Shown here: in pieces, positions 1 to 64,000 of the stretch
Layout of the letters: every line of letters begins with the position of its first letter
Numbering within the stretch: the first letter of the stretch is position 1
From: Bdellovibrionales bacterium Ga0074137
GTDB taxonomy: Bacteria; Bdellovibrionota; Bdellovibrionia; Bdellovibrionales; JAMPXM01
Reading direction: 5' to 3'
Assembly (NCBI GenBank): GCA_001464715.1
Contig: LNDT01000029.1
Coordinates: 1,313 to 65,312 of the forward strand
Length of the DNA stretch: 64,000 bases
Position numbers and translations under genes: made by a program
Notes under the pieces: generated by a model
Databases searched by the model: none
What the model saw: only the letters and a program-made list of their open reading frames with translations
What the model was told of the DNA's origin: nothing

Positions 1-1777
1 GATCAACCCTCCACTAAGTGCAGCCAACTCTAAAGAAGTGGAAACGACTCTCGCTTTGAACCCTGACATGAGGGACGCCCTTTGGGAGATCGGTCGCGGC
101 CGACTTTCAAGAGACGCACAAAATCTCTCTGGACTCATTGAAGAGAAAACTGGAAAAACTCCCGAGCAACTTGATGCCGAAGAGGCCAAAGTACGAGCTG
201 AAGGTTACAAACCAGGCCCGTTTCTAGAAATGATCGGGAAAGTGCCGGGACTCAACATCGACGTGAGTAAAGCGAACCTTCGCTTGAAACAAGAATTCGA
301 CGGCGTTGCCCTTGATATCATCGCCGATAAACTCATCAACGACGCGACTCGTTTTTCGTTTCCCGTCGGATTCATTCGAAGCCTCATTAACGATATCGGA
401 ACCAAAGGCCGATTTCTTGGAGTTACTGGGGAAGCGCTCGCGTCCTTCATCATTAATGCTCAGCTAGCACTGCGCCTTTCGGACCTTTATGGTGTCGAGC
501 TCGCGGACTCTGAAAGAGAAATTGTTCTTCTTGTTGTTTTCGCCGCCGCGAAATTTTCGGGCCAGTACGTGGCGACATCTCCCACGATGACTGGTGCAAT
601 GTCGAAGTTCGGCGCGACCTTAGGACAAATGAAATTTGCGGGCGCGCCAGGACAGTTCATGGCGTGGCTTAAGAACTTCACTTCAAATCCAGCCGTGATC
701 AACGCCGTCGGCCCGGCTCTTACCCAAGGCCCCTTGGTCTCAAGCTCCGACGAGTCGAAGGCTGCCGATCCGAAAACACGAGGGGCTGCTTTAAAGGACA
801 TCGCAAGACGCCTTAACTTACCCGGACTTTTGAAATCCGGACTTCACGGTGCGCGCTCGGCCACCGAAACTTTCGCCATTGGACATACAGCGAAGTACAT
901 TTTCCGCGGAGCCCGTCTTGAAAAGCGAGCGATCCATAACGAAAACTTCCGTCGTTTTTTGATGACACCCTCGGCAGAAGGTTTCTTGAAATTGATGGTC
1001 TTATCGATGAGCGACGGGCGACCGTCGACACTATCGATCGCCAATCGCCTATCGCAAGCCGAAGCTAAGACGAAAATTGATTTTATCTACAATATCGCTC
1101 GTTCGGCGCGCATCTGCTCGCCGAACGACAAAACTGTGGCCGCGCGTGCAAATGCGCCTTCAACCTCATCAAGCCGACAGGCCGCCTATGCGTGCAAAGC
1201 AAATTCCAACACGGCTCGCTTTGAACGTCTTCAGACCGAGCTTTTGACGTACGATGAAATCCCGCAAGAGTATGTGACAGATCTTCGTCTTGTCTCTCGT
1301 GAACATCGATTGAGAATGGCCGAACTTATTCTTCAGATGCAGTTCTTAGACGGCGACCGCGGCCCCAGTGAAAATCTCTACTTTAGAAACGTCGTTGCAA
1401 AAGCCCTTGGCGTCGATTCAATCGAAGACATCGAATACTTCGAGCGCGTTCATGCCTTTGTTCAAGAAAATGGCGGATTGATTCCATCCAGCAACACGCC
1501 AACGGGGTTCACTGTGCGCACCGATAGCGTCGCACATCCGTACGATATGGATCAGGGCTACACACCACTGAATTCTCCAGAACCATCCGCAGGGCCCCGC
1601 TTTGTTCCCGTGCCGAAAGCACCGACGCCCGAAAAACCAGTCGACAAAACAAGCGAGAAAACTGGCGACAAAGCCGTCGCAAAGCCTTCCGAGAAAGCTC
1701 CAGAGATCCCAGTGGTCATTCCGGCCGCCGAAAAACCGGCTGCGAACGAACCCGCGAAACCGGCCGAAGCGAAGTAG
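1..1777 (+). CDS. 5'-truncated hypothetical protein; possible EcsC-like middle domain and TerB-like C-terminal domain, Pro/Lys/Glu-rich tail
   Basis: The frame is open upstream of 38 to the window edge. 'LALRLSDLYGVEL..EREIVLL' and 'TFAIGHTAKYIF' resemble EcsC; 'MQFLDGDRGPSENLYF..VAKALGV' resembles TerB. Domain calls are tentative. Confidence 0.6.
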   Translation, partial: INPPLSAANSKEVETTLALNPDMRDALWEIGRGRLSRDAQNLSGLIEEKTGKTPEQLDAEEAKVRAEGYKPGPFLEMIGKVPGLNIDVSKANLRLKQEFDGVALDIIADKLINDATRFSFPVGFIRSLINDIGTKGRFLGVTGEALASFIINAQLALRLSDLYGVELADSEREIVLLVVFAAAKFSGQYVATSPTMTGAMSKFGATLGQMKFAGAPGQFMAWLKNFTSNPAVINAVGPALTQGPLVSSSDESKAADPKTRGAALKDIARRLNLPGLLKSGLHGARSATETFAIGHTAKYIFRGARLEKRAIHNENFRRFLMTPSAEGFLKLMVLSMSDGRPSTLSIANRLSQAEAKTKIDFIYNIARSARICSPNDKTVAARANAPSTSSSRQAAYACKANSNTARFERLQTELLTYDEIPQEYVTDLRLVSREHRLRMAELILQMQFLDGDRGPSENLYFRNVVAKALGVDSIEDIEYFERVHAFVQENGGLIPSSNTPTGFTVRTDSVAHPYDMDQGYTPLNSPEPSAGPRFVPVPKAPTPEKPVDKTSEKTGDKAVAKPSEKAPEIPVVIPAAEKPAANEPAKPAEAK

Positions 1778-1780
1778 CCG

Positions 1781-2860
1781 ATGGCAAAGACCTTTGCGAT
1801 TTTCATCGCCTCCATTCTTGCCCTGTCCTTTAGCGCCGTGTCTTTCGGCGCCGGGACTTCACAAGGCGACTTGCGAAGCTGCGTTTCTTTGTTTGAGGCG
1901 CAACCAAAGGCTCTCTCGCTTTTCACATCTCTTCCCCCAGATCTTCAGACGAGCTTTAAGACTTTAAAGCCAAGCCTAGCGCTGCGTTTTGAAAAGCGTT
2001 TTTCAAAGCGCGAAAAAATTCGCGCCGAAGGCGAGTCCCTGCGACTCATCACGCTTTTACTTCGAGATACGGAGGCCACGGCACTTCGAATCCGGCCACT
2101 TCTGAAGCCTGAAAATCGAAGTGAGGCCCTGACGGAACTTGTCGCCGCAAGAAACAATCACGAGGCAAAGCGCCAAGAGCTTGAAGATATTCTTCTTGAT
2201 ATTGGTTATAACCGGGGGACCGCAACGTCTCGGCGCTGGCGCGAATTTCGCGACAAACACGAGCGAGGCCTTGAAACTATCAAACGTGCCGCTATCAATT
2301 CCGCGTCGGCCGTCATGATGGGGCTTCCGCTTTATGTCCGTTCGTACCCTCAGCTGCGACGCCGCGGTGATGCGGCCGACCCGCGCACCCAGCGCGAGAT
2401 CAAGATCGAAGTGGCGATGGAACTTGCGCGGCGATTGGCCGCCATTGCCATCTTAGCGATCTTGACCGACGAACTTTTAGAGTACGCAATGCCTGAGTGG
2501 CATGTTTGGAAAGCCCAAGCTCTGGGCGATCTCAATATAGAAGATCGCATGGATCTTGAAACTCGAGCCATTGAACGATGGAAAGACGCTATCTCTGTCT
2601 TCACCGGCGAACGCCCCACCGACGATTCACCGGAGACGAATGAAATCCGAAACCTCATTCGCGCCGCCTCTGCGGAACAACTGTGGCTTCACGTTCATAA
2701 GCATCTTCCGCTCACGGCGGAAGTTGAGCGTCCGCTCACGGCGGCGATTGAGCGTCCGGCGGGCCGAGAGCAGGCGGCGCAGATGGCACCGGCCGCTCCA
2801 GAGACACCTTCAATGACCGAAGATGAACGAATGTATCTAAAGCGGATTTTCGGGCTCTGA
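1781..2860 (+). CDS. Secreted hypothetical protein
   Basis: 359-aa ORF starting 3 nt after the previous stop; signal peptide MAKTFAIFIASILALSFSAVSFG. Confidence 0.7.
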   Translation: MAKTFAIFIASILALSFSAVSFGAGTSQGDLRSCVSLFEAQPKALSLFTSLPPDLQTSFKTLKPSLALRFEKRFSKREKIRAEGESLRLITLLLRDTEATALRIRPLLKPENRSEALTELVAARNNHEAKRQELEDILLDIGYNRGTATSRRWREFRDKHERGLETIKRAAINSASAVMMGLPLYVRSYPQLRRRGDAADPRTQREIKIEVAMELARRLAAIAILAILTDELLEYAMPEWHVWKAQALGDLNIEDRMDLETRAIERWKDAISVFTGERPTDDSPETNEIRNLIRAASAEQLWLHVHKHLPLTAEVERPLTAAIERPAGREQAAQMAPAAPETPSMTEDERMYLKRIFGL

Positions 2861-4244
2861 AAATATCTTGTGCGGAAATCTCACGGCGGAGCTCAAGATC
2901 CGCCCAGGTCCGAGCCACACGTTGCACGGAAAGCCTTCGCCGTTCAGATCCGAGCTCGGGAATTTTTGAAAGCTCCTCTTTTTCTCGTCTTGAAAGCTCA
3001 TCGCTGGTCGGACGCCAATGTCTGTTAGGCCCCATTCGCCCGCTTGAAATTTGAAAATCGCGCACCTCCAAAATTTTATCGCGCAACGATTCAAAAGATA
3101 TTCGGCCTTTTGCCGGAGACCACCCGTTGGTGAAAGCCATCATTTGAAAGCGGTCGATGAAGGGTCCACGAAGTCGACTTTCAAATCTGGCGCGAACACG
3201 GCTTGAACACTGACACATGTCCTCAGCCACGGGCGTGTACATTCCGCACTCGCAAAGATTCGTCGTACCCAGAAGCTGAAAATCCGCCGGAAATTTTCTT
3301 GCCTCCGGTCCCCGTGCTAAGTGAACGACGCCGGTCTCCAGCGGCTCACGCAAAGCCTCTTGAACTTCAGGACGGAACAACAAAACTTCATCCATGAGAA
3401 GTGTTCCCAAGTGCGCCCGAGTAATGGCGCCGGGCCGTGGCGGCTGTCGCCCACCCACCATCGCAAACTCACTGGCCGTGTGATGGGGTTCGACAAGGGG
3501 TCTTTCAGGTTCCCCCGACCAAGTTTCAATTTCGCACAATTCATCAACGGTCGGCTTCGTCCGAAGCCGATGAATCCAACGGGCCAGTGTCGACTTCCCA
3601 GTGCCTTGCGGGCCAGCCAGTAAAAGTGAGTGACCTCCCACGGCGGCCAAGCTCAGCACTTCGGCCGCACCCACTTCAAAGCTCACCGGATTGTCTTGAA
3701 CTTGCGGCTCACTCAACTGGTCGGAAAGTTTCGCCGATAGATTTTCGGTCCTACTGATTTCTCTCAAATGAGAAACTGTTTCGATCCCCTCACCACGACG
3801 CCCACCACGAAACTTAAAAGCCTCTGGCCCGAGGCCCGTCATCATTTTGCCTGAAAGCAAAGCACGCACACGCGGCCAATCGGGCGGCGCCATCACGTCT
3901 CCCCCAAGTCCCAGATCGCCATAGAAGTACTTTTCAAGATCGCGATCACCTTCCCATTGATCGGAAAGCATCAAGTATCCGGCGGCAACGGCAAGATCCA
4001 CACCGCGTCCGTGTTTTTTTTCATCGCGCGGACGAATATCGACCAAGATCTGCCGCCCTTTCGGAAGCTTGAATCCCGAGGCACGAAGTGCGCTTCGAAT
4101 TCTCAAAGCCGACTCTTTGAGGCCTGGGCTTGGAAGCCCCAAGAACTGAATTGTTGGAAGTCCGGGAACAAGCTGAATTTCAATTTCAAGTTTCTGAAAG
4201 ACTTCAGCCTTCAGCATCAGCGAACGAACGATGATCGACGACAT
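2736..4244 (-). CDS. comM: YifB/ComM family Mg-chelatase-like AAA+ ATPase
   Basis: N-terminal 'GLP...LKESALRIRSAL..SGF', Walker A GPQGTGKS, 'PHHTAS..AMVGG..PRPGAITRAHLGTLLMDE', 'ALREPLETG', Cys cluster, 'RVARTWADL'. Confidence 0.9.
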   Translation of the reverse strand: MSSIIVRSLMLKAEVFQKLEIEIQLVPGLPTIQFLGLPSPGLKESALRIRSALRASGFKLPKGRQILVDIRPRDEKKHGRGVDLAVAAGYLMLSDQWEGDRDLEKYFYGDLGLGGDVMAPPDWPRVRALLSGKMMTGLGPEAFKFRGGRRGEGIETVSHLREISRTENLSAKLSDQLSEPQVQDNPVSFEVGAAEVLSLAAVGGHSLLLAGPQGTGKSTLARWIHRLRTKPTVDELCEIETWSGEPERPLVEPHHTASEFAMVGGRQPPRPGAITRAHLGTLLMDEVLLFRPEVQEALREPLETGVVHLARGPEARKFPADFQLLGTTNLCECGMYTPVAEDMCQCSSRVRARFESRLRGPFIDRFQMMAFTNGWSPAKGRISFESLRDKILEVRDFQISSGRMGPNRHWRPTSDELSRREKEELSKIPELGSERRRLSVQRVARTWADLELRREISAQDIFRARKSALDTFVHLRSLKVSLERPVPSAPPALGPPDAQSPP

Positions 4245-4388
4245 AGAGGACCTCCCAATCGAAAAGGAGGGTTACTCGTGAAACGAACATCAAGGCATTG
4301 AAGATTTCATCGAAAGATACGGCGTCCGGTGGGCGGACGTTAGCAGCGACAGCCACCGGGCGTCGGCCGCCGCAGCTGACCGACGAGG

Positions 4389-5294
4389 CTAATCGCGGTC
4401 CAATGCTTTCGGTGGCGACGACAGGCCCGACAGCGGATGATGGTCGTTGATGGCGTCAGTCATCGTACGGCTTGCGACCGACGTATAGATCTGCGTCGTC
4501 TGAATCGATGCGTGACCCAGCAAAACTTGAATCGACCGAAGATCAGCACCCGACTCTAAAAGTGCCGTCGCACAACCGTGACGGAATCGGTGCGGGTTGA
4601 CGGGCTCCGAAAATCCCGCTTTCTCTGACCAGCTCGCAAGCCATCGCCAAACATCAACGCGCGAAGGCCTGTGCCCGCGATCGTTAATCAAGACAGAATC
4701 GGTCGGGTCTTTTAAAAGTTTCGGACGAGCCGCGACCAAATACGCACGAAGCTCTCCCGCCAAGTTTTGCGTGAGAGGCACGGCGCGCTCTTTACCGCCT
4801 TTACCTAAAATCGAAAGCCACTGGTCGGTCTCGTTGAAATCAGAAAGATTAAGTCCAATCAGTTCGCTCACGCGGCAGCCAAGACCGTAAAGCAAAAGTA
4901 GAGTGATTTGATTTCTTGCTGTGCGAACCGGGTTCTCGGTTTCTGCGGCCGCAAAGAGAAGCTTGAACTCGTCGATCGAAAGACTTTTTGGAAGTCCTGC
5001 TTTTACTTTCGGTGGACGAAGTTCACGAAGCTCAGGCGCCGTGAACCCGTGAGACTCTAAAAATCTAAAATACGTGCGTAAGGAAGAGATCACGCGAGCC
5101 TGTGACCGCGTCGATAGTCCGCGCGTTTTCATGAACTCGAAAAAACCGTGAACGTCGGTTTTCGTCTGCCGGTACTCTTCCCAGATTTCAAGATCGCGCC
5201 GGTAGGCCATTACCGTATTGAGCGAGCGCCCCCGAATGTGCTGAAGGTCATCAAAGAACTCGATCCAAAGCTGTAGAGCCGGTTGCACATTCAT
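4389..5294 (-). CDS. xerD: Tyrosine recombinase XerD/XerC family
   Basis: 'SLNTVMAYRRDL', 'GCRVSEL', 'GKGGKERAVP', 'HRFRHGCATALL..GADLRSIQVLLGHASIQTTQIYT'. XerD versus XerC cannot be settled by eye. Confidence 0.85.
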   Translation of the reverse strand: MNVQPALQLWIEFFDDLQHIRGRSLNTVMAYRRDLEIWEEYRQTKTDVHGFFEFMKTRGLSTRSQARVISSLRTYFRFLESHGFTAPELRELRPPKVKAGLPKSLSIDEFKLLFAAAETENPVRTARNQITLLLLYGLGCRVSELIGLNLSDFNETDQWLSILGKGGKERAVPLTQNLAGELRAYLVAARPKLLKDPTDSVLINDRGHRPSRVDVWRWLASWSEKAGFSEPVNPHRFRHGCATALLESGADLRSIQVLLGHASIQTTQIYTSVASRTMTDAINDHHPLSGLSSPPKALDRD

Positions 5295-5334
5295 ACCCAG
5301 TATGAAAGCAACTCTAGCCTAAGACGACAAGAAC

Positions 5335-5367
5335 AAAAAAGCGAAGCCGAGGGGAGTCGGCTTCGCT
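5335..5367 (-). terminator. Intrinsic terminator after the lipoprotein pair
   Basis: GCGAAGCCGA-N6-TCGGCTTCGC stem followed by a T6 run on the minus strand. Confidence 0.8.
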
Positions 5368-5474
5368 AGAATGGGGTTAGGGCATTAGGGACTTCTTAAT
5401 TGTTCTTCGTCATTGAGCCTACGAATGGGCGCGTTGACTCAAAGCCGAAGATCACTGAAGGAAACTTCGGTCTT

Positions 5475-6143
5475 TTAAAAGCCGAACTGATATTCTGGAT
5501 ATCCACCAGCGTTACAGAATCCGCCGAGAATCGAAGTGACATAAACTTCACTGACGATTCGGTACGGGAATGTTGCGCCAGCCCAATCAACAGCCGCCGG
5601 AGAGATCGCAAAGACTGAGTTGCGACTCAAGGTCAACTGAAGTGTCGTCGGTCCAACTGCCTGAAGCTGAATGTTGGAGAATTGCTGTCCTCCCCATTGT
5701 CCAGGAGCTAAAGTCGTGACCGTGTAATCTCCAGCGGGAACATTGCAACCCGGTGCTGCTTTCGCCACGCGAACCCGGAAGATTCCACCGACAACGATTT
5801 GACCGTTGTAGTAGAGCGATCCCGAAGTCTGCGCCGCTGCAACCGCTGCTGCATCGCCGTAGAAGTTTAGAGACAGTTGTGCTTGCTCGACATTATTGTA
5901 GTCCCAAGACTTTCCAAGCGCAGACGAAACAAGGGTCGTCGACGTTGGGCAACCTATGCACGAAGCCGATGCGCCAGGAGGATAAGCGATGCCGGGAACT
6001 CCGCCGCCGCCTTCGTCTTTATTTCCGCAGGCTGTTGCACCGATCGCAATCGCCACCGCTGCAATCGTCAGCGCGAACATTCGCGACCAAGTTTGTTTTG
6101 GACCTTTCGCTTCATCTCGGTAAGTACCGTTCACATGTTTCAT
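5475..6143 (-). CDS. Hypothetical lipoprotein
   Basis: Likely start MKHVNG with GGGAG RBS; hydrophobic stretch ending in lipobox-like IGATA-C; Gly-rich linker. Confidence 0.7.
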   Translation of the reverse strand: MKHVNGTYRDEAKGPKQTWSRMFALTIAAVAIAIGATACGNKDEGGGGVPGIAYPPGASASCIGCPTSTTLVSSALGKSWDYNNVEQAQLSLNFYGDAAAVAAAQTSGSLYYNGQIVVGGIFRVRVAKAAPGCNVPAGDYTVTTLAPGQWGGQQFSNIQLQAVGPTTLQLTLSRNSVFAISPAAVDWAGATFPYRIVSEVYVTSILGGFCNAGGYPEYQFGF

Positions 6144-6204
6144 ACTGTCTCCCATTTCTTCATTTTCTAAATCTTGGTTCAAATCTTTCGGTCAATTTTC
6201 AAAT

Positions 6205-7008
6205 TTAAGGATTCGGCAGGTTCGCGGCTGTTCGCGAAAGTCCTGTGAAGTTGCCAAGCTTCTGGTACGGCTTCGATCGGTGTGGACCATAGTTGTTCGG
6301 AGTCGCACTCGAATTCATAACAACACTGCTTCCAACCAAGAAACTTCGGCAATCATAAGGACCAGCCAAGATCTCCCAGCACATCAATTGCTTCGCGAAG
6401 CAAGTGCCATAGCGCGGATCGCCCGATTGGCATTTGCTGTCGTTCGCCGGATTCTCGCCAAAGTTCTGGAACCAGATCGAACCACCAACAAAGGGAGCTG
6501 CGCTTCCGTCACCGGCGTTGAGAACCTTATCAATCACAACAACAACCGCGCCGTACTTATCTTGGAAGAAACCTTTGTAGACGCGCGATGAACCTTCAGT
6601 GATCCAACCGTTGTACTGTTTGTTCTCGCGGTTTCCGTCCGGGAACCGTGTTCCAAGTCCGGCTTCAACAACTCGTCCGTTGTCGACGTAGCTCACGATC
6701 ACAGCGTCCAGAGTTCTGTTCATATCAATGTTCACTTGAATGTTTGTTGGGTTATTTGGGTACGAGTTAAAGAACATCGTTCCCAGACCAGAAACATTCG
6801 AGAGCGGAGCCGTACCACCTGAGTAGTAGCCACCGTTGCCATCCGACGCGCCCGGAGGAGGAGGCGTGCCGCCACCACCCGAATCACAGAGAGTTCGAGC
6901 GCAGACATCCACCGTCGGCGGAAGAACCGCAGGTCCCGGACTTTCTTCAGCACAGCCGATGTTGAGCATCAGCACTGTCGCTCCAAGAATCGTTAGTAGT
7001 CGTTTCAT
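6205..7008 (-). CDS. Hypothetical Cys-rich lipoprotein
   Basis: Start MKRLLTILGATVLMLNIG-C (lipobox-like) with purine-rich RBS; Pro/Gly linker. Confidence 0.75.
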   Translation of the reverse strand: MKRLLTILGATVLMLNIGCAEESPGPAVLPPTVDVCARTLCDSGGGGTPPPPGASDGNGGYYSGGTAPLSNVSGLGTMFFNSYPNNPTNIQVNIDMNRTLDAVIVSYVDNGRVVEAGLGTRFPDGNRENKQYNGWITEGSSRVYKGFFQDKYGAVVVVIDKVLNAGDGSAAPFVGGSIWFQNFGENPANDSKCQSGDPRYGTCFAKQLMCWEILAGPYDCRSFLVGSSVVMNSSATPNNYGPHRSKPYQKLGNFTGLSRTAANLPNP

Positions 7009-7082
7009 AGCTCTTTCCCCTGTTAAACATTTCCCCGTCATCGACCGACCTACCGGCCGATAACTTCCCACACCCCTTATCA

Positions 7083-7100
7083 ATGCGAGACGAGTGCCGA
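7083..7100 (-). promoter_or_regulatory. Candidate sigma54 (-24/-12) promoter
   Basis: Minus strand reads TCGGCAC-TCGTC-TCGCAT with exact GG-N10-GC spacing, about 75 nt upstream of the lipoprotein start. Confidence 0.6.
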
Positions 7101-7159
7101 CGATGTAAGAATTTCGCTTAGTGCCCTAGGTCTACGAAATTACTGAATTTTTCAGATTG

Positions 7160-7203
7160 TGTTTCAGATTGATACAATCTCGAAACTGTTTCAGGGTGAC
7201 GCA
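7160..7203. promoter_or_regulatory. Two tandem 17-bp imperfect palindromes, candidate enhancer-binding-protein sites
   Basis: TGTTTCA-GAT-TGATACA (7160-7176) and TGTTTCA-GGG-TGACGCA (7187-7203), upstream of the sigma54-like motif. Confidence 0.5.
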
Positions 7204-7366
7204 ATTCGGCCCGGGCTGACACCCCCCGGCCGCCAAACGTCACTGGCGGCTTTGGCGACAAGTGCTTCCGCTGGCCGATCCAGCACGAGCGCCCCGCGCT
7301 CAACCCGGCGGGCCCAGAACCTACTTTCGGCCCTGCGCCAGATCTGCCGACGGTTTCACTGCGATT

Positions 7367-7684
7367 CTATCTCATCGCAGGAATGAACTGGCTCATCAGT
7401 CTGGTTCCCAGCTTTTTTGTGGCCGCCAGAATATTGTGCTCGCGACAAAGCACTCGGATGTTGTGAGCTTGGCTCTCTCCGCCGAGGGCCAAGGGTGTTC
7501 GATGATCAAATTCCAGGCGATGACGAGCTTCGCAGCGGTGTCCCTCAGGCGATACATATTCGCACTGACTCTCGGCTTTCCGCCGAGCGAGTCTTTTCAC
7601 AGACACAGAAAACCGTCCCGTTTCTTTCGCTTGAAATGCCGCCTCCGCCGACGATGATTCCGACTCCGCCGGCGGAGTCATCAC
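7367..7684 (-). CDS. Short HNH endonuclease-domain protein, possibly a remnant
   Basis: 'QCEYVSPEGHRCEARHRLEFDHRTPLALGGESQAHNIRVLCREHN' is an HNH motif; there is an in-frame stop just upstream at 7724-7726. Confidence 0.75.
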   Translation of the reverse strand: MMTPPAESESSSAEAAFQAKETGRFSVSVKRLARRKAESQCEYVSPEGHRCEARHRLEFDHRTPLALGGESQAHNIRVLCREHNILAATKKLGTRLMSQFIPAMR

Positions 7685-7867
7685 CGCTTCCGCCGATTCA
7701 GGCCATCGGCGGATCTGCGGCTGTCATGGCGTGCGCAGCGGTCCTGGCGATCGTTGGCCACTCGTACTCGAGACCGCCCGGATCGAACGAGATTGCAGCA
7801 TGTGGGCCTGTGATAATGATGGGAATCCGCACCGCCGCCCGCGTCGAATCAGCGAAGACTCAACGCC

Positions 7868-9268
7868 TTAGTTTGATCGCGCCAGATTTTGCTCGGAGGA
7901 TTTTTGAAGCTGTTCAATTTTGGACTTCGGGTAGTAGTGCGAAAGTATCTCGCGGTAGGTTTTTCCGTCGCTGGCGAGTTGGCGAGAGCCCCACTGGCAA
8001 AGCCCAGCACCATGTCCAAAGCCTCGGCCGACGATTTCAACAGTGACCGGGCGTGCGGCTTCACCACTGTCGGACGGCGCAACACCGCTCACAACATCAA
8101 ACAAGGTACTTCGAATTTCGCTATACCCCAAAGCCGCTCGAAGACGTTCCCCCGAGAACCGAACTTCGCGGCCCTCGACCGAACGAGCTTGAAGGAACTC
8201 GGCGCGACCACCACTTGTTCTGGTCACAACACTCAGTGACGCCACTTCGAAACCAGACGGTACCAGCTGTTTTCGCCGAAGCTCCCTAGAAAGATCAGCC
8301 CTCGTCGTTACAAAACGCCATGAATTGCGAGTCGAGACCGCACAGCCACGATCGATGATCGCACCATACTCAGCCACGCCACCGTCAGAACCACGGGCCG
8401 AGCTGCCGTCCCCAGCGCTTGTCCAAACTTCGTGCGGAAGATCGACGCGGCCGCCGCAGTCGGCGTGGTAATGAGCTTTCATCGGCCTTCGGGAACTATC
8501 CGTAAGAACTTCGCCGCGAGTCGCTCTCACCGCCTCAGAAGCTCGCGAGTGCTTGCGGTCAAAATCAAAAACTTGATCGATAACACTGGACTCAAGTAGC
8601 CAGTCGACAGACTTTCCAGACCGCTGAGTCGACGCGGCCGACATCCGCTCTCGGACACGCGCCAAAGTGAAAGATCGTGCAGCCACAGCCTGCGCTTTCA
8701 AAGCCTCCATCGGCCAATCGCGCGGAACTTCGCTGGCGACAACACCTTCAAGATAACTTTCTAAATCCAAAAAACCGACCAGCTGAATCGGAGACCTCGG
8801 ACCTTTCACGACCAATTGCACGTGCGCAGGAGAAGGTCGTAAATCAACTCGAAGTCCACTTCCCCGAATGTCGACTTTGCGACCCAACACGGTCGCGATC
8901 TTTTTCCCGAGATCTGAGCCACCGCTTGAGTCCGATGCTACTTCAAAAATGCTCCACTCTTCTTTTGCTTTCAGCTTTTCAAACTGAATTTTTATTTTCG
9001 AGAACCCCGGTCGTGAGATGCTACCAATCAAAATGTCGCTGCCGGAGACGGAAACGACGCCCTTCAGTGGCCTCAGCCGTACCGACACATAGCCTGGCGC
9101 ACCAGAGATCGCAGCCGGAGCGACCGACGACGTGTCGGCCCGCCCGCTGGGTGCCGATGCCAACGCCACTGCCGCTGAAAGTGAAATTAGAAAAAAGCCC
9201 AGCGCGAAAATCGCCGGGCGAAAGCTTCTACTCACGCGTGTGTCCCAATAGACCGCGAAGCAAATCAA
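7868..9268 (-). CDS. SpoIID/LytB domain protein (lytic transglycosylase-like)
   Basis: 'LESYLEGVVASEVPRDWPMEALKAQAVAARSF', 'GRGFGHGAGLCQWG', 'YREILSHYYP'. The true start may be near 9235. Confidence 0.92.
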   Translation of the reverse strand: MICFAVYWDTRVSRSFRPAIFALGFFLISLSAAVALASAPSGRADTSSVAPAAISGAPGYVSVRLRPLKGVVSVSGSDILIGSISRPGFSKIKIQFEKLKAKEEWSIFEVASDSSGGSDLGKKIATVLGRKVDIRGSGLRVDLRPSPAHVQLVVKGPRSPIQLVGFLDLESYLEGVVASEVPRDWPMEALKAQAVAARSFTLARVRERMSAASTQRSGKSVDWLLESSVIDQVFDFDRKHSRASEAVRATRGEVLTDSSRRPMKAHYHADCGGRVDLPHEVWTSAGDGSSARGSDGGVAEYGAIIDRGCAVSTRNSWRFVTTRADLSRELRRKQLVPSGFEVASLSVVTRTSGGRAEFLQARSVEGREVRFSGERLRAALGYSEIRSTLFDVVSGVAPSDSGEAARPVTVEIVGRGFGHGAGLCQWGSRQLASDGKTYREILSHYYPKSKIEQLQKSSEQNLARSN

Positions 9269-9980
9269 TCGGAACTGGGAAAATGATCGTACGTGTTCCT
9301 TCTTTGCTTGCGATCTCAGTCAGTGTCTGAAGGTAGGCCAGCTGAATCGAATTTGGTGACACTGCCAAACGAGTTGCAGCTTCCGCCAAACGTTCCGAAC
9401 GCTGAAGTTCACCGTCAGCAGAAATCAGCTTCGCACGACGCTCACGCTCGGCCTCAGCCTGACGAGCCATCGCCGACTGCATTTCTTTCGGAAGGTCGAT
9501 GTTTTTAACTTCAACCAAAGATACTTTTACGCCCCATGGCTCAGTCTGCTTATCGATCAGCTCTTGAAGACGATGATTGATTTTATCTCGCTGCTCCAGA
9601 ATTTCATCCATCTGAAACTGACCTAAGACCGAACGAAGGGTCGTTTGTGCGAGCTGGCTTGTCGCAAAATAGTAGTCAGCGACTTTAGAAACCGCGTCTT
9701 CCGAATTCGTCACTCGGAAATAAACGACAGCATTCACTTTCAAAGAAATATTATCTTGAGTGATCACGTCTTGCGACGGCACGTCCATTGTTACTGTGCG
9801 AAGGTCGACGCGATAGATTTTTTCAACAAACGGAATAACTAAAACCAAACCCGGTCCACGGACTCCGATGCTTCGACCAAGTCTAAGAACAACACCCTTT
9901 TCCCATTCGTTCAAAATCTTGACCGATGAGAACAAGATGAAAAGAACAAAAAGAACTAGAAAAATACCAAACATCTCCAC
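9228..9980 (-). CDS. Slipin/stomatin (SPFH/band 7) family protein
   Basis: 'GVVLRLGR..GPGL', 'QDVITQDN', 'QTTLRSVLG', 'AMARQAEAERERRAK'. Confidence 0.95.
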   Translation of the reverse strand: MEMFGIFLVLFVLFILFSSVKILNEWEKGVVLRLGRSIGVRGPGLVLVIPFVEKIYRVDLRTVTMDVPSQDVITQDNISLKVNAVVYFRVTNSEDAVSKVADYYFATSQLAQTTLRSVLGQFQMDEILEQRDKINHRLQELIDKQTEPWGVKVSLVEVKNIDLPKEMQSAMARQAEAERERRAKLISADGELQRSERLAEAATRLAVSPNSIQLAYLQTLTEIASKEGTRTIIFPVPIDLLRGLLGHTRE

Positions 9981-9984
9981 GACT

Positions 9985-11322
9985 CTACCCCACTTCTGTT
10001 TTTTGTACTCTAAGCGTTAATCCTTCAATCGATTCAACTTTCACATGCTCGCCAACGCGAACGCGTCCCGAGCAGTGAAACGCCCACAGCTCACCGCGAA
10101 CCGTTACGTAGCCAGTAACGCCGTCATCTCCCAAGCGTTCAACTTGAGTGACGCTTCCGACGATTCCACTTTCGGCAACGCTCTCACCGCCTCGCCGGCG
10201 TCCTCGAAAAATAAGAACGGCCAAAGCGAGTAAGCTCAATCCCAAAGTGAGCGGAACACCGATCGACATCCAATAACTTAAAGTGAGGCCACCACTGGCC
10301 GGGTCATAAAGAAGGATACTTCCCATCGTCAGTGCGACGATTCCGCCGATCCCCAGCGCTCCGAAACTTGGAACGAAGGCTTCGGCAATCAAAAACAAAA
10401 CGCCTAAGCCCATCAGACCCACGCCGCCCCACGAAACATCAAGCTTTTGAAACGCGATGAGTGACGTAACCAAAAGCACGGCCCCCGTAACGCCCGGAAC
10501 GATCGAGCCAGGATGCGTAAGCTCAAAATAAAGTAGGCCAAGGGCTGCCATGAAAATCAGATACGAAAACTCAGGATCCGTAAGAATGGACAAAAGACGC
10601 TCTCGCCAATCTTTTTCAATCGGAGAAGAAGCGCCGATTACGACTTTTTGCGTGGTCCCTGCATCACTTCCCAACGATGCTGCCATCAAAACGTCGCGGC
10701 CTTCAGCTTGTCTTAAGAAATCGGCCACCGATCCGGCACGAATATCGACACCACCCATTTTCACGGCTGTTTCGGCGTCGTATGCCTTTGCTTCGGTCAC
10801 GATTTTTTCAGCGAATTCCACCGAGCGCCCGCGCTTTTTAGCAAGACTCATCGCCCAGCTCTTCGTGTCTTCGACAATTTTCTTTCTTAAATCATCGCCC
10901 AAAGTTTCACCGCCGCCCGAAATGGGAGTCGCAGCACCTACGTTCGTCGCCGGAAGAACTCCCGACACGTGACACGCAAGTAAAATCAAGGCACCCGCAC
11001 TTCCGGCATGCCCACCTTCGGGACCGACAAGACACAAAATCGGAATGGGAGAGGCGAGAATTTTTTCGACAATAAGTCGAGTGGTCTGAAGGCTTCCACC
11101 TGGCGTGTTGATGATGAAAAGAGCTGATGCGCAAGATTCGCGCACCGATCGCTGAAGGGCGCGATCAACAAAGTCGTAGGTCGCCGTCGAAACCGCTCCA
11201 TCGATTGTGACCTCTGTCGTGCACGACGTCGGTTCCCTCGGATAATCTTTTGGATCCGGAGTTTGCGAAAAAGCTGGCCAGGAAAATAGCGAAACCAGAG
11301 CCGTCGCGAGAATTGCTAACAT
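9985..11322 (-). CDS. nfeD: Long-form NfeD (ClpP-like protease domain, TM region, OB domain)
   Basis: 'INTPGG', 'AGSAGALI', 'GAATPI', several TM helices, 'GYVTVRGELW'; adjacent to slipin as expected. Confidence 0.93.
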   Translation of the reverse strand: MLAILATALVSLFSWPAFSQTPDPKDYPREPTSCTTEVTIDGAVSTATYDFVDRALQRSVRESCASALFIINTPGGSLQTTRLIVEKILASPIPILCLVGPEGGHAGSAGALILLACHVSGVLPATNVGAATPISGGGETLGDDLRKKIVEDTKSWAMSLAKKRGRSVEFAEKIVTEAKAYDAETAVKMGGVDIRAGSVADFLRQAEGRDVLMAASLGSDAGTTQKVVIGASSPIEKDWRERLLSILTDPEFSYLIFMAALGLLYFELTHPGSIVPGVTGAVLLVTSLIAFQKLDVSWGGVGLMGLGVLFLIAEAFVPSFGALGIGGIVALTMGSILLYDPASGGLTLSYWMSIGVPLTLGLSLLALAVLIFRGRRRGGESVAESGIVGSVTQVERLGDDGVTGYVTVRGELWAFHCSGRVRVGEHVKVESIEGLTLRVQKTEVG

Positions 11323-11400
11323 CCCCGCAGAATCCAGCCCGACGAAGATCCAACCAAGCCTTTACGCGAGGCGCTACCTAAGAGAAGCGCACGGTATTTA

Positions 11401-11922
11401 TCAGTGCGACTCGCGAATCGCTGCCTGAATCGCCACCTGAATGGCCTGCCATGCTTCTCGCTTCAAAGCGGGGCTCGAGTTCATCTCCAGAAAGCTCGGC
11501 ACGTGCAGTACATTCGCCGATGACGCAGAGGCTTCGCTTTCACCGCCAACGCGGGCGCCGGTATTCCCCAAAGCCCCGCAAACAATCGCTAGCTTCAAAC
11601 CACGACTCGCGTCAGCGACGGCACTTCGCCAGTCTTCATTTGAAGCCTGACACCACTGCATTTCAGGAAGTGCGTCGGTCGATTTCTTCAACCATTCGTT
11701 GCGAAGCGCCTCCAACATACGAGCGCCCATTTGCTGAAGCGAGGCTTGCTCGACCGACGCCGAACCGACTTCGACCAGAAGACAAACACCGTGACCCGCG
11801 ACCTCCGCAGTCGCATCGATCCGCGGTCCAGAAAAGCTCTTCACGCCCAGGACACGGTCAAAATATCGCGAAATTAGATTTTGAGGAGGTAGCGATTTGG
11901 CAGGTGTCGATTTGGAGTCCAT
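11401..11922 (-). CDS. Hypothetical protein with a UDG-like/HolD-like C-terminal motif
   Basis: 173-aa ORF; C-terminus 'HVPSFLEMNSSPALKREAWQAIQ'. Confidence 0.55.
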   Translation of the reverse strand: MDSKSTPAKSLPPQNLISRYFDRVLGVKSFSGPRIDATAEVAGHGVCLLVEVGSASVEQASLQQMGARMLEALRNEWLKKSTDALPEMQWCQASNEDWRSAVADASRGLKLAIVCGALGNTGARVGGESEASASSANVLHVPSFLEMNSSPALKREAWQAIQVAIQAAIRESH

Positions 11923-12052
11923 GACACCGGCTTACCCGATCGACCGCGGGGGCGGCAAATTTTTCCCGTTAAGTAATGCATTCTTCCGCCGAAAAGCTCC
12001 TCAGACAACACAGTCAGACGCAAGAGTCAGACACCCACGGACGGAGCGCAGC

Positions 12053-12289
12053 ATGGATCGCAGCAAAATGGCCCACACAGAAAAAATGATGACAGAGACT
12101 GTCGACCCACAGTTTGACCAAATCACGCCAGTTCAAGAATTTCTTCAGGATCAAAATAATTGCTGCTTGTGTGGCTCTGAACTTAAGTTCACACACAAGT
12201 TCGATCACCTCGAGCTCACGGTGCTTGAAGACGCCAAGTGCGAGAGCTGCCATATCTCGCTTCGCACTCGAAGCCACAGTCTCCAGTAG
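12053..12289 (+). CDS. Small putative zinc-binding protein
   Basis: GGAG RBS before ATG at 12053; 'CCLCG...CESCH' gives two CxxC pairs. Confidence 0.7.
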   Translation: MDRSKMAHTEKMMTETVDPQFDQITPVQEFLQDQNNCCLCGSELKFTHKFDHLELTVLEDAKCESCHISLRTRSHSLQ

Positions 12290-12295
12290 CCGCCG

Positions 12296-13384
12296 CTAGC
12301 GTCGAGGTTCAGTTCGCGCTTCGGGAGAAAGTTGAGTCTCAGCGTTTTTCGTGAGGCTCTCTCCGATGGCTCCCACAGTCAGCTCCTCAATCACAAGTCC
12401 TCCCGCGATGACAACACCGACGGCGCCAGCTTTAGCGACTCGGGCCGCTTTCTTCGACAGAGTCATGTTCGGAGTCTGAATTCGCACAATGCGAATATGA
12501 GGAACATCCATTTTAGAGGGAACGATTTGCGAGATTCCAAGATTCTTCATGAAGAACGTATCGAGTTCTGTCGCCGTTTTACCATCCACTAAAATATCTC
12601 GAATAATATGGAAGCTGGGCGGCATCTGATGATTCGCTTTTCGAACCGACTCGAGCGTCATGTGAGCTGCGTGATACTGTTCGCGAGCCAAGTGAATTCT
12701 CATATCAGCGTCAGCTTTGATCGGCTTGAGCTCGGCGAGCTGCTTTTGCAGATCGGAAATCGTTTCCATGTAATGCAGGCGGATGCCGCGAGACTGATTA
12801 TTCAGCGAAAGCCCTCCGTGGTGGCCTTTGGCGACAACAATATCTTTCAAGATAATTGCTTCGGCGGCCTTGAGTTTCGCAACACGCGCTTCCCACTCGG
12901 CTTTGCCATGTTTTAGTTCGTCAACGGCCGCAGCCAACGTCTCTTCGTTTCCAGCGATGTACTCAAGGCGAACAACATCACCGGGGATTGTATCTTTAAG
13001 TATCATCTCGCGCAGCACGTTTTGGGGAGTCGCCCGCAGTTGCTCCAGCGAACCTGCGTGCATGAGCTTCGAGTGCTCACGACTGCGCTGACGAGCTATT
13101 ACATTTTGTTGAAGCGCTACTTTTCCAGAAATTAAACCAAGTCCCGTCGATATCACGGTGACGCCAAGCTGTCCGGCGCTCAGTGAGCTACCTTGTGTGG
13201 GGCCCACGTTGAGTGGGTAGACATCCTCGGGACTCAGACGGGCCAGTGCTTCCGTGTTGTAGCCCAAATCCGCGTGTGCGACGGGGCTCGCAAAGGGGCC
13301 AACCGGTGAGGCGCCAAGAGCGGAAACAGTCATCATAGAGAATCCAAATTTTCGAAATGAAAATGATCGATTCGAGAACTTCAT
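12296..13384 (-). CDS. Secreted or membrane hypothetical protein with coiled coil
   Basis: 362-aa ORF with signal-like N-terminus, helical middle and a hydrophobic C-terminal segment; AAGG RBS. Confidence 0.7.
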   Translation of the reverse strand: MKFSNRSFSFRKFGFSMMTVSALGASPVGPFASPVAHADLGYNTEALARLSPEDVYPLNVGPTQGSSLSAGQLGVTVISTGLGLISGKVALQQNVIARQRSREHSKLMHAGSLEQLRATPQNVLREMILKDTIPGDVVRLEYIAGNEETLAAAVDELKHGKAEWEARVAKLKAAEAIILKDIVVAKGHHGGLSLNNQSRGIRLHYMETISDLQKQLAELKPIKADADMRIHLAREQYHAAHMTLESVRKANHQMPPSFHIIRDILVDGKTATELDTFFMKNLGISQIVPSKMDVPHIRIVRIQTPNMTLSKKAARVAKAGAVGVVIAGGLVIEELTVGAIGESLTKNAETQLSPEARTEPRR

Positions 13385-13448
13385 TGTGTACCTTTTTGTT
13401 CAATATAAAAGAGAGCGCCGAATGAGAGAGCAAAGTTCTGACCGCCGC

Positions 13449-13796
13449 CTATTTCAATTGGTTGATTGCCGCATCCATTTTTTGAAGGCTTGCCAAATAT
13501 GAGCGTCCCCGTTTTTCATACTGTCCAGGAGCTAGACAGAGCCGGGTATCGGGCCGAGTGCGCCTCACGGCCGCGATCGTCGCAAGAATTAAGGACTTCC
13601 AATCCAACGAATGAACTTCGGGGACATTGAGGCGAAGTATCCCGACTTTCTCTTCTTGAACGGTTTTGAAAATTACGTGAAGGGAAAACCACACGGCCAA
13701 ATTTAGTACGACCCCTACGACGGCAGCGGTTATTGAAGACAAGGCCCTCGACAAACTTCTGTTGTTTCCTACCGCTTCAATAGAGGGCGCGCCCAA
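13449..13796 (-). pseudogene. C-terminal fragment of a chromate transporter (ChrA family)
   Basis: 'GAPSIE..NNRSLSRALSSITAAVVGVVLNLAVWFSLHVIF' matches the ChrA C-terminus; the N-terminal part is missing and the tail looks unrelated. Confidence 0.75.
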
Positions 13797-13916
13797 AAAT
13801 GAAGACTGGGCGACAATAGCTACCCGACAGAAAGAGCAGCCGTCCGGTCATCTGCCTTCCTCAGCCTACGGGAGCAACAAATTGATTCCGGGACAGGTTG
13901 AATCAGGGAAATTCCA

Positions 13917-14669
13917 TTGACTCGTCACCGAAAAATACATATGCTTCCAAAAATGAAGGATTCCGCAAAAACCTCAGCATTTTTGGCGCCTTGCTCACCC
14001 TCTTCTGCATCTGGTCGAGGCGCAGAGAAACGAACTCGAGCGAAATCGAAAACCCAACGGCCACGAAAATCAGGTCAGACATCTTTTTTGCCGAACCTCA
14101 AAGATACTTTTATCGGCGCCGATCGCCGATCCGGCAATCGCGAGACGCACGCAAAGATCAGTCGGCCGCTGACAAGTCAAAAACCGATCCACGTTTGCTT
14201 CAGGTCGAAGTTCGCACTAGGTAAACGCACGATGCTGGGCGCGAACAAAATCAAGGTGAATGCTCTTGTCACCGACATCTCACGCCGCTACCGCGTGAAA
14301 CTTCAAAAGAACGTGAATGTCGGAAATCACCTGCACCTCGTGGTGAAGCTTTCAGGCAGTCCAATGACGGCCCGGCGGCAGTTCCGGTCTTGGATAAGGC
14401 TCTTGACGGCGCGGATCGCGTTTGAAGTTGGTGGCTCTAGAAAGGGTAAACCGTTCAGAGATGAGAATGGTCGGCGCGTAAAATTTTGGGATGCGATTCC
14501 ATTTTCGAGAATTGTTCACGGCCGCCGAGGGTGGGTAGCCATCGATCGTTACGTGCTAAAAAACGAACTGGAAGCGAGAGGCCATAGAAAAGGTCAAGCG
14601 ATTCAGCTGGCGCGAGAGATCTACGACTCTGATCGTCTTTTGACGCCGAAAGTTTACGCCTCGGATTGA
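13917..14669 (+). CDS. Y1/HUH transposase-like protein (IS200-fold, RAYT-like)
   Basis: 'RPLTSQKPIHVCFRS', HUH motif 'NVGNHLHLVV', 'KFWD..PFSRIV', candidate catalytic Tyr in 'RYVLKN'. No tnpB nearby; start uncertain. Confidence 0.8.
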   Translation: MTRHRKIHMLPKMKDSAKTSAFLAPCSPSSASGRGAEKRTRAKSKTQRPRKSGQTSFLPNLKDTFIGADRRSGNRETHAKISRPLTSQKPIHVCFRSKFALGKRTMLGANKIKVNALVTDISRRYRVKLQKNVNVGNHLHLVVKLSGSPMTARRQFRSWIRLLTARIAFEVGGSRKGKPFRDENGRRVKFWDAIPFSRIVHGRRGWVAIDRYVLKNELEARGHRKGQAIQLAREIYDSDRLLTPKVYASD

Positions 14670-14791
14670 GCGCCGTAGCATAAAAGTAGAAATGGAAGGT
14701 CTAACCTTCGGCTTCGACCCCGCCAAATGAAGGCGACCCCGGTCGGCCCTCAAACGGCCTCATCGCGTTAGAAATCGCCGACGTCGCCGGC

Positions 14792-16780
14792 CTAACCCTT
14801 ACCGCCGCCAGAATTCGGTTCGCCATCGCCGGCTTCACCGCCCACAGCCGCCTCAGCTGGAATTTCGTCAGACTCCGCGACCATATCCGAAAGAGCCAAG
14901 TCTTTTCGAAGCGCATCGATCAAAGCTCGCGCGGTCTCAGGCGTAAATCCCTTCACGCTGGCCACATCCTCAACCTTCGCCTCGCGAATCGCGTCGACCG
15001 ACGGAAACTTTTGAAGGAGAGCTTTCTTTTTCGCAGGGCCAAGCCCCGTCACTGGCAACTGATCCAGTTCACTTTCAATCGACGTCGATTCTCGGAGCTT
15101 CCGATGATACGTAATCGCGAATCGGTGCGCCTCATCGCGGATGCCAACGAGAATCCGGAATGCTTCGCTACCGACCTTGAACAGCACAGGGTTCGTACGT
15201 CCCGGAAGAAAGAACCGCTCTTCGCTGGCTCTCACTTCGGTTGATTTAAAATCAGAATCCGTGCGCGCTTTCGCCAAACCCACGACAGGGATCTCGGTTA
15301 AACTTAGCTCTTTTAAAACTTCCATCGCAATGCCCAGCTGACCTTTACCGCCATCGATCACGACAAGATCTGGAGCATCGATTTCAGAGTGAAGAAATCG
15401 CCTCGTCAAAACTTCGCGCATCGATTCGAAATCATTAGTCCCGATGACGGTCTTAATTTTATAGCGCCGATACTGATCTTTGTTCGGTACACCGTCCTCA
15501 AAAACCACTTGGCTCGCAACGGTCTCCGCCCCTTGGAATGTTGAAATATCAAAGCACTCGATGCGCAGAGGAAGCCTTGGAAGCTTGAGACGCTCTTGAA
15601 TTTCTTCAAGCGCTCGTTTTTTCGCTTCCGACTTATCGACGTGACTTGAAAAATGCTCTTTCGCGTTGGCATTCGCCATGTCCATCAGACGATGACCCGC
15701 GCCATCGGTCGGAAATCTCACTTTAACTTTGTGACCACTTCGCTCCTGAAGAACAGCGGCGATGAGATCCATGATCTCTCGACCAAGATCGATCGCGAGC
15801 AGAACTTCATCGGGAATCAGCGCTTCGTCGTAGTATTGGTTCAAGTACGAGGTGAGCCACTCTCTGACATCTTCGTCGGGAGAGTTCGCATCCAGCAGCG
15901 GAAGAAAATGACCGCGGTTTCCAATAACACGGCCCGATCGAATATGAATCGTCTCAACCAATGTTCCGCGCTCATCACCAAAGTACCCTACAACGTCTTG
16001 ATCAAGATCCGAAGTGTCGTTCACAACGGCCTGCCGCTCGAGAACGGACTTTACAGCCTCAATCGAATCACGAAAACGCGCGGCTGCTTCGAAGCGCTCA
16101 CTTTGCGAGGCCGCCTTCATTCTTCCTGTCAGGTCTTTTACGATCTGCTTATCGCGACCTCTTAAGAACTGGATGCTCTGCTTGATATCTTCGCCGTATT
16201 CGTCTTTTCCGACGAGGCCTACGCACGGGGCTTTGCAGCGACCTATTTGATGAGTCATACACGGCCGCTTTCGAGTCGCAAAAAACGCATCTTTACAGTC
16301 ACGAATCATGAAGGTGCGATTTAAGAATTTTATCGTACCCCAGACCGCCGTCCCATTGGTGTAAGGACCAAAGTACATCGCGCCGTCTTTTTTGACCTTC
16401 CGAGCGAGGTAAACTCGGGGAAATTTGTCAGCCATCGAAAGACGAATGTACGGATAGCTTTTGTCGTCTTTAAGCCGAATATTGTACCGCGGTCGGTGCT
16501 TCTTGATCAGCGAAGCTTCCAACAAAAAGGCTTCAACTTCGGTCTTCGTTAAAATCGTGTCGATCGTCCGAATATTTCGAACCAGAAATCTTGTTTTGGG
16601 AGAGTGGTCTTTCGAATCCGTAAGATAGCTTCGAACGCGCGCGCGCAGGCTCTTGGCTTTGCCGACATAGATGATTTTCTCCGCGGCGTTCTTCATTAAA
16701 TAAACGCCCGGAAGATGCGGAAATTCCCGCACCTTCTCTTTGAGCTCTTCAATGATCTCTTGCTCGGACTTTAAGCGCAC
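14792..16780 (-). CDS. uvrC: Excinuclease ABC subunit C
   Basis: GIY-YIG 'PGVYLM..IIYVGKAKSLRARV', 'RIECFDIS', 'PDLVVIDGGKGQL', 'RDEAHRFAI', HhH. Confidence 0.98.
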   Translation of the reverse strand: MRLKSEQEIIEELKEKVREFPHLPGVYLMKNAAEKIIYVGKAKSLRARVRSYLTDSKDHSPKTRFLVRNIRTIDTILTKTEVEAFLLEASLIKKHRPRYNIRLKDDKSYPYIRLSMADKFPRVYLARKVKKDGAMYFGPYTNGTAVWGTIKFLNRTFMIRDCKDAFFATRKRPCMTHQIGRCKAPCVGLVGKDEYGEDIKQSIQFLRGRDKQIVKDLTGRMKAASQSERFEAAARFRDSIEAVKSVLERQAVVNDTSDLDQDVVGYFGDERGTLVETIHIRSGRVIGNRGHFLPLLDANSPDEDVREWLTSYLNQYYDEALIPDEVLLAIDLGREIMDLIAAVLQERSGHKVKVRFPTDGAGHRLMDMANANAKEHFSSHVDKSEAKKRALEEIQERLKLPRLPLRIECFDISTFQGAETVASQVVFEDGVPNKDQYRRYKIKTVIGTNDFESMREVLTRRFLHSEIDAPDLVVIDGGKGQLGIAMEVLKELSLTEIPVVGLAKARTDSDFKSTEVRASEERFFLPGRTNPVLFKVGSEAFRILVGIRDEAHRFAITYHRKLRESTSIESELDQLPVTGLGPAKKKALLQKFPSVDAIREAKVEDVASVKGFTPETARALIDALRKDLALSDMVAESDEIPAEAAVGGEAGDGEPNSGGGKG

Positions 16781-16787
16781 AGTGCCG

Positions 16788-17915
16788 TTAGTTTGCTTCT
16801 AAAAACAGATCTCGGCAACTTCTCGGCCCCGTATTGCTGCGAACATGGCGCGAAAGCCCCAGTTTCATCGCGAAATTCTGAACTCGGGACTCGGACTCGT
16901 TTCGGATCGACTCATCCAGACGCTGGTGGGCCTCAGAGTCACTGTGAAACGATTTAAATTCAGGAAATGGGTCTCTGAACTCACCCTGATGGCTTCTTGC
17001 GCCCATCGCCAAAGCGCGCGCAAAGACTCGCCCGGTTTGCTTCAGCGTTTCAGCATCTTCAATGAGGTCCGCGATTCTCGCTTCCACAACCGGAAGCTTC
17101 CAGCCGCGAAATTCTCCAAGACCAAAAAGCTTTCCATAGTTAAAGGCTCGGTACTTCCACGCGTGAACTGGGTTTCCACCAAACAGCGCAAGCTCAATAG
17201 CCTGGTACTTTTGAAACACGGCCCGCACGCTCCCCAACGTCCGATCCTGCCTTGGAAGTGCCGCAAGCTCCGCTAGCAATGCTTTTTGATTGAGAGCCAG
17301 TGGCACCGCGAACTTGTTCACGGTGTGACCGTAGCGCTTTGGACCCACGAGATTGTAAATGGACTTCACATTCATTTCTAAAAAGAGAATCGCGTCGACA
17401 AATTCAGCGATGTTTCTTCGATCAGCCCCCGGAGCGTTTAAGTCCCCCACCCATTGACTCACATCCAAAGTGAAGTGAGTTGAAGAACTATAACCCTCGA
17501 TAAAGAGACCCGATTGCCGAATAGCTTCTATAGCCCGCCCAAGCTTCTCTTCATCTTGCGGCGTCTCGAGCGGCGGAGTGATCAGTTCAAAGCCATCAAA
17601 CTTTTCGCCGTTCATCTTCTCTGGAACCACGGACCAAATTCGACCTTGAGGATCTTTAAAGGCCGCCATCATAGTTCCGCGAGCATTGATAAATTTATCC
17701 CAGGACTGCATCCGGATACGACTGCCGCCAAATTCATTTCGAACAAATGAAAGCAGCGCCTCGTGGTTTTTGGTGTCTGAAACTTTCGCGGTTGGGCGCA
17801 AGGCTTCGTACTCAAACTCTAAGCCCACCCGCGAATGATCAAACGCCGCGGCGAAAGCATCGATCGCCACCAACGAACTGAATAAAAATAAAATGAAGTT
17901 TCTTAAAAAACGCAC
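16788..17915 (-). CDS. Signal-peptide-bearing amidoligase-like protein (COOH-NH2 ligase type 2)
   Basis: 'VGLEFE', 'GFELITPPL', 'SSSTHF', 'KYRAFN', 'VVEAR' occur in Amidoligase_2 motif order; N-terminal signal peptide. Confidence 0.65.
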   Translation of the reverse strand: MRFLRNFILFLFSSLVAIDAFAAAFDHSRVGLEFEYEALRPTAKVSDTKNHEALLSFVRNEFGGSRIRMQSWDKFINARGTMMAAFKDPQGRIWSVVPEKMNGEKFDGFELITPPLETPQDEEKLGRAIEAIRQSGLFIEGYSSSTHFTLDVSQWVGDLNAPGADRRNIAEFVDAILFLEMNVKSIYNLVGPKRYGHTVNKFAVPLALNQKALLAELAALPRQDRTLGSVRAVFQKYQAIELALFGGNPVHAWKYRAFNYGKLFGLGEFRGWKLPVVEARIADLIEDAETLKQTGRVFARALAMGARSHQGEFRDPFPEFKSFHSDSEAHQRLDESIRNESESRVQNFAMKLGLSRHVRSNTGPRSCRDLFLEAN

Positions 17916-18192
17916 GAATCATCTTAGTCGATTTTCAAGAGAAATTCGAGCCCCACCCCGGCTCTGCCCTAGCGAAACTTCGAAATCTTAACCCGCAACC
18001 CGAGCCCAAAACCGTCACTCCGACTGAACCTTAGGCAAATACGTCGAGGCACGACCGAAAAAACGTTAAAAATCAGCAAAGGCCCGCCTCAAAGTCTCGG
18101 GTCATATTTGCAACCGACCCATCGTCATGGCGCCTCGCCCGCAGGTCGCATAGTTAAACAGCGACCACATTAACCAATCAGGAGAAATCAAA

Positions 18193-18672
18193 ATGCTTAA
18201 GTCTATCATCGCTCTTGCCGCAGTTTTCGCTCTGCCTTTGACCGTTGGCGCCGAAACAGTCAAAAGCACCAAAAGTTCAGTTTCAATAGCACGTGTTGTT
18301 CAAATCGTGCCCCTTTCGAAAAACACGGACATGCAAATTTCGGCTGTTGTTGAAGATCTTGGCGGAAGCACTGATGTCAGTCCGACACAAAATATCTTTC
18401 TAACGATGTACGCTAAAGGCGAAATGTACGACGTCGAAGCAACATTCTTAATTTCTGACGCTCTCAGCTTCACATCCGCTCGCGCGACATCACCAACGAC
18501 GTTTGAAGTCGTTGCCACCCAATATGAAGGCGCGGGACTTTTTGATCGCACCTACAAAATCGATGCTTCAAAAGCCATTGCAGATATGAAGGCCGTCAAT
18601 TGCGCTGGCGATTTCGATTGCGACGCTGCTGAAAAATTCGAGTCGACTGTCGAAGTCACTTTCGAAGAGTAA
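18193..18672 (+). CDS. Secreted hypothetical protein
   Basis: AGGAG RBS; signal peptide MLKSIIALAAVFALPLTVGA. Confidence 0.8.
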   Translation: MLKSIIALAAVFALPLTVGAETVKSTKSSVSIARVVQIVPLSKNTDMQISAVVEDLGGSTDVSPTQNIFLTMYAKGEMYDVEATFLISDALSFTSARATSPTTFEVVATQYEGAGLFDRTYKIDASKAIADMKAVNCAGDFDCDAAEKFESTVEVTFEE

Positions 18673-18696
18673 TCTAGCGACTTTCAAATCGTCCGA

Positions 18697-20859
18697 TCAG
18701 TTCGGGTCGGACGACACTTTTCCATCCAGAACAGATGCGTTGGCCAAATCGGTGTCACCATCCAAAAGCGACAGCTGAACCATCTGAAGCCGCTTCACTT
18801 CATCGCGAATCTTTGCCGCCGCTTCAAATTCTAAACTCTCCGCGTGCTTTCTCATGCTCTTTCGAAGTCTCTCGACCTCTTTCGCCAGTTTCTTTGGATC
18901 CATTCCTTCATTTGCAACGCGGTAGACGTTCTCAGGCTCAGCCACTTTCGATGACTTTCCAACACCGCTTCCGCGGCCGCGTCCCATTGGCTGCGGCGCT
19001 GGTGTCGCACTCTCGCCATAGATCTCCATCAAGGACTCTCGGATTTTCTTTCGAATCGTGGTCGGGGTAATGCCGTTGGCCAAATTGTACTGCTCTTGAA
19101 TACCGCGACGACGTGCGGTCTCGCTCATCGCTTTCTTCATCGAGTCCGTAATATTGTCGGCATAAAGAATGACGATACCTTCCGAGTTCCTCGCCGCGCG
19201 ACCAATCGTCTGAACCAAAGATCTTTCGCTGCGAAGGAATCCCTCTTTGTCGGCGTCGGTGATCGCCACAAGAGAGCACTCAGGAATATCAAGACCCTCG
19301 CGCAAAAGATTGATTCCGACCAGGACATCAAAAACCCCAAGCCGCAGATCGCGAATGATCTCGGTCCGTTCCACCGTTTTGATATCGCTATGGAGGTATT
19401 TCACTTTAATCCCGAGACCCTCGTAGTACTCGGTCAAATCTTCCGAAGAACGTTTCGTGAGTGTTGTGACAAGGACTCGTTCGCCGCGCTCGATACGAAG
19501 GCGGATTTCTTTTAAAAGATCATCGACCTGATGTTTTGCGGGCCTCACTTCGACCTTCGGATCCAAAAGCCCCGTGGGGCGGATGATCTGTTCGATAATA
19601 AGACCTTCGGACTTTTGAAGTTCGTAAGGTCCCGGCGTCGCAGAAACATAGATGACAGAATCCATGAGTTTTTCAAACTCTTGAAAATTCAAAGGCCGGT
19701 TGTCCAGGGCACTCGGAAGTCTAAAACCAAAATCGACCAGATTCATTTTTCTCGCACGATCGCCTCTGTACATTCCACCGATCTGCGGGACCGTGACGTG
19801 GCTTTCGTCGATGAAACAAAGAAACTCGGGCGGAAAATACTCAATCAATGTCGGCGGTGGCTCGCCCGGCTGTCGCCCCGTCAAATGCCGCGAGTAGTTC
19901 TCGATCCCTGGACAAAATCCAAGCTCTTCCATCATCTCGATGTCGTAATATGTGCGCTGCTCAAGTCGCTGCGCTTCGACCAGCTTCATTTGATTTTTCA
20001 TATCGGTCAGGCGTTCAAGAAGCTCGGTCTGAATCGTCTTGATTGCTGACTTCGATTTGTCTTCGCTGGTGACATAGTGGCTACCCGGGTAAATCGCAAT
20101 TTGATCAAGCTCTTCCAAAGTTTCCCCGCGAAGCGGATCAATCCAAGAAACCTTCTCGATATAGTCGCCAAAGAACTCGACTCGGACCACACGGTCTTCT
20201 TCATAGGGCGGATGAATATCGACGACGTCCCCTCGGACCCGAAACTTTCCTCGGTGGAAATCGATGTCATTTCGGGCGTATTGAATTCGAACAAGCTCGC
20301 GCAGAAAGTGATCGCGCCGGATTTCAGTTCCACCGACGATGTGAATCATCATGCCTTCGTAGGCCTCCGGAGAACCAAGTCCGTAAATACACGATACTGA
20401 ACTCACGATAATCACATCGCGACGATCAAACAGCGAGCGTGTCGCCGAGTGGCGCATGCGATCGATCTGCTCGTTGATCGCCGAATCCTTTTCGATGAAC
20501 GTATCGGACGAAGGAATATAGGCTTCCGGCTGATAGTAGTCGTAGTACGAAACAAAGTACTCGACCGCGTTCTCCGGAAAGAGCTCTTTGAACTCGGCAT
20601 AAAGCTGAGCCGCTAAGGTTTTATTGGGAGCCAGAATCAAACTTGGAAGATTGGTTTTCGCAATGACGTTTGCCATTGTGAACGTCTTCCCGGATCCCGT
20701 CACACCCAAAAGCACCTGGTGCTTCGTTCCGCCCTTGATCTGATCGACGATTTGATCGATCGCTTTGGGCTGATCACCGGCGGGCTTCATTTCAGTTTTA
20801 AGTTTAAAATGTCCGACCGGAATTCTGGCGCGGCGGCCGCCCGGCAAAGTCTCGCTCAC
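18697..20859 (-). CDS. uvrB: Excinuclease ABC subunit B
   Basis: '[10 protein letters not shown]', '[13 protein letters not shown]', 'DESH', 'QTIGRAARN', UVR domain. Confidence 0.99.
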
Positions 20860-22313
20860 TTGGCGACTTCCCAGCGCGATCCATCGGCCGTGTCGGCCAC
20901 TGCGATTCCAAGCTTCACAAGTTCATCGCGAAGTCGGTCGCTCTCTGGAAAGTTCTTCTGAACCTTCGCGCTCCAGCGCGCTTGAACTTTGGATTCGATC
21001 TCGGCTCGATCAAGGCCCTTTTTCTTCAAAAGAATGTCATCAAGCTGAACAAGAAAGCTTTCCACGTCTTGCTCAAGAAGCGAGAGAATCTTTCCCTGCT
21101 CACGCACCCAATCAATCAATGAACGAGCATTGATGATCGCCTCCGGCGACGGTTTCCCGGGCTTGACGCTTCCATTGTACGCCCGGACCACATTGAAGAT
21201 TTCGGCGAAAGCTTCGGGCGTATTAAAGTCGTCATCCATGGCTTCATGAAGTTTCACTCGGCCCTTCGTCATCGCCTCCCCCAAAGCTGGTGAAACCGAA
21301 CCCGTGCTGACAGCGGCACCGTCCGAAACGACGCGATTTGCGTGCGCCAAAGCCGAATAGATTCGCGCTAAACCAGAAACCGCGCGCTCAATGCCGACGT
21401 CCGAAAAATCACTGGGACTTCGATAGTGTACGGACAGAATCATGAACTTATAAATTTCAGAATGATACTCACTCAAAAAATCTCTGGCAGTTCGAATATT
21501 ACCGACCGACTTCGACATTTTCATTCCGCCGAAATTGATCATGTTCCAGTGAAGCCAATACTTCACAAAGGGCTTTCCACTAGCCCCTTCACTTTGCGCC
21601 ACTTCATTTTCATGGTGCGGAAAAATAAGATCCATCCCACCGCCGTGGATATCGATCGTATCGCCAAAAATCGCCTCGATCATCGCCGAGCACTCGATAT
21701 GCCAGCCGGGTCGCCCCGGACCCCACGGCGAAGGCCACGAGGGTTCGCCCGGTTTCGCAGGTTTCCAAAGCGAAAAATCCAGAACGTCTTTCTTCTTTTC
21801 ACCAGGCTGAACGCGTGTCCCCGTCCGCATGTCTTCAATATCGCGTTTTGATAGCTTCCCATAGCCGTCGAAACTGCGAACGGCATACAGGACTTCGCCG
21901 TCGACAACATAGGCCTTCCCGTTCTCAATCAACTTCTCAGTCATCGAGATGATCGCCGGCAGATGCTCGGTCACCTTAGGGTTGGACGTATGTGGCCTGA
22001 GACCGAGATTCTTAAAATCTGTCTTGTACTCCGAAATGTAGCGCTCGCTAATAACAAGTGAATCGACATTTTCTTTTAAGGAGCGATTCAAAATCCGGTC
22101 GTCGATGTCGGTGAAATTCGTAACGCAATTCACTTTTAGACTTTTGGTCTCAAGCCAGTTTCGGACCATATTAATGAAGACGGGTCCGCGGAAGTTTCCA
22201 ACATGCAAAAAATCGTAGACCGTCGGACCACAAACGTAGATCGACACTTCGCCCGCCTTGATGGGCTTAAACTCTTCTTTGGTTTTCGAAATCGTATTGT
22301 AGATTTTAAGCAT
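20856..22313 (-). CDS. cysS: Cysteine--tRNA ligase
   Basis: '[12 protein letters not shown]', '[12 protein letters not shown]', 'FPHHENE', KMSKS. Confidence 0.99.
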
Positions 22314-22331
22314 TCTTTTCCCCGCCTAAGA

Positions 22332-23840
22332 CTAGGCTTTCAGGCAACGATCTACACGATTGATCAGCGACGACTTTGCCAAAAGCGGAACAAGAACTTT
22401 AAGCTCCGTTCCTTGCGGCGTTCCGATCACGGCGACGCGAATCGGTTGAAAGAGCTGCTTTCCTTTCACGCCCGTCTGATCCTTCACCCGATCTTGGATC
22501 GCAGCGAACTCCGGTTCCGTGATGTACTTTGCAGCGTGCTTTTCCAGCTCCGACTTCCACGCCGCCCACACTTTCAAAGTGTCAGGCCAAGCTTTTACTT
22601 CTGTAGCCTCCGGCTTTAATGAAAACTTCGAATCATCCAACGCTTCAAAAAGTTTCGGCGCATCGGCCAATGTCTGCATCGATGTTTTGAAAGCCGACAG
22701 TGCGTGATCCCGCCACTGAACATCGTCGCCCTGCGGAATTGTCAAACCCGCTTCCTTCAAGAACGGCTGAAGGCGCGACCAGAGCTCTTCGTGCGGCAGA
22801 GCGCGAAGGTACATCGAGTTCATCCAAAGAAGTTTCGTGTCATCGAAAACGGCGGGCGCCGAATTGAATCTCTCGTAGGTGAATAGCTCAATCTGCTCTT
22901 CACGTGATAAAATCTCGCGCCCATCCGGTGACGACCAACCCGAGAGCAAAATGAAATTGCAGAGGGCTTCGGGCATGTAACCCTTCAACCGAAAGTCATT
23001 GCACGACGTCGCGCCATGACGTTTTGAAAGCTTCTGTTTATCTGGACCCAATATAAATGAGAGATGGCCAAACTTAGGCGAAGCATAACCGAACGCTTCA
23101 AATAGCATCATCTGTCGAAGCGTGTTCGACAGATGCTCTTCGGCGCGAAACACGTGCGTGATCTTCATCAATGCATCATCGATCGCGCAGCAAAAATTGT
23201 AGACCGGCATTCCGTTCGAACGAATGCAGACGAAATCGCCAACCATGTCCGACGGAAATTTCACTTCACCGCGGACAAGATCGTTAAGTACATACTCACG
23301 TTTTTCAGGTTCACCTTTTCGATTCACCTGAAACCGAATCGCCGCAGTCTCGCCCTTTGCCAAGCGGGCGCGCGCTTCCGTCAGTGGAACAAGTGTTTCG
23401 GGAGCCTCGATCTGCGGTGGTTTTCCGGTCTTGATCAATCGCTCTTTGATCGCATCAAGCTCAGCATCTGTCCGAAAATCATAATAAGCCCGCCCACTCT
23501 CAACGAGTTTCTGCGCGTGCTGAAGATAAATTTCTTTTCGATGACTCTGACGGTACGGACCATACGGTCCCATGTCCGCATGCGTCTCCGGGTGCGGACC
23601 TTCATCCCACTTTAAGCCCAGCCACTTCAGGTCATTGATCTGCATTCGCATCGACTCTTCTGTGGACCGCTCAAGATCCGTGTCTTCGACTCGCAGAATG
23701 AATTCGCCGCCGGTTTTTTTAGCGTAAAGAAAATTGTAGAGAGCCGTGCGCGCACCACCGACGTGAAGATAACCCGTGGGGCTGGGAGCAAAACGAACTC
23801 GGACAGGCGTTGATGACATAAGTTCCTCGTATCGCTCCAC
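22332..23840 (-). CDS. gltX: Glutamate--tRNA ligase
   Basis: 'RFAPSPTGYLHVGGART', 'PYRQS', KLSKR. Confidence 0.98.
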   Translation of the reverse strand: MERYEELMSSTPVRVRFAPSPTGYLHVGGARTALYNFLYAKKTGGEFILRVEDTDLERSTEESMRMQINDLKWLGLKWDEGPHPETHADMGPYGPYRQSHRKEIYLQHAQKLVESGRAYYDFRTDAELDAIKERLIKTGKPPQIEAPETLVPLTEARARLAKGETAAIRFQVNRKGEPEKREYVLNDLVRGEVKFPSDMVGDFVCIRSNGMPVYNFCCAIDDALMKITHVFRAEEHLSNTLRQMMLFEAFGYASPKFGHLSFILGPDKQKLSKRHGATSCNDFRLKGYMPEALCNFILLSGWSSPDGREILSREEQIELFTYERFNSAPAVFDDTKLLWMNSMYLRALPHEELWSRLQPFLKEAGLTIPQGDDVQWRDHALSAFKTSMQTLADAPKLFEALDDSKFSLKPEATEVKAWPDTLKVWAAWKSELEKHAAKYITEPEFAAIQDRVKDQTGVKGKQLFQPIRVAVIGTPQGTELKVLVPLLAKSSLINRVDRCLKA

Positions 23841-23843
23841 AAT

Positions 23844-23875
23844 AAAACGAACCCGGTTGTTTTCACAACCGGGCT
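23844..23875 (-). terminator. Intrinsic terminator after carD
   Basis: Minus strand CCCGGTTGT-GAAA-ACAACCGGG followed by TTCGTTTT. Confidence 0.7.
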
Positions 23876-23945
23876 CTCCCTTTGAGCGTACTTTTAAGCG
23901 ATCGGTAACGTGTTCTTCCGGCGGGAAGCGCCAGCTCGAACGACC

Positions 23946-24845
23946 CTATGTCAGGTCGAGGATGGCCTTAACTTCAGCCTCTTTCATCAACTCGTCGCGG
24001 CCTGTTGCCAAGATGAGCTCTTTGATCAGAAGATTTCGAGCCGTATCGAGCATCTTGCGCTCGCCAAAGCTGAGCTCTTTGTCGACTTTGAGCAAAAAGA
24101 GATCGCGCAAAACCTCAGCGATCTCGCGAACGCCTCCCGTTTTGATTTTCTCCATGTACTCGCGGTACCGGCGGTTCCAGGTTTGGTTGTCGATCTTTAC
24201 GTCTGTCTGCTTCAAGATGCTGACAACCAAGGTCGCTTCTTCTTTCGAGATGATCGGACGAAGCCCGACGTTCTTCACGTTGGCCTGCGGGACCATGATC
24301 TTCATTCCACTGTCGAGAATCTGAATGCTATAAAACGTCAGCTTCGTTCCCGCGATCTCTTTGGTCTCGATTGCGTTCACTCGTCCGACACCGTGGCCAG
24401 GGTAAACAGCATTGTCGCCGACTTTGAATTCAATCGGCTCATCGCTGAGCTCAGCCAAAGTTTTCGTCGCCTCAACAGCGCCCGGACGATAACCACGATT
24501 CGAACGTGCAGGAGTCTTCGGAGCCAGCAAAGCCGCGTCAGGATGTACGTACGCCGTTGGATCCACGACCGGAGCCGCGACAACGGGAACAGAAGCAGGT
24601 TGTGATTTAGGAGCCACTGTCTTGTAAGCAGGTGCGCCTTTACGGGCCGTCGACGAAATATGCGACGACGAAGTTCTCACATTGGCTTGTACAGCTGTCG
24701 TTTTCAAAGGTGCCTTTACCGATGCCTTAAGGGCCACCGAAGTATTTTTAGTTGGAACGGATTTCGATTTCTCCGAAGCCGACTTCGTCTGTGTCGACTT
24801 CGTCTGATTGGTTTGCGGAGCTTTCCCCGACGGTTTTGATTTCAC
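23946..24845 (-). CDS. carD: CarD/CdnL family RNAP-binding regulator with long basic N-terminal extension
   Basis: 'FKVGDNAVYPGHGVG', 'GLRPII', 'TWNRRYREYMEKIKTG', 'KELSFGERKMLD'; likely GTG start at 24845 after GGAGGA. Confidence 0.9.
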   Translation of the reverse strand: MKSKPSGKAPQTNQTKSTQTKSASEKSKSVPTKNTSVALKASVKAPLKTTAVQANVRTSSSHISSTARKGAPAYKTVAPKSQPASVPVVAAPVVDPTAYVHPDAALLAPKTPARSNRGYRPGAVEATKTLAELSDEPIEFKVGDNAVYPGHGVGRVNAIETKEIAGTKLTFYSIQILDSGMKIMVPQANVKNVGLRPIISKEEATLVVSILKQTDVKIDNQTWNRRYREYMEKIKTGGVREIAEVLRDLFLLKVDKELSFGERKMLDTARNLLIKELILATGRDELMKEAEVKAILDLT

Positions 24846-25092
24846 GCCTTCCTCCACGAATGACGCTGTGCGGTTTGTTCCACCAAGTCTCGCTCTGACA
24901 GCCGCCCCACCGACTAAAATCAGAAACACGACTCAAACTTCATTACGAAGCCCGCAGCCAGCTTTCATCCGGTCGAAGTTATAGCATCTATGACACTCTC
25001 CATCAACAAACGGAGACCTTTAACGGCACCCCGTCGCAAGAATTTCAGGCTTTGACAGATGCTAAAGTCACAAGTTCATGATGCTGCGCATC

Positions 25093-25123
25093 AAATCCTC
25101 TCAGATGTGATCTCAGAGGATTT
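25093..25123. other. 31-bp near-perfect palindrome upstream of carD
   Basis: AAATCCTCT-C-AGAT-GTG-ATCT-C-AGAGGATTT. Function unknown (operator or terminator). Confidence 0.5.
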
Positions 25124-25228
25124 CCTGCGAACTGATTTGAAGATTTTTCTCACGGCCAAAGAGGCCACGAGCGCGATTCGTCACCGGTGAGTGGCTAAAA
25201 AACCACTCTAGTGAATTTTCAGACTAAT

Positions 25229-27481
25229 TTACTGCGCGGCTGAAACGATCAAAGCATAGCCCTGCTTGGTGATCGGAACGTTGTAACCACGAACTTCAAT
25301 TTGATACTGACCAGCAGGAAGAGAAATCGCGACATGCTCGTTGTTGTTCACTCGGTCGGCGACTTCAAATCTCTGTCCACGGCTGTCGATGATCGCAAGA
25401 TCAAGATCGTTCACCAATGTTTGTGCGGCGGCAGCAGCACCGGGAACGTCCGAGTACACAAGCGTCGCCGTGAGCTCTGTCGCCTTCGCGAGATTCACGG
25501 GATACATGTGACGATCGCCAGGCCCGAGGCCGACGCGCTCGTCGACGAGAAGCGACGTCTCAAGCGTCGTCGCTTTTGAAACATCAACGCGGCCGTAGCC
25601 TTCATCCATATTCGGTCGAACAGTCGCGAGCTCTTGGCCCCGCGAAGTTCCGACGGCACCGAATTGACCTGGGAACAAATCTTCCGCCGTGTGCATGAGA
25701 ACAGCTTTTACGATCGCCGCTGTTGGTGATGCGATCTTTCGGTCTTTGATCAAATACTCGCGAACGACAGCCGCAGCACCTGCCACGAGCGGCGTCGACA
25801 TCGACGTTCCACCCGACCAAACATACTGATCGTTGTAAGCACCCCACAGCGGATCCGACTTCGGATGTCGCGAACGGGTCGATAATATATTTGTGCCCGG
25901 CGCGACGACTTCTGGTTTTAAGCGACCATCTAGCGTCGGACCTCGGCTGGAAAACGGCGCAAGGCCCCTTTCGTTTTCCGACAACCGCGAACTCGCCAGA
26001 GGCTCGACGCCCCATTTGTCTTTTCCAATGCGAAGCTCGATGAGCTTGGCTTGGATGCCGCCAGTCTCTACCAAATTCTTACTCGCTCCGACCGTTAAAG
26101 CATTCTTCGCTGTTCCCGGCGTCGATACAGAATTTCCGTCGATGCGCCCGTCGCGATCAGCGTCTTCGCCGTTATTTCCGGCGGCGAAAAGAATCAAAAA
26201 TTCAGGATTTGAATAAATGAATTCGTCCACTTGCTGAGCCATGGAATCGTAAACGCCAAAGCTTGCGGCGGATCCCCACGAATTCGTGTGAACGCGCGCC
26301 CCTGAAGAATAGGCTTTTCCGAACATGTCTTTGAGCTTTGAAGGGATGCTCAAATTATCAAGCATCGGGCTCCAAAGACTTTGTGGAAGAATCTGCGCCG
26401 CCGTTGCTGCGCCCTTCACTTTACCGCTGGAGGCTTGGCCATCGGCCCCAACAGAACCAGCCACGTGCGTGCCGTGCCCCATCGGATCTTCCCAGCTCTT
26501 AGAGAAAAGCCCAAAGATGCCGCCCTCTGGAACTCGCGTTTCAAAGTCAGGATGAATTTTTGCGATGTCACCCAAATCCATTCCTGTGTCGGCGAACGCG
26601 ACGGTCTGCCCCCCGCCGCTGAGCCCTCTGGCCCAAACAGCATCGAAGTTCATCAACTTCGTTCCGCTCTCATAGCCAGTGATGTCCGAGTAGTCGCCCG
26701 GCGACGAAGCCCGAAGAAATCGGAAAGCATCATCTCGAAACCACGGTAGCTCGACGGCCGACGATGGTTCGATCCACTCGACGGCATCAATGTCGGTGAG
26801 AACCGTTAAGGCGGAGCGGTTTGATTCAACGATCAACGTACGTCCCGAAGCTTTATGAATTTTGATCTGAGCTTTTTTGAAGGTTTGAGATTCCAAACGC
26901 TTCGAAAGCGACTTCACATCTTGCCCAGGAAATAGACGAACCACGGAAACGATTTTGGGGTCACCTGAGAAAACGGACGAGGCGCCAAGCTCTGGTGAAA
27001 ACTTCCACTCGGGTCGGTACAAAGAAATCGCACGAATCCGATTCGACGATCTTGCCAGCACTTGAGCTTTGCGAGCCGTGCTCGCAATAACGACCGCGTT
27101 GTCAGGGATGTAGCGAAGAATCGTGAGCTTTAAAGACTTAAAATTAATCAGATCGGCATTGGAGATCGGCTCACGCATTTGCACGACAAAGTGGCGGATC
27201 GTTCGCGCATCGGCCTTTTTGTTGTTTCGAAAAACATTTGTGCTGATCCAAGCGGGCCGGCGGCTTTGCGAAGATGCCTTCGACCCCTCCGGCGTCGCCT
27301 CAAAGTCAGGCAACAAGAGAACATTGGTCGATTCCGACATATTGGTCAGATCGATATCTCCCGTGCGAAGCCTTAAGCGTTCGCCCGCATCCGAGATGGC
27401 GGGCCAAAGGACCGAGCAAAGAGTGAGAAAAAAAGCGGCAACAAAGAGGGCCACTGTGCCCTTGGGAATTTGTCTTTTCAT
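25229..27481 (-). CDS. Secreted S8 subtilisin-like serine protease
   Basis: Catalytic triad 'ADTG', 'HGTHVAG', 'GTSMST'; signal peptide, propeptide and C-terminal beta domain. Confidence 0.95.
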   Translation of the reverse strand: MKRQIPKGTVALFVAAFFLTLCSVLWPAISDAGERLRLRTGDIDLTNMSESTNVLLLPDFEATPEGSKASSQSRRPAWISTNVFRNNKKADARTIRHFVVQMREPISNADLINFKSLKLTILRYIPDNAVVIASTARKAQVLARSSNRIRAISLYRPEWKFSPELGASSVFSGDPKIVSVVRLFPGQDVKSLSKRLESQTFKKAQIKIHKASGRTLIVESNRSALTVLTDIDAVEWIEPSSAVELPWFRDDAFRFLRASSPGDYSDITGYESGTKLMNFDAVWARGLSGGGQTVAFADTGMDLGDIAKIHPDFETRVPEGGIFGLFSKSWEDPMGHGTHVAGSVGADGQASSGKVKGAATAAQILPQSLWSPMLDNLSIPSKLKDMFGKAYSSGARVHTNSWGSAASFGVYDSMAQQVDEFIYSNPEFLILFAAGNNGEDADRDGRIDGNSVSTPGTAKNALTVGASKNLVETGGIQAKLIELRIGKDKWGVEPLASSRLSENERGLAPFSSRGPTLDGRLKPEVVAPGTNILSTRSRHPKSDPLWGAYNDQYVWSGGTSMSTPLVAGAAAVVREYLIKDRKIASPTAAIVKAVLMHTAEDLFPGQFGAVGTSRGQELATVRPNMDEGYGRVDVSKATTLETSLLVDERVGLGPGDRHMYPVNLAKATELTATLVYSDVPGAAAAAQTLVNDLDLAIIDSRGQRFEVADRVNNNEHVAISLPAGQYQIEVRGYNVPITKQGYALIVSAAQ

Positions 27482-27541
27482 GACGATTACGAAAACATGA
27501 GCGCTTTCAAAACAGAACCAGAAATAATGACGCAGCGCTCG

Positions 27542-29725
27542 TCATCCAATAGAAGCGAGCGACGTGAGTCCATGTGCGCGCAAAAGTTCATCTCGCAGCG
27601 GACGATGTTCGATGCTTGAAAGTTTTGGATCACGTTGAAAAATTTTGAAAGCAGCGTCGCGCGACTCCTGCAGAATACGAACGTCGCGAACAATGTTCGC
27701 AAGCTTAAATCCTGGAAGGCCTGATTGCCGTGAACCTAAAAATTCGCCGGGGCCTCTGATCTCCAGATCCCGTTCGGAAATAACAAACCCGTCGGTCGTC
27801 TCTTCCATCACGCGCACGCGGTCCCGAGCCTCTTCTGAAACCGCCCGGCCCAGCATGAGAAGACAAAAACTTTTGTGCTCGCCGCGACCGACTCGCCCAC
27901 GAAGCTGATGAAGCTGTGAGAGACCAAAACGTTCTGAATGTTCAATGACGATAATATTTGCGTTGGGAACGTCGACTCCGACTTCGATAACTGTCGTCGC
28001 GACAAGAATTTGAAACTCGCCGTCTCGAAAGCTTCGCATCACTTGTTCTTTTTCGTCGGGCTTCATGCGCCCATGCAGAAGTCCTAAGCGAAATTCGGGG
28101 AATTTTTCTTTGAGCGTTTCAAACTCCGTCATCGCGTTTTTGAGATCGATTTTTTCACTTTCTTCCACCAGCGGATACACGAAATAGGCTTGGCGGCCTT
28201 TTTCGATCTGCGCTTTTACGAAGTTAAGCATTTTGTCGCGGTGGGATTCATAGCCGACCCGAGTCTGTATCGGCGAGCGTCCGACAGGAAGCTCATCGAT
28301 CACCGACACGTCGAGATCGCCGTAAACTGTCATGGCAAGAGTTCGTGGAATTGGAGTGGCCGTCATGATTAAGAAGTGCGGCGAAATTTCGATTTCGGCG
28401 GTTTTTTTAGAGCCTTTGGTCGCAGCGACTTTTTGACCTTTGTTTTTCAATTTTGCGCGTTGATGCACACCGAATCGATGTTGCTCGTCGATGATTACAA
28501 GTCCCAGATTTTTGAAAACGACAGCGTCTTCGATCAAGGCGTGGGTTCCGACGGCGAACTGAATTTCACCGCGGTCAAGTAGCGCCTGAGCTTGTGCGCG
28601 CTCGGCCGTTTTAATGGAACCCGTAAATAGACCCACTTGAATTCCGAGCGGTTCTAAAAGTTTTTTCGCCGTTCTGTAATGTTGCTCGGCCAAAATTTCT
28701 GTCGGAACCATCAGCGCCACTTGGTAGCCATTTTCGATCGCCACCAGAGCCGACATCAGTGCGACGAGAGTTTTTCCACTTCCCACATCTCCTTGTACAA
28801 GACGATGCATGGGTTTGGCCGGAGTGTGGCCGGAGAGGTCTTTTACGATCTCGTCAAAAGTTCTTAGCTGCGCTTTAGTCAGTGCAAACGGAAGACTTTG
28901 TTTAAGCTTTGTCGCGGCTTCCAGCTTTTTTTCAAACGGAAGCCCTGGCTCTCGGGCCATTCCCTCTTTGCGGGACGCAAGCCAAAGCTCCAGCCAAAAA
29001 AACTCTTCAAAAATCAGGCGTCGATGGAACGGTGATTTGAGCTCCGCAAATTCCAAGGTTGCATCCTTGGGCGGGCGATGAACTTTATCGAGCGCCTCAA
29101 AGCGCGAAGGAAGTAAGGCTTCCTCAAGAACCCAGCGTGGAAGCTTGTCGAGCTTTTCAAAATCTCCCGGAGAGGCCGCGATGGTCTTTCGAAGCTCATC
29201 GAGCACAAATCCGATGAGTTTTCGAAGCTGCCGGTTCGTTACGCCTTCGGTTTCGGGGTAGATCGGCACAACGATGTCGTCGTCGGTCACGGTGTCGGGC
29301 GCATCGTCTTGAAGGTCGGGGTGGTGAAACTCGATTTGGCCGCGGTAATGGGTGACCTTGCCGATGACTCTGACTTTTGAAAGCGGTTTGAACCTCTCGA
29401 AGTACCCTTTGTAGGGGACTCGAAAAAACTTGCAGTGAATTCGTCCCGTTTCATCCCGAACGATCAGGTCATAGACCTTTCTTCGGCTTTTCCCCAGGGT
29501 ATAGCTTTTCACGGCCACGACTTCAGCCCTGAGACTTACTAATTCATCGGGTTTAAGGCTTGCGATGCTGCGAGCAGCACGGCGGTCCTCATAAGCGCGT
29601 GGGTACCACTCCAAGAGATCCTGAACGGTGAAAACACCGTGATCTTTGAAGCGATCGCCCAACTTTGGTCCGACGCCTTTGATGAACTGGATGGGAGTGT
29701 CGAATTTTAAGATCGCCAACATCAC
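27542..29725 (-). CDS. recG: ATP-dependent DNA helicase RecG
   Basis: 'QGDVGSGKT', 'DEQHRFG', 'TATPIPRT', 'QLRGRVGRG', 'RGPGEFLG.RQSG'. Confidence 0.99.
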   Translation of the reverse strand: MMLAILKFDTPIQFIKGVGPKLGDRFKDHGVFTVQDLLEWYPRAYEDRRAARSIASLKPDELVSLRAEVVAVKSYTLGKSRRKVYDLIVRDETGRIHCKFFRVPYKGYFERFKPLSKVRVIGKVTHYRGQIEFHHPDLQDDAPDTVTDDDIVVPIYPETEGVTNRQLRKLIGFVLDELRKTIAASPGDFEKLDKLPRWVLEEALLPSRFEALDKVHRPPKDATLEFAELKSPFHRRLIFEEFFWLELWLASRKEGMAREPGLPFEKKLEAATKLKQSLPFALTKAQLRTFDEIVKDLSGHTPAKPMHRLVQGDVGSGKTLVALMSALVAIENGYQVALMVPTEILAEQHYRTAKKLLEPLGIQVGLFTGSIKTAERAQAQALLDRGEIQFAVGTHALIEDAVVFKNLGLVIIDEQHRFGVHQRAKLKNKGQKVAATKGSKKTAEIEISPHFLIMTATPIPRTLAMTVYGDLDVSVIDELPVGRSPIQTRVGYESHRDKMLNFVKAQIEKGRQAYFVYPLVEESEKIDLKNAMTEFETLKEKFPEFRLGLLHGRMKPDEKEQVMRSFRDGEFQILVATTVIEVGVDVPNANIIVIEHSERFGLSQLHQLRGRVGRGEHKSFCLLMLGRAVSEEARDRVRVMEETTDGFVISERDLEIRGPGEFLGSRQSGLPGFKLANIVRDVRILQESRDAAFKIFQRDPKLSSIEHRPLRDELLRAHGLTSLASIG

Positions 29726-29765
29726 TCCTTGGAGACTGAAGCTCTTCTTGGCACACTAAGAGGGT

Positions 29766-30776
29766 ATGTCAAAGTCAGGCAACACGAATCATTCTGAGAC
29801 ACTCGTTCAGTCGGCACTGTCGGAAGCGATCGGCTCCGCTCCGCCATCGGCTGGCAAATTTAAGATCCGCGTCAACTCGCTGATCCCCGATCGTCCGACG
29901 ACGTTTGACACTTTCATCATGATCAATGGCCGGATGGTTTTGTATTTAAGAGCCGGAGACAAACTTTCTGGAAATAAAATCGCTCACCTTCAACGTGCCG
30001 ACGTTTTTTATGTCCCTGATGAACAGCGCGCTTTTTTTAAGCGCTACATTTTCGACCGCATGAACGAAGCGGAGCTCGACGTAAAGACCAAGGCCAATGT
30101 CTTGCGCGAATCCAGCATGACGCTGGCTGAAGAAATTTTTGAAAAAGAAGACGTGAACGAAGCACTGGCGGATTCGAAAGAGCTCATCACGAATTTTGTC
30201 GAATTCATGGAGCAAGAACCAGCGGCGATGTCTCATCTTGTCGGCCTCTCGTCGCATGATTTCTACACTTACAACCACTCGCTGGATGTCGCGATTTATT
30301 CGTTGGGTTTAGGGCAAGTTGCGGGCTATTCGGGCGACGACCTTCAAGAATTGGGGCGCGGTGCTCTTTTCCACGACATCGGAAAACGGCATGTGAAAGC
30401 CGAGATCATCTGTAAACAAGGTCCTCTTGATGACGTCGAATGGGCGCAGATGCAAAAGCACCCTCAGTACGGTCTTAAAGTTCTCAACGAACACGGAGCT
30501 AGCGAAGCCATGAAGGCGTGCTGCTTTGAGCATCACGAAAGTTTCCTTGGGAATGGCTACCCCCAGCAGCTGCCGGGAAATGAAATTCATCCGATGGCTC
30601 GAATCGTCGCAATCACTGACACGTACGATGCTTTGACGACCAAGCGCTCTTACAACGAACCGATGTCGCCGATCGCGGCCGTTGAGTTTTTATCTTCAAA
30701 GCTTGCTGCCAAGTATGATCCGAATTTACTGCGGGCTCTCAATTCAATTCTCTTTAAAATCAAACCTGCGGTCTGA
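29766..30776 (+). CDS. HD-GYP domain protein (putative cyclic-dinucleotide phosphodiesterase)
   Basis: 'YTYNHS', 'HDIGK', 'HHESFLGNGYP', 'DTYDALTTKRSY'. Confidence 0.92.
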   Translation: MSKSGNTNHSETLVQSALSEAIGSAPPSAGKFKIRVNSLIPDRPTTFDTFIMINGRMVLYLRAGDKLSGNKIAHLQRADVFYVPDEQRAFFKRYIFDRMNEAELDVKTKANVLRESSMTLAEEIFEKEDVNEALADSKELITNFVEFMEQEPAAMSHLVGLSSHDFYTYNHSLDVAIYSLGLGQVAGYSGDDLQELGRGALFHDIGKRHVKAEIICKQGPLDDVEWAQMQKHPQYGLKVLNEHGASEAMKACCFEHHESFLGNGYPQQLPGNEIHPMARIVAITDTYDALTTKRSYNEPMSPIAAVEFLSSKLAAKYDPNLLRALNSILFKIKPAV

Positions 30777-30815
30777 AAGAAATCAAACCTCCGGTTTGAA
30801 AAAATCAAACCTGCC
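30757..30815. repeat. About 2.5 tandem copies of a 22-23-nt hairpin unit
   Basis: AAATCAAACCTGCGGTCTGAAAG / AAATCAAACCTCCGGTTTGAAA / AAATCAAACCTGCC. Confidence 0.8.
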
Positions 30816-30816
30816 A

Positions 30817-31827
30817 CTACTTCATCAGATCGTTGTAGCCGCCGGCGAAACAACCGGCTTGCGCGTAGCCAAAAGCACGCAGCGCCATTGTCGAGGCACA
30901 GCTCGCGATGCCGTCATTGTCGATCAGAATTACGCGATGTTTTGATTCAACACCGACCGAGAGAAGACGCTGGGCTGTTTCTTCCAGCGGACGGAAATCG
31001 AAGTTGAAAAATTCTTTCCACGGAACGTTGAGGGCTTCGATATTGGGAATCGCCTTTGATCGCAATCCACCTTTTTTCCCAAGGTACTCAGCCTCGGGAC
31101 GAACATCGATAATGCGGTAAATTCGAGCCGGTGCTCCATTGTAACTCCATGGCTTCGAGGTCGCCACGTTCTTCATTGCACCTAGGATTTCTTCTTTCGT
31201 CACGATGAGAGAACTCACCACTTCGGGTTTCCAAATTGGCTTCGCCTCGGTCGGTGCTTCCGGCGGCTGAAGTGAGCGCTTCGAATCGTCATCGGTGAAA
31301 GCCGACTTCGCATTGTCTGGTAAAGCTTCAGTCGTGATTCGTGCTTTCACGGAACCAAAGCGACCGAACCGAACGTCGGAGACTCCCATGTAAGCAAGCA
31401 TCCACGCCACTCTTCCCTCTTCGCCCTGCCCTTCATCTCCAAGTCCCAAAACAACGACTTTTGACTTTGGACCAATGCCAAGCCTTGCGAGCCTACGAGC
31501 AGCTGCGAAAATATCTTTTTGCGGCCAACCGCGCTGATTGGGCGCAGTCTCGGTGTAATCGGCCCAGTTGATTGAAACCGAGCGCGGAATTCGAGCCATC
31601 GAATAATCAAACGGCGGACGTGCATCCGCGATGACGACGTCGTCAGAAAGTTCAATAGGTCCCAGTAGTGCGCGACTTCCTTCAAACGATCGCGAGACGG
31701 TTTCACGAATCACCGTTGGCTTTGTCTGACACCCGGTCACGAAGACTAAAAAAGCAAAGAGGAGAAACATCGCGGACCGAGCGTCCGTTTCAAAGTTCGT
31801 TTTCGATTTCAGACTCTGACCTCGCAT
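30817..31827 (-). CDS. Tandem rhodanese-domain lipoprotein
   Basis: Lipobox VTG-C, 'IADARPPFDY..RIPRS', 'IIDVRPEAEYLG', 'FAGGY'; canonical active-loop Cys not evident. Confidence 0.8.
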   Translation of the reverse strand: MRGQSLKSKTNFETDARSAMFLLFAFLVFVTGCQTKPTVIRETVSRSFEGSRALLGPIELSDDVVIADARPPFDYSMARIPRSVSINWADYTETAPNQRGWPQKDIFAAARRLARLGIGPKSKVVVLGLGDEGQGEEGRVAWMLAYMGVSDVRFGRFGSVKARITTEALPDNAKSAFTDDDSKRSLQPPEAPTEAKPIWKPEVVSSLIVTKEEILGAMKNVATSKPWSYNGAPARIYRIIDVRPEAEYLGKKGGLRSKAIPNIEALNVPWKEFFNFDFRPLEETAQRLLSVGVESKHRVILIDNDGIASCASTMALRAFGYAQAGCFAGGYNDLMK

Positions 31828-31843
31828 CCGAACCTCCGCTCAG

Positions 31844-31912
31844 AGGTACCCGGTTCTTTTTGCAGAAGCAGCGCGTTTCACGCAGCGCTTCTGCAAAAAG
31901 AACCGGGTACCT
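31844..31912. repeat. 69-bp palindromic element, copy A (REP/REPIN-like)
   Basis: Perfect 26-bp inverted repeat AGGTACCCGGTTCTTTTTGCAGAAGC around a 17-nt centre; abuts the lysS stop. Confidence 0.9.
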
Positions 31913-33442
31913 TCAGGTTTTTTTCATCGTTGGGAAAAGCAGAATGTCGCGGATCGAGGGGCGATCCGTGAGCAGCATCACGATGCGCTCAAGACCAATT
32001 CCCACACCACCTGTTGGCGGCATCCCTGTGTCGATGGCGTGAAGAAAATCTTCATCCATCGGCTGAGCTTCTTCATCAACAAGTCGCTGCTTTTCTTGCT
32101 CTTGAAGCCTAGCCAACTGATCTTCAGGATCATTGAGCTCGGTATAAGAGTTTCCGATTTCCATATACGCGCAGACGGGTTCGAAGCGCTCAACATGGCC
32201 CGGTTTCGTGCGATGTTTTTTCGTGAGCGGGCTGATCTCAATCGGATGATCCATGACAAACGTCGGCTGCCACAAAGCGGGCTCGACGGCTCCATCAAAG
32301 ATTTCCATAGCGATCGCAGCTCGTGTACCGGGAGTTTTCATCTCAGACCCCAGCGACTTTGCTTTTTTGAATAGCTCATCGATGGATGCCGTGTCGGGAT
32401 CAATACCTGCGTACTCGCGGATTCCATCGTAGACCGACAGACGACGCCACGGAGGAGCGAAGTTGATCTCTTTTCCTTGGTACATCACGGTCGTTGAACC
32501 GGTGATGGTTTTCGCCAAGTGAGCGATCAGCTCTTCAAAACGTTTCATCTGATCATTGTAATCTGTGTAAGCCTCGTACCACTCAAGCATCGTGAACTCA
32601 GGATTGTGAGTACGGTCGATGCCTTCGTTTCGAAAGTTCTTTCCGATCTCATAAACTTTTTCGAAGCCACCCACGATGAGGCGTTTCAAATAAAGTTCAG
32701 GAGAGATTTTCAGGAAGAGCTTCATATCGAGCGCACGATGGTGTGTCGAAAACGGATAAGCCGCCGCCCCACCGTAGATCGGCTGAAGCACCGGCGTTTC
32801 GACTTCTAGGAATCCACGCGAATTGAGCCAATTTCTTGTCTCAGCGATGACCTTCGATCGTTTCACGAAAACTTCTCGCGAGTCGGAATCCGAAATCAAA
32901 TCAAGATGACGATAGCGGTACTTGATCTCGACGTCTTGAATGCCGTGATATTTTTCCGGAAGTGGCTCTAATGTTTTGCAAAGAATTTTGAATTTTTTCG
33001 CGTGAAGTGAGAGCTCACCTTTTTTAGTTTTAAAGATGAATCCTTCAAGACCGACGATGTCTCCAAGGTCGATAAGATCAAAAGCTTTGGCGTCCTCGGG
33101 CGAGAGCTCTTCGGTTTTGAGATAAACTTGAATCGATCCCGACTGATCTTGAACGTTAAAGAAAGCCGCTTTTCCCATGGGCCGCTTCGTCATCAGACGC
33201 CCGGCGATTTGATAGCGATCCGTCTCACGCTGATCACCAGCGACAAGAATCTCGCCGAACTTTTCGTGGATCGGCTGAATCGTCGATGAACGCTCAAAAT
33301 TATGTGGGTAAGGATCGATCCCCGCTGCACGAAGTTCGCCAAGCTTTCGGCGCTTCTCGGCCCGCAGTGGATTTTCGTCCACCGACGTCTTTGTCGAGGC
33401 AGGGGCCGGCGTGGCTAAGGGCGGAAAGTCGCGGTCGCTCAC
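31913..33442 (-). CDS. lysS: Lysine--tRNA ligase (class II)
   Basis: 'FLEVETPVL', 'PELYLKRLIVGG', 'FRNEGID.THNPEFTMLE', 'GMPPTGG.GIG'. Confidence 0.99.
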   Translation of the reverse strand: MSDRDFPPLATPAPASTKTSVDENPLRAEKRRKLGELRAAGIDPYPHNFERSSTIQPIHEKFGEILVAGDQRETDRYQIAGRLMTKRPMGKAAFFNVQDQSGSIQVYLKTEELSPEDAKAFDLIDLGDIVGLEGFIFKTKKGELSLHAKKFKILCKTLEPLPEKYHGIQDVEIKYRYRHLDLISDSDSREVFVKRSKVIAETRNWLNSRGFLEVETPVLQPIYGGAAAYPFSTHHRALDMKLFLKISPELYLKRLIVGGFEKVYEIGKNFRNEGIDRTHNPEFTMLEWYEAYTDYNDQMKRFEELIAHLAKTITGSTTVMYQGKEINFAPPWRRLSVYDGIREYAGIDPDTASIDELFKKAKSLGSEMKTPGTRAAIAMEIFDGAVEPALWQPTFVMDHPIEISPLTKKHRTKPGHVERFEPVCAYMEIGNSYTELNDPEDQLARLQEQEKQRLVDEEAQPMDEDFLHAIDTGMPPTGGVGIGLERIVMLLTDRPSIRDILLFPTMKKT

Positions 33443-34386
33443 AGTTTTTTCCCGGTCTGGCTGAATGTCGCCGTTCCGGCGAACGCATCCTGCACGGATT
33501 TAAGAAGTTCGATGGCTTCTTTCTTTGGACGTTGGAAAGCGTTTCGACCCATGATCGAACCGAAAGCTCCGCCTTGCGCGAGACCTTGAACCTCTTCAAG
33601 AAGTTCTTTGGTTCCCTTCGCTTCGCCGCCCGAGAAAATCACGATGCGACGACCGGCAAACGAGGAATCAACGACGTGCTTCACGCGTTCGGCCATTGTT
33701 CCCACGGGAATTCCTTGAGCTTCGTAAACTTTTTTAGCGGCATCTTGTTCGATGTGCGCCGTCGGCGGTTTTACTTTGATCACATGAGCACCCAACTGAG
33801 CCGCGATCTGCGCGCCGTACGCGATGACATCGATCGCAGTTTCTCCGGCCTTTGAAAGCTGCTCGCCGCGAGGGTACGACCAGACGACAACCGCAAGACC
33901 TGCTTTTTTCGCATCTTGAGTCGCCATCGAAAGTTCTTCGTACATTCCCTTGCGGTCCGCCGAGCCTGGATAAATTGTGAAACCAATCGCGCAGCAGCCG
34001 AGGCGAAGAGCATCGTCGATGCCTGAAGAGAGCGCCGAAATCGGAGCTTTGCTCGACCAGAGGCTATCGCTGTTGTTGATTTTCAATATCAGCGGAATTT
34101 CGCCTGCGTACTCACGAGCACCAGCTTCGATGAAACCGAGGGGTGCTGCGTAGGCGTTGCAACCGGATTCAATCGCGAGATTGAAGTGATAGTGCGGATC
34201 GTAACCTTCTGGGTTCTTCGCGAAACTTCGCGCGGGACCGTGTTCGAAACCTTGATCGACCGGAAGGATGACCATCTTTCCGGTTCCTGCGAGGCGACCG
34301 TGATTCAGCATGCGCGCCAAATTCGTGAGAGTTCCAGGGTTGTCAGAACCGTACCAGCTTAGAATTTCGCGAACTCGCGGTGTCAT
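33439..34386 (-). CDS. fbaB: Class I fructose-bisphosphate aldolase (DhnA/FbaB type)
   Basis: 'ILPVDQGFEHGP', 'VVWSYPRG', 'AHVIKVK', 'GSIMGRNAFQ'. Confidence 0.93.
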   Translation of the reverse strand: MTPRVREILSWYGSDNPGTLTNLARMLNHGRLAGTGKMVILPVDQGFEHGPARSFAKNPEGYDPHYHFNLAIESGCNAYAAPLGFIEAGAREYAGEIPLILKINNSDSLWSSKAPISALSSGIDDALRLGCCAIGFTIYPGSADRKGMYEELSMATQDAKKAGLAVVVWSYPRGEQLSKAGETAIDVIAYGAQIAAQLGAHVIKVKPPTAHIEQDAAKKVYEAQGIPVGTMAERVKHVVDSSFAGRRIVIFSGGEAKGTKELLEEVQGLAQGGAFGSIMGRNAFQRPKKEAIELLKSVQDAFAGTATFSQTGKKL

Positions 34387-34530
34387 CAGAGTCTCCTAGA
34401 TGTCGTTTGAGGGCTCAAACTAGCTAGGGCCCCCGGGGAAATCAAGGTATCGAAACCAAGAAATTGGGCGAGTCAAAAGTGAGTCTCTGTGCTATGAGTC
34501 AGGCAACTCGGCACGACAATCGGAGACACA

Positions 34531-35154
34531 ATGACCAGCACTTCAACGCCCAACGTCCGGTTTGAGACGACCCCGAATCCGCAGACGTTGCGCTTCACGG
34601 CAGACGAGATGCTCGCCAAAAGAAGCGAGAGGGTTTTCACTGATCGCCCGGTTGAATTTAAGTCCGCCATCGAAGCGCAGTTTTCTCCTCTGGCGAAACG
34701 ACTTTTCGGATTTCCGTGGGCCGCCGGCGTCTATATCGGTCGCGACTTCATTACGGTGACCAAACAAGACTGGGTCGACTGGGACATGATTGCGGAACCT
34801 TTGGCCGGCCTCATCGAAGAGCACTTAGAGTCTGGCGCTCCCGTTGTGGCTCCAAAAGCTGCGACATCTGGAGCCGATGGCTCAGGTGCGACGACAAATG
34901 ATCAATCGGCGAGCACTTCCAGCGATAGTCCGGCGGTTCAAGAGATCAAACGCGTTTTGAACGAAGAAATCCGACCGATGGTTGCTCAAGATGGCGGCGA
35001 TGTCGTGTTTTCGAAATACGAAGACGGTGTTGTTTATCTTCACATGCAGGGCTCTTGCGCCGGCTGCCCAAGCTCAACCATGACGTTGAAAATGGGCATT
35101 GAAACTCGTCTTCAAGACGCAGTTCCCGAAATCCGCGAAGTCGTCGCGATCTAG
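34531..35154 (+). CDS. Nfu1/NifU-family Fe-S carrier
   Basis: 'ETTPNPQTLRF', 'SPLAKRLF', 'IRPMVAQDGGD', 'GSCAGCPSS.MTLK.GIE'. Confidence 0.95.
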   Translation: MTSTSTPNVRFETTPNPQTLRFTADEMLAKRSERVFTDRPVEFKSAIEAQFSPLAKRLFGFPWAAGVYIGRDFITVTKQDWVDWDMIAEPLAGLIEEHLESGAPVVAPKAATSGADGSGATTNDQSASTSSDSPAVQEIKRVLNEEIRPMVAQDGGDVVFSKYEDGVVYLHMQGSCAGCPSSTMTLKMGIETRLQDAVPEIREVVAI

Positions 35155-35225
35155 TTGCGTCGCTCCGCCGGGGCCCAGCCCGGCTGCGCTGTCGCCGGCA
35201 CGTCTGCCGGCGAATTAGGAATTAC

Positions 35226-36047
35226 TTACTTGTCGAATGGGATTAGGTAGGTGCCGACTTGCACGACGCGGTCGGGATTTTTCTCTTCGACGAGCCAACC
35301 GATCAGCTCATCTTGAAAGCGGCGAATGCGGTCGCGGAGTTCCGGAATTTTTTCTGTCGCGATTGGAATGTGAAGAAGTCCCAGCTGCTGCTCTTTAGGG
35401 TTCAGGGTCGAAAGGCTCTCGGACCACATTCGAAGAGTCGCTGCGTGATGTTGCTCCATCAGTTCGCGGTCAAAAACTGTGTCCCCCGTATCGAGCACTT
35501 TGTCGGTTGAAAACCACGACCCGTCTTCACTTTGAGCGATCAGACCTTGGTTTTTTAGAAGCTGAAGGCTCGCTTCGGCCTCTTCTATAGAAATCCGCTG
35601 ATTCAGCTTTTTAACGACATACCGAGGCGAAAATTCGAATTCGGGAAGAAGCGCGAGCTCGCGCACCACCATGTGATACCACTCGGCCACGAACTTGATC
35701 TGACTCTCTTCGACGAACTCTGTTTTTAAATGACGTCGTGACCGAAGAACTTTTTTCTCGTGAATCTCTTGATCGCGATCACTCAACGAATTTTCCGCTT
35801 CGATCAGCGAAATAAAATAATCAGCTTCCGTCTTTGACAGCGACATCTGTTTTGCGAGCCTTAGGCCAATATCGATCGTGAGCGCGCGCTTACCATCCAA
35901 AATCAAAGCCAGATAGTTGGGGCTTTTCAATTCAAGAAGACTGCAAAGCCTTCGCATCGAAAACCCCGCCCGTTTTGACTTCTTGAACTCAATCCAATCC
36001 TTCAAGAAGTCCGTCGCTTTTGAATAATTCGAAATCGTTTCGATCAT
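35226..36047 (-). CDS. TIGR02147 / DUF4423 family protein (putative DNA-binding)
   Basis: 'FSMRRLCSLLELKSPNYL.LILDGKR.LT', 'EWYHMVVRELA', C-terminal 'VVQV...LIP'. Confidence 0.88.
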   Translation of the reverse strand: MIETISNYSKATDFLKDWIEFKKSKRAGFSMRRLCSLLELKSPNYLALILDGKRALTIDIGLRLAKQMSLSKTEADYFISLIEAENSLSDRDQEIHEKKVLRSRRHLKTEFVEESQIKFVAEWYHMVVRELALLPEFEFSPRYVVKKLNQRISIEEAEASLQLLKNQGLIAQSEDGSWFSTDKVLDTGDTVFDRELMEQHHAATLRMWSESLSTLNPKEQQLGLLHIPIATEKIPELRDRIRRFQDELIGWLVEEKNPDRVVQVGTYLIPFDK

Positions 36048-36054
36048 TTGTCAG

Positions 36055-36558
36055 TCACCATGCGCAGCTGCCCGGCGTAAGCTCCAAAGTTGATATGATT
36101 TCGTCGACACCGTTTTTTGCCGGTTGCGATAAGCCACCAAGTATTACCAGACCGCGTCCCGGACCCCACAACAAGACCGTCGCTGCGACCGAGCTCGAAA
36201 CATTTCTGTAGGAGTCGACACACGGATCAGAAGAGGCGATTCGTTTCCAACCAAGTTTCGAAAATTCAGCCTCAACACCCGTGCGATTTAATTTCGCAAT
36301 CTCAGGAAATTCGGACTCAACAGTTCGAAGCTCAATGAAGGACTCGGCTGAAAAAGTAGAGCTACCGAAAATCGTGTCGGACCAAAGACGCAAACCGTGA
36401 TCACGAAGCGGATTGGCTCGCGCGTATTCTCGAGGAGTCTCTGCCTCGAAACCAAGTTCGAAACTTTCAAGTTTTCCGCCACCGGATCGTGAAATCGCAC
36501 CAGCAAATTCGCCCACGATGAGAAGAGCGACAGCCATTAGGATTGATAGAGCCTTCAT
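36055..36558 (-). CDS. Secreted hypothetical protein
   Basis: Signal peptide ending FAGA, mature start ISRSGGG, one Cys pair. Confidence 0.7.
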   Translation of the reverse strand: MKALSILMAVALLIVGEFAGAISRSGGGKLESFELGFEAETPREYARANPLRDHGLRLWSDTIFGSSTFSAESFIELRTVESEFPEIAKLNRTGVEAEFSKLGWKRIASSDPCVDSYRNVSSSVAATVLLWGPGRGLVILGGLSQPAKNGVDEIISTLELTPGSCAW

Positions 36559-37176
36559 TTAGGGACCAAACTCGATCGTCGCCGAAAAGTATTCCGTCGC
36601 AGACGGGCCACAAGACCCCGTACCACAATCCCAAGTGAAGGACTCCTCGGCTCTCAAGACTACGGGCGCCGTCAAATCACGGCTGACCACCTGGGCACCG
36701 GCATGAGCTCGCCGAGTCGTGGAAACCGGATCAACACTGATCAAATTGAAAGAATTCGAGCGAACGTCCAGGACCGGGTCGCCCTTGAACGCAGACTCCG
36801 AACGAAGAACGATCACAGCGTTGCCCATCAGTTCGACCTTCTGCCCGTCGATCTCCGAATCGCACGTCAGCGCCGGTTTGACCGTGTACCCGAAACTCTT
36901 TAGGTTCCTCCCATCAAAAACATCAATCACGATGTCCTTTTGGCAAACGTCGGAATTTTGAAGAGAATAGCCACCGCCTGGCGTGCGCTGAACCACAGAT
37001 TTATAAATTCGAACGCGCCCGGTTGTCTGTCGAACGGGCTCAAGGTTCGGCATCGTCACAGATCCGACATTTTCTTCCTGAGGACCGTTCGTCCCTTCGG
37101 CATTTGACAGCGTGGGGCCGACAGCCACGGCGACCGTGACCAATAGAAATTTTGCCTGTTTCGAAAGTTTACCCAT
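36559..37176 (-). CDS. Secreted hypothetical protein
   Basis: AAGGAG RBS before MGKLSK; signal peptide; four Cys. Confidence 0.72.
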   Translation of the reverse strand: MGKLSKQAKFLLVTVAVAVGPTLSNAEGTNGPQEENVGSVTMPNLEPVRQTTGRVRIYKSVVQRTPGGGYSLQNSDVCQKDIVIDVFDGRNLKSFGYTVKPALTCDSEIDGQKVELMGNAVIVLRSESAFKGDPVLDVRSNSFNLISVDPVSTTRRAHAGAQVVSRDLTAPVVLRAEESFTWDCGTGSCGPSATEYFSATIEFGP

Positions 37177-37316
37177 CTGCAATTCTCCTTTTTCTGATCG
37201 CCGTTCGGAATGAACCGCTTGAAGCCATCCTGCCCTTGAAAGAATCATCGAAACAATCTTGCTCTCACAAACAGTCCCTCAAAGCGAAGACGTCTTTGTC
37301 TACACCGGCGCTTCGA

Positions 37317-37886
37317 TTACCGAACCCATTTCACTTTCATGGTCGCTTCGCGGATGGACAGACACTCTTTTGAGAATGCGGCTAGAACACTTTCGCTGAA
37401 TTCCCGCGCGGCCCAGCGAAGATCTTCCAGCGAAGCGGTCTTCACGGGCGTGCCTTCGTTGGAAACATTCACCGCAAAATGAATGAGGCCCGAGGATGGC
37501 GAAACAGTCGCAATGGAGATCGAAAGTTTTCCTTCACCGTCCGGAAGAACGACGAAGATGTCATCACCATCGCGGCGAACGGTGAATCGCGACGACTGTC
37601 TTGCAACGACGTCTTTGACGATCGCTGCGAGGAGCCGCTGAAGCGCCACCATTTCAGCCAAAGTTGCGTGATGTTTTTCGACGATGAAGTGAACCATGCG
37701 CGCACCGCGAATTTCCGACTTCGATAGAAGGTCTTCGCCGTCCACCATGTGCGCAAAGTCGATATCGCAAGGTCCGACCCACGATACGACCGAGTCGCCA
37801 AGAAGGCCATGGTCCAAGTACGCATAGAGCGAACGAAGCTGAGTTCCGTCGTACGCAAATTCCTTTTCAATAAACTTGGTCAGCAT
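37317..37886 (-). CDS. DUF366 family protein (biotin/lipoate ligase-like fold)
   Basis: 'YDGTQLRSLYAY..GLLGDS', 'MVDGED', 'MVHFIVE', 'RRDGDDI', 'KLSISIAT', 'KVKWV'. Confidence 0.88.
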   Translation of the reverse strand: MLTKFIEKEFAYDGTQLRSLYAYLDHGLLGDSVVSWVGPCDIDFAHMVDGEDLLSKSEIRGARMVHFIVEKHHATLAEMVALQRLLAAIVKDVVARQSSRFTVRRDGDDIFVVLPDGEGKLSISIATVSPSSGLIHFAVNVSNEGTPVKTASLEDLRWAAREFSESVLAAFSKECLSIREATMKVKWVR

Positions 37887-37899
37887 ATCTCTCCCGGGA

Positions 37900-37968
37900 G
37901 GGTACCCGGTTCTTTTTTGAGAAACGCTGCGCGAGACGCGCCGTTTCTCAAAAAAGAACCGGGTACCC
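37900..37968. repeat. 69-bp palindromic element, copy B (REP/REPIN-like)
   Basis: GGGTACCCGGTTCTTTTTTGAGAAACG inverted repeat (28-bp arms if extended to 37899-37969); overlaps the queC stop. Confidence 0.9.
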
Positions 37969-38606
37969 TAAAACGCGCGTTGGAAACGTTGGCAGGATTC
38001 GCACTGGCCGCAGGGCTTTTCTCCACCAAAGTAACATGGCCACATCAAATCAAACGGCGCACCCAATGTGCGACCGAGTTTCACAATTTCAGTTTTCGTC
38101 ATGGCAGTGGTGAAGCACTTCACTTCGACGTGGTTCGACGTTGAAAAGTGAAGCGCCTTTGTCATGGACTGCAAATAAGCTTCGGAATTATCCGAAAAAG
38201 TCTGAGCTTCTTCGAAGTTAAATCCTGGGATCAGCCAGTTCGCTTTGAGCGATTCGGCGAACGCAGCACCAATGTTGAGGAAAATTCCATTTCGGTTCGG
38301 AACCCAGACGGCTTTTGCAGTCTCGGCACTCACTTTAAGATTGTCGATGGAAACTGAAGTCGTGGGAACTTCCATCGAGGCGTCGACCAGCGACGTCTTT
38401 GTGAAATCACGAAACCAAGGAAGAGCCACCACGTGGTGACGAACGCCAGCGAGAGCTGCGATCTTCGTCGATCGTTCGATCTCGCGTGCGGCCGCCCGTT
38501 GACCATAGTCAAACGTCAGCGCGAGAAGCACTTCGCTCTCTTTTTTTCCTCGAAATAGATTCACCGTCGAATCGAGCCCCGACGAGAGCAAGACGACCGA
38601 CTTCAT
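37968..38606 (-). CDS. queC: 7-cyano-7-deazaguanine synthase
   Basis: 'SSGLDS', 'FDYGQR', 'VWVPNRNGIF', 'CY...KPCGQCESC'. Confidence 0.95.
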   Translation of the reverse strand: MKSVVLLSSGLDSTVNLFRGKKESEVLLALTFDYGQRAAAREIERSTKIAALAGVRHHVVALPWFRDFTKTSLVDASMEVPTTSVSIDNLKVSAETAKAVWVPNRNGIFLNIGAAFAESLKANWLIPGFNFEEAQTFSDNSEAYLQSMTKALHFSTSNHVEVKCFTTAMTKTEIVKLGRTLGAPFDLMWPCYFGGEKPCGQCESCQRFQRAF

Positions 38607-38611
38607 TGGGC

Positions 38612-39151
38612 CTAAACCTTTTTCGACGCTTTCGCCGCGCGAGGCTTCTTTGTCTTTGCTGCGGCTTTCGGCACAGAAGAAGTCTTTTTAGCAGACGAAG
38701 TCTTGGTCGAAGCAGAAGCTTTTGGTGCAGCGTCTTGCACCGCTGGTGCCTTCACGTCTTGCACCGCAGGTGCAAAACTCACATCTTTCACCCACTCGGG
38801 GACCCAGCGTTTGTTGAAGCGAACTTCGGAGTCCTGCGCTTTTTCGATGAGCTGTTTTCGGACAGTCTCGGCGCGCTCAAGAACAGATCGGCTCACGCGG
38901 CCGACGATATCGTTCGGATTTTTTTCGATCGCCTGAAGTGTTTGTTTCAAAAGCGCCGGGATGGACTCTTTCGTGTGAGAGAGACCCAAAAGAACTTGAT
39001 CGGCTCGATCTACAAACGGCTGCGCTTTTTCGACCAGCGGTCGAAGCAGCGGACGCAAATTTTCACTTTTTAGTTCCGACGCCAGTTTTGATGCTTTGAT
39101 CTTCGCTGCGGCTTTAAAACCGGGTTTTGCGCTGCTCGTGTGTTCTGACAT
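38612..39151 (-). CDS. Hypothetical helical protein with Lys/Ala-rich tail
   Basis: GAGGGGG RBS before MSEHTS; 24-nt tandem duplication (PAVQD twice); histone-like AAKTKKP tail. Confidence 0.7.
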   Translation of the reverse strand: MSEHTSSAKPGFKAAAKIKASKLASELKSENLRPLLRPLVEKAQPFVDRADQVLLGLSHTKESIPALLKQTLQAIEKNPNDIVGRVSRSVLERAETVRKQLIEKAQDSEVRFNKRWVPEWVKDVSFAPAVQDVKAPAVQDAAPKASASTKTSSAKKTSSVPKAAAKTKKPRAAKASKKV

Positions 39152-39194
39152 GACTGAATTCCCCCTCGAAAACTTTCGTCTCCGTTGGTGGGTA

Positions 39195-41054
39195 TCACGT
39201 GCGGTGGCCCCCGGCAATCTGGACATCCTGAATCATGAGCTGAATCGTGCGCGAACCTTGGTAGTGATTCCACTGCACTTCTGCGATCACCGACACACGC
39301 GAACCAAGCTCTGGTTCAGCGCCGGGTGGTGGCGAAAACCAAATTCCCTGAACGGCCTCAGCGCCCGCTTGAGCGAGTCTCAGCCTCAAATGCCCGCCCT
39401 TTAAGGTTCGCACTTGGGCCACCAAGCAGTCGTCGAAACGAAAAAGTGGAATTGGCGACTGCGCACCGAACGGACCCATATGCTCGTGCCAATTCATAAA
39501 CGAGGGGTTTAGCTCGGAGAAATGACTAATCGCATCGTACTCGAGCACAGATTCGCGAGCCGCACCCGCTGCACCTTGCGCTAAATACCATCGCTCCAAT
39601 GTCTCGCGGAATTCGTCGAAACGATCACGTTTGGCTTCAAACCCCGCAGCGACGGCGTGCCCACCGAATTGATCAAGACAGTCTGTCGCCGCGTCCATCG
39701 CATCTAAAAGACTGATCGACATTCCGTTCGGACCGCGTGCGCTTCCGACAATCGAACCCGCATCACCTTCGATCGCGCCAACGAAGGCAGGAAGTCCAAA
39801 ACGCTGACTAAAGCGTGTCGCTACAAGTCCGACAACACCGCGATGAAATTTGTCGCTCGCAATAACAATAGCACCGCGAGGCGCTCGGTCTTTTAAAAGG
39901 CGTTCAGCTTCATCGTCGGCGGACTTTTGCGACGCCTGCCGATCTTGATTGTTAGAGAGTACACGAGACACCAAGTCTCGCGCACGATCAGGATTGGATT
40001 CGGTATAGAGATCGAGCGGCTGAATTCCAGACCCCATGCGAGACAGCGCATTGAGTTTTGGCGCAAATCGCAACGCAACGTCTTGCGCGTTTAAGGGGCG
40101 CCCCCAAAGTTCGAGCGCTTTTAGTAGCTCGCGAAGGCCCGGTCGACTCGTCTCTGCCAGCTTTACAAGACCGTGCTTCACTAAAATTCGATTTTCGAAT
40201 TGAAGAGGAACAAGGTCAGTGATCGTACCAATCGCAAAGCAGTCCAAAAGTATTTTTGGATCAAAGGCGTCTTTGATAAGGCCTTCTTCCAAAAGCGCAC
40301 GACGCAGGGACAAGATCAGGTAAAAAATCACTCCGGTGCCACACAAATGCCCCAGGCCCGAAGTGCAATCGCCGCGGTTGGGATTCACAACCGCATGTGC
40401 TTTTGGAAGAATCACTTTGCCTTCATCGTGCTTTGGCAAATGGTGATCTGTAACAATGACGTCGATTTTAAGTTCGCGCGCTGTTTCGACTTCGTCCATC
40501 GCGGTGATTCCAAGATCGATCGAAATCAAAAGCGTGCAGTCAGTTTCCTTTTTTAGTCGCTCGATCGCTTCGCTGTGGAGGCCGTAACCTTCCGTCAGAC
40601 GCTGCGGTTGGTAGCCACGAACTTTTTCGAAGCCCAAAAGTTCAAAGGCCTGAAGCGCCATCGCAAGACCGCTTGTGCCATCAAGATCGTAATCTCCGTA
40701 AAGAACAATCGACTCTTGCTTTGTGCGCGCCTGAACCAATCGCTCAATCGCGCGGTCCATATCTTTTAGAGACATTGGGTCACGAAGCGACTTCAGCGAA
40801 GGCTTAAACCACTCGGCCGCCGCTTCGGGCCCGTCTATCCCACGTGAAAAAAGAATTTCGGCCAAAGATTTTGGAAGCCCTTGGGGCCAGTCTTTGAATG
40901 TGTCAGAGAGAGTAAAGTCCGGATCACTTGCGCTTCCGTGTGGCCTAGCCGATGAGGCTAAGTTTCGGCGGGCCCAGCGCCGCTGAGCTTGAGGGACCGT
41001 CGGAACATTTATCTGTGCCGACGGTTCGGGTGAAGGAGCGATATTCATTGTCAT
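39195..41054 (-). CDS. recJ: ssDNA exonuclease RecJ
   Basis: 'YGDYDLDG', 'EGYGL', 'TDHH', 'GSAR', 'FGGHAVAAG'. Confidence 0.97.
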   Translation of the reverse strand: MTMNIAPSPEPSAQINVPTVPQAQRRWARRNLASSARPHGSASDPDFTLSDTFKDWPQGLPKSLAEILFSRGIDGPEAAAEWFKPSLKSLRDPMSLKDMDRAIERLVQARTKQESIVLYGDYDLDGTSGLAMALQAFELLGFEKVRGYQPQRLTEGYGLHSEAIERLKKETDCTLLISIDLGITAMDEVETARELKIDVIVTDHHLPKHDEGKVILPKAHAVVNPNRGDCTSGLGHLCGTGVIFYLILSLRRALLEEGLIKDAFDPKILLDCFAIGTITDLVPLQFENRILVKHGLVKLAETSRPGLRELLKALELWGRPLNAQDVALRFAPKLNALSRMGSGIQPLDLYTESNPDRARDLVSRVLSNNQDRQASQKSADDEAERLLKDRAPRGAIVIASDKFHRGVVGLVATRFSQRFGLPAFVGAIEGDAGSIVGSARGPNGMSISLLDAMDAATDCLDQFGGHAVAAGFEAKRDRFDEFRETLERWYLAQGAAGAARESVLEYDAISHFSELNPSFMNWHEHMGPFGAQSPIPLFRFDDCLVAQVRTLKGGHLRLRLAQAGAEAVQGIWFSPPPGAEPELGSRVSVIAEVQWNHYQGSRTIQLMIQDVQIAGGHRT

Positions 41055-41099
41055 TCCCTCCGTACCGTCACTGTTGAAAACAAGAATCCAAAAGTTCAG

Positions 41100-42107
41100 T
41101 TAGGCCGTTGTCAGCTCCGTGTGAGGGAGACCGCCCGAGGGCACGACCTTTTCCATAACGATGATCAAAGGTGCAGCCACGTAGATCGACGAGTAGGTTC
41201 CGACAATAATGCCGATGATAAGAGTGAATGCGATATCCGCGATCACTCCGCCAGCGAACACATAAAGACCCAAACAAGCTAACATCGTCGAACCCGCAGT
41301 GAGGAACGTACGTCCCAGCGTATCGTTGATCGCTCTATTGATGATGAAGGAAAGTGGCTTTTCGCGAAACTGCGGCGCTGTCTCTCGGATTCGGTCAAAC
41401 GTTACGATGGTGTCGTTCAAAGAATAACCAATTAAAGTCAGAACCGAAGCGATGATCTGAATATTCACTTCACGACCAAGAAACGCGAACAATCCAAGAA
41501 TCATCAACGAGTCGTGCACCAGGCAAATGATGGCGCCCGGGGCGTAAACGTAATCGAAGCGAATCGAAACGTAGATTAAAAGCACCAAGAAGCTGTAGAA
41601 GGCCGCCAACATCCCGTTCTTCTTTAGCTCAGATCCGACCTGCGGTCCCACTGTATCGACACGGCGAATGCCCTCGGGCGAAAGCGAGAGCTTTGTGGTC
41701 AGCGCCTCTCGAACTTTCGCAAGAACCTCGTTGTTCTTTCGATTCTGTTCACTTTCGTCTTTTCCTTCTGGCGTACCAAGACGAATCAAAAATTCATTCT
41801 CACCGCCGAAGCTTTGAACGTTCGGAGACACGACGCCCGCACCTTGAAGCGTGGTTCGTACCTGCTCGGCCGTTGTCGGCGAAGCAAACTGAACCTGCAT
41901 CTCGGTTCCACCTGCGAAATCGATTCCGTAGTTGAAACCTTTTACGACGATGAAACCAATCGCAAGAAGAGTAAGAATTGTCGTAATAACGCCCATGAGT
42001 GGCGCAAGCTTTACGAAGTCATATTTGTAGCCGCGGTCTTGAGGCGACAAGCGGGCTTTGTCTGCGAGATTTTTAGAAGTCATATTTCCGCCGGGTTGTT
42101 GTGCCAT
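41100..42107 (-). CDS. secF: Protein translocase subunit SecF
   Basis: 'GIDFAGG', 'VGPQVG', 'GYSLNDTIVTFDRIRE'. Confidence 0.98.
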   Translation of the reverse strand: MAQQPGGNMTSKNLADKARLSPQDRGYKYDFVKLAPLMGVITTILTLLAIGFIVVKGFNYGIDFAGGTEMQVQFASPTTAEQVRTTLQGAGVVSPNVQSFGGENEFLIRLGTPEGKDESEQNRKNNEVLAKVREALTTKLSLSPEGIRRVDTVGPQVGSELKKNGMLAAFYSFLVLLIYVSIRFDYVYAPGAIICLVHDSLMILGLFAFLGREVNIQIIASVLTLIGYSLNDTIVTFDRIRETAPQFREKPLSFIINRAINDTLGRTFLTAGSTMLACLGLYVFAGGVIADIAFTLIIGIIVGTYSSIYVAAPLIIVMEKVVPSGGLPHTELTTA

Positions 42108-42116
42108 TGTCGTCCC

Positions 42117-43811
42117 CTACCACTTGATCGAAGGATTGAATTTTAATCGCAGAACCAAGAGGTCATAAACTGCTCGTGTGCAGAAGACTGCAGTGAACAA
42201 AGTGATGAAGAGACCCGTCATCAGCGTGATAGCGAAACCACGAATCGAGCCAGATCCGTAGTACATCAACACGACGCAAACCATGATCGACGTAACGTTC
42301 GCGTCGAAGATCGACGAGAAAGCTTTGTCATATCCAAGCGAGATGGCCGAACCCATCGAGACGCCGCTGCGGAGCTCTTCTTTAATGCGCTCATAAATCA
42401 GAACGCTGGCGTCGACCGCCATACCAAGACCCAGCGCGAGACCCGCAAGTCCCGGAAGCGTCAGCGAAGCGCCAAGCGCAGAAAGAACTGCGATCGTCAG
42501 CATCGTATTGAGACCCAGCGACAAACTCGCAATAAGTCCCGCTGTTCGGTAGTAGAGAATCATGAACAAAAAGACAAACCCAGCGGCGGCCATCGCGCCC
42601 ATCGTGCCTTTTTTAATCGCGTCCGCACCTACCGAAGGACCCACGGTTCGCTCTTCCAATTGCTCCAAAGCCGCCGGCAAAGCGCCCGACTTCAATGTGA
42701 TTGATAGAGTTCGTGCCTCTTTCATTGTCTCTTCGTAAGAACGGCTTCCAAGCGTGATCTGACCTTGTGTCGTGATCGGGCTTTGAATCACCGGGGCCGA
42801 TTTAACGATGCCGTCCAAAAGGATCGCCATCATTTGACCTTTGTGTTTCGTGGTCATTTCGCCAAACTGTCGTCCTCCGACAGCATCGAGGCGGAAACTG
42901 ACGACCGGTCGGCCAGTTTCACCGGGGGTGACAAAAGCGTCTGTCAAAAGATCGCCCGGAACCGTTTCCGTACTCATCAGCAAATGAGGAATACGACCCG
43001 CTTCCATAGTTTCAGCGTTCTCTGGCTTTTCAAAACGAACAATATTTCCGGCTGGGAGCTTACCCTTGAGAGCAAGGTTCAACTTTTCAACATAGGCCGT
43101 GTACTTGAGGTCGGGACCAAGTTTGAATCCACCCGTCTTTTCGGCTTCATCAATCAGCGCCTGAAGCTGAGGCTGAGGGAACTCTTGGTTAACGATCATG
43201 AAATCAAGACGAGCTGTTTTGTTGATGAGCTCTTTCGCGTTGACCGCATCTTGAATTCCAGGGAGCTGAACAAGAATTCGGTCGTCGCCTTGGGCTGCGA
43301 TCGACGGCTCGGCCACTCCGAATTCATCAATACGATTTCGAATCGTCTCGATCGAACGTTCAACCGTGCCTTTCGCAAATTCGCGAACATGAAGCTCGGT
43401 CATTTCAAAGACAAGACCGCTGCCAGCGCGACTTGAAGCGAATGTGGGACCGTAAATGTCTTCCACTTTTTTCGTGATCGCCGCATCACTGGCTTCAGGA
43501 GCAACAACAAGAATTTGTGGTCGATCGACTTCACCGCCAACCGAGATGTCTTGAAAAGAAATCTTCGCGTTCGTGAGCTCGTCGCGAACGGTGGCCATCA
43601 TGCGTGTGGCCTCTTGCTTGAGCGCGCCCTGAACGTCGACTCGAAGGACCAGGTGGAGACCACCTTGAATATCAAGACCCATGACCATTTTGTCTTGCGA
43701 CGGCCACCAGATTTTTGAAGTGTCGACGAAATTTGGTAACGCCCAAATGAGGCCCAAGACCGTGACCGCCGAGACAATAAAAAGTCTCCAGCCTAAGTTT
43801 TTATTCTTCAC
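42117..43811 (-). CDS. secD: Protein translocase subunit SecD
   Basis: 'GLDIQGG', 'RIDEFGVAEP', 'GMAVDA..IYERIKEE'. Confidence 0.98.
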   Translation of the reverse strand: MKNKNLGWRLFIVSAVTVLGLIWALPNFVDTSKIWWPSQDKMVMGLDIQGGLHLVLRVDVQGALKQEATRMMATVRDELTNAKISFQDISVGGEVDRPQILVVAPEASDAAITKKVEDIYGPTFASSRAGSGLVFEMTELHVREFAKGTVERSIETIRNRIDEFGVAEPSIAAQGDDRILVQLPGIQDAVNAKELINKTARLDFMIVNQEFPQPQLQALIDEAEKTGGFKLGPDLKYTAYVEKLNLALKGKLPAGNIVRFEKPENAETMEAGRIPHLLMSTETVPGDLLTDAFVTPGETGRPVVSFRLDAVGGRQFGEMTTKHKGQMMAILLDGIVKSAPVIQSPITTQGQITLGSRSYEETMKEARTLSITLKSGALPAALEQLEERTVGPSVGADAIKKGTMGAMAAAGFVFLFMILYYRTAGLIASLSLGLNTMLTIAVLSALGASLTLPGLAGLALGLGMAVDASVLIYERIKEELRSGVSMGSAISLGYDKAFSSIFDANVTSIMVCVVLMYYGSGSIRGFAITLMTGLFITLFTAVFCTRAVYDLLVLRLKFNPSIKW

Positions 43812-44233
43812 GCATTACCACCTTTAGCACCACTCTTTGAAGCGTCCGAAGCGGAAGCATTTTGCGTGATCGCTTGCACCGACGAAGAGATCGCCGAACG
43901 AAGCATTTTGACGCGAACGCCGTCGGAGATTTCAAGAGTTACAAATTGATCCGTGAGTCCCTCGACTCGACCGAACATTCCAGTCGAAGTGACAACTTCA
44001 TCACCGCGCTTCAGCGCAGAGATAAATCCCTGACGAAGCTTCTCGCGCTTTTGCTGAGGACGAAGAATGAGAAAGTAAAAAATTGCGACCATGGCAACAA
44101 GCGGAACCATTTGAACCCACGCCGGTGCTGCTTGGCCCGGAGCCGCTTGCGCCTCTGCTTGAGAAGCAAGAATCAACAGCGGCAAAACAACAGACAAACC
44201 TAAAACGGCCATCGAACGAACGGACTGAAGCAT
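43808..44233 (-). CDS. yajC: Preprotein translocase subunit YajC
   Basis: 'FYFLILRPQQK', 'LKRGDEVVT.TG'; synteny with secD. Confidence 0.96.
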   Translation of the reverse strand: MLQSVRSMAVLGLSVVLPLLILASQAEAQAAPGQAAPAWVQMVPLVAMVAIFYFLILRPQQKREKLRQGFISALKRGDEVVTSTGMFGRVEGLTDQFVTLEISDGVRVKMLRSAISSSVQAITQNASASDASKSGAKGGNA

Positions 44234-44305
44234 GCGGACTCCCTGAAGAAATTGTCGGATCGGTTGAGAGAATGTCTCCGCAAGGCCGCTATTGGCAACA
44301 GCGAG

Positions 44306-45946
<1,641 letters not shown>

Positions 45947-45950
<4 letters not shown>

Positions 45951-47815
45951 ACTAAAAGCCCCTCTTTTAAAACGTAGCGCGTGGCGCGAGTTTCACCGAG
46001 CCGAACTAAAAAACCAGAATCAACAAGCTCATTGAGATCTCGAAGTGCCGACGCTCGCGAGACACCGAATCGCTGGGTCACGTCACGGACCCCAATGTCC
46101 CCTCGTGTAGCAAGCTCGGATAGGACCTGCAACTGCCGAACGCGAAGCCTGCTTTTATTTTGATCTGAGTTCATCCGGGGACGCATTGATGAAATTTCAA
46201 GCGCTTTTCCAAATTGATGCGCAGGTTTCGGAGCAGGCCAAACCTTAATAAGAACCTGATCGCGCAGCGCCAAGCGATCGCCCTGAAGTTCGAGCCAATC
46301 ACTTCCCTCGCCCAAAGCTTTTCGAATGCGAGAGACCGCCACAGCTAAAAGTCGATCGTGTCGATCCGGTTCATAGCGATAGCCCCACACGGCTTCCACG
46401 ACATCCCGCTTGAGACACGAGCCGTGAGTAAGACGAAGTAAAAGCTTTCCCAAAATTCCGCCAAACCCACCGCGCGAAAGCCTCGCGTCACCCTCTGAGA
46501 GCGCGATCACTGTGTCCCCAGGCGCACCAAGAACGATCGCCGTCTGCGAAAAATTCAAATCAATCAGCGGAAGGAGTAGTCCAAAGTATCCTGTGTTCAA
46601 AAGTTCGACGTCGACTCCGCTTTGCCGATGGGCCACGCGGTCCATCAGATCTCCGAACGGATCTTCGGTGGGCCGAATTTCTTTTTTTCCGTCGCTCGAA
46701 TGATGGCGACGCTCAGAAAGTCGACGCTCGATCCATGACGAAGCTTCGGGCTGGCCAAGATTTGGTTTGGACTCTCGTCCGCTCTCGTACAGAACTTCGT
46801 TTCTGAACTCGGTAATTTTTCGATTCAAATCTCGATGGACATCGCTTAGCTGGGTCTCTCCAGAAAGCCCTTTTTCAGCGGCTAAGAGTGAAAACAAAGC
46901 ATCATCGGGCCGCTTTTCTAGTCTTGAAATCCAGGCTCTGCGTAGGTGAAGTGCTGCTGTCTGAAGGTAGTTTTGACTTCCGACGATATCCTCCGCTGCC
47001 GCTTCCAAAAAGCGTCTGGCTTGGCGCAATCGGCCCCGCAAAATTAATTGGCGAGCAATTTCCAAGCGAAGTTCAGAGCGCGAGTACGAGTCGTCAGGTT
47101 TTAAATCTATCAACGCTCTATGAAGACGCGCGACAATTCGGCTCGGGTCCAACCCGAAAACGGCTTCGTATTTTAATAGCGAAATCGTAATCGCGTCGCG
47201 AAAACCTTCGTGGCCAGTGCTTGTGGCTAGATCGCGAGCCTGCTTGAGTGCTTTAATACCTCTTCGGGCGCGCCCCGTTGCGACGAGGCTGTGGCCAAGA
47301 AGATCAAGACTAAGAATTCGAGCCAGAGGTTGAAGAGGGTCATCAGACACTTCGGCTGATTCCAAAGCTTCACGCGCTAACTTGACGGCCTCCGCGAAAT
47401 TTCCGCGGACGAAATCCAGGAAACCTTGCGCCTGGGATTTGTAGAACGAAATCAAATCCGTCGAAGAATGAATGTCCGTTAAACGCCGAATGAGTGCGGT
47501 CGATTCTTTGTAGCGACCGGCTCGAGAAAATCCGAGCGACAAATAAAACGCAACGATCGCCGTGCGCCGAGGTGAAGCCTTGTCAGAGAGAAGCCTCGAA
47601 CCAATTGCGAGAGCGCGTTCAAAGTCGCCGCGAAGAACCAAAGTGCCAACCAGAAGTTCGGACGCGCTGGCTTTTTGAAAGTCCGTAAGATGGAAAGCCG
47701 CTAGCCGTGACGATTCACCGCGCACGAACAGTTGAGCTAGCTGCTTGTAAGATACCTTCGCCACGTGCCCCCGCTCGCGGTGAAATCCGCGACTTGACCT
47801 CAGTTGATTTAACAA
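45947..47815 (-). CDS. Putative transcription regulator: TPR-like helices, OmpR-type wHTH and C-terminal DeoR-type HTH
   Basis: 'VVEAVWGY..LAVAVSRIRKALG' and 'FGVSRASALRDLNELVDSGFLVRLG.TRATRY'. Confidence 0.8.
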
Positions 47816-47928
47816 TAGAATTTAAGAGTGTCGCCCGTTTGCTTTATTACGCTTCATTTTTGAAATTAATAGGGACTGGAGAACTCCTGGAAACCCTTTT
47901 AATTCTGAATTTGAAGGGGGAGAACGAA

Positions 47929-48732
47929 ATGAATCGATCTCTTAATACTACTAAAATGACAGTTCGCCCGATGGAAACCGTGTTGCACGTGCTGACGTTG
48001 GGATCACTCTTATTTGCCTCAATGAGCGCCACGGGGTGCAATTACAACGACCTTAAAAACCCTGCGAACTTAAGTAGGCCCCGCTCGGAAGCTCCAGCGG
48101 GATCAAGCCCTGATGCCTCGGTGGACTTTGCCACCGTCAAGCGACTCGTTTTTGAACCTGCCTGTTTGAAATGCCATGGAGAAACGGCCGCAAAAGCCGG
48201 CGTTAGGCTTGATACCTATGCGTTCGCTTCAGCGGCCAGCAGCACAGTCCGCGCCGTCGTAAGCTCTGGCGACATGCCGCCACCGCCGCCAAGAGGCTCA
48301 ACACTTTCGGCTGAACAGCAATCACTCCTATTTGCGTGGATCGATAGCGGTTCACCAGAAACGGTCGAGATTTCCGATCCCGGCGATGTTCCGCCGGAGC
48401 AGCCTGAGCCACCGGAAGCTCCTGTCCCCGAACCTCTGCCGCAGACTCCGTCTGAACCGATGCCGCCGACTGCGCCTGAGCCACAGCCACCGGATTTCGC
48501 GTTTGTTTCGCAGAATGTCTTCGTTCCGCATTGCCTAAAGTGCCACGCGAGCGACGTAAAAAAAGGCGATGTTGACCTTGAGATCTATAGCGAAGCGGTG
48601 AAGAACTCGTTTGCCACGGGAGCGGCCCTCGACATCGACGATATGCCACGGCGCGCGCCCCCGCTCTCGCCGGAGCTCAAGAAAATCGTTTACGATTGGA
48701 TCGCTGCGGGAACGCCCGAGTTCGTACCGTGA
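47929..48732 (+). CDS. Diheme c-type cytochrome lipoprotein
   Basis: GGGGGAG RBS, lipobox ATG-C, two CLKCH domains each with a distal 'MP' motif and 'WI..G', Pro-rich linker. Confidence 0.88.
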   Translation: MNRSLNTTKMTVRPMETVLHVLTLGSLLFASMSATGCNYNDLKNPANLSRPRSEAPAGSSPDASVDFATVKRLVFEPACLKCHGETAAKAGVRLDTYAFASAASSTVRAVVSSGDMPPPPPRGSTLSAEQQSLLFAWIDSGSPETVEISDPGDVPPEQPEPPEAPVPEPLPQTPSEPMPPTAPEPQPPDFAFVSQNVFVPHCLKCHASDVKKGDVDLEIYSEAVKNSFATGAALDIDDMPRRAPPLSPELKKIVYDWIAAGTPEFVP

Positions 48733-48798
48733 GCTGACTTTTTTCCGAATTTTTCTACCAATTTTTTTCTATCAATTTTTTCGAGCAAGGACGTTTAA

Positions 48799-49410
48799 AT
48801 GACTATCAAATTCAAAACTTCAAAAAATATTTCGACCTTTGTCTTCGCATTTTCATTGCTTGCGCCAGTGGTGCTATCGTCGGTCCTGTCATCAGTCCTG
48901 ACGCTCAACGCTGCGGCTGCAAGTGTCGCTGGTCAACGGAACCTTTCCACAGGCGATGGAAAAGTTGAATTTCTAGCCATCGGGCGTCCGGGCTTTTTAA
49001 AAGTAAAAGGCGAGGGCGCCAAACCAAAAGGCACTGTCAAACTAGTCGATGGCAAAGCCTCCGGAGAGTTCACGGTGGAACTCTCGCAATTTAAAACAGG
49101 GATCGAACTTCGCGATGAACATATGAAGGATAAGTACCTCGAAGTCGGAGCACATCCCAAAGCCATTATTCGTTTTAGCGGCATTGAAGTAAAGTCCGGC
49201 GCTGGGAAAACAGTCGTGCCAGCCGAGCTCGAGCTGCATGGGCAGAAAAAACCTGTGTCTCTGGAGGCCAAGCTCGACGTACTTGTCGTTGAAGTAACAT
49301 TTAAGATTAAGCTCTCCGATTTTGGAATCGCGATACCAAGCTACGCTGGCGTCACCGTGGCCGAAGACGTTTCGATCACCGTTGGCTCGACGCTCGTAGA
49401 GTCACTTTAA
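48799..49410 (+). CDS. YceI family protein
   Basis: 'FKTGIELRDEHM', 'LELHG.KKPV', 'LSDFGI'; signal peptide. Confidence 0.92.
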   Translation: MTIKFKTSKNISTFVFAFSLLAPVVLSSVLSSVLTLNAAAASVAGQRNLSTGDGKVEFLAIGRPGFLKVKGEGAKPKGTVKLVDGKASGEFTVELSQFKTGIELRDEHMKDKYLEVGAHPKAIIRFSGIEVKSGAGKTVVPAELELHGQKKPVSLEAKLDVLVVEVTFKIKLSDFGIAIPSYAGVTVAEDVSITVGSTLVESL

Positions 49411-49460
49411 GAAACTTACGCGGGGCTGAGTCCCCGCTTCTATTTTTTGAGCGTGAGGTT

Positions 49461-50633
49461 TTGAAGATGACGCAAATGTCCCACTTACTTCGACATTTCG
49501 CTTTTGCCGTTTTTTCTGCTGCAGTGATCTCTGCAACGTCGGATTTAAATGTGGCGCAGGCTTTTCCAGAACTCACCCGCCACGGTTATGCCAGCTGCAC
49601 GGCTTGTCATGTATCGCCCAATGGCGGCGGCGTGCTGACGCCTTACGGACGAAATCTTTCGCGTGAACTTTTGAGCACCTGGGGAACACCGCGCGAGGCC
49701 GAGGTCGGACACGGCGCACTTCCCGCATCATGGATGGAAAAGTTAGACTCATCGAAAGTTCGCATTGGCGGCGACGCGCGCTTTATCCAAACACACCGCG
49801 AGAATAAGAATGTTCGCGCGGGTCAGTTTTTCTTTATGCAGGCCAATGTTGAAGTGGCCTATGACGAAGGACCCTGGGCCGTCGTCGTGTCGACAGGAAA
49901 AGTCGAAGACCCTCGCGGAAAAAATGAATTTAAGTTTGTCAGCACAAAGTACTACGGACTGCTTCGTGCGGGAGAAAGTTTTAATCTCCGCGCGGGTCGA
50001 TTCGCGACCGCATTCGGACTCAACCTTGCCGACCATACTCTCTCGGTGAGGCGACCTCTGGGCCTTGGCCCCGAGGTCGATCGCGATAACATCGAAGCGT
50101 CGTGGATCGGCGAGAAGAATCAATACTTCCTAAGCCTGATGGAGACTTCATCAAGCACGTCGGACTCGGATCGTGAGCGCGCAGTTGTTGGTCGCTATGA
50201 ACGCGTTTTGAACGAGCGTTCGCGCATCGGCGGTAGTTTTTGGCACGGTGATGGAGGCGGGACGACCACGGGTTTTTCACGTGATCTGGCGGGTCTTCAT
50301 ACGATTGTTAATGCCAGCGAAAGTTGGTTCCTCAGCTTCGAACTTGATCGGCAGTGGAGGCATGTGCGGCTGCCTTCTGGAACATCGACAACAGAATCTC
50401 AGTATGGTTTTTTAAGAGTGCACTATGAACCGGTGAAAGGCTTGTGGCCGCTTTTGCAGCTGCAACACGAGCGCGGCGACGTTGCCCTTGATTCAAGCGA
50501 AGTGAATAAATACGGGGCTGGATTTAATTTCTTTCCGCGCCCGCACTTTGAAATTTTCGGAATTTGGAACCGTGCAATTCGTCAGGACGAATGGAGCGAC
50601 GAGGCCTACTTGCTTCTCCACTATTACCTTTAG
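49461..50633 (+). CDS. Putative outer-membrane beta-barrel with an N-terminal CxxCH
   Basis: Signal peptide, 'CTACHVSPNGGG', amphipathic beta-strand pattern, C-terminal 'LLHYYL'. Confidence 0.75.
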   Translation: MKMTQMSHLLRHFAFAVFSAAVISATSDLNVAQAFPELTRHGYASCTACHVSPNGGGVLTPYGRNLSRELLSTWGTPREAEVGHGALPASWMEKLDSSKVRIGGDARFIQTHRENKNVRAGQFFFMQANVEVAYDEGPWAVVVSTGKVEDPRGKNEFKFVSTKYYGLLRAGESFNLRAGRFATAFGLNLADHTLSVRRPLGLGPEVDRDNIEASWIGEKNQYFLSLMETSSSTSDSDRERAVVGRYERVLNERSRIGGSFWHGDGGGTTTGFSRDLAGLHTIVNASESWFLSFELDRQWRHVRLPSGTSTTESQYGFLRVHYEPVKGLWPLLQLQHERGDVALDSSEVNKYGAGFNFFPRPHFEIFGIWNRAIRQDEWSDEAYLLLHYYL

Positions 50634-51664
50634 ACGCGAAACCAAACGCTGAGATCACCATAGCTAAATAGCCGGAACTTTTGTTCGATCGCGTGGGCGT
50701 AGACCCGGCGTACATGCTCGAGATTTGAAAACGCTGCCACCAGGGCAAAAAGCGTCGAGCGCGGCTGATGAAAGTTAGTAAGTAAAACGTCAACCACCCG
50801 CCACACGTGACCGGGCCGAATCAAAAGCGACGTCTCGCCGTGAAGATCACCATTTAGACTTTCTGAAAAATGTCCCAGCGCCATCGCCTCAAGAGTTCTT
50901 GTCACTGTGGTCCCCACCGCAATGACTCGTCCGCCCCGGGTTTTGGTTTCCTCGATTTTTTTTCTTGTGACCGCAGGAACTTCGGCCACCTCAGCGTGCA
51001 TGACGTGATCGTCCAGATGATCCACAGTCACCGGCAGAAAAGTTCCAAGCCCCACATGAAGCGTGACGGTAGCAATCTCGACACCACAGGCTTTCAAATC
51101 GTCCACAAAAGTTTGATCAAAATGAAAGCTCGCCGTGGGCGCCGCAAGACTTCCACCGGTCTTCGCCCACAAGGACTGATACTCGTGATCGTCGTCGGTT
51201 CTTGTGTGCCGCTCACCCCGCGCTTTTTGTATGTAAGGTGGAAGCGGAAGTTCGCCGGCGTGCTCGAAAAAATCCTCGGCGAGAGGCTCGGACGCTCGAA
51301 GCTTTTGCGGGCGACCGCGCTCTATGAGCTCAAAACTCACCGTTCCGACTGTTTGCTTTGTGCCCTGCTTCCAGCGGCTGGATGGACACAGAACTTCCCA
51401 GTCCGTGAAGCCAGCGGTGTTTCCGTCGGGATTCGACACCACCGGCTTTATAAAGAGTATTTCGAGCCCCTCTTTCGTGAACACGCGGCGCTTAAGAACT
51501 TTAGTTTCATTCACGACCCAAAGATCGCCCGGACTAAAAAGCTTCAGGAGTTCAGCGCGTGTGATTTCACGGGGTTTTTCGGCCAGCAAAATGCGGCTCG
51601 GCGACACGCGTTCCGTCGCGACCAGGTCTTCGGGGTAATAAAAATCGAGCTCTGATATTTTCAC
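50630..51664 (-). CDS. queA: SAM:tRNA ribosyltransferase-isomerase
   Basis: 'PLPPYI', 'AAPTA', 'TLHVGLGTF', 'AVGTT', 'TNFH.PRSTL', 'FSYGD'. Confidence 0.97.
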   Translation of the reverse strand: MKISELDFYYPEDLVATERVSPSRILLAEKPREITRAELLKLFSPGDLWVVNETKVLKRRVFTKEGLEILFIKPVVSNPDGNTAGFTDWEVLCPSSRWKQGTKQTVGTVSFELIERGRPQKLRASEPLAEDFFEHAGELPLPPYIQKARGERHTRTDDDHEYQSLWAKTGGSLAAPTASFHFDQTFVDDLKACGVEIATVTLHVGLGTFLPVTVDHLDDHVMHAEVAEVPAVTRKKIEETKTRGGRVIAVGTTVTRTLEAMALGHFSESLNGDLHGETSLLIRPGHVWRVVDVLLTNFHQPRSTLFALVAAFSNLEHVRRVYAHAIEQKFRLFSYGDLSVWFRV

Positions 51665-51683
51665 GTGACCGTGGGTCTAGCAC

Positions 51684-51721
51684 AAAAAAAACGCCGCGGT
51701 CTTGCTCTAAAGACCGCGGCG
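51684..51721 (-). terminator. Intrinsic terminator
   Basis: 12-bp stem CGCCGCGGTCTT/AAGACCGCGGCG followed by T8 on the minus strand. Confidence 0.85.
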
Positions 51722-51756
51722 CCACCACCACACCAAACCCACATCCGGGGAAAACC

Positions 51757-51888
51757 CTAATTTCGACTCTGATCGCGACGCACTTTCACCGGGGCCCCCT
51801 GTCTCGATCCGCCAGATCGGCGAATCACCCATGCCCCCATCAAAAGATACGTCGCGCTCACTAAAAACAAGAACAGCACATCGGTCAT
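51757..51888 (-). CDS. 43-aa single-TM small protein (absent from the ORF track)
   Basis: MTDVLFLFLVSATYLLMGAWVIRRSGGSRQGAPVKVRRDQSRN; ATGA overlap with the upstream gene, GAGGG RBS, followed by a terminator. Confidence 0.6.
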   Translation of the reverse strand: MTDVLFLFLVSATYLLMGAWVIRRSGGSRQGAPVKVRRDQSRN

Positions 51889-52184
51889 GACGCCCTCTTT
51901 AGCCGCGCTCTCACTAACGCCGCGGGAACCACGGCCCTCGCCATGGCCTCGACCGAGGATCCTACCGCTTTAGGTTCGGACCCGCGAAGTGCGGCTTCAA
52001 GTTCGGCTAGCTCTTGAGCCGCCTCGGCCAAGATCACTTGCCGAGACCACCGATCGGTCTCGGTTTTAAGAAGCTCGGCCAGCTCTTTTAATGTCTCGAC
52101 CCCCACACTCCCTTTTCCAAACCGCTCCATGGTGCCCCTCTTTTGGCCCCGCTTCCGTGCTGGACCTTCTGCTGATTCAGACAC
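51885..52184 (-). CDS. Small helical hypothetical protein
   Basis: 99-aa ORF; the true start may be the internal MERFG; divergent from the tRNA. Confidence 0.55.
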   Translation of the reverse strand: MSESAEGPARKRGQKRGTMERFGKGSVGVETLKELAELLKTETDRWSRQVILAEAAQELAELEAALRGSEPKAVGSSVEAMARAVVPAALVRARLKRAS

Positions 52185-52293
52185 CCACGGTCACCAAACC
52201 GGTTAAAGACTCGGGTAGCAGCGAGGTTAAGATCCCAAAACTTAGGCATAAAAAGCCAGCCAGGCGCTCATTCGGCTCGACTTTTCGAGCCAC

Positions 52294-52322
52294 TTGACAG
52301 GAGCTTCGGCCGCCGCGATAGT
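52294..52322 (+). promoter_or_regulatory. Sigma70-type promoter of tRNA-Leu
   Basis: TTGACA-N17-GATAGT, 24 nt upstream of the tRNA. Confidence 0.7.
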
Positions 52323-52346
52323 CACGGGCTCACGTAAACCAAATGA

Positions 52347-52433
52347 GCGCGAGTGGCGAAATTGGTAGACGCACCAGCTTGAGGTGCTGGCGGCCGCAAG
52401 GTCATGGAAGTTCAAGTCTTCTCTCGCGCACCA
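52347..52433 (+). tRNA. tRNA-Leu(GAG)
   Basis: Acceptor stem GCGCGAG/CTCGCGC, D-loop TGGTAGA, anticodon arm CCAGC-TTGAGGT-GCTGG, long variable arm, TTCAAGT T-loop, encoded CCA. Confidence 0.98.
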
Positions 52434-54099
52434 ACTGTCAAAGTATTCGAACTAAAATAACTAGATTTTTTTACTCGGGAGGCCTCAAGACTCCCGATTT
52501 TTTTTGTCCCATGGAGGTCGCTGTTTTCAGGCTGTTCGGCCGTCCGATAGTGGTCGGCATCTACAATAAAATGAATGACGACGGTCGTCGGGCTTACGTC
52601 GATACGGCGGACAAACTTTCGAATCATTTGTTTGGCCTGGTTTACATTTTCCGGTCGCAAAACCACTTCTCGATAGCGACGCGCAAAATCGGCGAAGTTC
52701 TCCATTCCCACGACTCGATCAGCCCCAATCCCACCCTCTGCCTTTAAATCCATGAGTGCCGAATCATGATCTGCTTTCAAGCCCTGAAGACTCTCGAGCT
52801 GTTTATAGATTGGACCTGCCGAAACCTCTTTTGGAAGCTCGGGTTCAGCCCCATAATCTTGCTGTTGAGTCGTTCCATCTCTTTTCGACCGGGATTGGAC
52901 TCATAGTGTTCGCGCACTTTTGCAAAAATCCTTTTGGCGAGACGCTCGTCGACCATGAACTCGTTGATCTTTTCGACCACAAAAGGCTCGAGTTTTTTTG
53001 ATGGCACGCGGTGTGGGTCACAGTGAAATAGCTTCTTCGAGAGTGTCGAATCACGTTTTGTCGCCCAAGCGTGCTCGTAATAACCGAACTTTCCATTGCA
53101 GCCATGAGCCGATTTGCCAACCATAACACTTCCGCATTTTTTGCAGTGAACAAGTCCCGAGAATAGGTACGGCATTTTCCCGTCTTTATGCGGCTTTAGG
53201 CGACGAAAATTAGATTCGAGCATTTGATCGGCACGACGAAAACTGACCTCATCAACAATCGCGGGCCATACTGCTTTCGCCTCTTTCATTTCGCCACGAT
53301 GCGAATAAATCTTTCGTCCAATGTACGCTTGGTTGCGAATCATCTTCTGAAGATTGTCGATCGTGAAAAAACCCATTCGCCGAAAGTTCCCGCCGCCCTC
53401 GGTTTCTCGTTTCAACGTATATCCGTTGCTATTGAGCCATGTCGCCGCTGCGGCTAATGAACCTTCACGCAAAAAAGCAGTGAAAGCAGTACGAACCGTT
53501 GCCGCCATTTCTTCATCAACTTCTAGAAACCCTCGACGGTCGGGAATCGTTCGGTATCCAACGGGCACCGTGCCTCCGTTATAAAGTCCCCGAGCAGCGC
53601 GAGCTGCAACGTTGGCTTCGACACGTTCTGAAGTTTGTTTTCGTTCAAACTGTGCCAGGTTCATCATCTGGAAGAGAACCATTTCGCCCGCTGCCGTCGT
53701 CGTGTCGAAATCTTCCCGCAATGAAGAAAACCGACAACCGTGCGCCCGCATCATGTCCCACATCTCAATGAAGTCTTTGATGTTGCGAGAAAGCCGCGAG
53801 ATTTCCGTCACCATGATGAGATCGATCTCGCCAGTGCGAACTGCACGCAGAAGTTCGATAAGCTTTGGCCGCTTCATGTTTTTAGCCGAAATCCCGGCGT
53901 CGACGTAAACGCCTTTGATTTCTCCAAAGGTGCCCATGCGGTTTTTGTATTCGACAGCCTGCCGCAGGCGATCTTCTTGATTCCGAATGGAACCTTCGGG
54001 ATTCTCGGCCTGTTCTTCTGTGCTGACGCGAATGTAGAGCGCAATCTTGAATGATTGCGTTTTCGACAAGGATTTATAGTGTAACGCTTTTTTAGACAT
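52412..54099 (-). pseudogene. Large serine recombinase (integrase), frameshifted near 52841
   Basis: 'LYIRVSTEEQ', 'YVDAGISA', 'SRLSR', 'AQFERKQTSER', recombinase domain, 'CKKCG' zinc ribbon. The coiled coil continues in a second frame (ELPKEVSAGPIYKQLESLQGLKAD...) to 52412. Confidence 0.88.
52475..52505 (+). terminator. Terminator downstream of tRNA-Leu, antisense within the recombinase tail
   Basis: TCGGGAG-N9-CTCCCGA followed by T8. Confidence 0.7.
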
Positions 54100-54286
54100 C
54101 GGTACCCGTACTTTCTGCCGTATTCGGCGATGAAGTTCCGGGAACCAAAATGTCTTTCTCGTGGAGCTGGCAGAGATGACGATACACCATCTCTGCCCAC
54201 TCATCAAGAATTCGATCAAACTCTTCTGGACTCACCGTCACGAAATCGACTTCAACCGTTTCCGGTTTCCAAGGAGACTGTTTCAT
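54092..54286 (-). CDS. 64-aa protein directly upstream of the recombinase
   Basis: GAGGAG RBS before MKQSPW; overlaps the recombinase start by 8 nt. Confidence 0.6.
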   Translation of the reverse strand: MKQSPWKPETVEVDFVTVSPEEFDRILDEWAEMVYRHLCQLHEKDILVPGTSSPNTAESTGTDV

Positions 54287-54299
54287 TGACCGAACTCCT

Positions 54300-54749
54300 C
54301 TAGTGTTGTTTTTCCGGTTTAGGTTTCCTGCGCGAAACTCTGTGCGTTGGTGATTTGACCGCATCTGTTCCGGACGAACGTTTTGGTTTCAGAAGTGAAA
54401 CACTTTGCAATTCGGATTGAAGCTCTTCGACGCGCGGAAGGTCGTCGCGTGCAAGAGCCGTCTTAATTTCGTGCGCAAGCCATGTGACATGGCGGCCGGG
54501 TTCATAGTGATCACCCCTAATCTGCGTGAGTTCCTTCGGATCGAATGCGTCCTTGCGATTTCTAATCAGGAAGTTCACGACGTCAGATTTCGTGAGCGAT
54601 AAAAACCCGCGAGAGGATTCGTTCACTTGTTTAAGCCACGAATCGAGCCGACCACTCTCTTCCGGTCCGAGCGTCACGCGGTCGATTGATTTTCCTGGCG
54701 AAGACTTGCCGACAGCTACTGCGGCTGAAGATTCGTCTACCGGCTCCAT
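54300..54749 (-). CDS. Hypothetical protein, possibly DNA-binding
   Basis: 149 aa, AAGGAG RBS; 'RVTL..LDSWL..LTKSDVVNFLI' is reminiscent of a ribbon-helix-helix domain. Confidence 0.6.
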   Translation of the reverse strand: MEPVDESSAAVAVGKSSPGKSIDRVTLGPEESGRLDSWLKQVNESSRGFLSLTKSDVVNFLIRNRKDAFDPKELTQIRGDHYEPGRHVTWLAHEIKTALARDDLPRVEELQSELQSVSLLKPKRSSGTDAVKSPTHRVSRRKPKPEKQH

Positions 54750-54961
54750 GTCGTCTCCTTTTCAATGCGATACATGTAATGACCTTCAACCCATTCGCCA
54801 CCGCCGTTGCGTAGTTCCGACGGAATCCAAATCTTCCGGACGACGGGTTTCAAAAGTTTCGGCGGTTCCGCCTTCGACTTTTCAGAATCATTTTTTGTCG
54901 CGAGTGTCGTACAACCAGAAAGCACGCAAAGAAACGCAAGCAGCAGACAATGCTTCATCAT
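54737..54961 (-). CDS. TraV/VirB7-like T4SS lipoprotein
   Basis: Lipobox LSG-C; 'PVVRKIWIP....GEWVEGHYMY' resembles the TraV C-terminus. Confidence 0.7.
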   Translation of the reverse strand: MMKHCLLLAFLCVLSGCTTLATKNDSEKSKAEPPKLLKPVVRKIWIPSELRNGGGEWVEGHYMYRIEKETTWSR

Positions 54962-55122
54962 AAAGACTCCTTTTTAATTTCGAATTTCGATTTTCCGAAC
55001 GGACGCAATGTATTGAGAGACGGGAGAATGGAGCGGAGACGGATACAGCGAGGAATGGAGATTTGTGAGCGAGCGAGACAGAGGGGTAGTCAGTTAGTAA
55101 ATGTACCCGCGCGGCGAAACGT

Positions 55123-56031
55123 CTAAGTACGCTTTTTTCCTAGAACTTTTCGCGTGTCGTAATGCACGGTAACGCTCGATTGTCCCCACGTTTGCCCGAC
55201 ATGTTTCCCGTAAGTGTCCCCACATATTGCCTGCATATTCTCGCGGAACGTGCCGACGTTATCTGAACACTCGTTGGTAACTGGCGCATTCCATCCGGCA
55301 CTGATGTAATCTTCCATGTCGATAAAGAAATGGAAATTTTGGGTGTTTTCGCGCACACAGGTTCTTGCGCGAAGAATCTGAACCTTCACCAGTGGATCGC
55401 CGATCAGCCAATACACTCGATCGATCTGTTTCATCATCTGATAAAACCTGAGTGTCGATTCGTACGTCGCAAGTGCCTTCGGCCAAATTTCTGCTTCAAA
55501 CGCGAGAAGCCAATTTTTACTCTCGGATCGGATTCGCGTGTAGCCGTCTGGCCGATGCAATTTTGAGGCTGGCAACCAATCTGGATAATTTTCCACCGAA
55601 CGCCTGCGCATTTCCTGCTCGGTGAAGTGAGTTACAATCGGAAGTTGGTGCGTTGCCCATTCGCCCAATTGCAAAGCTATCACGTTTCGATCATGCCACA
55701 AATGTTCTGAACCGAAACCTTCCTCGCAGAGTTCTCCAAGCGATGGTCGAATCGCGCTAAAACCTCGATCCGTCAAAATCCACGCCTTGAAATTCTGCTC
55801 AACGGCTTCAGCGGTCGTGATAAACTTATACCGCGCCAATCGCTCGAGCGCTTTATAAGTTGAATAAGGTGTCAGGGGTCGACCAACCGCTTCATGAACT
55901 GTTGCCGTGGAGGCGAGTTTCCACTTCCAAAGAAAATGAAGAATCTTGCTGTCGCGATCGGTGAAGAGTCGTCCGCAGCCCTTTCGCCCAAGGTTTCGCG
56001 TAAGGCTCAATAGGTCTTGATTCACTTGCAT
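55123..56031 (-). CDS. Replication-relaxation family protein (MOBC-like relaxase)
   Basis: N-terminal wHTH 'TDRDSKILHFL', 'HLWHD', 'RPDG...AFEAE' (D..ExE nuclease motif). Confidence 0.78.
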   Translation of the reverse strand: MQVNQDLLSLTRNLGRKGCGRLFTDRDSKILHFLWKWKLASTATVHEAVGRPLTPYSTYKALERLARYKFITTAEAVEQNFKAWILTDRGFSAIRPSLGELCEEGFGSEHLWHDRNVIALQLGEWATHQLPIVTHFTEQEMRRRSVENYPDWLPASKLHRPDGYTRIRSESKNWLLAFEAEIWPKALATYESTLRFYQMMKQIDRVYWLIGDPLVKVQILRARTCVRENTQNFHFFIDMEDYISAGWNAPVTNECSDNVGTFRENMQAICGDTYGKHVGQTWGQSSVTVHYDTRKVLGKKRT

Positions 56032-56051
56032 TTAGTTTTCTCCCGTTTCGG

Positions 56052-57339
56052 CTAGGCGAAGAGATACGTTTGAACTTCTTCGAGCTTCGGCCCGAACTTC
56101 CAAACGGCTCGACCCTTGATGTAAGGATTGATCTCAAACGCGCGCTTCGTACCGAGCGCCGACACACTTGAAACTTGGTTTGGCATCGGGAAGCAAAGCA
56201 CGCCTGGCAAATTCGATTTAACCGTCTGATCAAAACTTGAAGCGTCTGGTTTCTGAGTCGCAACAATAAGGTGAACGCCAGCCGCTCGTCCCTGGCGTGC
56301 GATGCGATTGACGGCGGCCCGTGCGTCGTTTTGCAACTCTTTGTCGACTTCTCCGTCTCGCGCATAGAGCTGGGCGATCTCGTCAACAATGATGAACGTT
56401 CGACGGATTTCTTCAAGGCGTCCTTCGGTCAAATCCCCTTTGTACCCGACTTGTTTCTTTCGATACTCGTCGAGGTTTGAAACGCCGACCGTCGATAGCG
56501 CCTTGAACCGTGGCTCAAGGCTTGCGCCGATTGATACGAGAAATTCGATGCTGCGCTTTGCGCCATCAATACACGACACGTTGTTACCGAGATTTTTCGC
56601 GTGGTTTCGAATATCGGCCGACTCCATGCCGCCTTTGAAGTCGAGGAAAAACACGTCCGACTCTGGGTTATTCAACGTCAAAACCGTCGTCGCAACCTTT
56701 AGAAAGTTCGACTTTCCGCCGCCGGTTTGTCCTGCGACAAGAATGTGACCGACATCTCGCATGTTGATGTGGATCGTACCTTCGTGCGAATGACCAATCG
56801 GAATTTATTTCGATTTTGCTTTTGTCATTTTCGTCTTGATGAAGTTTAACGACAGTCACGTTTAAGACTGATTCAATTCGCTTAATCTCTTTTTCGAAAT
56901 CCGCTTTCGGAATGCCATGACAGAGGAGCCGAAGCTTGCGAACGTAATCGTCAACTCGAAGATCTTCGATCAACGATGGAAGTCGTCCGTTACATTTTAG
57001 ATTCGCTGCGCTGAACGCATCCTTGAGGCGATTCAAAAGCCGGTTTCGTGCTCCTGCTCGCGCAACACCCCACAAGACCCAACCAGAAATGAGGCTTGCA
57101 TAGGTAAGGAAGAGGCGAAGCGAACCACCAAGCCGAAACTTTAAACCCAAACTTCCCAATATCCACGAGTCCAACCGAAAGTAGAAAACCAAGGCCAATA
57201 ACAGCCCCGCATAACAAGTCTTGGCCGGAACACGATTGTTGAGAATGCCTGAAGCAATCTCTTCAGCCGCCGCCCATAAGAATCGTCCAACTGACACCGC
57301 GATGTCCGCGAAGTCTCGATTTTTCCTTTGATACTCCAT
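56052..57339 (-). pseudogene. FtsK/SpoIIIE (TcpA-like) membrane ATPase split by a frameshift near 56805
   Basis: N-terminal TM part in 56668-57339; ATPase part with GQTGGGKS, 'IIVDE', 'RQGRAAGVHLIVATQKP'. The ATPase frame opens at IPIGHS just after an in-frame TAA at 56805-56807. Confidence 0.82.
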
Positions 57340-57342
57340 ATA

Positions 57343-58254
57343 CTATTTTTCCTCTCGTTTTGGTTCGTCGATAATTAAGTAAAACTCAGTTCCTCGTTTT
57401 ACTTCGATGATGTTTGGTGAAGACTTCATCTCTTCCATCAGACTCTGGCTTTGCTCGAGCGCGGCTTTCGACGCACCCGAAAACGCCGCATCTCGCATCG
57501 ACTTTTTCTCGGGCGCGCCCCACAAGTTCGAACCACTCGAATTTGTTTGAAGTCCGTCTGCCATTCCGCCTAAGACTCCGAAACCGATTGCCATGCCCAT
57601 CTTTTTCGATCGTGCTCCGACGAACGCGCCTTTAAGCCCTAAAATTTTGTCCTCAACATCAAAGGCCTGACCAAGAATTCGAAATGATTCACCACTTGGA
57701 AAAATGGCTCGATCAAACTGAACAAAGAGCCGCTCTTCCGTCGACTTTCCTCGGCCAAAAAGCGTTGTCCGTTCGGGAAAAAGTATTTCGCCATCCACCT
57801 TAAGAGCAGATAGAAGGCGCGCTTTGACGACTCCATTGGAGGCGCCACTTTCGAGAATCGCTCTTGCCTCTGAACCAACTGGTATGTCAGATGCACGACT
57901 CAAATTGACGACTCGAATCCCACCAGCGATGCCGGTCGACGACCTGGCCCGTGTGATTCGATTCAAAGGTTCTCGCCCATTCAAAAATGGTGCATCGACA
58001 ATCGGTAGATCCTGTATGATCCCCGGCACACTCATCTCTTGGCCGCGTAGGTCGCTAAAATCTTTTTTGCCCGAAAATAGAAACGTGAAGATGCCAATCA
58101 CGATTGCAATCGGCAGCGCCACTGCTTTTAAGGCGGCCGTACTCACTGTTTCTTTAAGTCCATTCCATGTTCGAAAATAGGCTGCATGACCCCAGCGAAA
58201 AGCTCGACCTTCCCTTTGGATAAATACTTCCGCCTGCGGTTGATTTTCATTCAT
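57343..58254 (-). CDS. VirB10/TraB-like T4SS core protein
   Basis: TM helix, 'IPVGSEARAIL', 'RLFVQFD', 'DKILGLKG', 'IIEVKRGTEF'. Confidence 0.78.
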   Translation of the reverse strand: MNENQPQAEVFIQREGRAFRWGHAAYFRTWNGLKETVSTAALKAVALPIAIVIGIFTFLFSGKKDFSDLRGQEMSVPGIIQDLPIVDAPFLNGREPLNRITRARSSTGIAGGIRVVNLSRASDIPVGSEARAILESGASNGVVKARLLSALKVDGEILFPERTTLFGRGKSTEERLFVQFDRAIFPSGESFRILGQAFDVEDKILGLKGAFVGARSKKMGMAIGFGVLGGMADGLQTNSSGSNLWGAPEKKSMRDAAFSGASKAALEQSQSLMEEMKSSPNIIEVKRGTEFYLIIDEPKREEK

Positions 58255-58624
58255 GGAACTTCACCTCGTATTGGGAGTCTTTCGGATCTCTCACGATCAA
58301 TATGTCGTCGCCGAGGCTTTGCACCGTGATCAGATCGAACGCGCATCTGCGATTTTCCAGATAAACAACCACGTTGGTTCGGCCTGTCGAATGAAGTGCG
58401 CTTATCAGCAAATCGTTCCTGATCTGTTTGAAATCAAAAATCGCCGCACCCGGTACGACTTCTTTCGGCTTAAATGGAAAGTTCAGAGTCGTGATTCGGC
58501 CGCGCGCGATTCGCACAGCACGCGTTTGCTTGTCGTCACATTGGATTGTTTTTTCTTTCTCGCCTCGTCCAAGACTGGTTCCGACCCAAAAGATGCAAAA
58601 GAAAACCAGTAGCGCGTACCTCAT
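58247..58624 (-). CDS. VirB9/TraK-like secreted T4SS protein
   Basis: Signal peptide, 'VRIARGRITTLNFP', 'TNVVV'; position in the cluster. Confidence 0.6.
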   Translation of the reverse strand: MRYALLVFFCIFWVGTSLGRGEKEKTIQCDDKQTRAVRIARGRITTLNFPFKPKEVVPGAAIFDFKQIRNDLLISALHSTGRTNVVVYLENRRCAFDLITVQSLGDDILIVRDPKDSQYEVKFHE

Positions 58625-59163
58625 CGACGAACCTCCTTGGAATCAATTGCAACGGCGTCGTTCAGCCTTAAGCCGTATGGATTGAGTTCAGTCGGATCGA
58701 TTTCTTCGAATGTCACTTTGACCACCGTCTTCAATGCCGAACGGATTTCGCCAATGGCCAGGACGCGATCAAAATCGATTGTCGCCGCATCCTTATTTAC
58801 GACCGCTTTGCGAAAGACCGTGGCTTGCGTGAGGCCGCGCGTTTTCATTTCTCGCTGTTCGGTTTCACGAATCTCGGTTTGCCGTTTTGAAATGAAAACG
58901 TCCGGCGCTAGAGCTGCGGAGTCGAAACGAGCCTTTAGCATCAGCTTTAGCGCCAGTTCGATATCGTGTTCAGTTCGATTCAGTGGTGTCATGCGAACAA
59001 TTTCTAGGCCGCGACTTGATCGCTCGACGATCGCCGGTTCTTTGTCGTGCAGAAAAAGAACGGCGAGCGACAAGAGCATGTCGGCTAAGATCAAGACTTT
59101 GACCACCGTTCGAAGAAACCCATTTTCTTTTGATAGCGAATCTACTGTCGATGAAAATTTCAT
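58621..59163 (-). CDS. VirB8/TraE-like bitopic protein
   Basis: Single TM helix; C-terminal 'NPYGL' motif. Confidence 0.72.
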   Translation of the reverse strand: MKFSSTVDSLSKENGFLRTVVKVLILADMLLSLAVLFLHDKEPAIVERSSRGLEIVRMTPLNRTEHDIELALKLMLKARFDSAALAPDVFISKRQTEIRETEQREMKTRGLTQATVFRKAVVNKDAATIDFDRVLAIGEIRSALKTVVKVTFEEIDPTELNPYGLRLNDAVAIDSKEVRR

Positions 59164-59197
59164 TTGCAGTACCTCCTTGAATCTATATTGTTAGAAT

Positions 59198-60037
59198 TTA
59201 CTTTTCGTCCGAGGCGAGACCTTTGACGAATCCTTTGGCCGAGCGTATGGGAGTCGCTGCGAGTCCGGTGATTCCTGGCGGGGTCATGGCAACTGCTCCC
59301 AAAATCACACCGCCGAGGGCCGCCGCCCCAGAATGCAGGCCGCCGCGCAGAAGTTTGCCAACAACGAGAGGGGTCACAACGACTGAAAATGCGAGCAGAA
59401 CATTCAGCAAAATAGCCGTTAGAAAATCGACGTCATACTCAGGTCGATTGATCTCGGACAGCGCGAAGCTCCAAAGAAGTGCTGCCAAAACACTCCACGT
59501 CACCTTCCAACACGACACTTCAATGAGCGATTGAAATAGACCCTTCGTTGCGTGCGCTGTCGACGGCAACACAAAGGCCGCGATCAACAGCGGCGAAAAA
59601 ATATAGAGCAGAGTCCACGTGAAAAGAAAAAGCGTGTCGGCCATATAGACGCTTATGTAGAGCAGAAAAAAGGTCAGATTGCTGATAAGCAGCAATACCG
59701 AGTCTTTCACCGAGACCCAAGACCACGTCAGTGTTTCGATCTTGTCACCAAGGCGACCAAGCACGAGTTTGAAATTCGTGAGTTGGCCGACTTCGCGAGC
59801 GACCGCATCGGTGATGTCGGCGATCGTGTTCATGATCTCGGGTAAAGCTACCAGCAAAAATGCCGCAATAGTCGCGCGCCCAACAAGGCTCAAAAATTCT
59901 GGTACCTGACCTAACGGCATTCGGAAATAGTTGATAACAACGCCGAGAAGTAAAAGGCTCAGAATGATGCTATAGAAGAGACTCGCAAAAATCGCGTGAA
60001 TCTGTTTCGCCTCGCTCGCTAGCCATGTCATATCCAT
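59198..60037 (-). CDS. VirB6/TrbL-like polytopic membrane protein
   Basis: Multiple TM helices, 'SPLLIAAFVLPST', Gly/Ala tail; position in the cluster. Confidence 0.72.
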   Translation of the reverse strand: MDMTWLASEAKQIHAIFASLFYSIILSLLLLGVVINYFRMPLGQVPEFLSLVGRATIAAFLLVALPEIMNTIADITDAVAREVGQLTNFKLVLGRLGDKIETLTWSWVSVKDSVLLLISNLTFFLLYISVYMADTLFLFTWTLLYIFSPLLIAAFVLPSTAHATKGLFQSLIEVSCWKVTWSVLAALLWSFALSEINRPEYDVDFLTAILLNVLLAFSVVVTPLVVGKLLRGGLHSGAAALGGVILGAVAMTPPGITGLAATPIRSAKGFVKGLASDEK

Positions 60038-60038
60038 A

Positions 60039-60731
60039 TCAAAACCTCGGGGTATCAAACCCTGCTGCAATCGTTTTCATTTTCGCCTTCAGTCTCTTTC
60101 CTTCGGCGAGGTATTGCGATGTCTTGTCTTTTTCTTGCTTGTTCTGAACGGCCATCGCCTGGGCTTGAAGTTTCAAACCTTGCCCGGTCGCTCGGATCTG
60201 TTGGTTTAAAACGTGGATCATCACCCCAAGCGATTGCGCGGTAAGTTTTGCGGCACCTCCTGGCGATACCGAGTGCGAATAGGTTTTGATCTCTTCGCCA
60301 ATTCGATCAAGTTTCTGCGTGTAGTCGTTCAATTCGTTGTTGAAGGTGAGCGCCTCCGCGACAGTCTGGTCGGTATTTCGCTGGACCTTCGCGACTTGCG
60401 AATCGACCGCGCGACCAAAAACGGTTTCCACGGTGTTCAACGCTTGATCGACGCCACGAAGCTCTCGGTACAAGCCCGGATCGATGCGGACACCAAGAGT
60501 CTCGGCCATCGCAAGCGAATCGTTGATACCGCGATTTACTTCTCGCAGAAGTCCTAGCGTGTCGCTGCTCTGACCTAGGATTTGTTGAAGCTGCGCAAGT
60601 TGCTGAACCGCGTTTGCGAGGATCTGCGCCAAGACGGCGACATCTGCTCCCCAAATATCAGCGTGTGCAGTTCTCGGCGCAGGCAATAGAAGGCCCAGCA
60701 CTGTGAACACAGTGCAAACTAGTTTTTTCAC
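60039..60731 (-). CDS. VirB5/TrbJ-like secreted helical protein
   Basis: Signal peptide (AHA-D), Gln-rich helices; lies between VirB4 and VirB6. Confidence 0.62.
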   Translation of the reverse strand: MKKLVCTVFTVLGLLLPAPRTAHADIWGADVAVLAQILANAVQQLAQLQQILGQSSDTLGLLREVNRGINDSLAMAETLGVRIDPGLYRELRGVDQALNTVETVFGRAVDSQVAKVQRNTDQTVAEALTFNNELNDYTQKLDRIGEEIKTYSHSVSPGGAAKLTAQSLGVMIHVLNQQIRATGQGLKLQAQAMAVQNKQEKDKTSQYLAEGKRLKAKMKTIAAGFDTPRF

Positions 60732-60746
60732 TCTCTATCCTTTCAG

Positions 60747-63173
60747 TTAAAATCTATTCGACGCCGTCTCTGAAGCCGATGCGCCATGTGGGAATTCTTT
60801 GGCAAGTATCTCTAGCAGCTCCGAATTCGTGGCACTGGGATGCTCTAGTCGTCGTACTTCTAGCTTTTTTAAGTCCTGTGGATCTGTCGTTGCGAGCCAA
60901 TATTCAAGCGGCGTGCTTTCAATCACGACGACCTGCTTTTCGTCGCCTGCGATGAGAAACGCTTCCGAAAAATATCCTTTCTTCGAAATCACACTCTCAA
61001 CCAGATTCGCTTCTCGTTCATTGAGCAGCAGCGTGTCTTTAAGCGACGCGAGATTTCCGCCAGTTTGCTTCAGCACCCACTTAATCGACGAGTTCGGTAA
61101 AATTGCCGAAGCCACCTTTGATTTTGCGAAGTCGTCCATCGTCTGAGAAATTGCGATGGCAGACGCTTTGTATTTTCGAAAAGTCCGAAAAACCTCGGCG
61201 ATAAATCTTGAACCGGCATCATTTTCGAGAAGTCGCCAGCATTCGTCGAACACAACGAACTTCGAACTCACGCGGTCCTTTTGCACTTCTCGCCAGATCA
61301 GATCAGTAATCAAAAACAGGCAAACGGCTTGAAGGTCGGGCTGCGATTCCAGACCCTTCAGATCAAAACAGACGATCCGGCTCTGAAGTTCGAGATTCGT
61401 TTTTCGATCGACAAATTTTCCAAATGGCGAATCACCGCACCATGGCCCGAGAATCTTTCCCATGCGCTGAAGAAGCGGGTCTTGGTTTGTAAGCAAGCGT
61501 TCGCGCAAGTGCGAAAGTCTCGGCTCTGGCTCTTCACGCAAAATATCTTTAATTGCTTGTTCAATCTCGGATCGTTCAAGCTTGCCAATACCGCTTGCCG
61601 CATCTTCTTTCGTCATCATTTCCACGAGCGATGTCACGAACTTAATTTTCTGATCGATAGCTTCTGGCGTCGACTCGTTCAGATCAAATGGGTTCAGGGC
61701 GAGGCTGCTGTTTGCACCAAGCGGAATATATTGACCTTCCAATTGTTCAGCGACTTTTCGGTAGCTCCCGCCGATGTCCAATATGAAAACCCTCGGATTT
61801 TCTTTTGCGAGATGCGAAATCAAAATGTTCGTAAGGAACGACTTTCCGCTTCCAGAACCTCCGCTGACGACTTGATTGAAGTTCGTAAGCCGTGGACTAA
61901 ATGGATCGAATCCAATCACAGCACCCCGGCGATTTCGAAGCAAAATGCGCGGCTCTTCATGTCCGGACCAGTCACCATAAATCGGCAAAAAGTCGGCGAG
62001 GACACTAGTGTTCATTCGTCGCGAGCGTTCTTTGGCACGGCCATTTGGCATCGCTAGTTCTAGAAACATGGGTGATGCCGCAAGCGACTCGGTCATTCCT
62101 TCCGCGCCCGAAAGCTCGCGGAAGGTCTGAAGAACTTTTGCGACTTGTTCCTCTAGGATCGATTCGCTTTCGGATCGCAGAACGACGTTCATTGAAACGC
62201 CAAAAATTTTTTCTTGGCCAGCGACGCGTCCACTTAGCAACGCTTCAATATCTTTGAGCTTCGCTTCGCTCTCGAGATCCGAAACACCTTTTTTGCCCGC
62301 GTACATCGCATAGGCGATTCGACGCTGGGTCTCGAGTGCCATTGTTTCTCGATCCTGGTTCAAAACTTCGATCGACAAAAATAGTCTCGAATCAAACGGC
62401 ATCGAATGAAGCTTTTCGCTCATCGACGCATATGTGTGATCGGGCATGATCTTAAGCGATAAGACTCGGTGATGAACGTGGCCCAACGCAAAACCCTTAA
62501 GCGACATCACCATGTCACTTAAAACAAGATCGTCGCGAATGTCCTCGCGATTGAAATTCAATCCGTTCAATGGAAATTTTGGATTCCATTGGTCGAAAAG
62601 AAGTTGAAAGGCATCTTCCTCCGAGAGTTCAACGGAACCCACGCCCAAAGTCTCGAGGCCCTGACGAACGTCCGATGCAGTCCTAGCGAAAGCTCGAAGT
62701 TCGGTTTCCAGTTTCTCGGGTGGAAGCTCCTGCTCTACCTCTCTTTTCCAGAGTGGAAAGCGGCTCTTCTGCGCCACGGGCTTACGGTCGAACGGCTTTC
62801 GCAATACGAGATAAAGACGGTGCTGTGGGACTAATCCTGTCTCACCCAGCTTCGTCAGTCTCGCTAGTCGCTCGTCCATCAGCTTCGTAACCAATGGGTG
62901 TGCATCCGCGACCGCCATATCGCGATGTCGATCCCGAAGCTTTGAATCAGATAAGTGAATTCCTTGGACAAACTGAATTGATAGGCCGCTCGGAAGTCCA
63001 TTCAGAAAATCACACGCGACATGATGAACCGAATTCAATTCCTCATCGGTGGCACACGAGACGTCGCGCGGCTTCAATTGCAAAACAGTACCGAGTGAAA
63101 AGTCCTTAAAAACGAGAACACCTTCCTCGAATCCCCAGACTTCAAGTTTTTCCGCAAGTGACGACGTCATCAA
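60747..63173 (-). CDS. virB4: VirB4/TraC family T4SS ATPase
   Basis: 808 aa; GGSGSGKS, 'LDIGGSY', 'LNPF', 'VVFDECW', 'RTFRKY', 'ISQ'. Confidence 0.93.
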   Translation of the reverse strand: MMTSSLAEKLEVWGFEEGVLVFKDFSLGTVLQLKPRDVSCATDEELNSVHHVACDFLNGLPSGLSIQFVQGIHLSDSKLRDRHRDMAVADAHPLVTKLMDERLARLTKLGETGLVPQHRLYLVLRKPFDRKPVAQKSRFPLWKREVEQELPPEKLETELRAFARTASDVRQGLETLGVGSVELSEEDAFQLLFDQWNPKFPLNGLNFNREDIRDDLVLSDMVMSLKGFALGHVHHRVLSLKIMPDHTYASMSEKLHSMPFDSRLFLSIEVLNQDRETMALETQRRIAYAMYAGKKGVSDLESEAKLKDIEALLSGRVAGQEKIFGVSMNVVLRSESESILEEQVAKVLQTFRELSGAEGMTESLAASPMFLELAMPNGRAKERSRRMNTSVLADFLPIYGDWSGHEEPRILLRNRRGAVIGFDPFSPRLTNFNQVVSGGSGSGKSFLTNILISHLAKENPRVFILDIGGSYRKVAEQLEGQYIPLGANSSLALNPFDLNESTPEAIDQKIKFVTSLVEMMTKEDAASGIGKLERSEIEQAIKDILREEPEPRLSHLRERLLTNQDPLLQRMGKILGPWCGDSPFGKFVDRKTNLELQSRIVCFDLKGLESQPDLQAVCLFLITDLIWREVQKDRVSSKFVVFDECWRLLENDAGSRFIAEVFRTFRKYKASAIAISQTMDDFAKSKVASAILPNSSIKWVLKQTGGNLASLKDTLLLNEREANLVESVISKKGYFSEAFLIAGDEKQVVVIESTPLEYWLATTDPQDLKKLEVRRLEHPSATNSELLEILAKEFPHGASASETASNRF

Positions 63174-63490
63174 TATTTTCTTCCGATCTTTTTTCTAAAT
63201 TGTTTGCGCGCAGTTGCGAGCGGAAATCCGCTCAAGACACCCGGCGCAATCTGAAATCTCGCCAGATGCAAAAAATAGTTATCAGGCTTTCCGGTCTTTC
63301 CAATGCGAAGGCCAATCCCGAGCAGTATGCTTGGCAGCCACGTCCAACAAAATTTGTATGGAAGCCCGCCAAACAGTAGATTTAGGATTGCGAGCATCGA
63401 GAAGACCAAAAATAGATCAACGATTTCAAAACCGAAGACCAAAGTTTTCTTCTCGAGGCACCGATAGACTTCTGAAGTTTTTAGCGACAT
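63170..63490 (-). CDS. VirB3/TraL-like membrane protein
   Basis: 106 aa, two TM helices, 'GKPDNYF.H'; ATGA overlap with virB4. Confidence 0.72.
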   Translation of the reverse strand: MSLKTSEVYRCLEKKTLVFGFEIVDLFLVFSMLAILNLLFGGLPYKFCWTWLPSILLGIGLRIGKTGKPDNYFLHLARFQIAPGVLSGFPLATARKQFRKKIGRKY

Positions 63491-63503
63491 CGAATTCTCC
63501 CCG

Positions 63504-63863
63504 CTAGTGAATCAAGCCGCGAACGAGCGCGATGATACTTTCAGCCCCGAATCCGACGATCGCACCGATCACGGCATAGAAGAGATGTTGCCTCGCATTC
63601 GCGTGTCCCATCGTGAAGCTAAAGCCCGCGATCACAAGACCACAGATTGCAGCAAGCGGAAGCAGCGTTCCGACGAGCTTCGATTGCACCGCCTGCAACG
63701 AACTTTCGACGCTACCAAACGCGAGGAAAGGAAAGGCCGTGATCGCGAGGCACGCCGGGAGCACGAGCTTTGGAAAATTCAGTTTCACGAATGACCGGTG
63801 TTGCTCTTGCGGGAGTTCGTTTTTTTTCAAGTTGCACGAATTGTTCATAGGTAAGATCCTCAT
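63504..63863 (-). CDS. VirB2/TrbC-like pilin
   Basis: Signal ending AFG followed by two hydrophobic helices; directly upstream of the VirB3-like gene. Confidence 0.8.
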   Translation of the reverse strand: MRILPMNNSCNLKKNELPQEQHRSFVKLNFPKLVLPACLAITAFPFLAFGSVESSLQAVQSKLVGTLLPLAAICGLVIAGFSFTMGHANARQHLFYAVIGAIVGFGAESIIALVRGLIH

Positions 63864-63920
63864 TTTTCGTTATTGATTTCAGTCGTGAAAATATTTTGCG
63901 TCTGATCAAATTGCGCGGAT

Positions 63921-64000
63921 TCACTCGTATTCCGCGCTTTCTTCTTCATCGTCGTCGAAACAATCGACGTCCTCTTCACCGAGTTCCTCGTCGTCGCAGA
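63921..64000 (-). CDS. Acidic C-terminal end of a gene truncated by the window edge
   Basis: ...CDDEELGEEDVDCFDDDEEESAEYE-stop. Confidence 0.5.
   Translation of the reverse strand, partial: CDDEELGEEDVDCFDDDEEESAEYE

Follow-up and report, generated by a model that had tools for sequence, protein, structure and literature searches.

The coupling ATPases of the MPF_FA systems, such as TcpA of pCW3 and the couplers of Tn916 and ICEBs1-like elements, are FtsK/SpoIIIE motors, about 450-540 aa long, that carry an N-terminal extension and lack the FtsK gamma domain, and their genes adjoin a relaxase gene and a transfer cluster that contains virB4. To our knowledge, these systems are without a VirB2 pilin, VirB9 and VirB10; their relaxases are of the MOB_T (Rep_trans) or MOB_M (TcpM) type. 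Relaxases of the MOB_C type (PF13814), whose prototypes are TraX of pAD1 and MobC of CloDF13, consist of a winged helix and a restriction-endonuclease-like domain with a conserved motif of acidic residues and a lysine. Reviews up to 2025 describe TcpA as restricted to the MPF_FA systems of Firmicutes, and in the parts of a survey of streptococcal IMEs that we draw on, MobC-type relaxases are reported together with VirD4, and TcpA is never paired with a MobC/PF13814 relaxase (PMC5357655).

Here we describe a region from Bdellovibrionales bacterium Ga0074137 that is likely to represent the half of an ICE devoted to transfer and integration, with a Gram-negative-type mating-pair module joined to a TcpA/Replic_Relax DNA-processing module. 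The Bdellovibrionota are predators in contact with prey, and the mobile element of such a bacterium would unite a Gram-negative style channel with kinds of motor and relaxase so far tied to Gram-positive elements, a combination of channel and motor that is common across the phylum. A preliminary description had proposed a diderm-type T4SS in which an FtsK/TcpA translocase and a MOB_C-like relaxase take the places of VirD4 and an HUH relaxase, and this proposal survived all tests run.

Gene content and the mating-pair module

The region covers positions 52347-64000 of the window, by which we mean the whole 64,000-nt stretch analysed from contig LNDT01000029.1. All genes of the transfer cluster are co-oriented on the minus strand (Table 1), and both the ORF calls and the profile scans agree with the single cluster described earlier, in which virB2- to virB10-like genes are joined by genes for an FtsK ATPase, a relaxase-like protein, a lipoprotein and a recombinase. 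The FtsK-type gene and the recombinase gene are each split into two ORFs, which had previously been missed. From the window to the contig end there are 1551 nt, and the left end of the element falls past the contig end.

Table 1. Features of the region, with the evidence for each assignment
Feature	Position	Strand	Basis
tRNA-Leu(GAG)	52347..52433	+	ARAGORN
Large serine recombinase, two ORFs (52777-54219 and 52412-52780)	52412..54219	-	Resolvase, Recombinase, Zn_ribbon_recom
90-aa small ORF, between p149 and recombinase	54092..54364	-	ORF list
p149, conserved 149-aa protein	54300..54749	-	present in related loci
74-aa lipoprotein, lipobox LSGC	54737..54961	-	sequence itself
Putative relaxase, 302 aa	55123..56031	-	remote Replic_Relax (MOB_C-type) homologue
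TcpA-family FtsK/SpoIIIE ATPase, putative coupling protein, two ORFs (56668-57339 and 56052-56762)	56052..57339	-	PF01580
VirB10/TrbI-like, 303 aa	57343..58254	-	PF03743
VirB9 N-terminal domain only, 125 aa	58247..58624	-	NCBIfam VirB9, hhalign
VirB8-like, 180 aa (weak)	58621..59163	-	BLAST to C26 paralogue
VirB6-like polytopic membrane protein, 290 aa	59198..60070	-	position and paralogy
VirB5-like secreted protein, 230 aa (weak)	60039..60731	-	NCBIfam VirB5, C26 paralogue
VirB4/TraC-type ATPase, 808 aa	60747..63173	-	PF19044
VirB3-like small membrane protein, 106 aa	63170..63490	-	position and paralogy
VirB2/TrbC-type pilin, 119 aa	63504..63863	-	PF04956
p118, 3' end of conserved acidic 118-aa gene	63921..64000	-	ORFs of locus L001

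We scanned 17 ORFs of the window against Pfam and NCBIfam. The pilin (E 2.8e-9; 37.5 bits, cut-off 27.9), VirB4 (E 1.8e-38) and VirB10/TrbI (E 3e-17; 63.5 bits, cut-off 35) matched the Pfam families given in Table 1. The remaining proteins were compared with a paralogous T4SS on contig C26 of the same genome, where paralogues of B2-B10 are followed by a VirD4-type protein (PF12696, PF02534, PF10412). Identity to the C26 paralogue was 34% for VirB4, 43% for the VirB5-like protein (NCBIfam VirB5 E 5.7e-4, far under the cut-off), 30% for the VirB6-like protein (weak pLS20_p028 match, E 2.6e-4) and 41% for the VirB3-like protein, whose counterpart is itself a weak DUF3487 match. The VirB8-like protein matched (BLAST E 5e-6) a C26 protein assigned to Pfam TraE (5.4e-11) and VirB8 (1.2e-6), and its profile gave no match in the PDB. 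The VirB9 domain (NCBIfam VirB9 E 0.001), with a signal-peptide-like N terminus, aligned in hhalign with a CagX-positive protein of C26 (97.0%, E 1e-10) and with an Omnitrophota VirB9 (96.7%). The 74-aa protein, previously called a TraV-like lipoprotein, does carry a lipobox, but the TraV-like label is without profile support and a Pfam search returned no family match. Homologues lie directly 3' of VirB10 in two Omnitrophota loci, and the protein may be an outer-membrane partner of the core complex in a VirB7/TraV-like role. Beyond the window, next to p118, is a gene for a protein with two sigma-70 region-4 domains (Sigma70_r4 E 4.2e-19); by synteny, it and p118 stand ahead of the pilin gene in relatives.

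Among NCBIfam models, VirB4 scored best with the TraC-F-type (285 bits, about half the family cut-off of 567), ahead of VirB4_CagE (193) and CD1110 (172), each under its own cut-off. Its best enterobacterial plasmid matches were likewise TraC proteins of the MPF_F type (F, IncC, IncHI) at about 25% identity, but no TraU, TraW, TraN, TraH or TraF family match was obtained among the scanned ORFs, and the three MPF_F references formed a VirB4 clade of their own (SH-aLRT 92) with the Bdellovibrionota sequences outside. VirB4 was not placed inside the sampled MPF_F, MPF_T, FA or FATA references in a tree whose deep nodes were unresolved; since MPF_G, I, C and B were outside the sampling, the suggestion of an unclassified class is tentative.

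The putative coupling ATPase and relaxase

One of the two ORFs of the ATPase gene (56052-56762) matched FtsK_SpoIIIE with an E value of 4.1e-19 (69.3 bits against a cut-off of 24), and its relatives are single ORFs of 453-509 aa. A profile built from 18 intact relatives gave 22 matches in the PDB, with no TrwB/VirD4 chain among them. The match to TcpA of pCW3 (6o1w, 6o1x, 6o1z), in which profile positions 118-461 aligned with chain positions 15-343, had an E value of 8.4e-55 and a score of 189 bits, as compared with only E 1e-28 and 103 bits for FtsK (2iuu). In the reciprocal BLAST search, clostridial TcpA matched 12 of 12 Bdellovibrionota ATPases tested with 97-134 bits, as against 62 bits for the genome's own FtsK and no significant similarity to five VirD4 proteins (best E 0.004). 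The nearest Atlas clusters were FtsK_SpoIIIE proteins of 420-460 aa, commonest in Bacillota. On sequence criteria, the ATPase is thus a member of the TcpA family, which bears out the earlier identification as an FtsK/TcpA-type translocase, and it resembles the MPF_FA couplers in size, architecture and gene neighbourhood. It differs in that identity to those couplers is only about 25-28%, the host is diderm, a VirB2 pilin, a VirB9 domain and VirB10 are present in the accompanying T4SS, and the relaxase candidate is Replic_Relax-like. Of 7 N-terminal regions put through a crude hydropathy scan, only 4 contained a segment of membrane type, so anchoring in the membrane is uncertain.

The 302-aa protein has an N-terminal winged helix and a C-terminal PD-(D/E)xK-like nuclease domain, and the residues H113 D114, E138 Q139, D162 G163 and E179 E181 K185 were invariant in the alignment; D162, E179, E181 and K185 correspond to the acidic and lysine motif of the MOB_C relaxases. 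Structural models (AF2, pLDDT 83.5 and 83.9) yielded a wHTH match with a Z score of 13.2 for the winged helix and matches with Z scores of 5-7 (best 7.0) for the nuclease domain, where the tool calls a level of about 8 safe. The preliminary description as a MOBC-like relaxase was upheld by remote Replic_Relax homology, as hhalign gave 93.6% to a Replic_Relax protein that passes the cut-off and adjoins a TcpA-like gene, but not by a PF13814 match of the window's protein itself, for which Pfam contained no match at E<=10 except a weak wHTH. Four of 16 homologues did match PF13814 (best E 1.5e-4), all below significance for membership. We regard the protein as a remote Replic_Relax (MOB_C-type) homologue and putative relaxase, which differs from described MOB_C relaxases by falling short of PF13814, by pairing with TcpA and by a C-terminal tail (about 50 residues) for which model confidence is low.

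In the working that we propose, the TcpA-family ATPase, whose gene immediately follows virB10 at the VirD4 position, would serve as coupling protein and DNA motor, and the winged-helix protein with the restriction-endonuclease fold would cut at oriT. The putative relaxase gene is followed by small accessory genes and then the integrase, which in this genome is a large serine recombinase predicted to act on the tRNA-Leu 3' end. We infer functional replacement of VirD4 by TcpA, a relaxase role for the nuclease-like 302-aa protein and transfer of the element.

Related loci and the VirD4-bearing sister cluster

We collected 35 related loci with VirB4 identities of 42-86%, 19 of which extend to virB10. 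The gene order, which the preliminary description had proposed to seek in Bdellovibrionota, recurs in 18 of these, with a TcpA-like gene next after virB10; in one (L030), a 698-aa insert lies between the two, and the 19th locus stops 151 nt past virB10. Of the 16 loci that continue past the TcpA gene, 15 have the relaxase candidate next, the exception (L006) being cut by an IS30-like transposase. One relative (G001) contains a complete element of 21,938 nt flanked on both sides by a 48-nt direct repeat that corresponds to the 3' end of tRNA-Leu, with the T4SS and TcpA block inside this single pair of att repeats.

No match to VirD4, VirB11 or HUH-relaxase families was found among the ORFs of the complete element, among 95 flanking ORFs in 7 loci or, with VirB1 also included, among the 17 ORFs of the window, as had been stated for this part. 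The VirD4 that would speak against our reading was therefore absent from the delimited relative; one is present in the genome of the window, but in the separate T4SS on C26, where it occupies the TcpA position. In the VirB4 tree, C26 groups as sister (SH-aLRT 85) with a cluster of G224 that has TcpA-like and Replic_Relax genes instead, which speaks for a replacement by position. Other T4SSs of this kind, from Omnitrophota and "Deltaproteobacteria" MAGs (L037-L041) and Thermus plasmids, share with C26 and the window the order B2-B3-B4-B5-B6-B8-B9-B10 followed by a coupling ATPase, and VirB4 in these sister systems is 25-34% identical to that of the window. They have a coupler of the VirD4/TraG-D_C type and a full-length VirB9 of 215-273 aa, whereas the TcpA-type clade has TcpA and the 125-aa VirB9 domain. 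PF02534 matches were seen on other contigs in four of five relatives' genomes, and VirD4-type proteins encoded elsewhere in most of these genomes could act in trans.

A composite origin would account for some of these observations. The VirB-like cluster would then be one machine, which might depend on a VirD4 from another locus or have no role in DNA transport, and the TcpA-relaxase-(xis)-integrase block an IME-like module that hijacks an available pore. The order coupling protein-relaxase-excisionase-integrase is indeed that of the compact streptococcal IME module in the portion of the survey considered here (PMC5357655), VirD4-type genes occur elsewhere in four of the five relatives' genomes and in G000, and the coupling protein type differs between sister VirB4 lineages, so the TcpA block is exchangeable. 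We nevertheless consider a composite unlikely. Over VirB4 identities of 42-86%, the T4SS and the TcpA block stand side by side in one orientation in 18 of 19 loci, and in G001 a single att-repeat pair encloses both; the fifth relative's genome has two such elements and no PF02534 match, and in most loci the start of the TcpA gene coincides with or precedes the stop of virB10, as expected in one operon.

Integration, split genes and distribution

The recombinase matched Resolvase (E 2.7e-33), Recombinase (E 3.3e-14) and Zn_ribbon_recom (E 1.9e-9), and its translation likely begins at residue 41 (ATG) of the long ORF. The ORF end overlaps the 3' end of tRNA-Leu(GAG) by 22 nt, and this tRNA gene is the probable integration target; a second element of the same genome has equal geometry at tRNA-Leu(TAA), and contig C5 carries an intact 579-aa paralogue (49% identity). 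The serine integrase described earlier holds for the window but not for most relatives, in which the integrase is of the tyrosine type and accompanied by an HTH_17 protein; tRNA genes adjoin the integrase in 4 relatives. As to the small genes, p149 follows the lipoprotein gene in 14 related loci (alignment A7), with no Pfam match and only two designed proteins in the PDB (E 0.0022 and 0.4), and is possibly a relaxosome accessory or DNA-binding protein. The 90-aa ORF, which had no Pfam or NCBIfam match, may encode a directionality factor or be no gene at all.

Were the splits in the ATPase and recombinase genes real, the window's copy would be dead. It would then be a decaying, non-functional remnant with two true pseudogenes, whatever the family does elsewhere, in keeping with degenerate copies in relatives such as L006 and a contig with a broken integrase (C41). 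Compared with public contigs (Logan, low depth of 3-6x), the window lacks 68 nt between 56806 and 56807 and 31 nt between 52842 and 52843, so the splits are probably assembly gaps. At the first junction, a contig of run X3 reads across with an additional 68 letters, and contigs of X1 and X6 depart from the window; at the second, runs X1, X2 and X6 have extra letters (net +31) and contigs of X2 and X6 bridge it. None of the contigs compared bridges either junction in the window's form, those of X1, which is probably the source sample, diverge from it precisely there, and codon arithmetic from the coordinates shows that each insertion puts its gene back into one reading frame. We therefore think it improbable that this copy is a remnant.

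That the T4SS is non-conjugative, with the FtsK-like ATPase serving protein secretion or DNA release or uptake in predation, would suit a phylum of prey-contacting predators and the repeated exaptation of T4SSs noted in the part of the literature used here (PMC3548315), but is very improbable in view of the invariable association with integrases, att sites at tRNA genes and a protein of a relaxase family, the patchy, multi-copy distribution (1-3 copies per genome) and the ICE-typical cargo of relatives (restriction-modification, toxin-antitoxin and mer genes, ParA). At a threshold of E<=1e-40, TcpA-like genes were found in none of 401 sampled genomes of another phylum (that of G406) and in 97 of 401 sampled genomes, belonging to 78 of 204 genera, of the Bdellovibrionota, in which the element family is widespread.

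Gene content and distribution of the elements

The window carries a member of a widespread family of Bdellovibrionota integrative conjugative elements (ICEs) that combine a diderm-type mating channel with a TcpA-type motor and a candidate Replic_Relax-like nuclease, and in this respect the hybrid ICE of the preliminary description was essentially right. What we say about function is drawn from the anatomy and conservation of the elements. The host genome (G000) is 3.39 Mb in size, spread over 41 contigs and 98% complete, and the window, located at 1313-65312 of contig C29, ends only 1551 nt before the contig does. The element genes are co-oriented, all on the minus strand, and the domains that pass Pfam cut-offs show that the described cluster of type IV secretion system (T4SS), FtsK ATPase and serine recombinase genes is real. 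In the mating-pair formation set this applies to VirB2, VirB4 and VirB10, while the calls of VirB3, B5, B6, B8 and B9 were based on weak model matches and on paralogy to a second T4SS cluster of the same genome. The Resolvase, Recombinase and zinc-ribbon domains of the large serine recombinase each exceeded their cut-offs. As had been reported, families of VirD4, VirB11, VirB1 and HUH relaxases had no match in any of the 17 window ORFs scanned.

Features of the element region in the window, with strand and evidence
Feature	Coordinates	Strand	Remarks
p118, conserved acidic gene	up to 64000 (the window holds the gene end only)	-
VirB2 pilin	63504-63863	-	over Pfam cut-off
VirB3-like membrane protein	63170-63490	-	weaker evidence
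VirB4	60747-63173	-	over Pfam cut-off
VirB5-like	60039-60731	-	weaker evidence
VirB6-like	59198-60070	-	weaker evidence
VirB8-like	58621-59163	-	weaker evidence
VirB9 N-terminal domain, 125 aa	58247-58624	-	weaker evidence
VirB10	57343-58254	-	over Pfam cut-off
FtsK-type ATPase, two ORFs	56668-57339 and 56052-56762	-	FtsK_SpoIIIE over Pfam cut-off
302-aa protein (relaxase candidate)	55123-56031	-
Lipoprotein, 74 aa	54737-54961	-
149-aa protein (p149)	54300-54749	-
90-aa ORF, doubtful	between p149 and recombinase	-
Large serine recombinase, two ORFs	52777-54219 and 52412-52780	-	three domains over Pfam cut-offs
tRNA-Leu(GAG)	52347-52433	+	22-nt overlap with recombinase ORF

Past the window end, the remainder of p118 is followed by a gene whose product contains two sigma-70 region-4 domains. 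The element was not set apart by its GC content (0.485-0.517 versus 0.49-0.565 elsewhere). A search for oriT-like inverted repeats yielded only a 9-nt palindrome in the 186-nt spacer at 54950-55135 and none in 63850-64000, and family profiles of p149, the VirB8-like protein and the VirB9 domain gave nothing meaningful against PDB sequences. A GC-rich hairpin with a T run is located at 52476-52507 on the plus strand, 43 nt past the tRNA-Leu gene and within the opposite-strand reading frame of the recombinase C-terminal part.

A VirB4 search using one genome per species yielded 40 loci. VirB4 identity was 42-86% in 35 of these, all but two labelled Bdellovibrionota, Bdellovibrionales, Oligoflexales or similar, and 25-28% in the other 5, which belong to MAGs of Omnitrophota and 'Deltaproteobacteria'. 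Gene order was kept, running from the sigma70_r4 protein through p118, B2, B3, B4, B5, B6, B8, B9 domain, B10, TcpA-like ATPase, relaxase candidate and lipoprotein to p149. The TcpA-like gene was next after virB10 in 18 of the 19 loci that reach virB10. In L030, counted among the 18, a 698-aa insert separates the two genes, and L031 stops 151 nt past virB10. The relaxase candidate followed the TcpA-like gene in 15/16 loci extending beyond it, the exception (L006) being cut by an IS30-like transposase.

The proposed serine integrase applies to the window, where all three domains are present, but not to the fully flanked relatives, where a tyrosine integrase came next in all loci (7/7), preceded by an HTH_17 protein in 4 and followed by housekeeping genes. 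The integrase adjoins a tRNA gene in four loci (L005, L010, L019 and L021), as the serine recombinase of the window adjoins tRNA-Leu. The G001 element measures 21,938 nt between direct repeats of 48 nt that correspond to the 3' end of tRNA-Leu; the element on G004:C5 is about 34.5 kb, with repeats of 47-53 nt and two more repeat copies upstream. The four tRNA-Met 3'-end copies at the latter site (L056:816-868, 4468-4514 and 6240-6286; L021:20697-20751) show that integrated elements, or what remains of them, are arrayed in tandem at a single tRNA gene. The left end of the window element falls beyond the contig end, and att repeats are known from the relatives G001 and G004; serine recombinases leave no long repeat. 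A search for the left part on other G000 contigs, using the upstream genes of the relatives, recovered only paralogous two-component genes. On contig C41 of G000 (1752 nt), a tyrosine integrase resembling the one in L002 was matched as two parts that are not in the same frame, so that the gene is broken or the contig is a fragment left by the assembly.

The preliminary description had pointed to a canonical VirD4 and relaxase further along the element as evidence against its reading; no ORF of the complete 21.9-kb G001 element matched the VirD4, VirB11 or HUH-relaxase families. The cargo of larger relatives included ParA, DUF2779, a 1290-aa RecD-like helicase, restriction-modification genes, RelE and mer genes. 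The 1290-aa protein (L056:6840-10712, in the 34.5-kb relative) combines a helicase half resembling RecD/TraA (AAA_30, UvrD_C_2) with 670 N-terminal residues that had no family match, and could be a second DNA-processing enzyme. Upstream of the T4SS, genes for a sigma-54 activator, a histidine kinase and periplasmic binding proteins occur in two arrangements (L002, L011 and L014, 1-7200; L017, L019 and L021, 2100-7400). Since the downstream flanks differ, the sensors may be part of the elements themselves and control their transfer.

To estimate the distribution in the phylum, we used a profile of the TcpA-like protein (E<=1e-40), which matched 97 of 401 sampled genomes in 78 of 204 genera and 86 of 337 high-quality genomes, often in 2-3 copies. 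At the same threshold there were no matches in the 26 genomes of one genus of the phylum, nor in 401 genomes of the phylum of G406. Carriers of the element include several complete genomes of the phylum. A second, intact TcpA-type element of G000, and the third T4SS locus in this genome, is located at the end of contig C5 (L059:9509-19640). Its own 579-aa serine recombinase ORF shares 22 nt with tRNA-Leu(TAA), just as the window recombinase does with tRNA-Leu(GAG). Serine integrases directed at tRNA 3' ends seem unusual. PF02534 matches were present on other contigs in 4/5 relatives' genomes, and there were none in the G004 genome, which has two elements.

The TcpA-type ATPase and the relaxase candidate

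To classify the ATPase, we searched PDB with a profile of 18 intact relatives (alignment A1). The best match was TcpA of pCW3 (E = 8.4e-55, 189 bits), covering nearly the whole solved chain (6o1w/6o1x/6o1z, 'DNA translocase coupling protein'), followed by FtsK (E = 1e-28), EssC/EccC and HerA, and no TrwB, VirD4 or DotL chain was among the 22 matches, in agreement with the suggested TcpA-type translocase. In reciprocal BLAST searches, TcpA of a C. perfringens plasmid matched all 12 Bdellovibrionota proteins examined at 97-134 bits, compared with 62 bits for the 815-aa FtsK of G000 itself and no significant match to five VirD4-type proteins (best E = 0.004). By these comparisons, the ATPase is closer in sequence to TcpA than to FtsK or VirD4. 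PF01580 scored 69.3 bits for the window ATPase and 75-102 bits for those of relatives, and the Walker A motif GQTGGGKS was accompanied by invariant D344 and E345 (A1). TraB was compared through the NCBIfam plasmid_TraB model rather than Streptomyces TraB itself, and this gave 37 bits only. Among 72,556 plasmids, 5 records covered at least 80% of the query, and among the matches listed (4 of 5) the hosts were Clostridium and Bacillus; the nearest ESM-Atlas clusters, by features and structure, were FtsK_SpoIIIE proteins of 420-460 aa that are commonest in Bacillota. A crude Kyte-Doolittle scan of the N-terminus for a possible membrane anchor (19-residue window, threshold 1.6) found one membrane-type segment in 4 of 7 proteins and none in 3.

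The MOBC-like relaxase stood as a remote homology, and the window protein itself fell below PF13814 (Replic_Relax), the family called MobC by CONJscan (PMC5357655). In Pfam at E<=10 the 302-aa protein had no match to PF13814 and only a weak winged-helix match; 4 of 16 homologues matched PF13814 weakly (best E = 1.5e-4). H113 D114, E138 Q139, D162 G163 and E179 E181 K185 were invariant in the 16 homologues. In L062, a more distant locus in G224, the protein after the TcpA-like gene passes PF13814 (34.3 bits, cut-off 25.3), and the 302-aa family profile aligned to it over 200 columns (hhalign probability 93.6%, E = 2.2e-7), placing the HD, RPDGY and EVEL..K columns in register with HE, RPDA and EYEASLK.

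An AlphaFold model of the full protein (pLDDT 83.5) has an N-terminal winged helix similar to a MepR-like protein (Z 13.2, rmsd 5.2, 87 residues) and a MarR protein (Z 12.9, rmsd 1.4, 75 residues). Because winged-helix matches dominated the full-length Foldseek and VIA searches, the C-terminal domain was modelled alone (pLDDT 83.9). Its top VIA matches were nearly all PD-(D/E)xK nucleases at moderate Z of 5.0-7.0 (VC1899, Cdn1, LlaBIII, SdaI, Can2, BsaWI, N.BspD6I and FokI), the best at Z 7.0 and rmsd 3.6 over 125 residues, and the best Foldseek match was FokI (E = 5e-3). The motif residues, the weak PF13814 matches, the alignment to the L062 protein and the structure matches together point to a remote Replic_Relax (MOB_C-type) relaxase candidate rather than a proven member. 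Complex prediction of TcpA-like residues 112-453 with this candidate gave no answer (runs of 0.34, 0.00 and 0.00).

VirD4-type relatives and described mating-pair formation classes

Contig C26 of G000 carries the paralogues of B2-B10, and the place taken by TcpA in the window is occupied there by a VirD4-type protein of 534 aa (PF12696, PF02534, PF10412). In this cluster (L044:1-12477, VirD4-type gene at 8055-9659) a DUF3703 gene interrupts the order between B5 and B6, and CrcB is encoded downstream, on a 12.5-kb contig of lower GC (0.494). VirD4-type proteins were likewise used in the loci of Omnitrophota and 'Deltaproteobacteria' and in a Thermus plasmid. In one Omnitrophota locus (L038:8910-13127), an FtsK_SpoIIIE protein of 299 aa is encoded after the VirD4-type gene, which places both kinds of ATPase side by side, and an ArdC-like anti-restriction protein is also encoded after it.

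We inferred a VirB4 tree from 30 rows, without references for MPF_G, I, C and B and with a partial protein as the TcpF row. The TcpA-type Bdellovibrionota rows formed one clade (SH-aLRT 100), C26 with its VirD4 was sister to L062 with TcpA and Replic_Relax (SH-aLRT 85), and the three MPF_F references formed a clade of their own (SH-aLRT 92), with the FATA and FA references lying apart; the deeper nodes lacked resolution and several rows were on long branches. The best model for the window VirB4 was of the TraC-F type, at 285 bits or half of the cut-off of 567. Unlike MPF_F, the window ORFs had no match to the TraU, TraW, TraN, TraH and TraF families, and its VirB4 is outside the MPF_F clade. 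The MPF_T models VirB4_CagE (193 bits, cut-off 643) and TrbE (102 bits, cut-off 1020) stayed below their cut-offs, and the MPF_T marker VirB11/T2SSE had no match in the window or the complete relative. Likewise, CD1110 of MPF_FA/FATA reached 172 bits of the 325 needed, and in contrast to these classes the window has a pilin and outer-membrane-core parts (VirB9 domain and VirB10). Placement outside the described classes held for the sampled MPF_F, MPF_T, FA and FATA references; for MPF_G, I, C and B the model scores were low (PFL_4706 60 bits, Bac_Flav_CT_G 80 bits).

According to Guglielmini et al. (PMC3548315), TcpA homologues are confined to Firmicutes, in MPF_FA systems without VirD4 and nearly always with MOB_T. 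A 2025 review (PMC12857230) assigns all Gram-negative T4SS coupling proteins to the VirD4 family, limits TcpA to a subset of MPF_FA and mentions a suggestion that it may move double-stranded DNA, and in streptococcal integrative mobilizable elements TcpA was reportedly never paired with a MobC/PF13814 relaxase (PMC5357655). Full-text searches outside subscription literature and supplements turned up no paper describing a TcpA-type coupling protein for Bdellovibrio or any other diderm T4SS. Plasmid matches to 't4cp2', a label that we take to be a VirD4-type profile (CONJScan), were set aside as a TcpA precedent. In PMC6321870 these matches were all on conventional enterobacterial plasmids of the MPF_F, T and I types.

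The pairing of TcpA with a pilin, VirB9 and VirB10, common in a diderm phylum, indicates that the module for coupling and processing is able to pass between monoderms and diderms and is swappable within one MPF lineage. Sister clusters with either VirD4 or TcpA, even in one genome, provide a natural pair for studying which features of the channel a coupling protein has to recognize. The family also brings into a Gram-negative context the question, prompted by the structure of TcpA, of whether such motors move double-stranded DNA. It is conceivable, if rather improbable, that a nuclease of the restriction-endonuclease fold feeds a TcpA/FtsK-like pump without making a covalent tyrosine adduct, in which case the DNA would cross two membranes through the VirB-type channel double-stranded or without a protein pilot, unlike relaxase-piloted single-strand transfer. 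For annotation, these ICEs could be overlooked by tools that, in diderms, call a system only when VirD4 and a classical relaxase are present.

Split reading frames of the ATPase and recombinase

The ATPase of relatives is a single ORF of 453-509 aa, and the window version lacks about 23 codons around the invariant tyrosine Y181 (A1). To examine the splits, we aligned Logan contigs from four public sequencing runs over 52400-57400, at a low depth of 3-6x. At the junction 56806/56807, a contig of run X3, from a study different from that of the probable source, has 68 extra letters between identical flanks, and contigs of X6 and of X1, probably the source sample, track the window as far as precisely this junction and then diverge into other letters; read by eye in frame, 30 of the 65 loose X1 letters correspond to the start of the relatives' segment. 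At 52842/52843, X2 has 31 extra letters, X6 has 39 letters in place of 8, and the X1 loose end equals the last 23 of the extra letters in X2. None of the aligned contigs of the four runs bridged either junction in the window form. With gaps of 68 and 31 nt, single-base frameshift errors were dropped as a cause.

By codon arithmetic, the 68 and 31 nt each restore a single reading frame. The TcpA-like protein would then have about 451 aa, and the recombinase about 610 aa if translated from the first start codon or about 570 aa if translated from the more likely one. Based on the run contigs at both junctions, the restored frames and the intact 579-aa recombinase paralogue on contig C5, the splits most likely represent MAG assembly gaps or a minority variant rather than decay.
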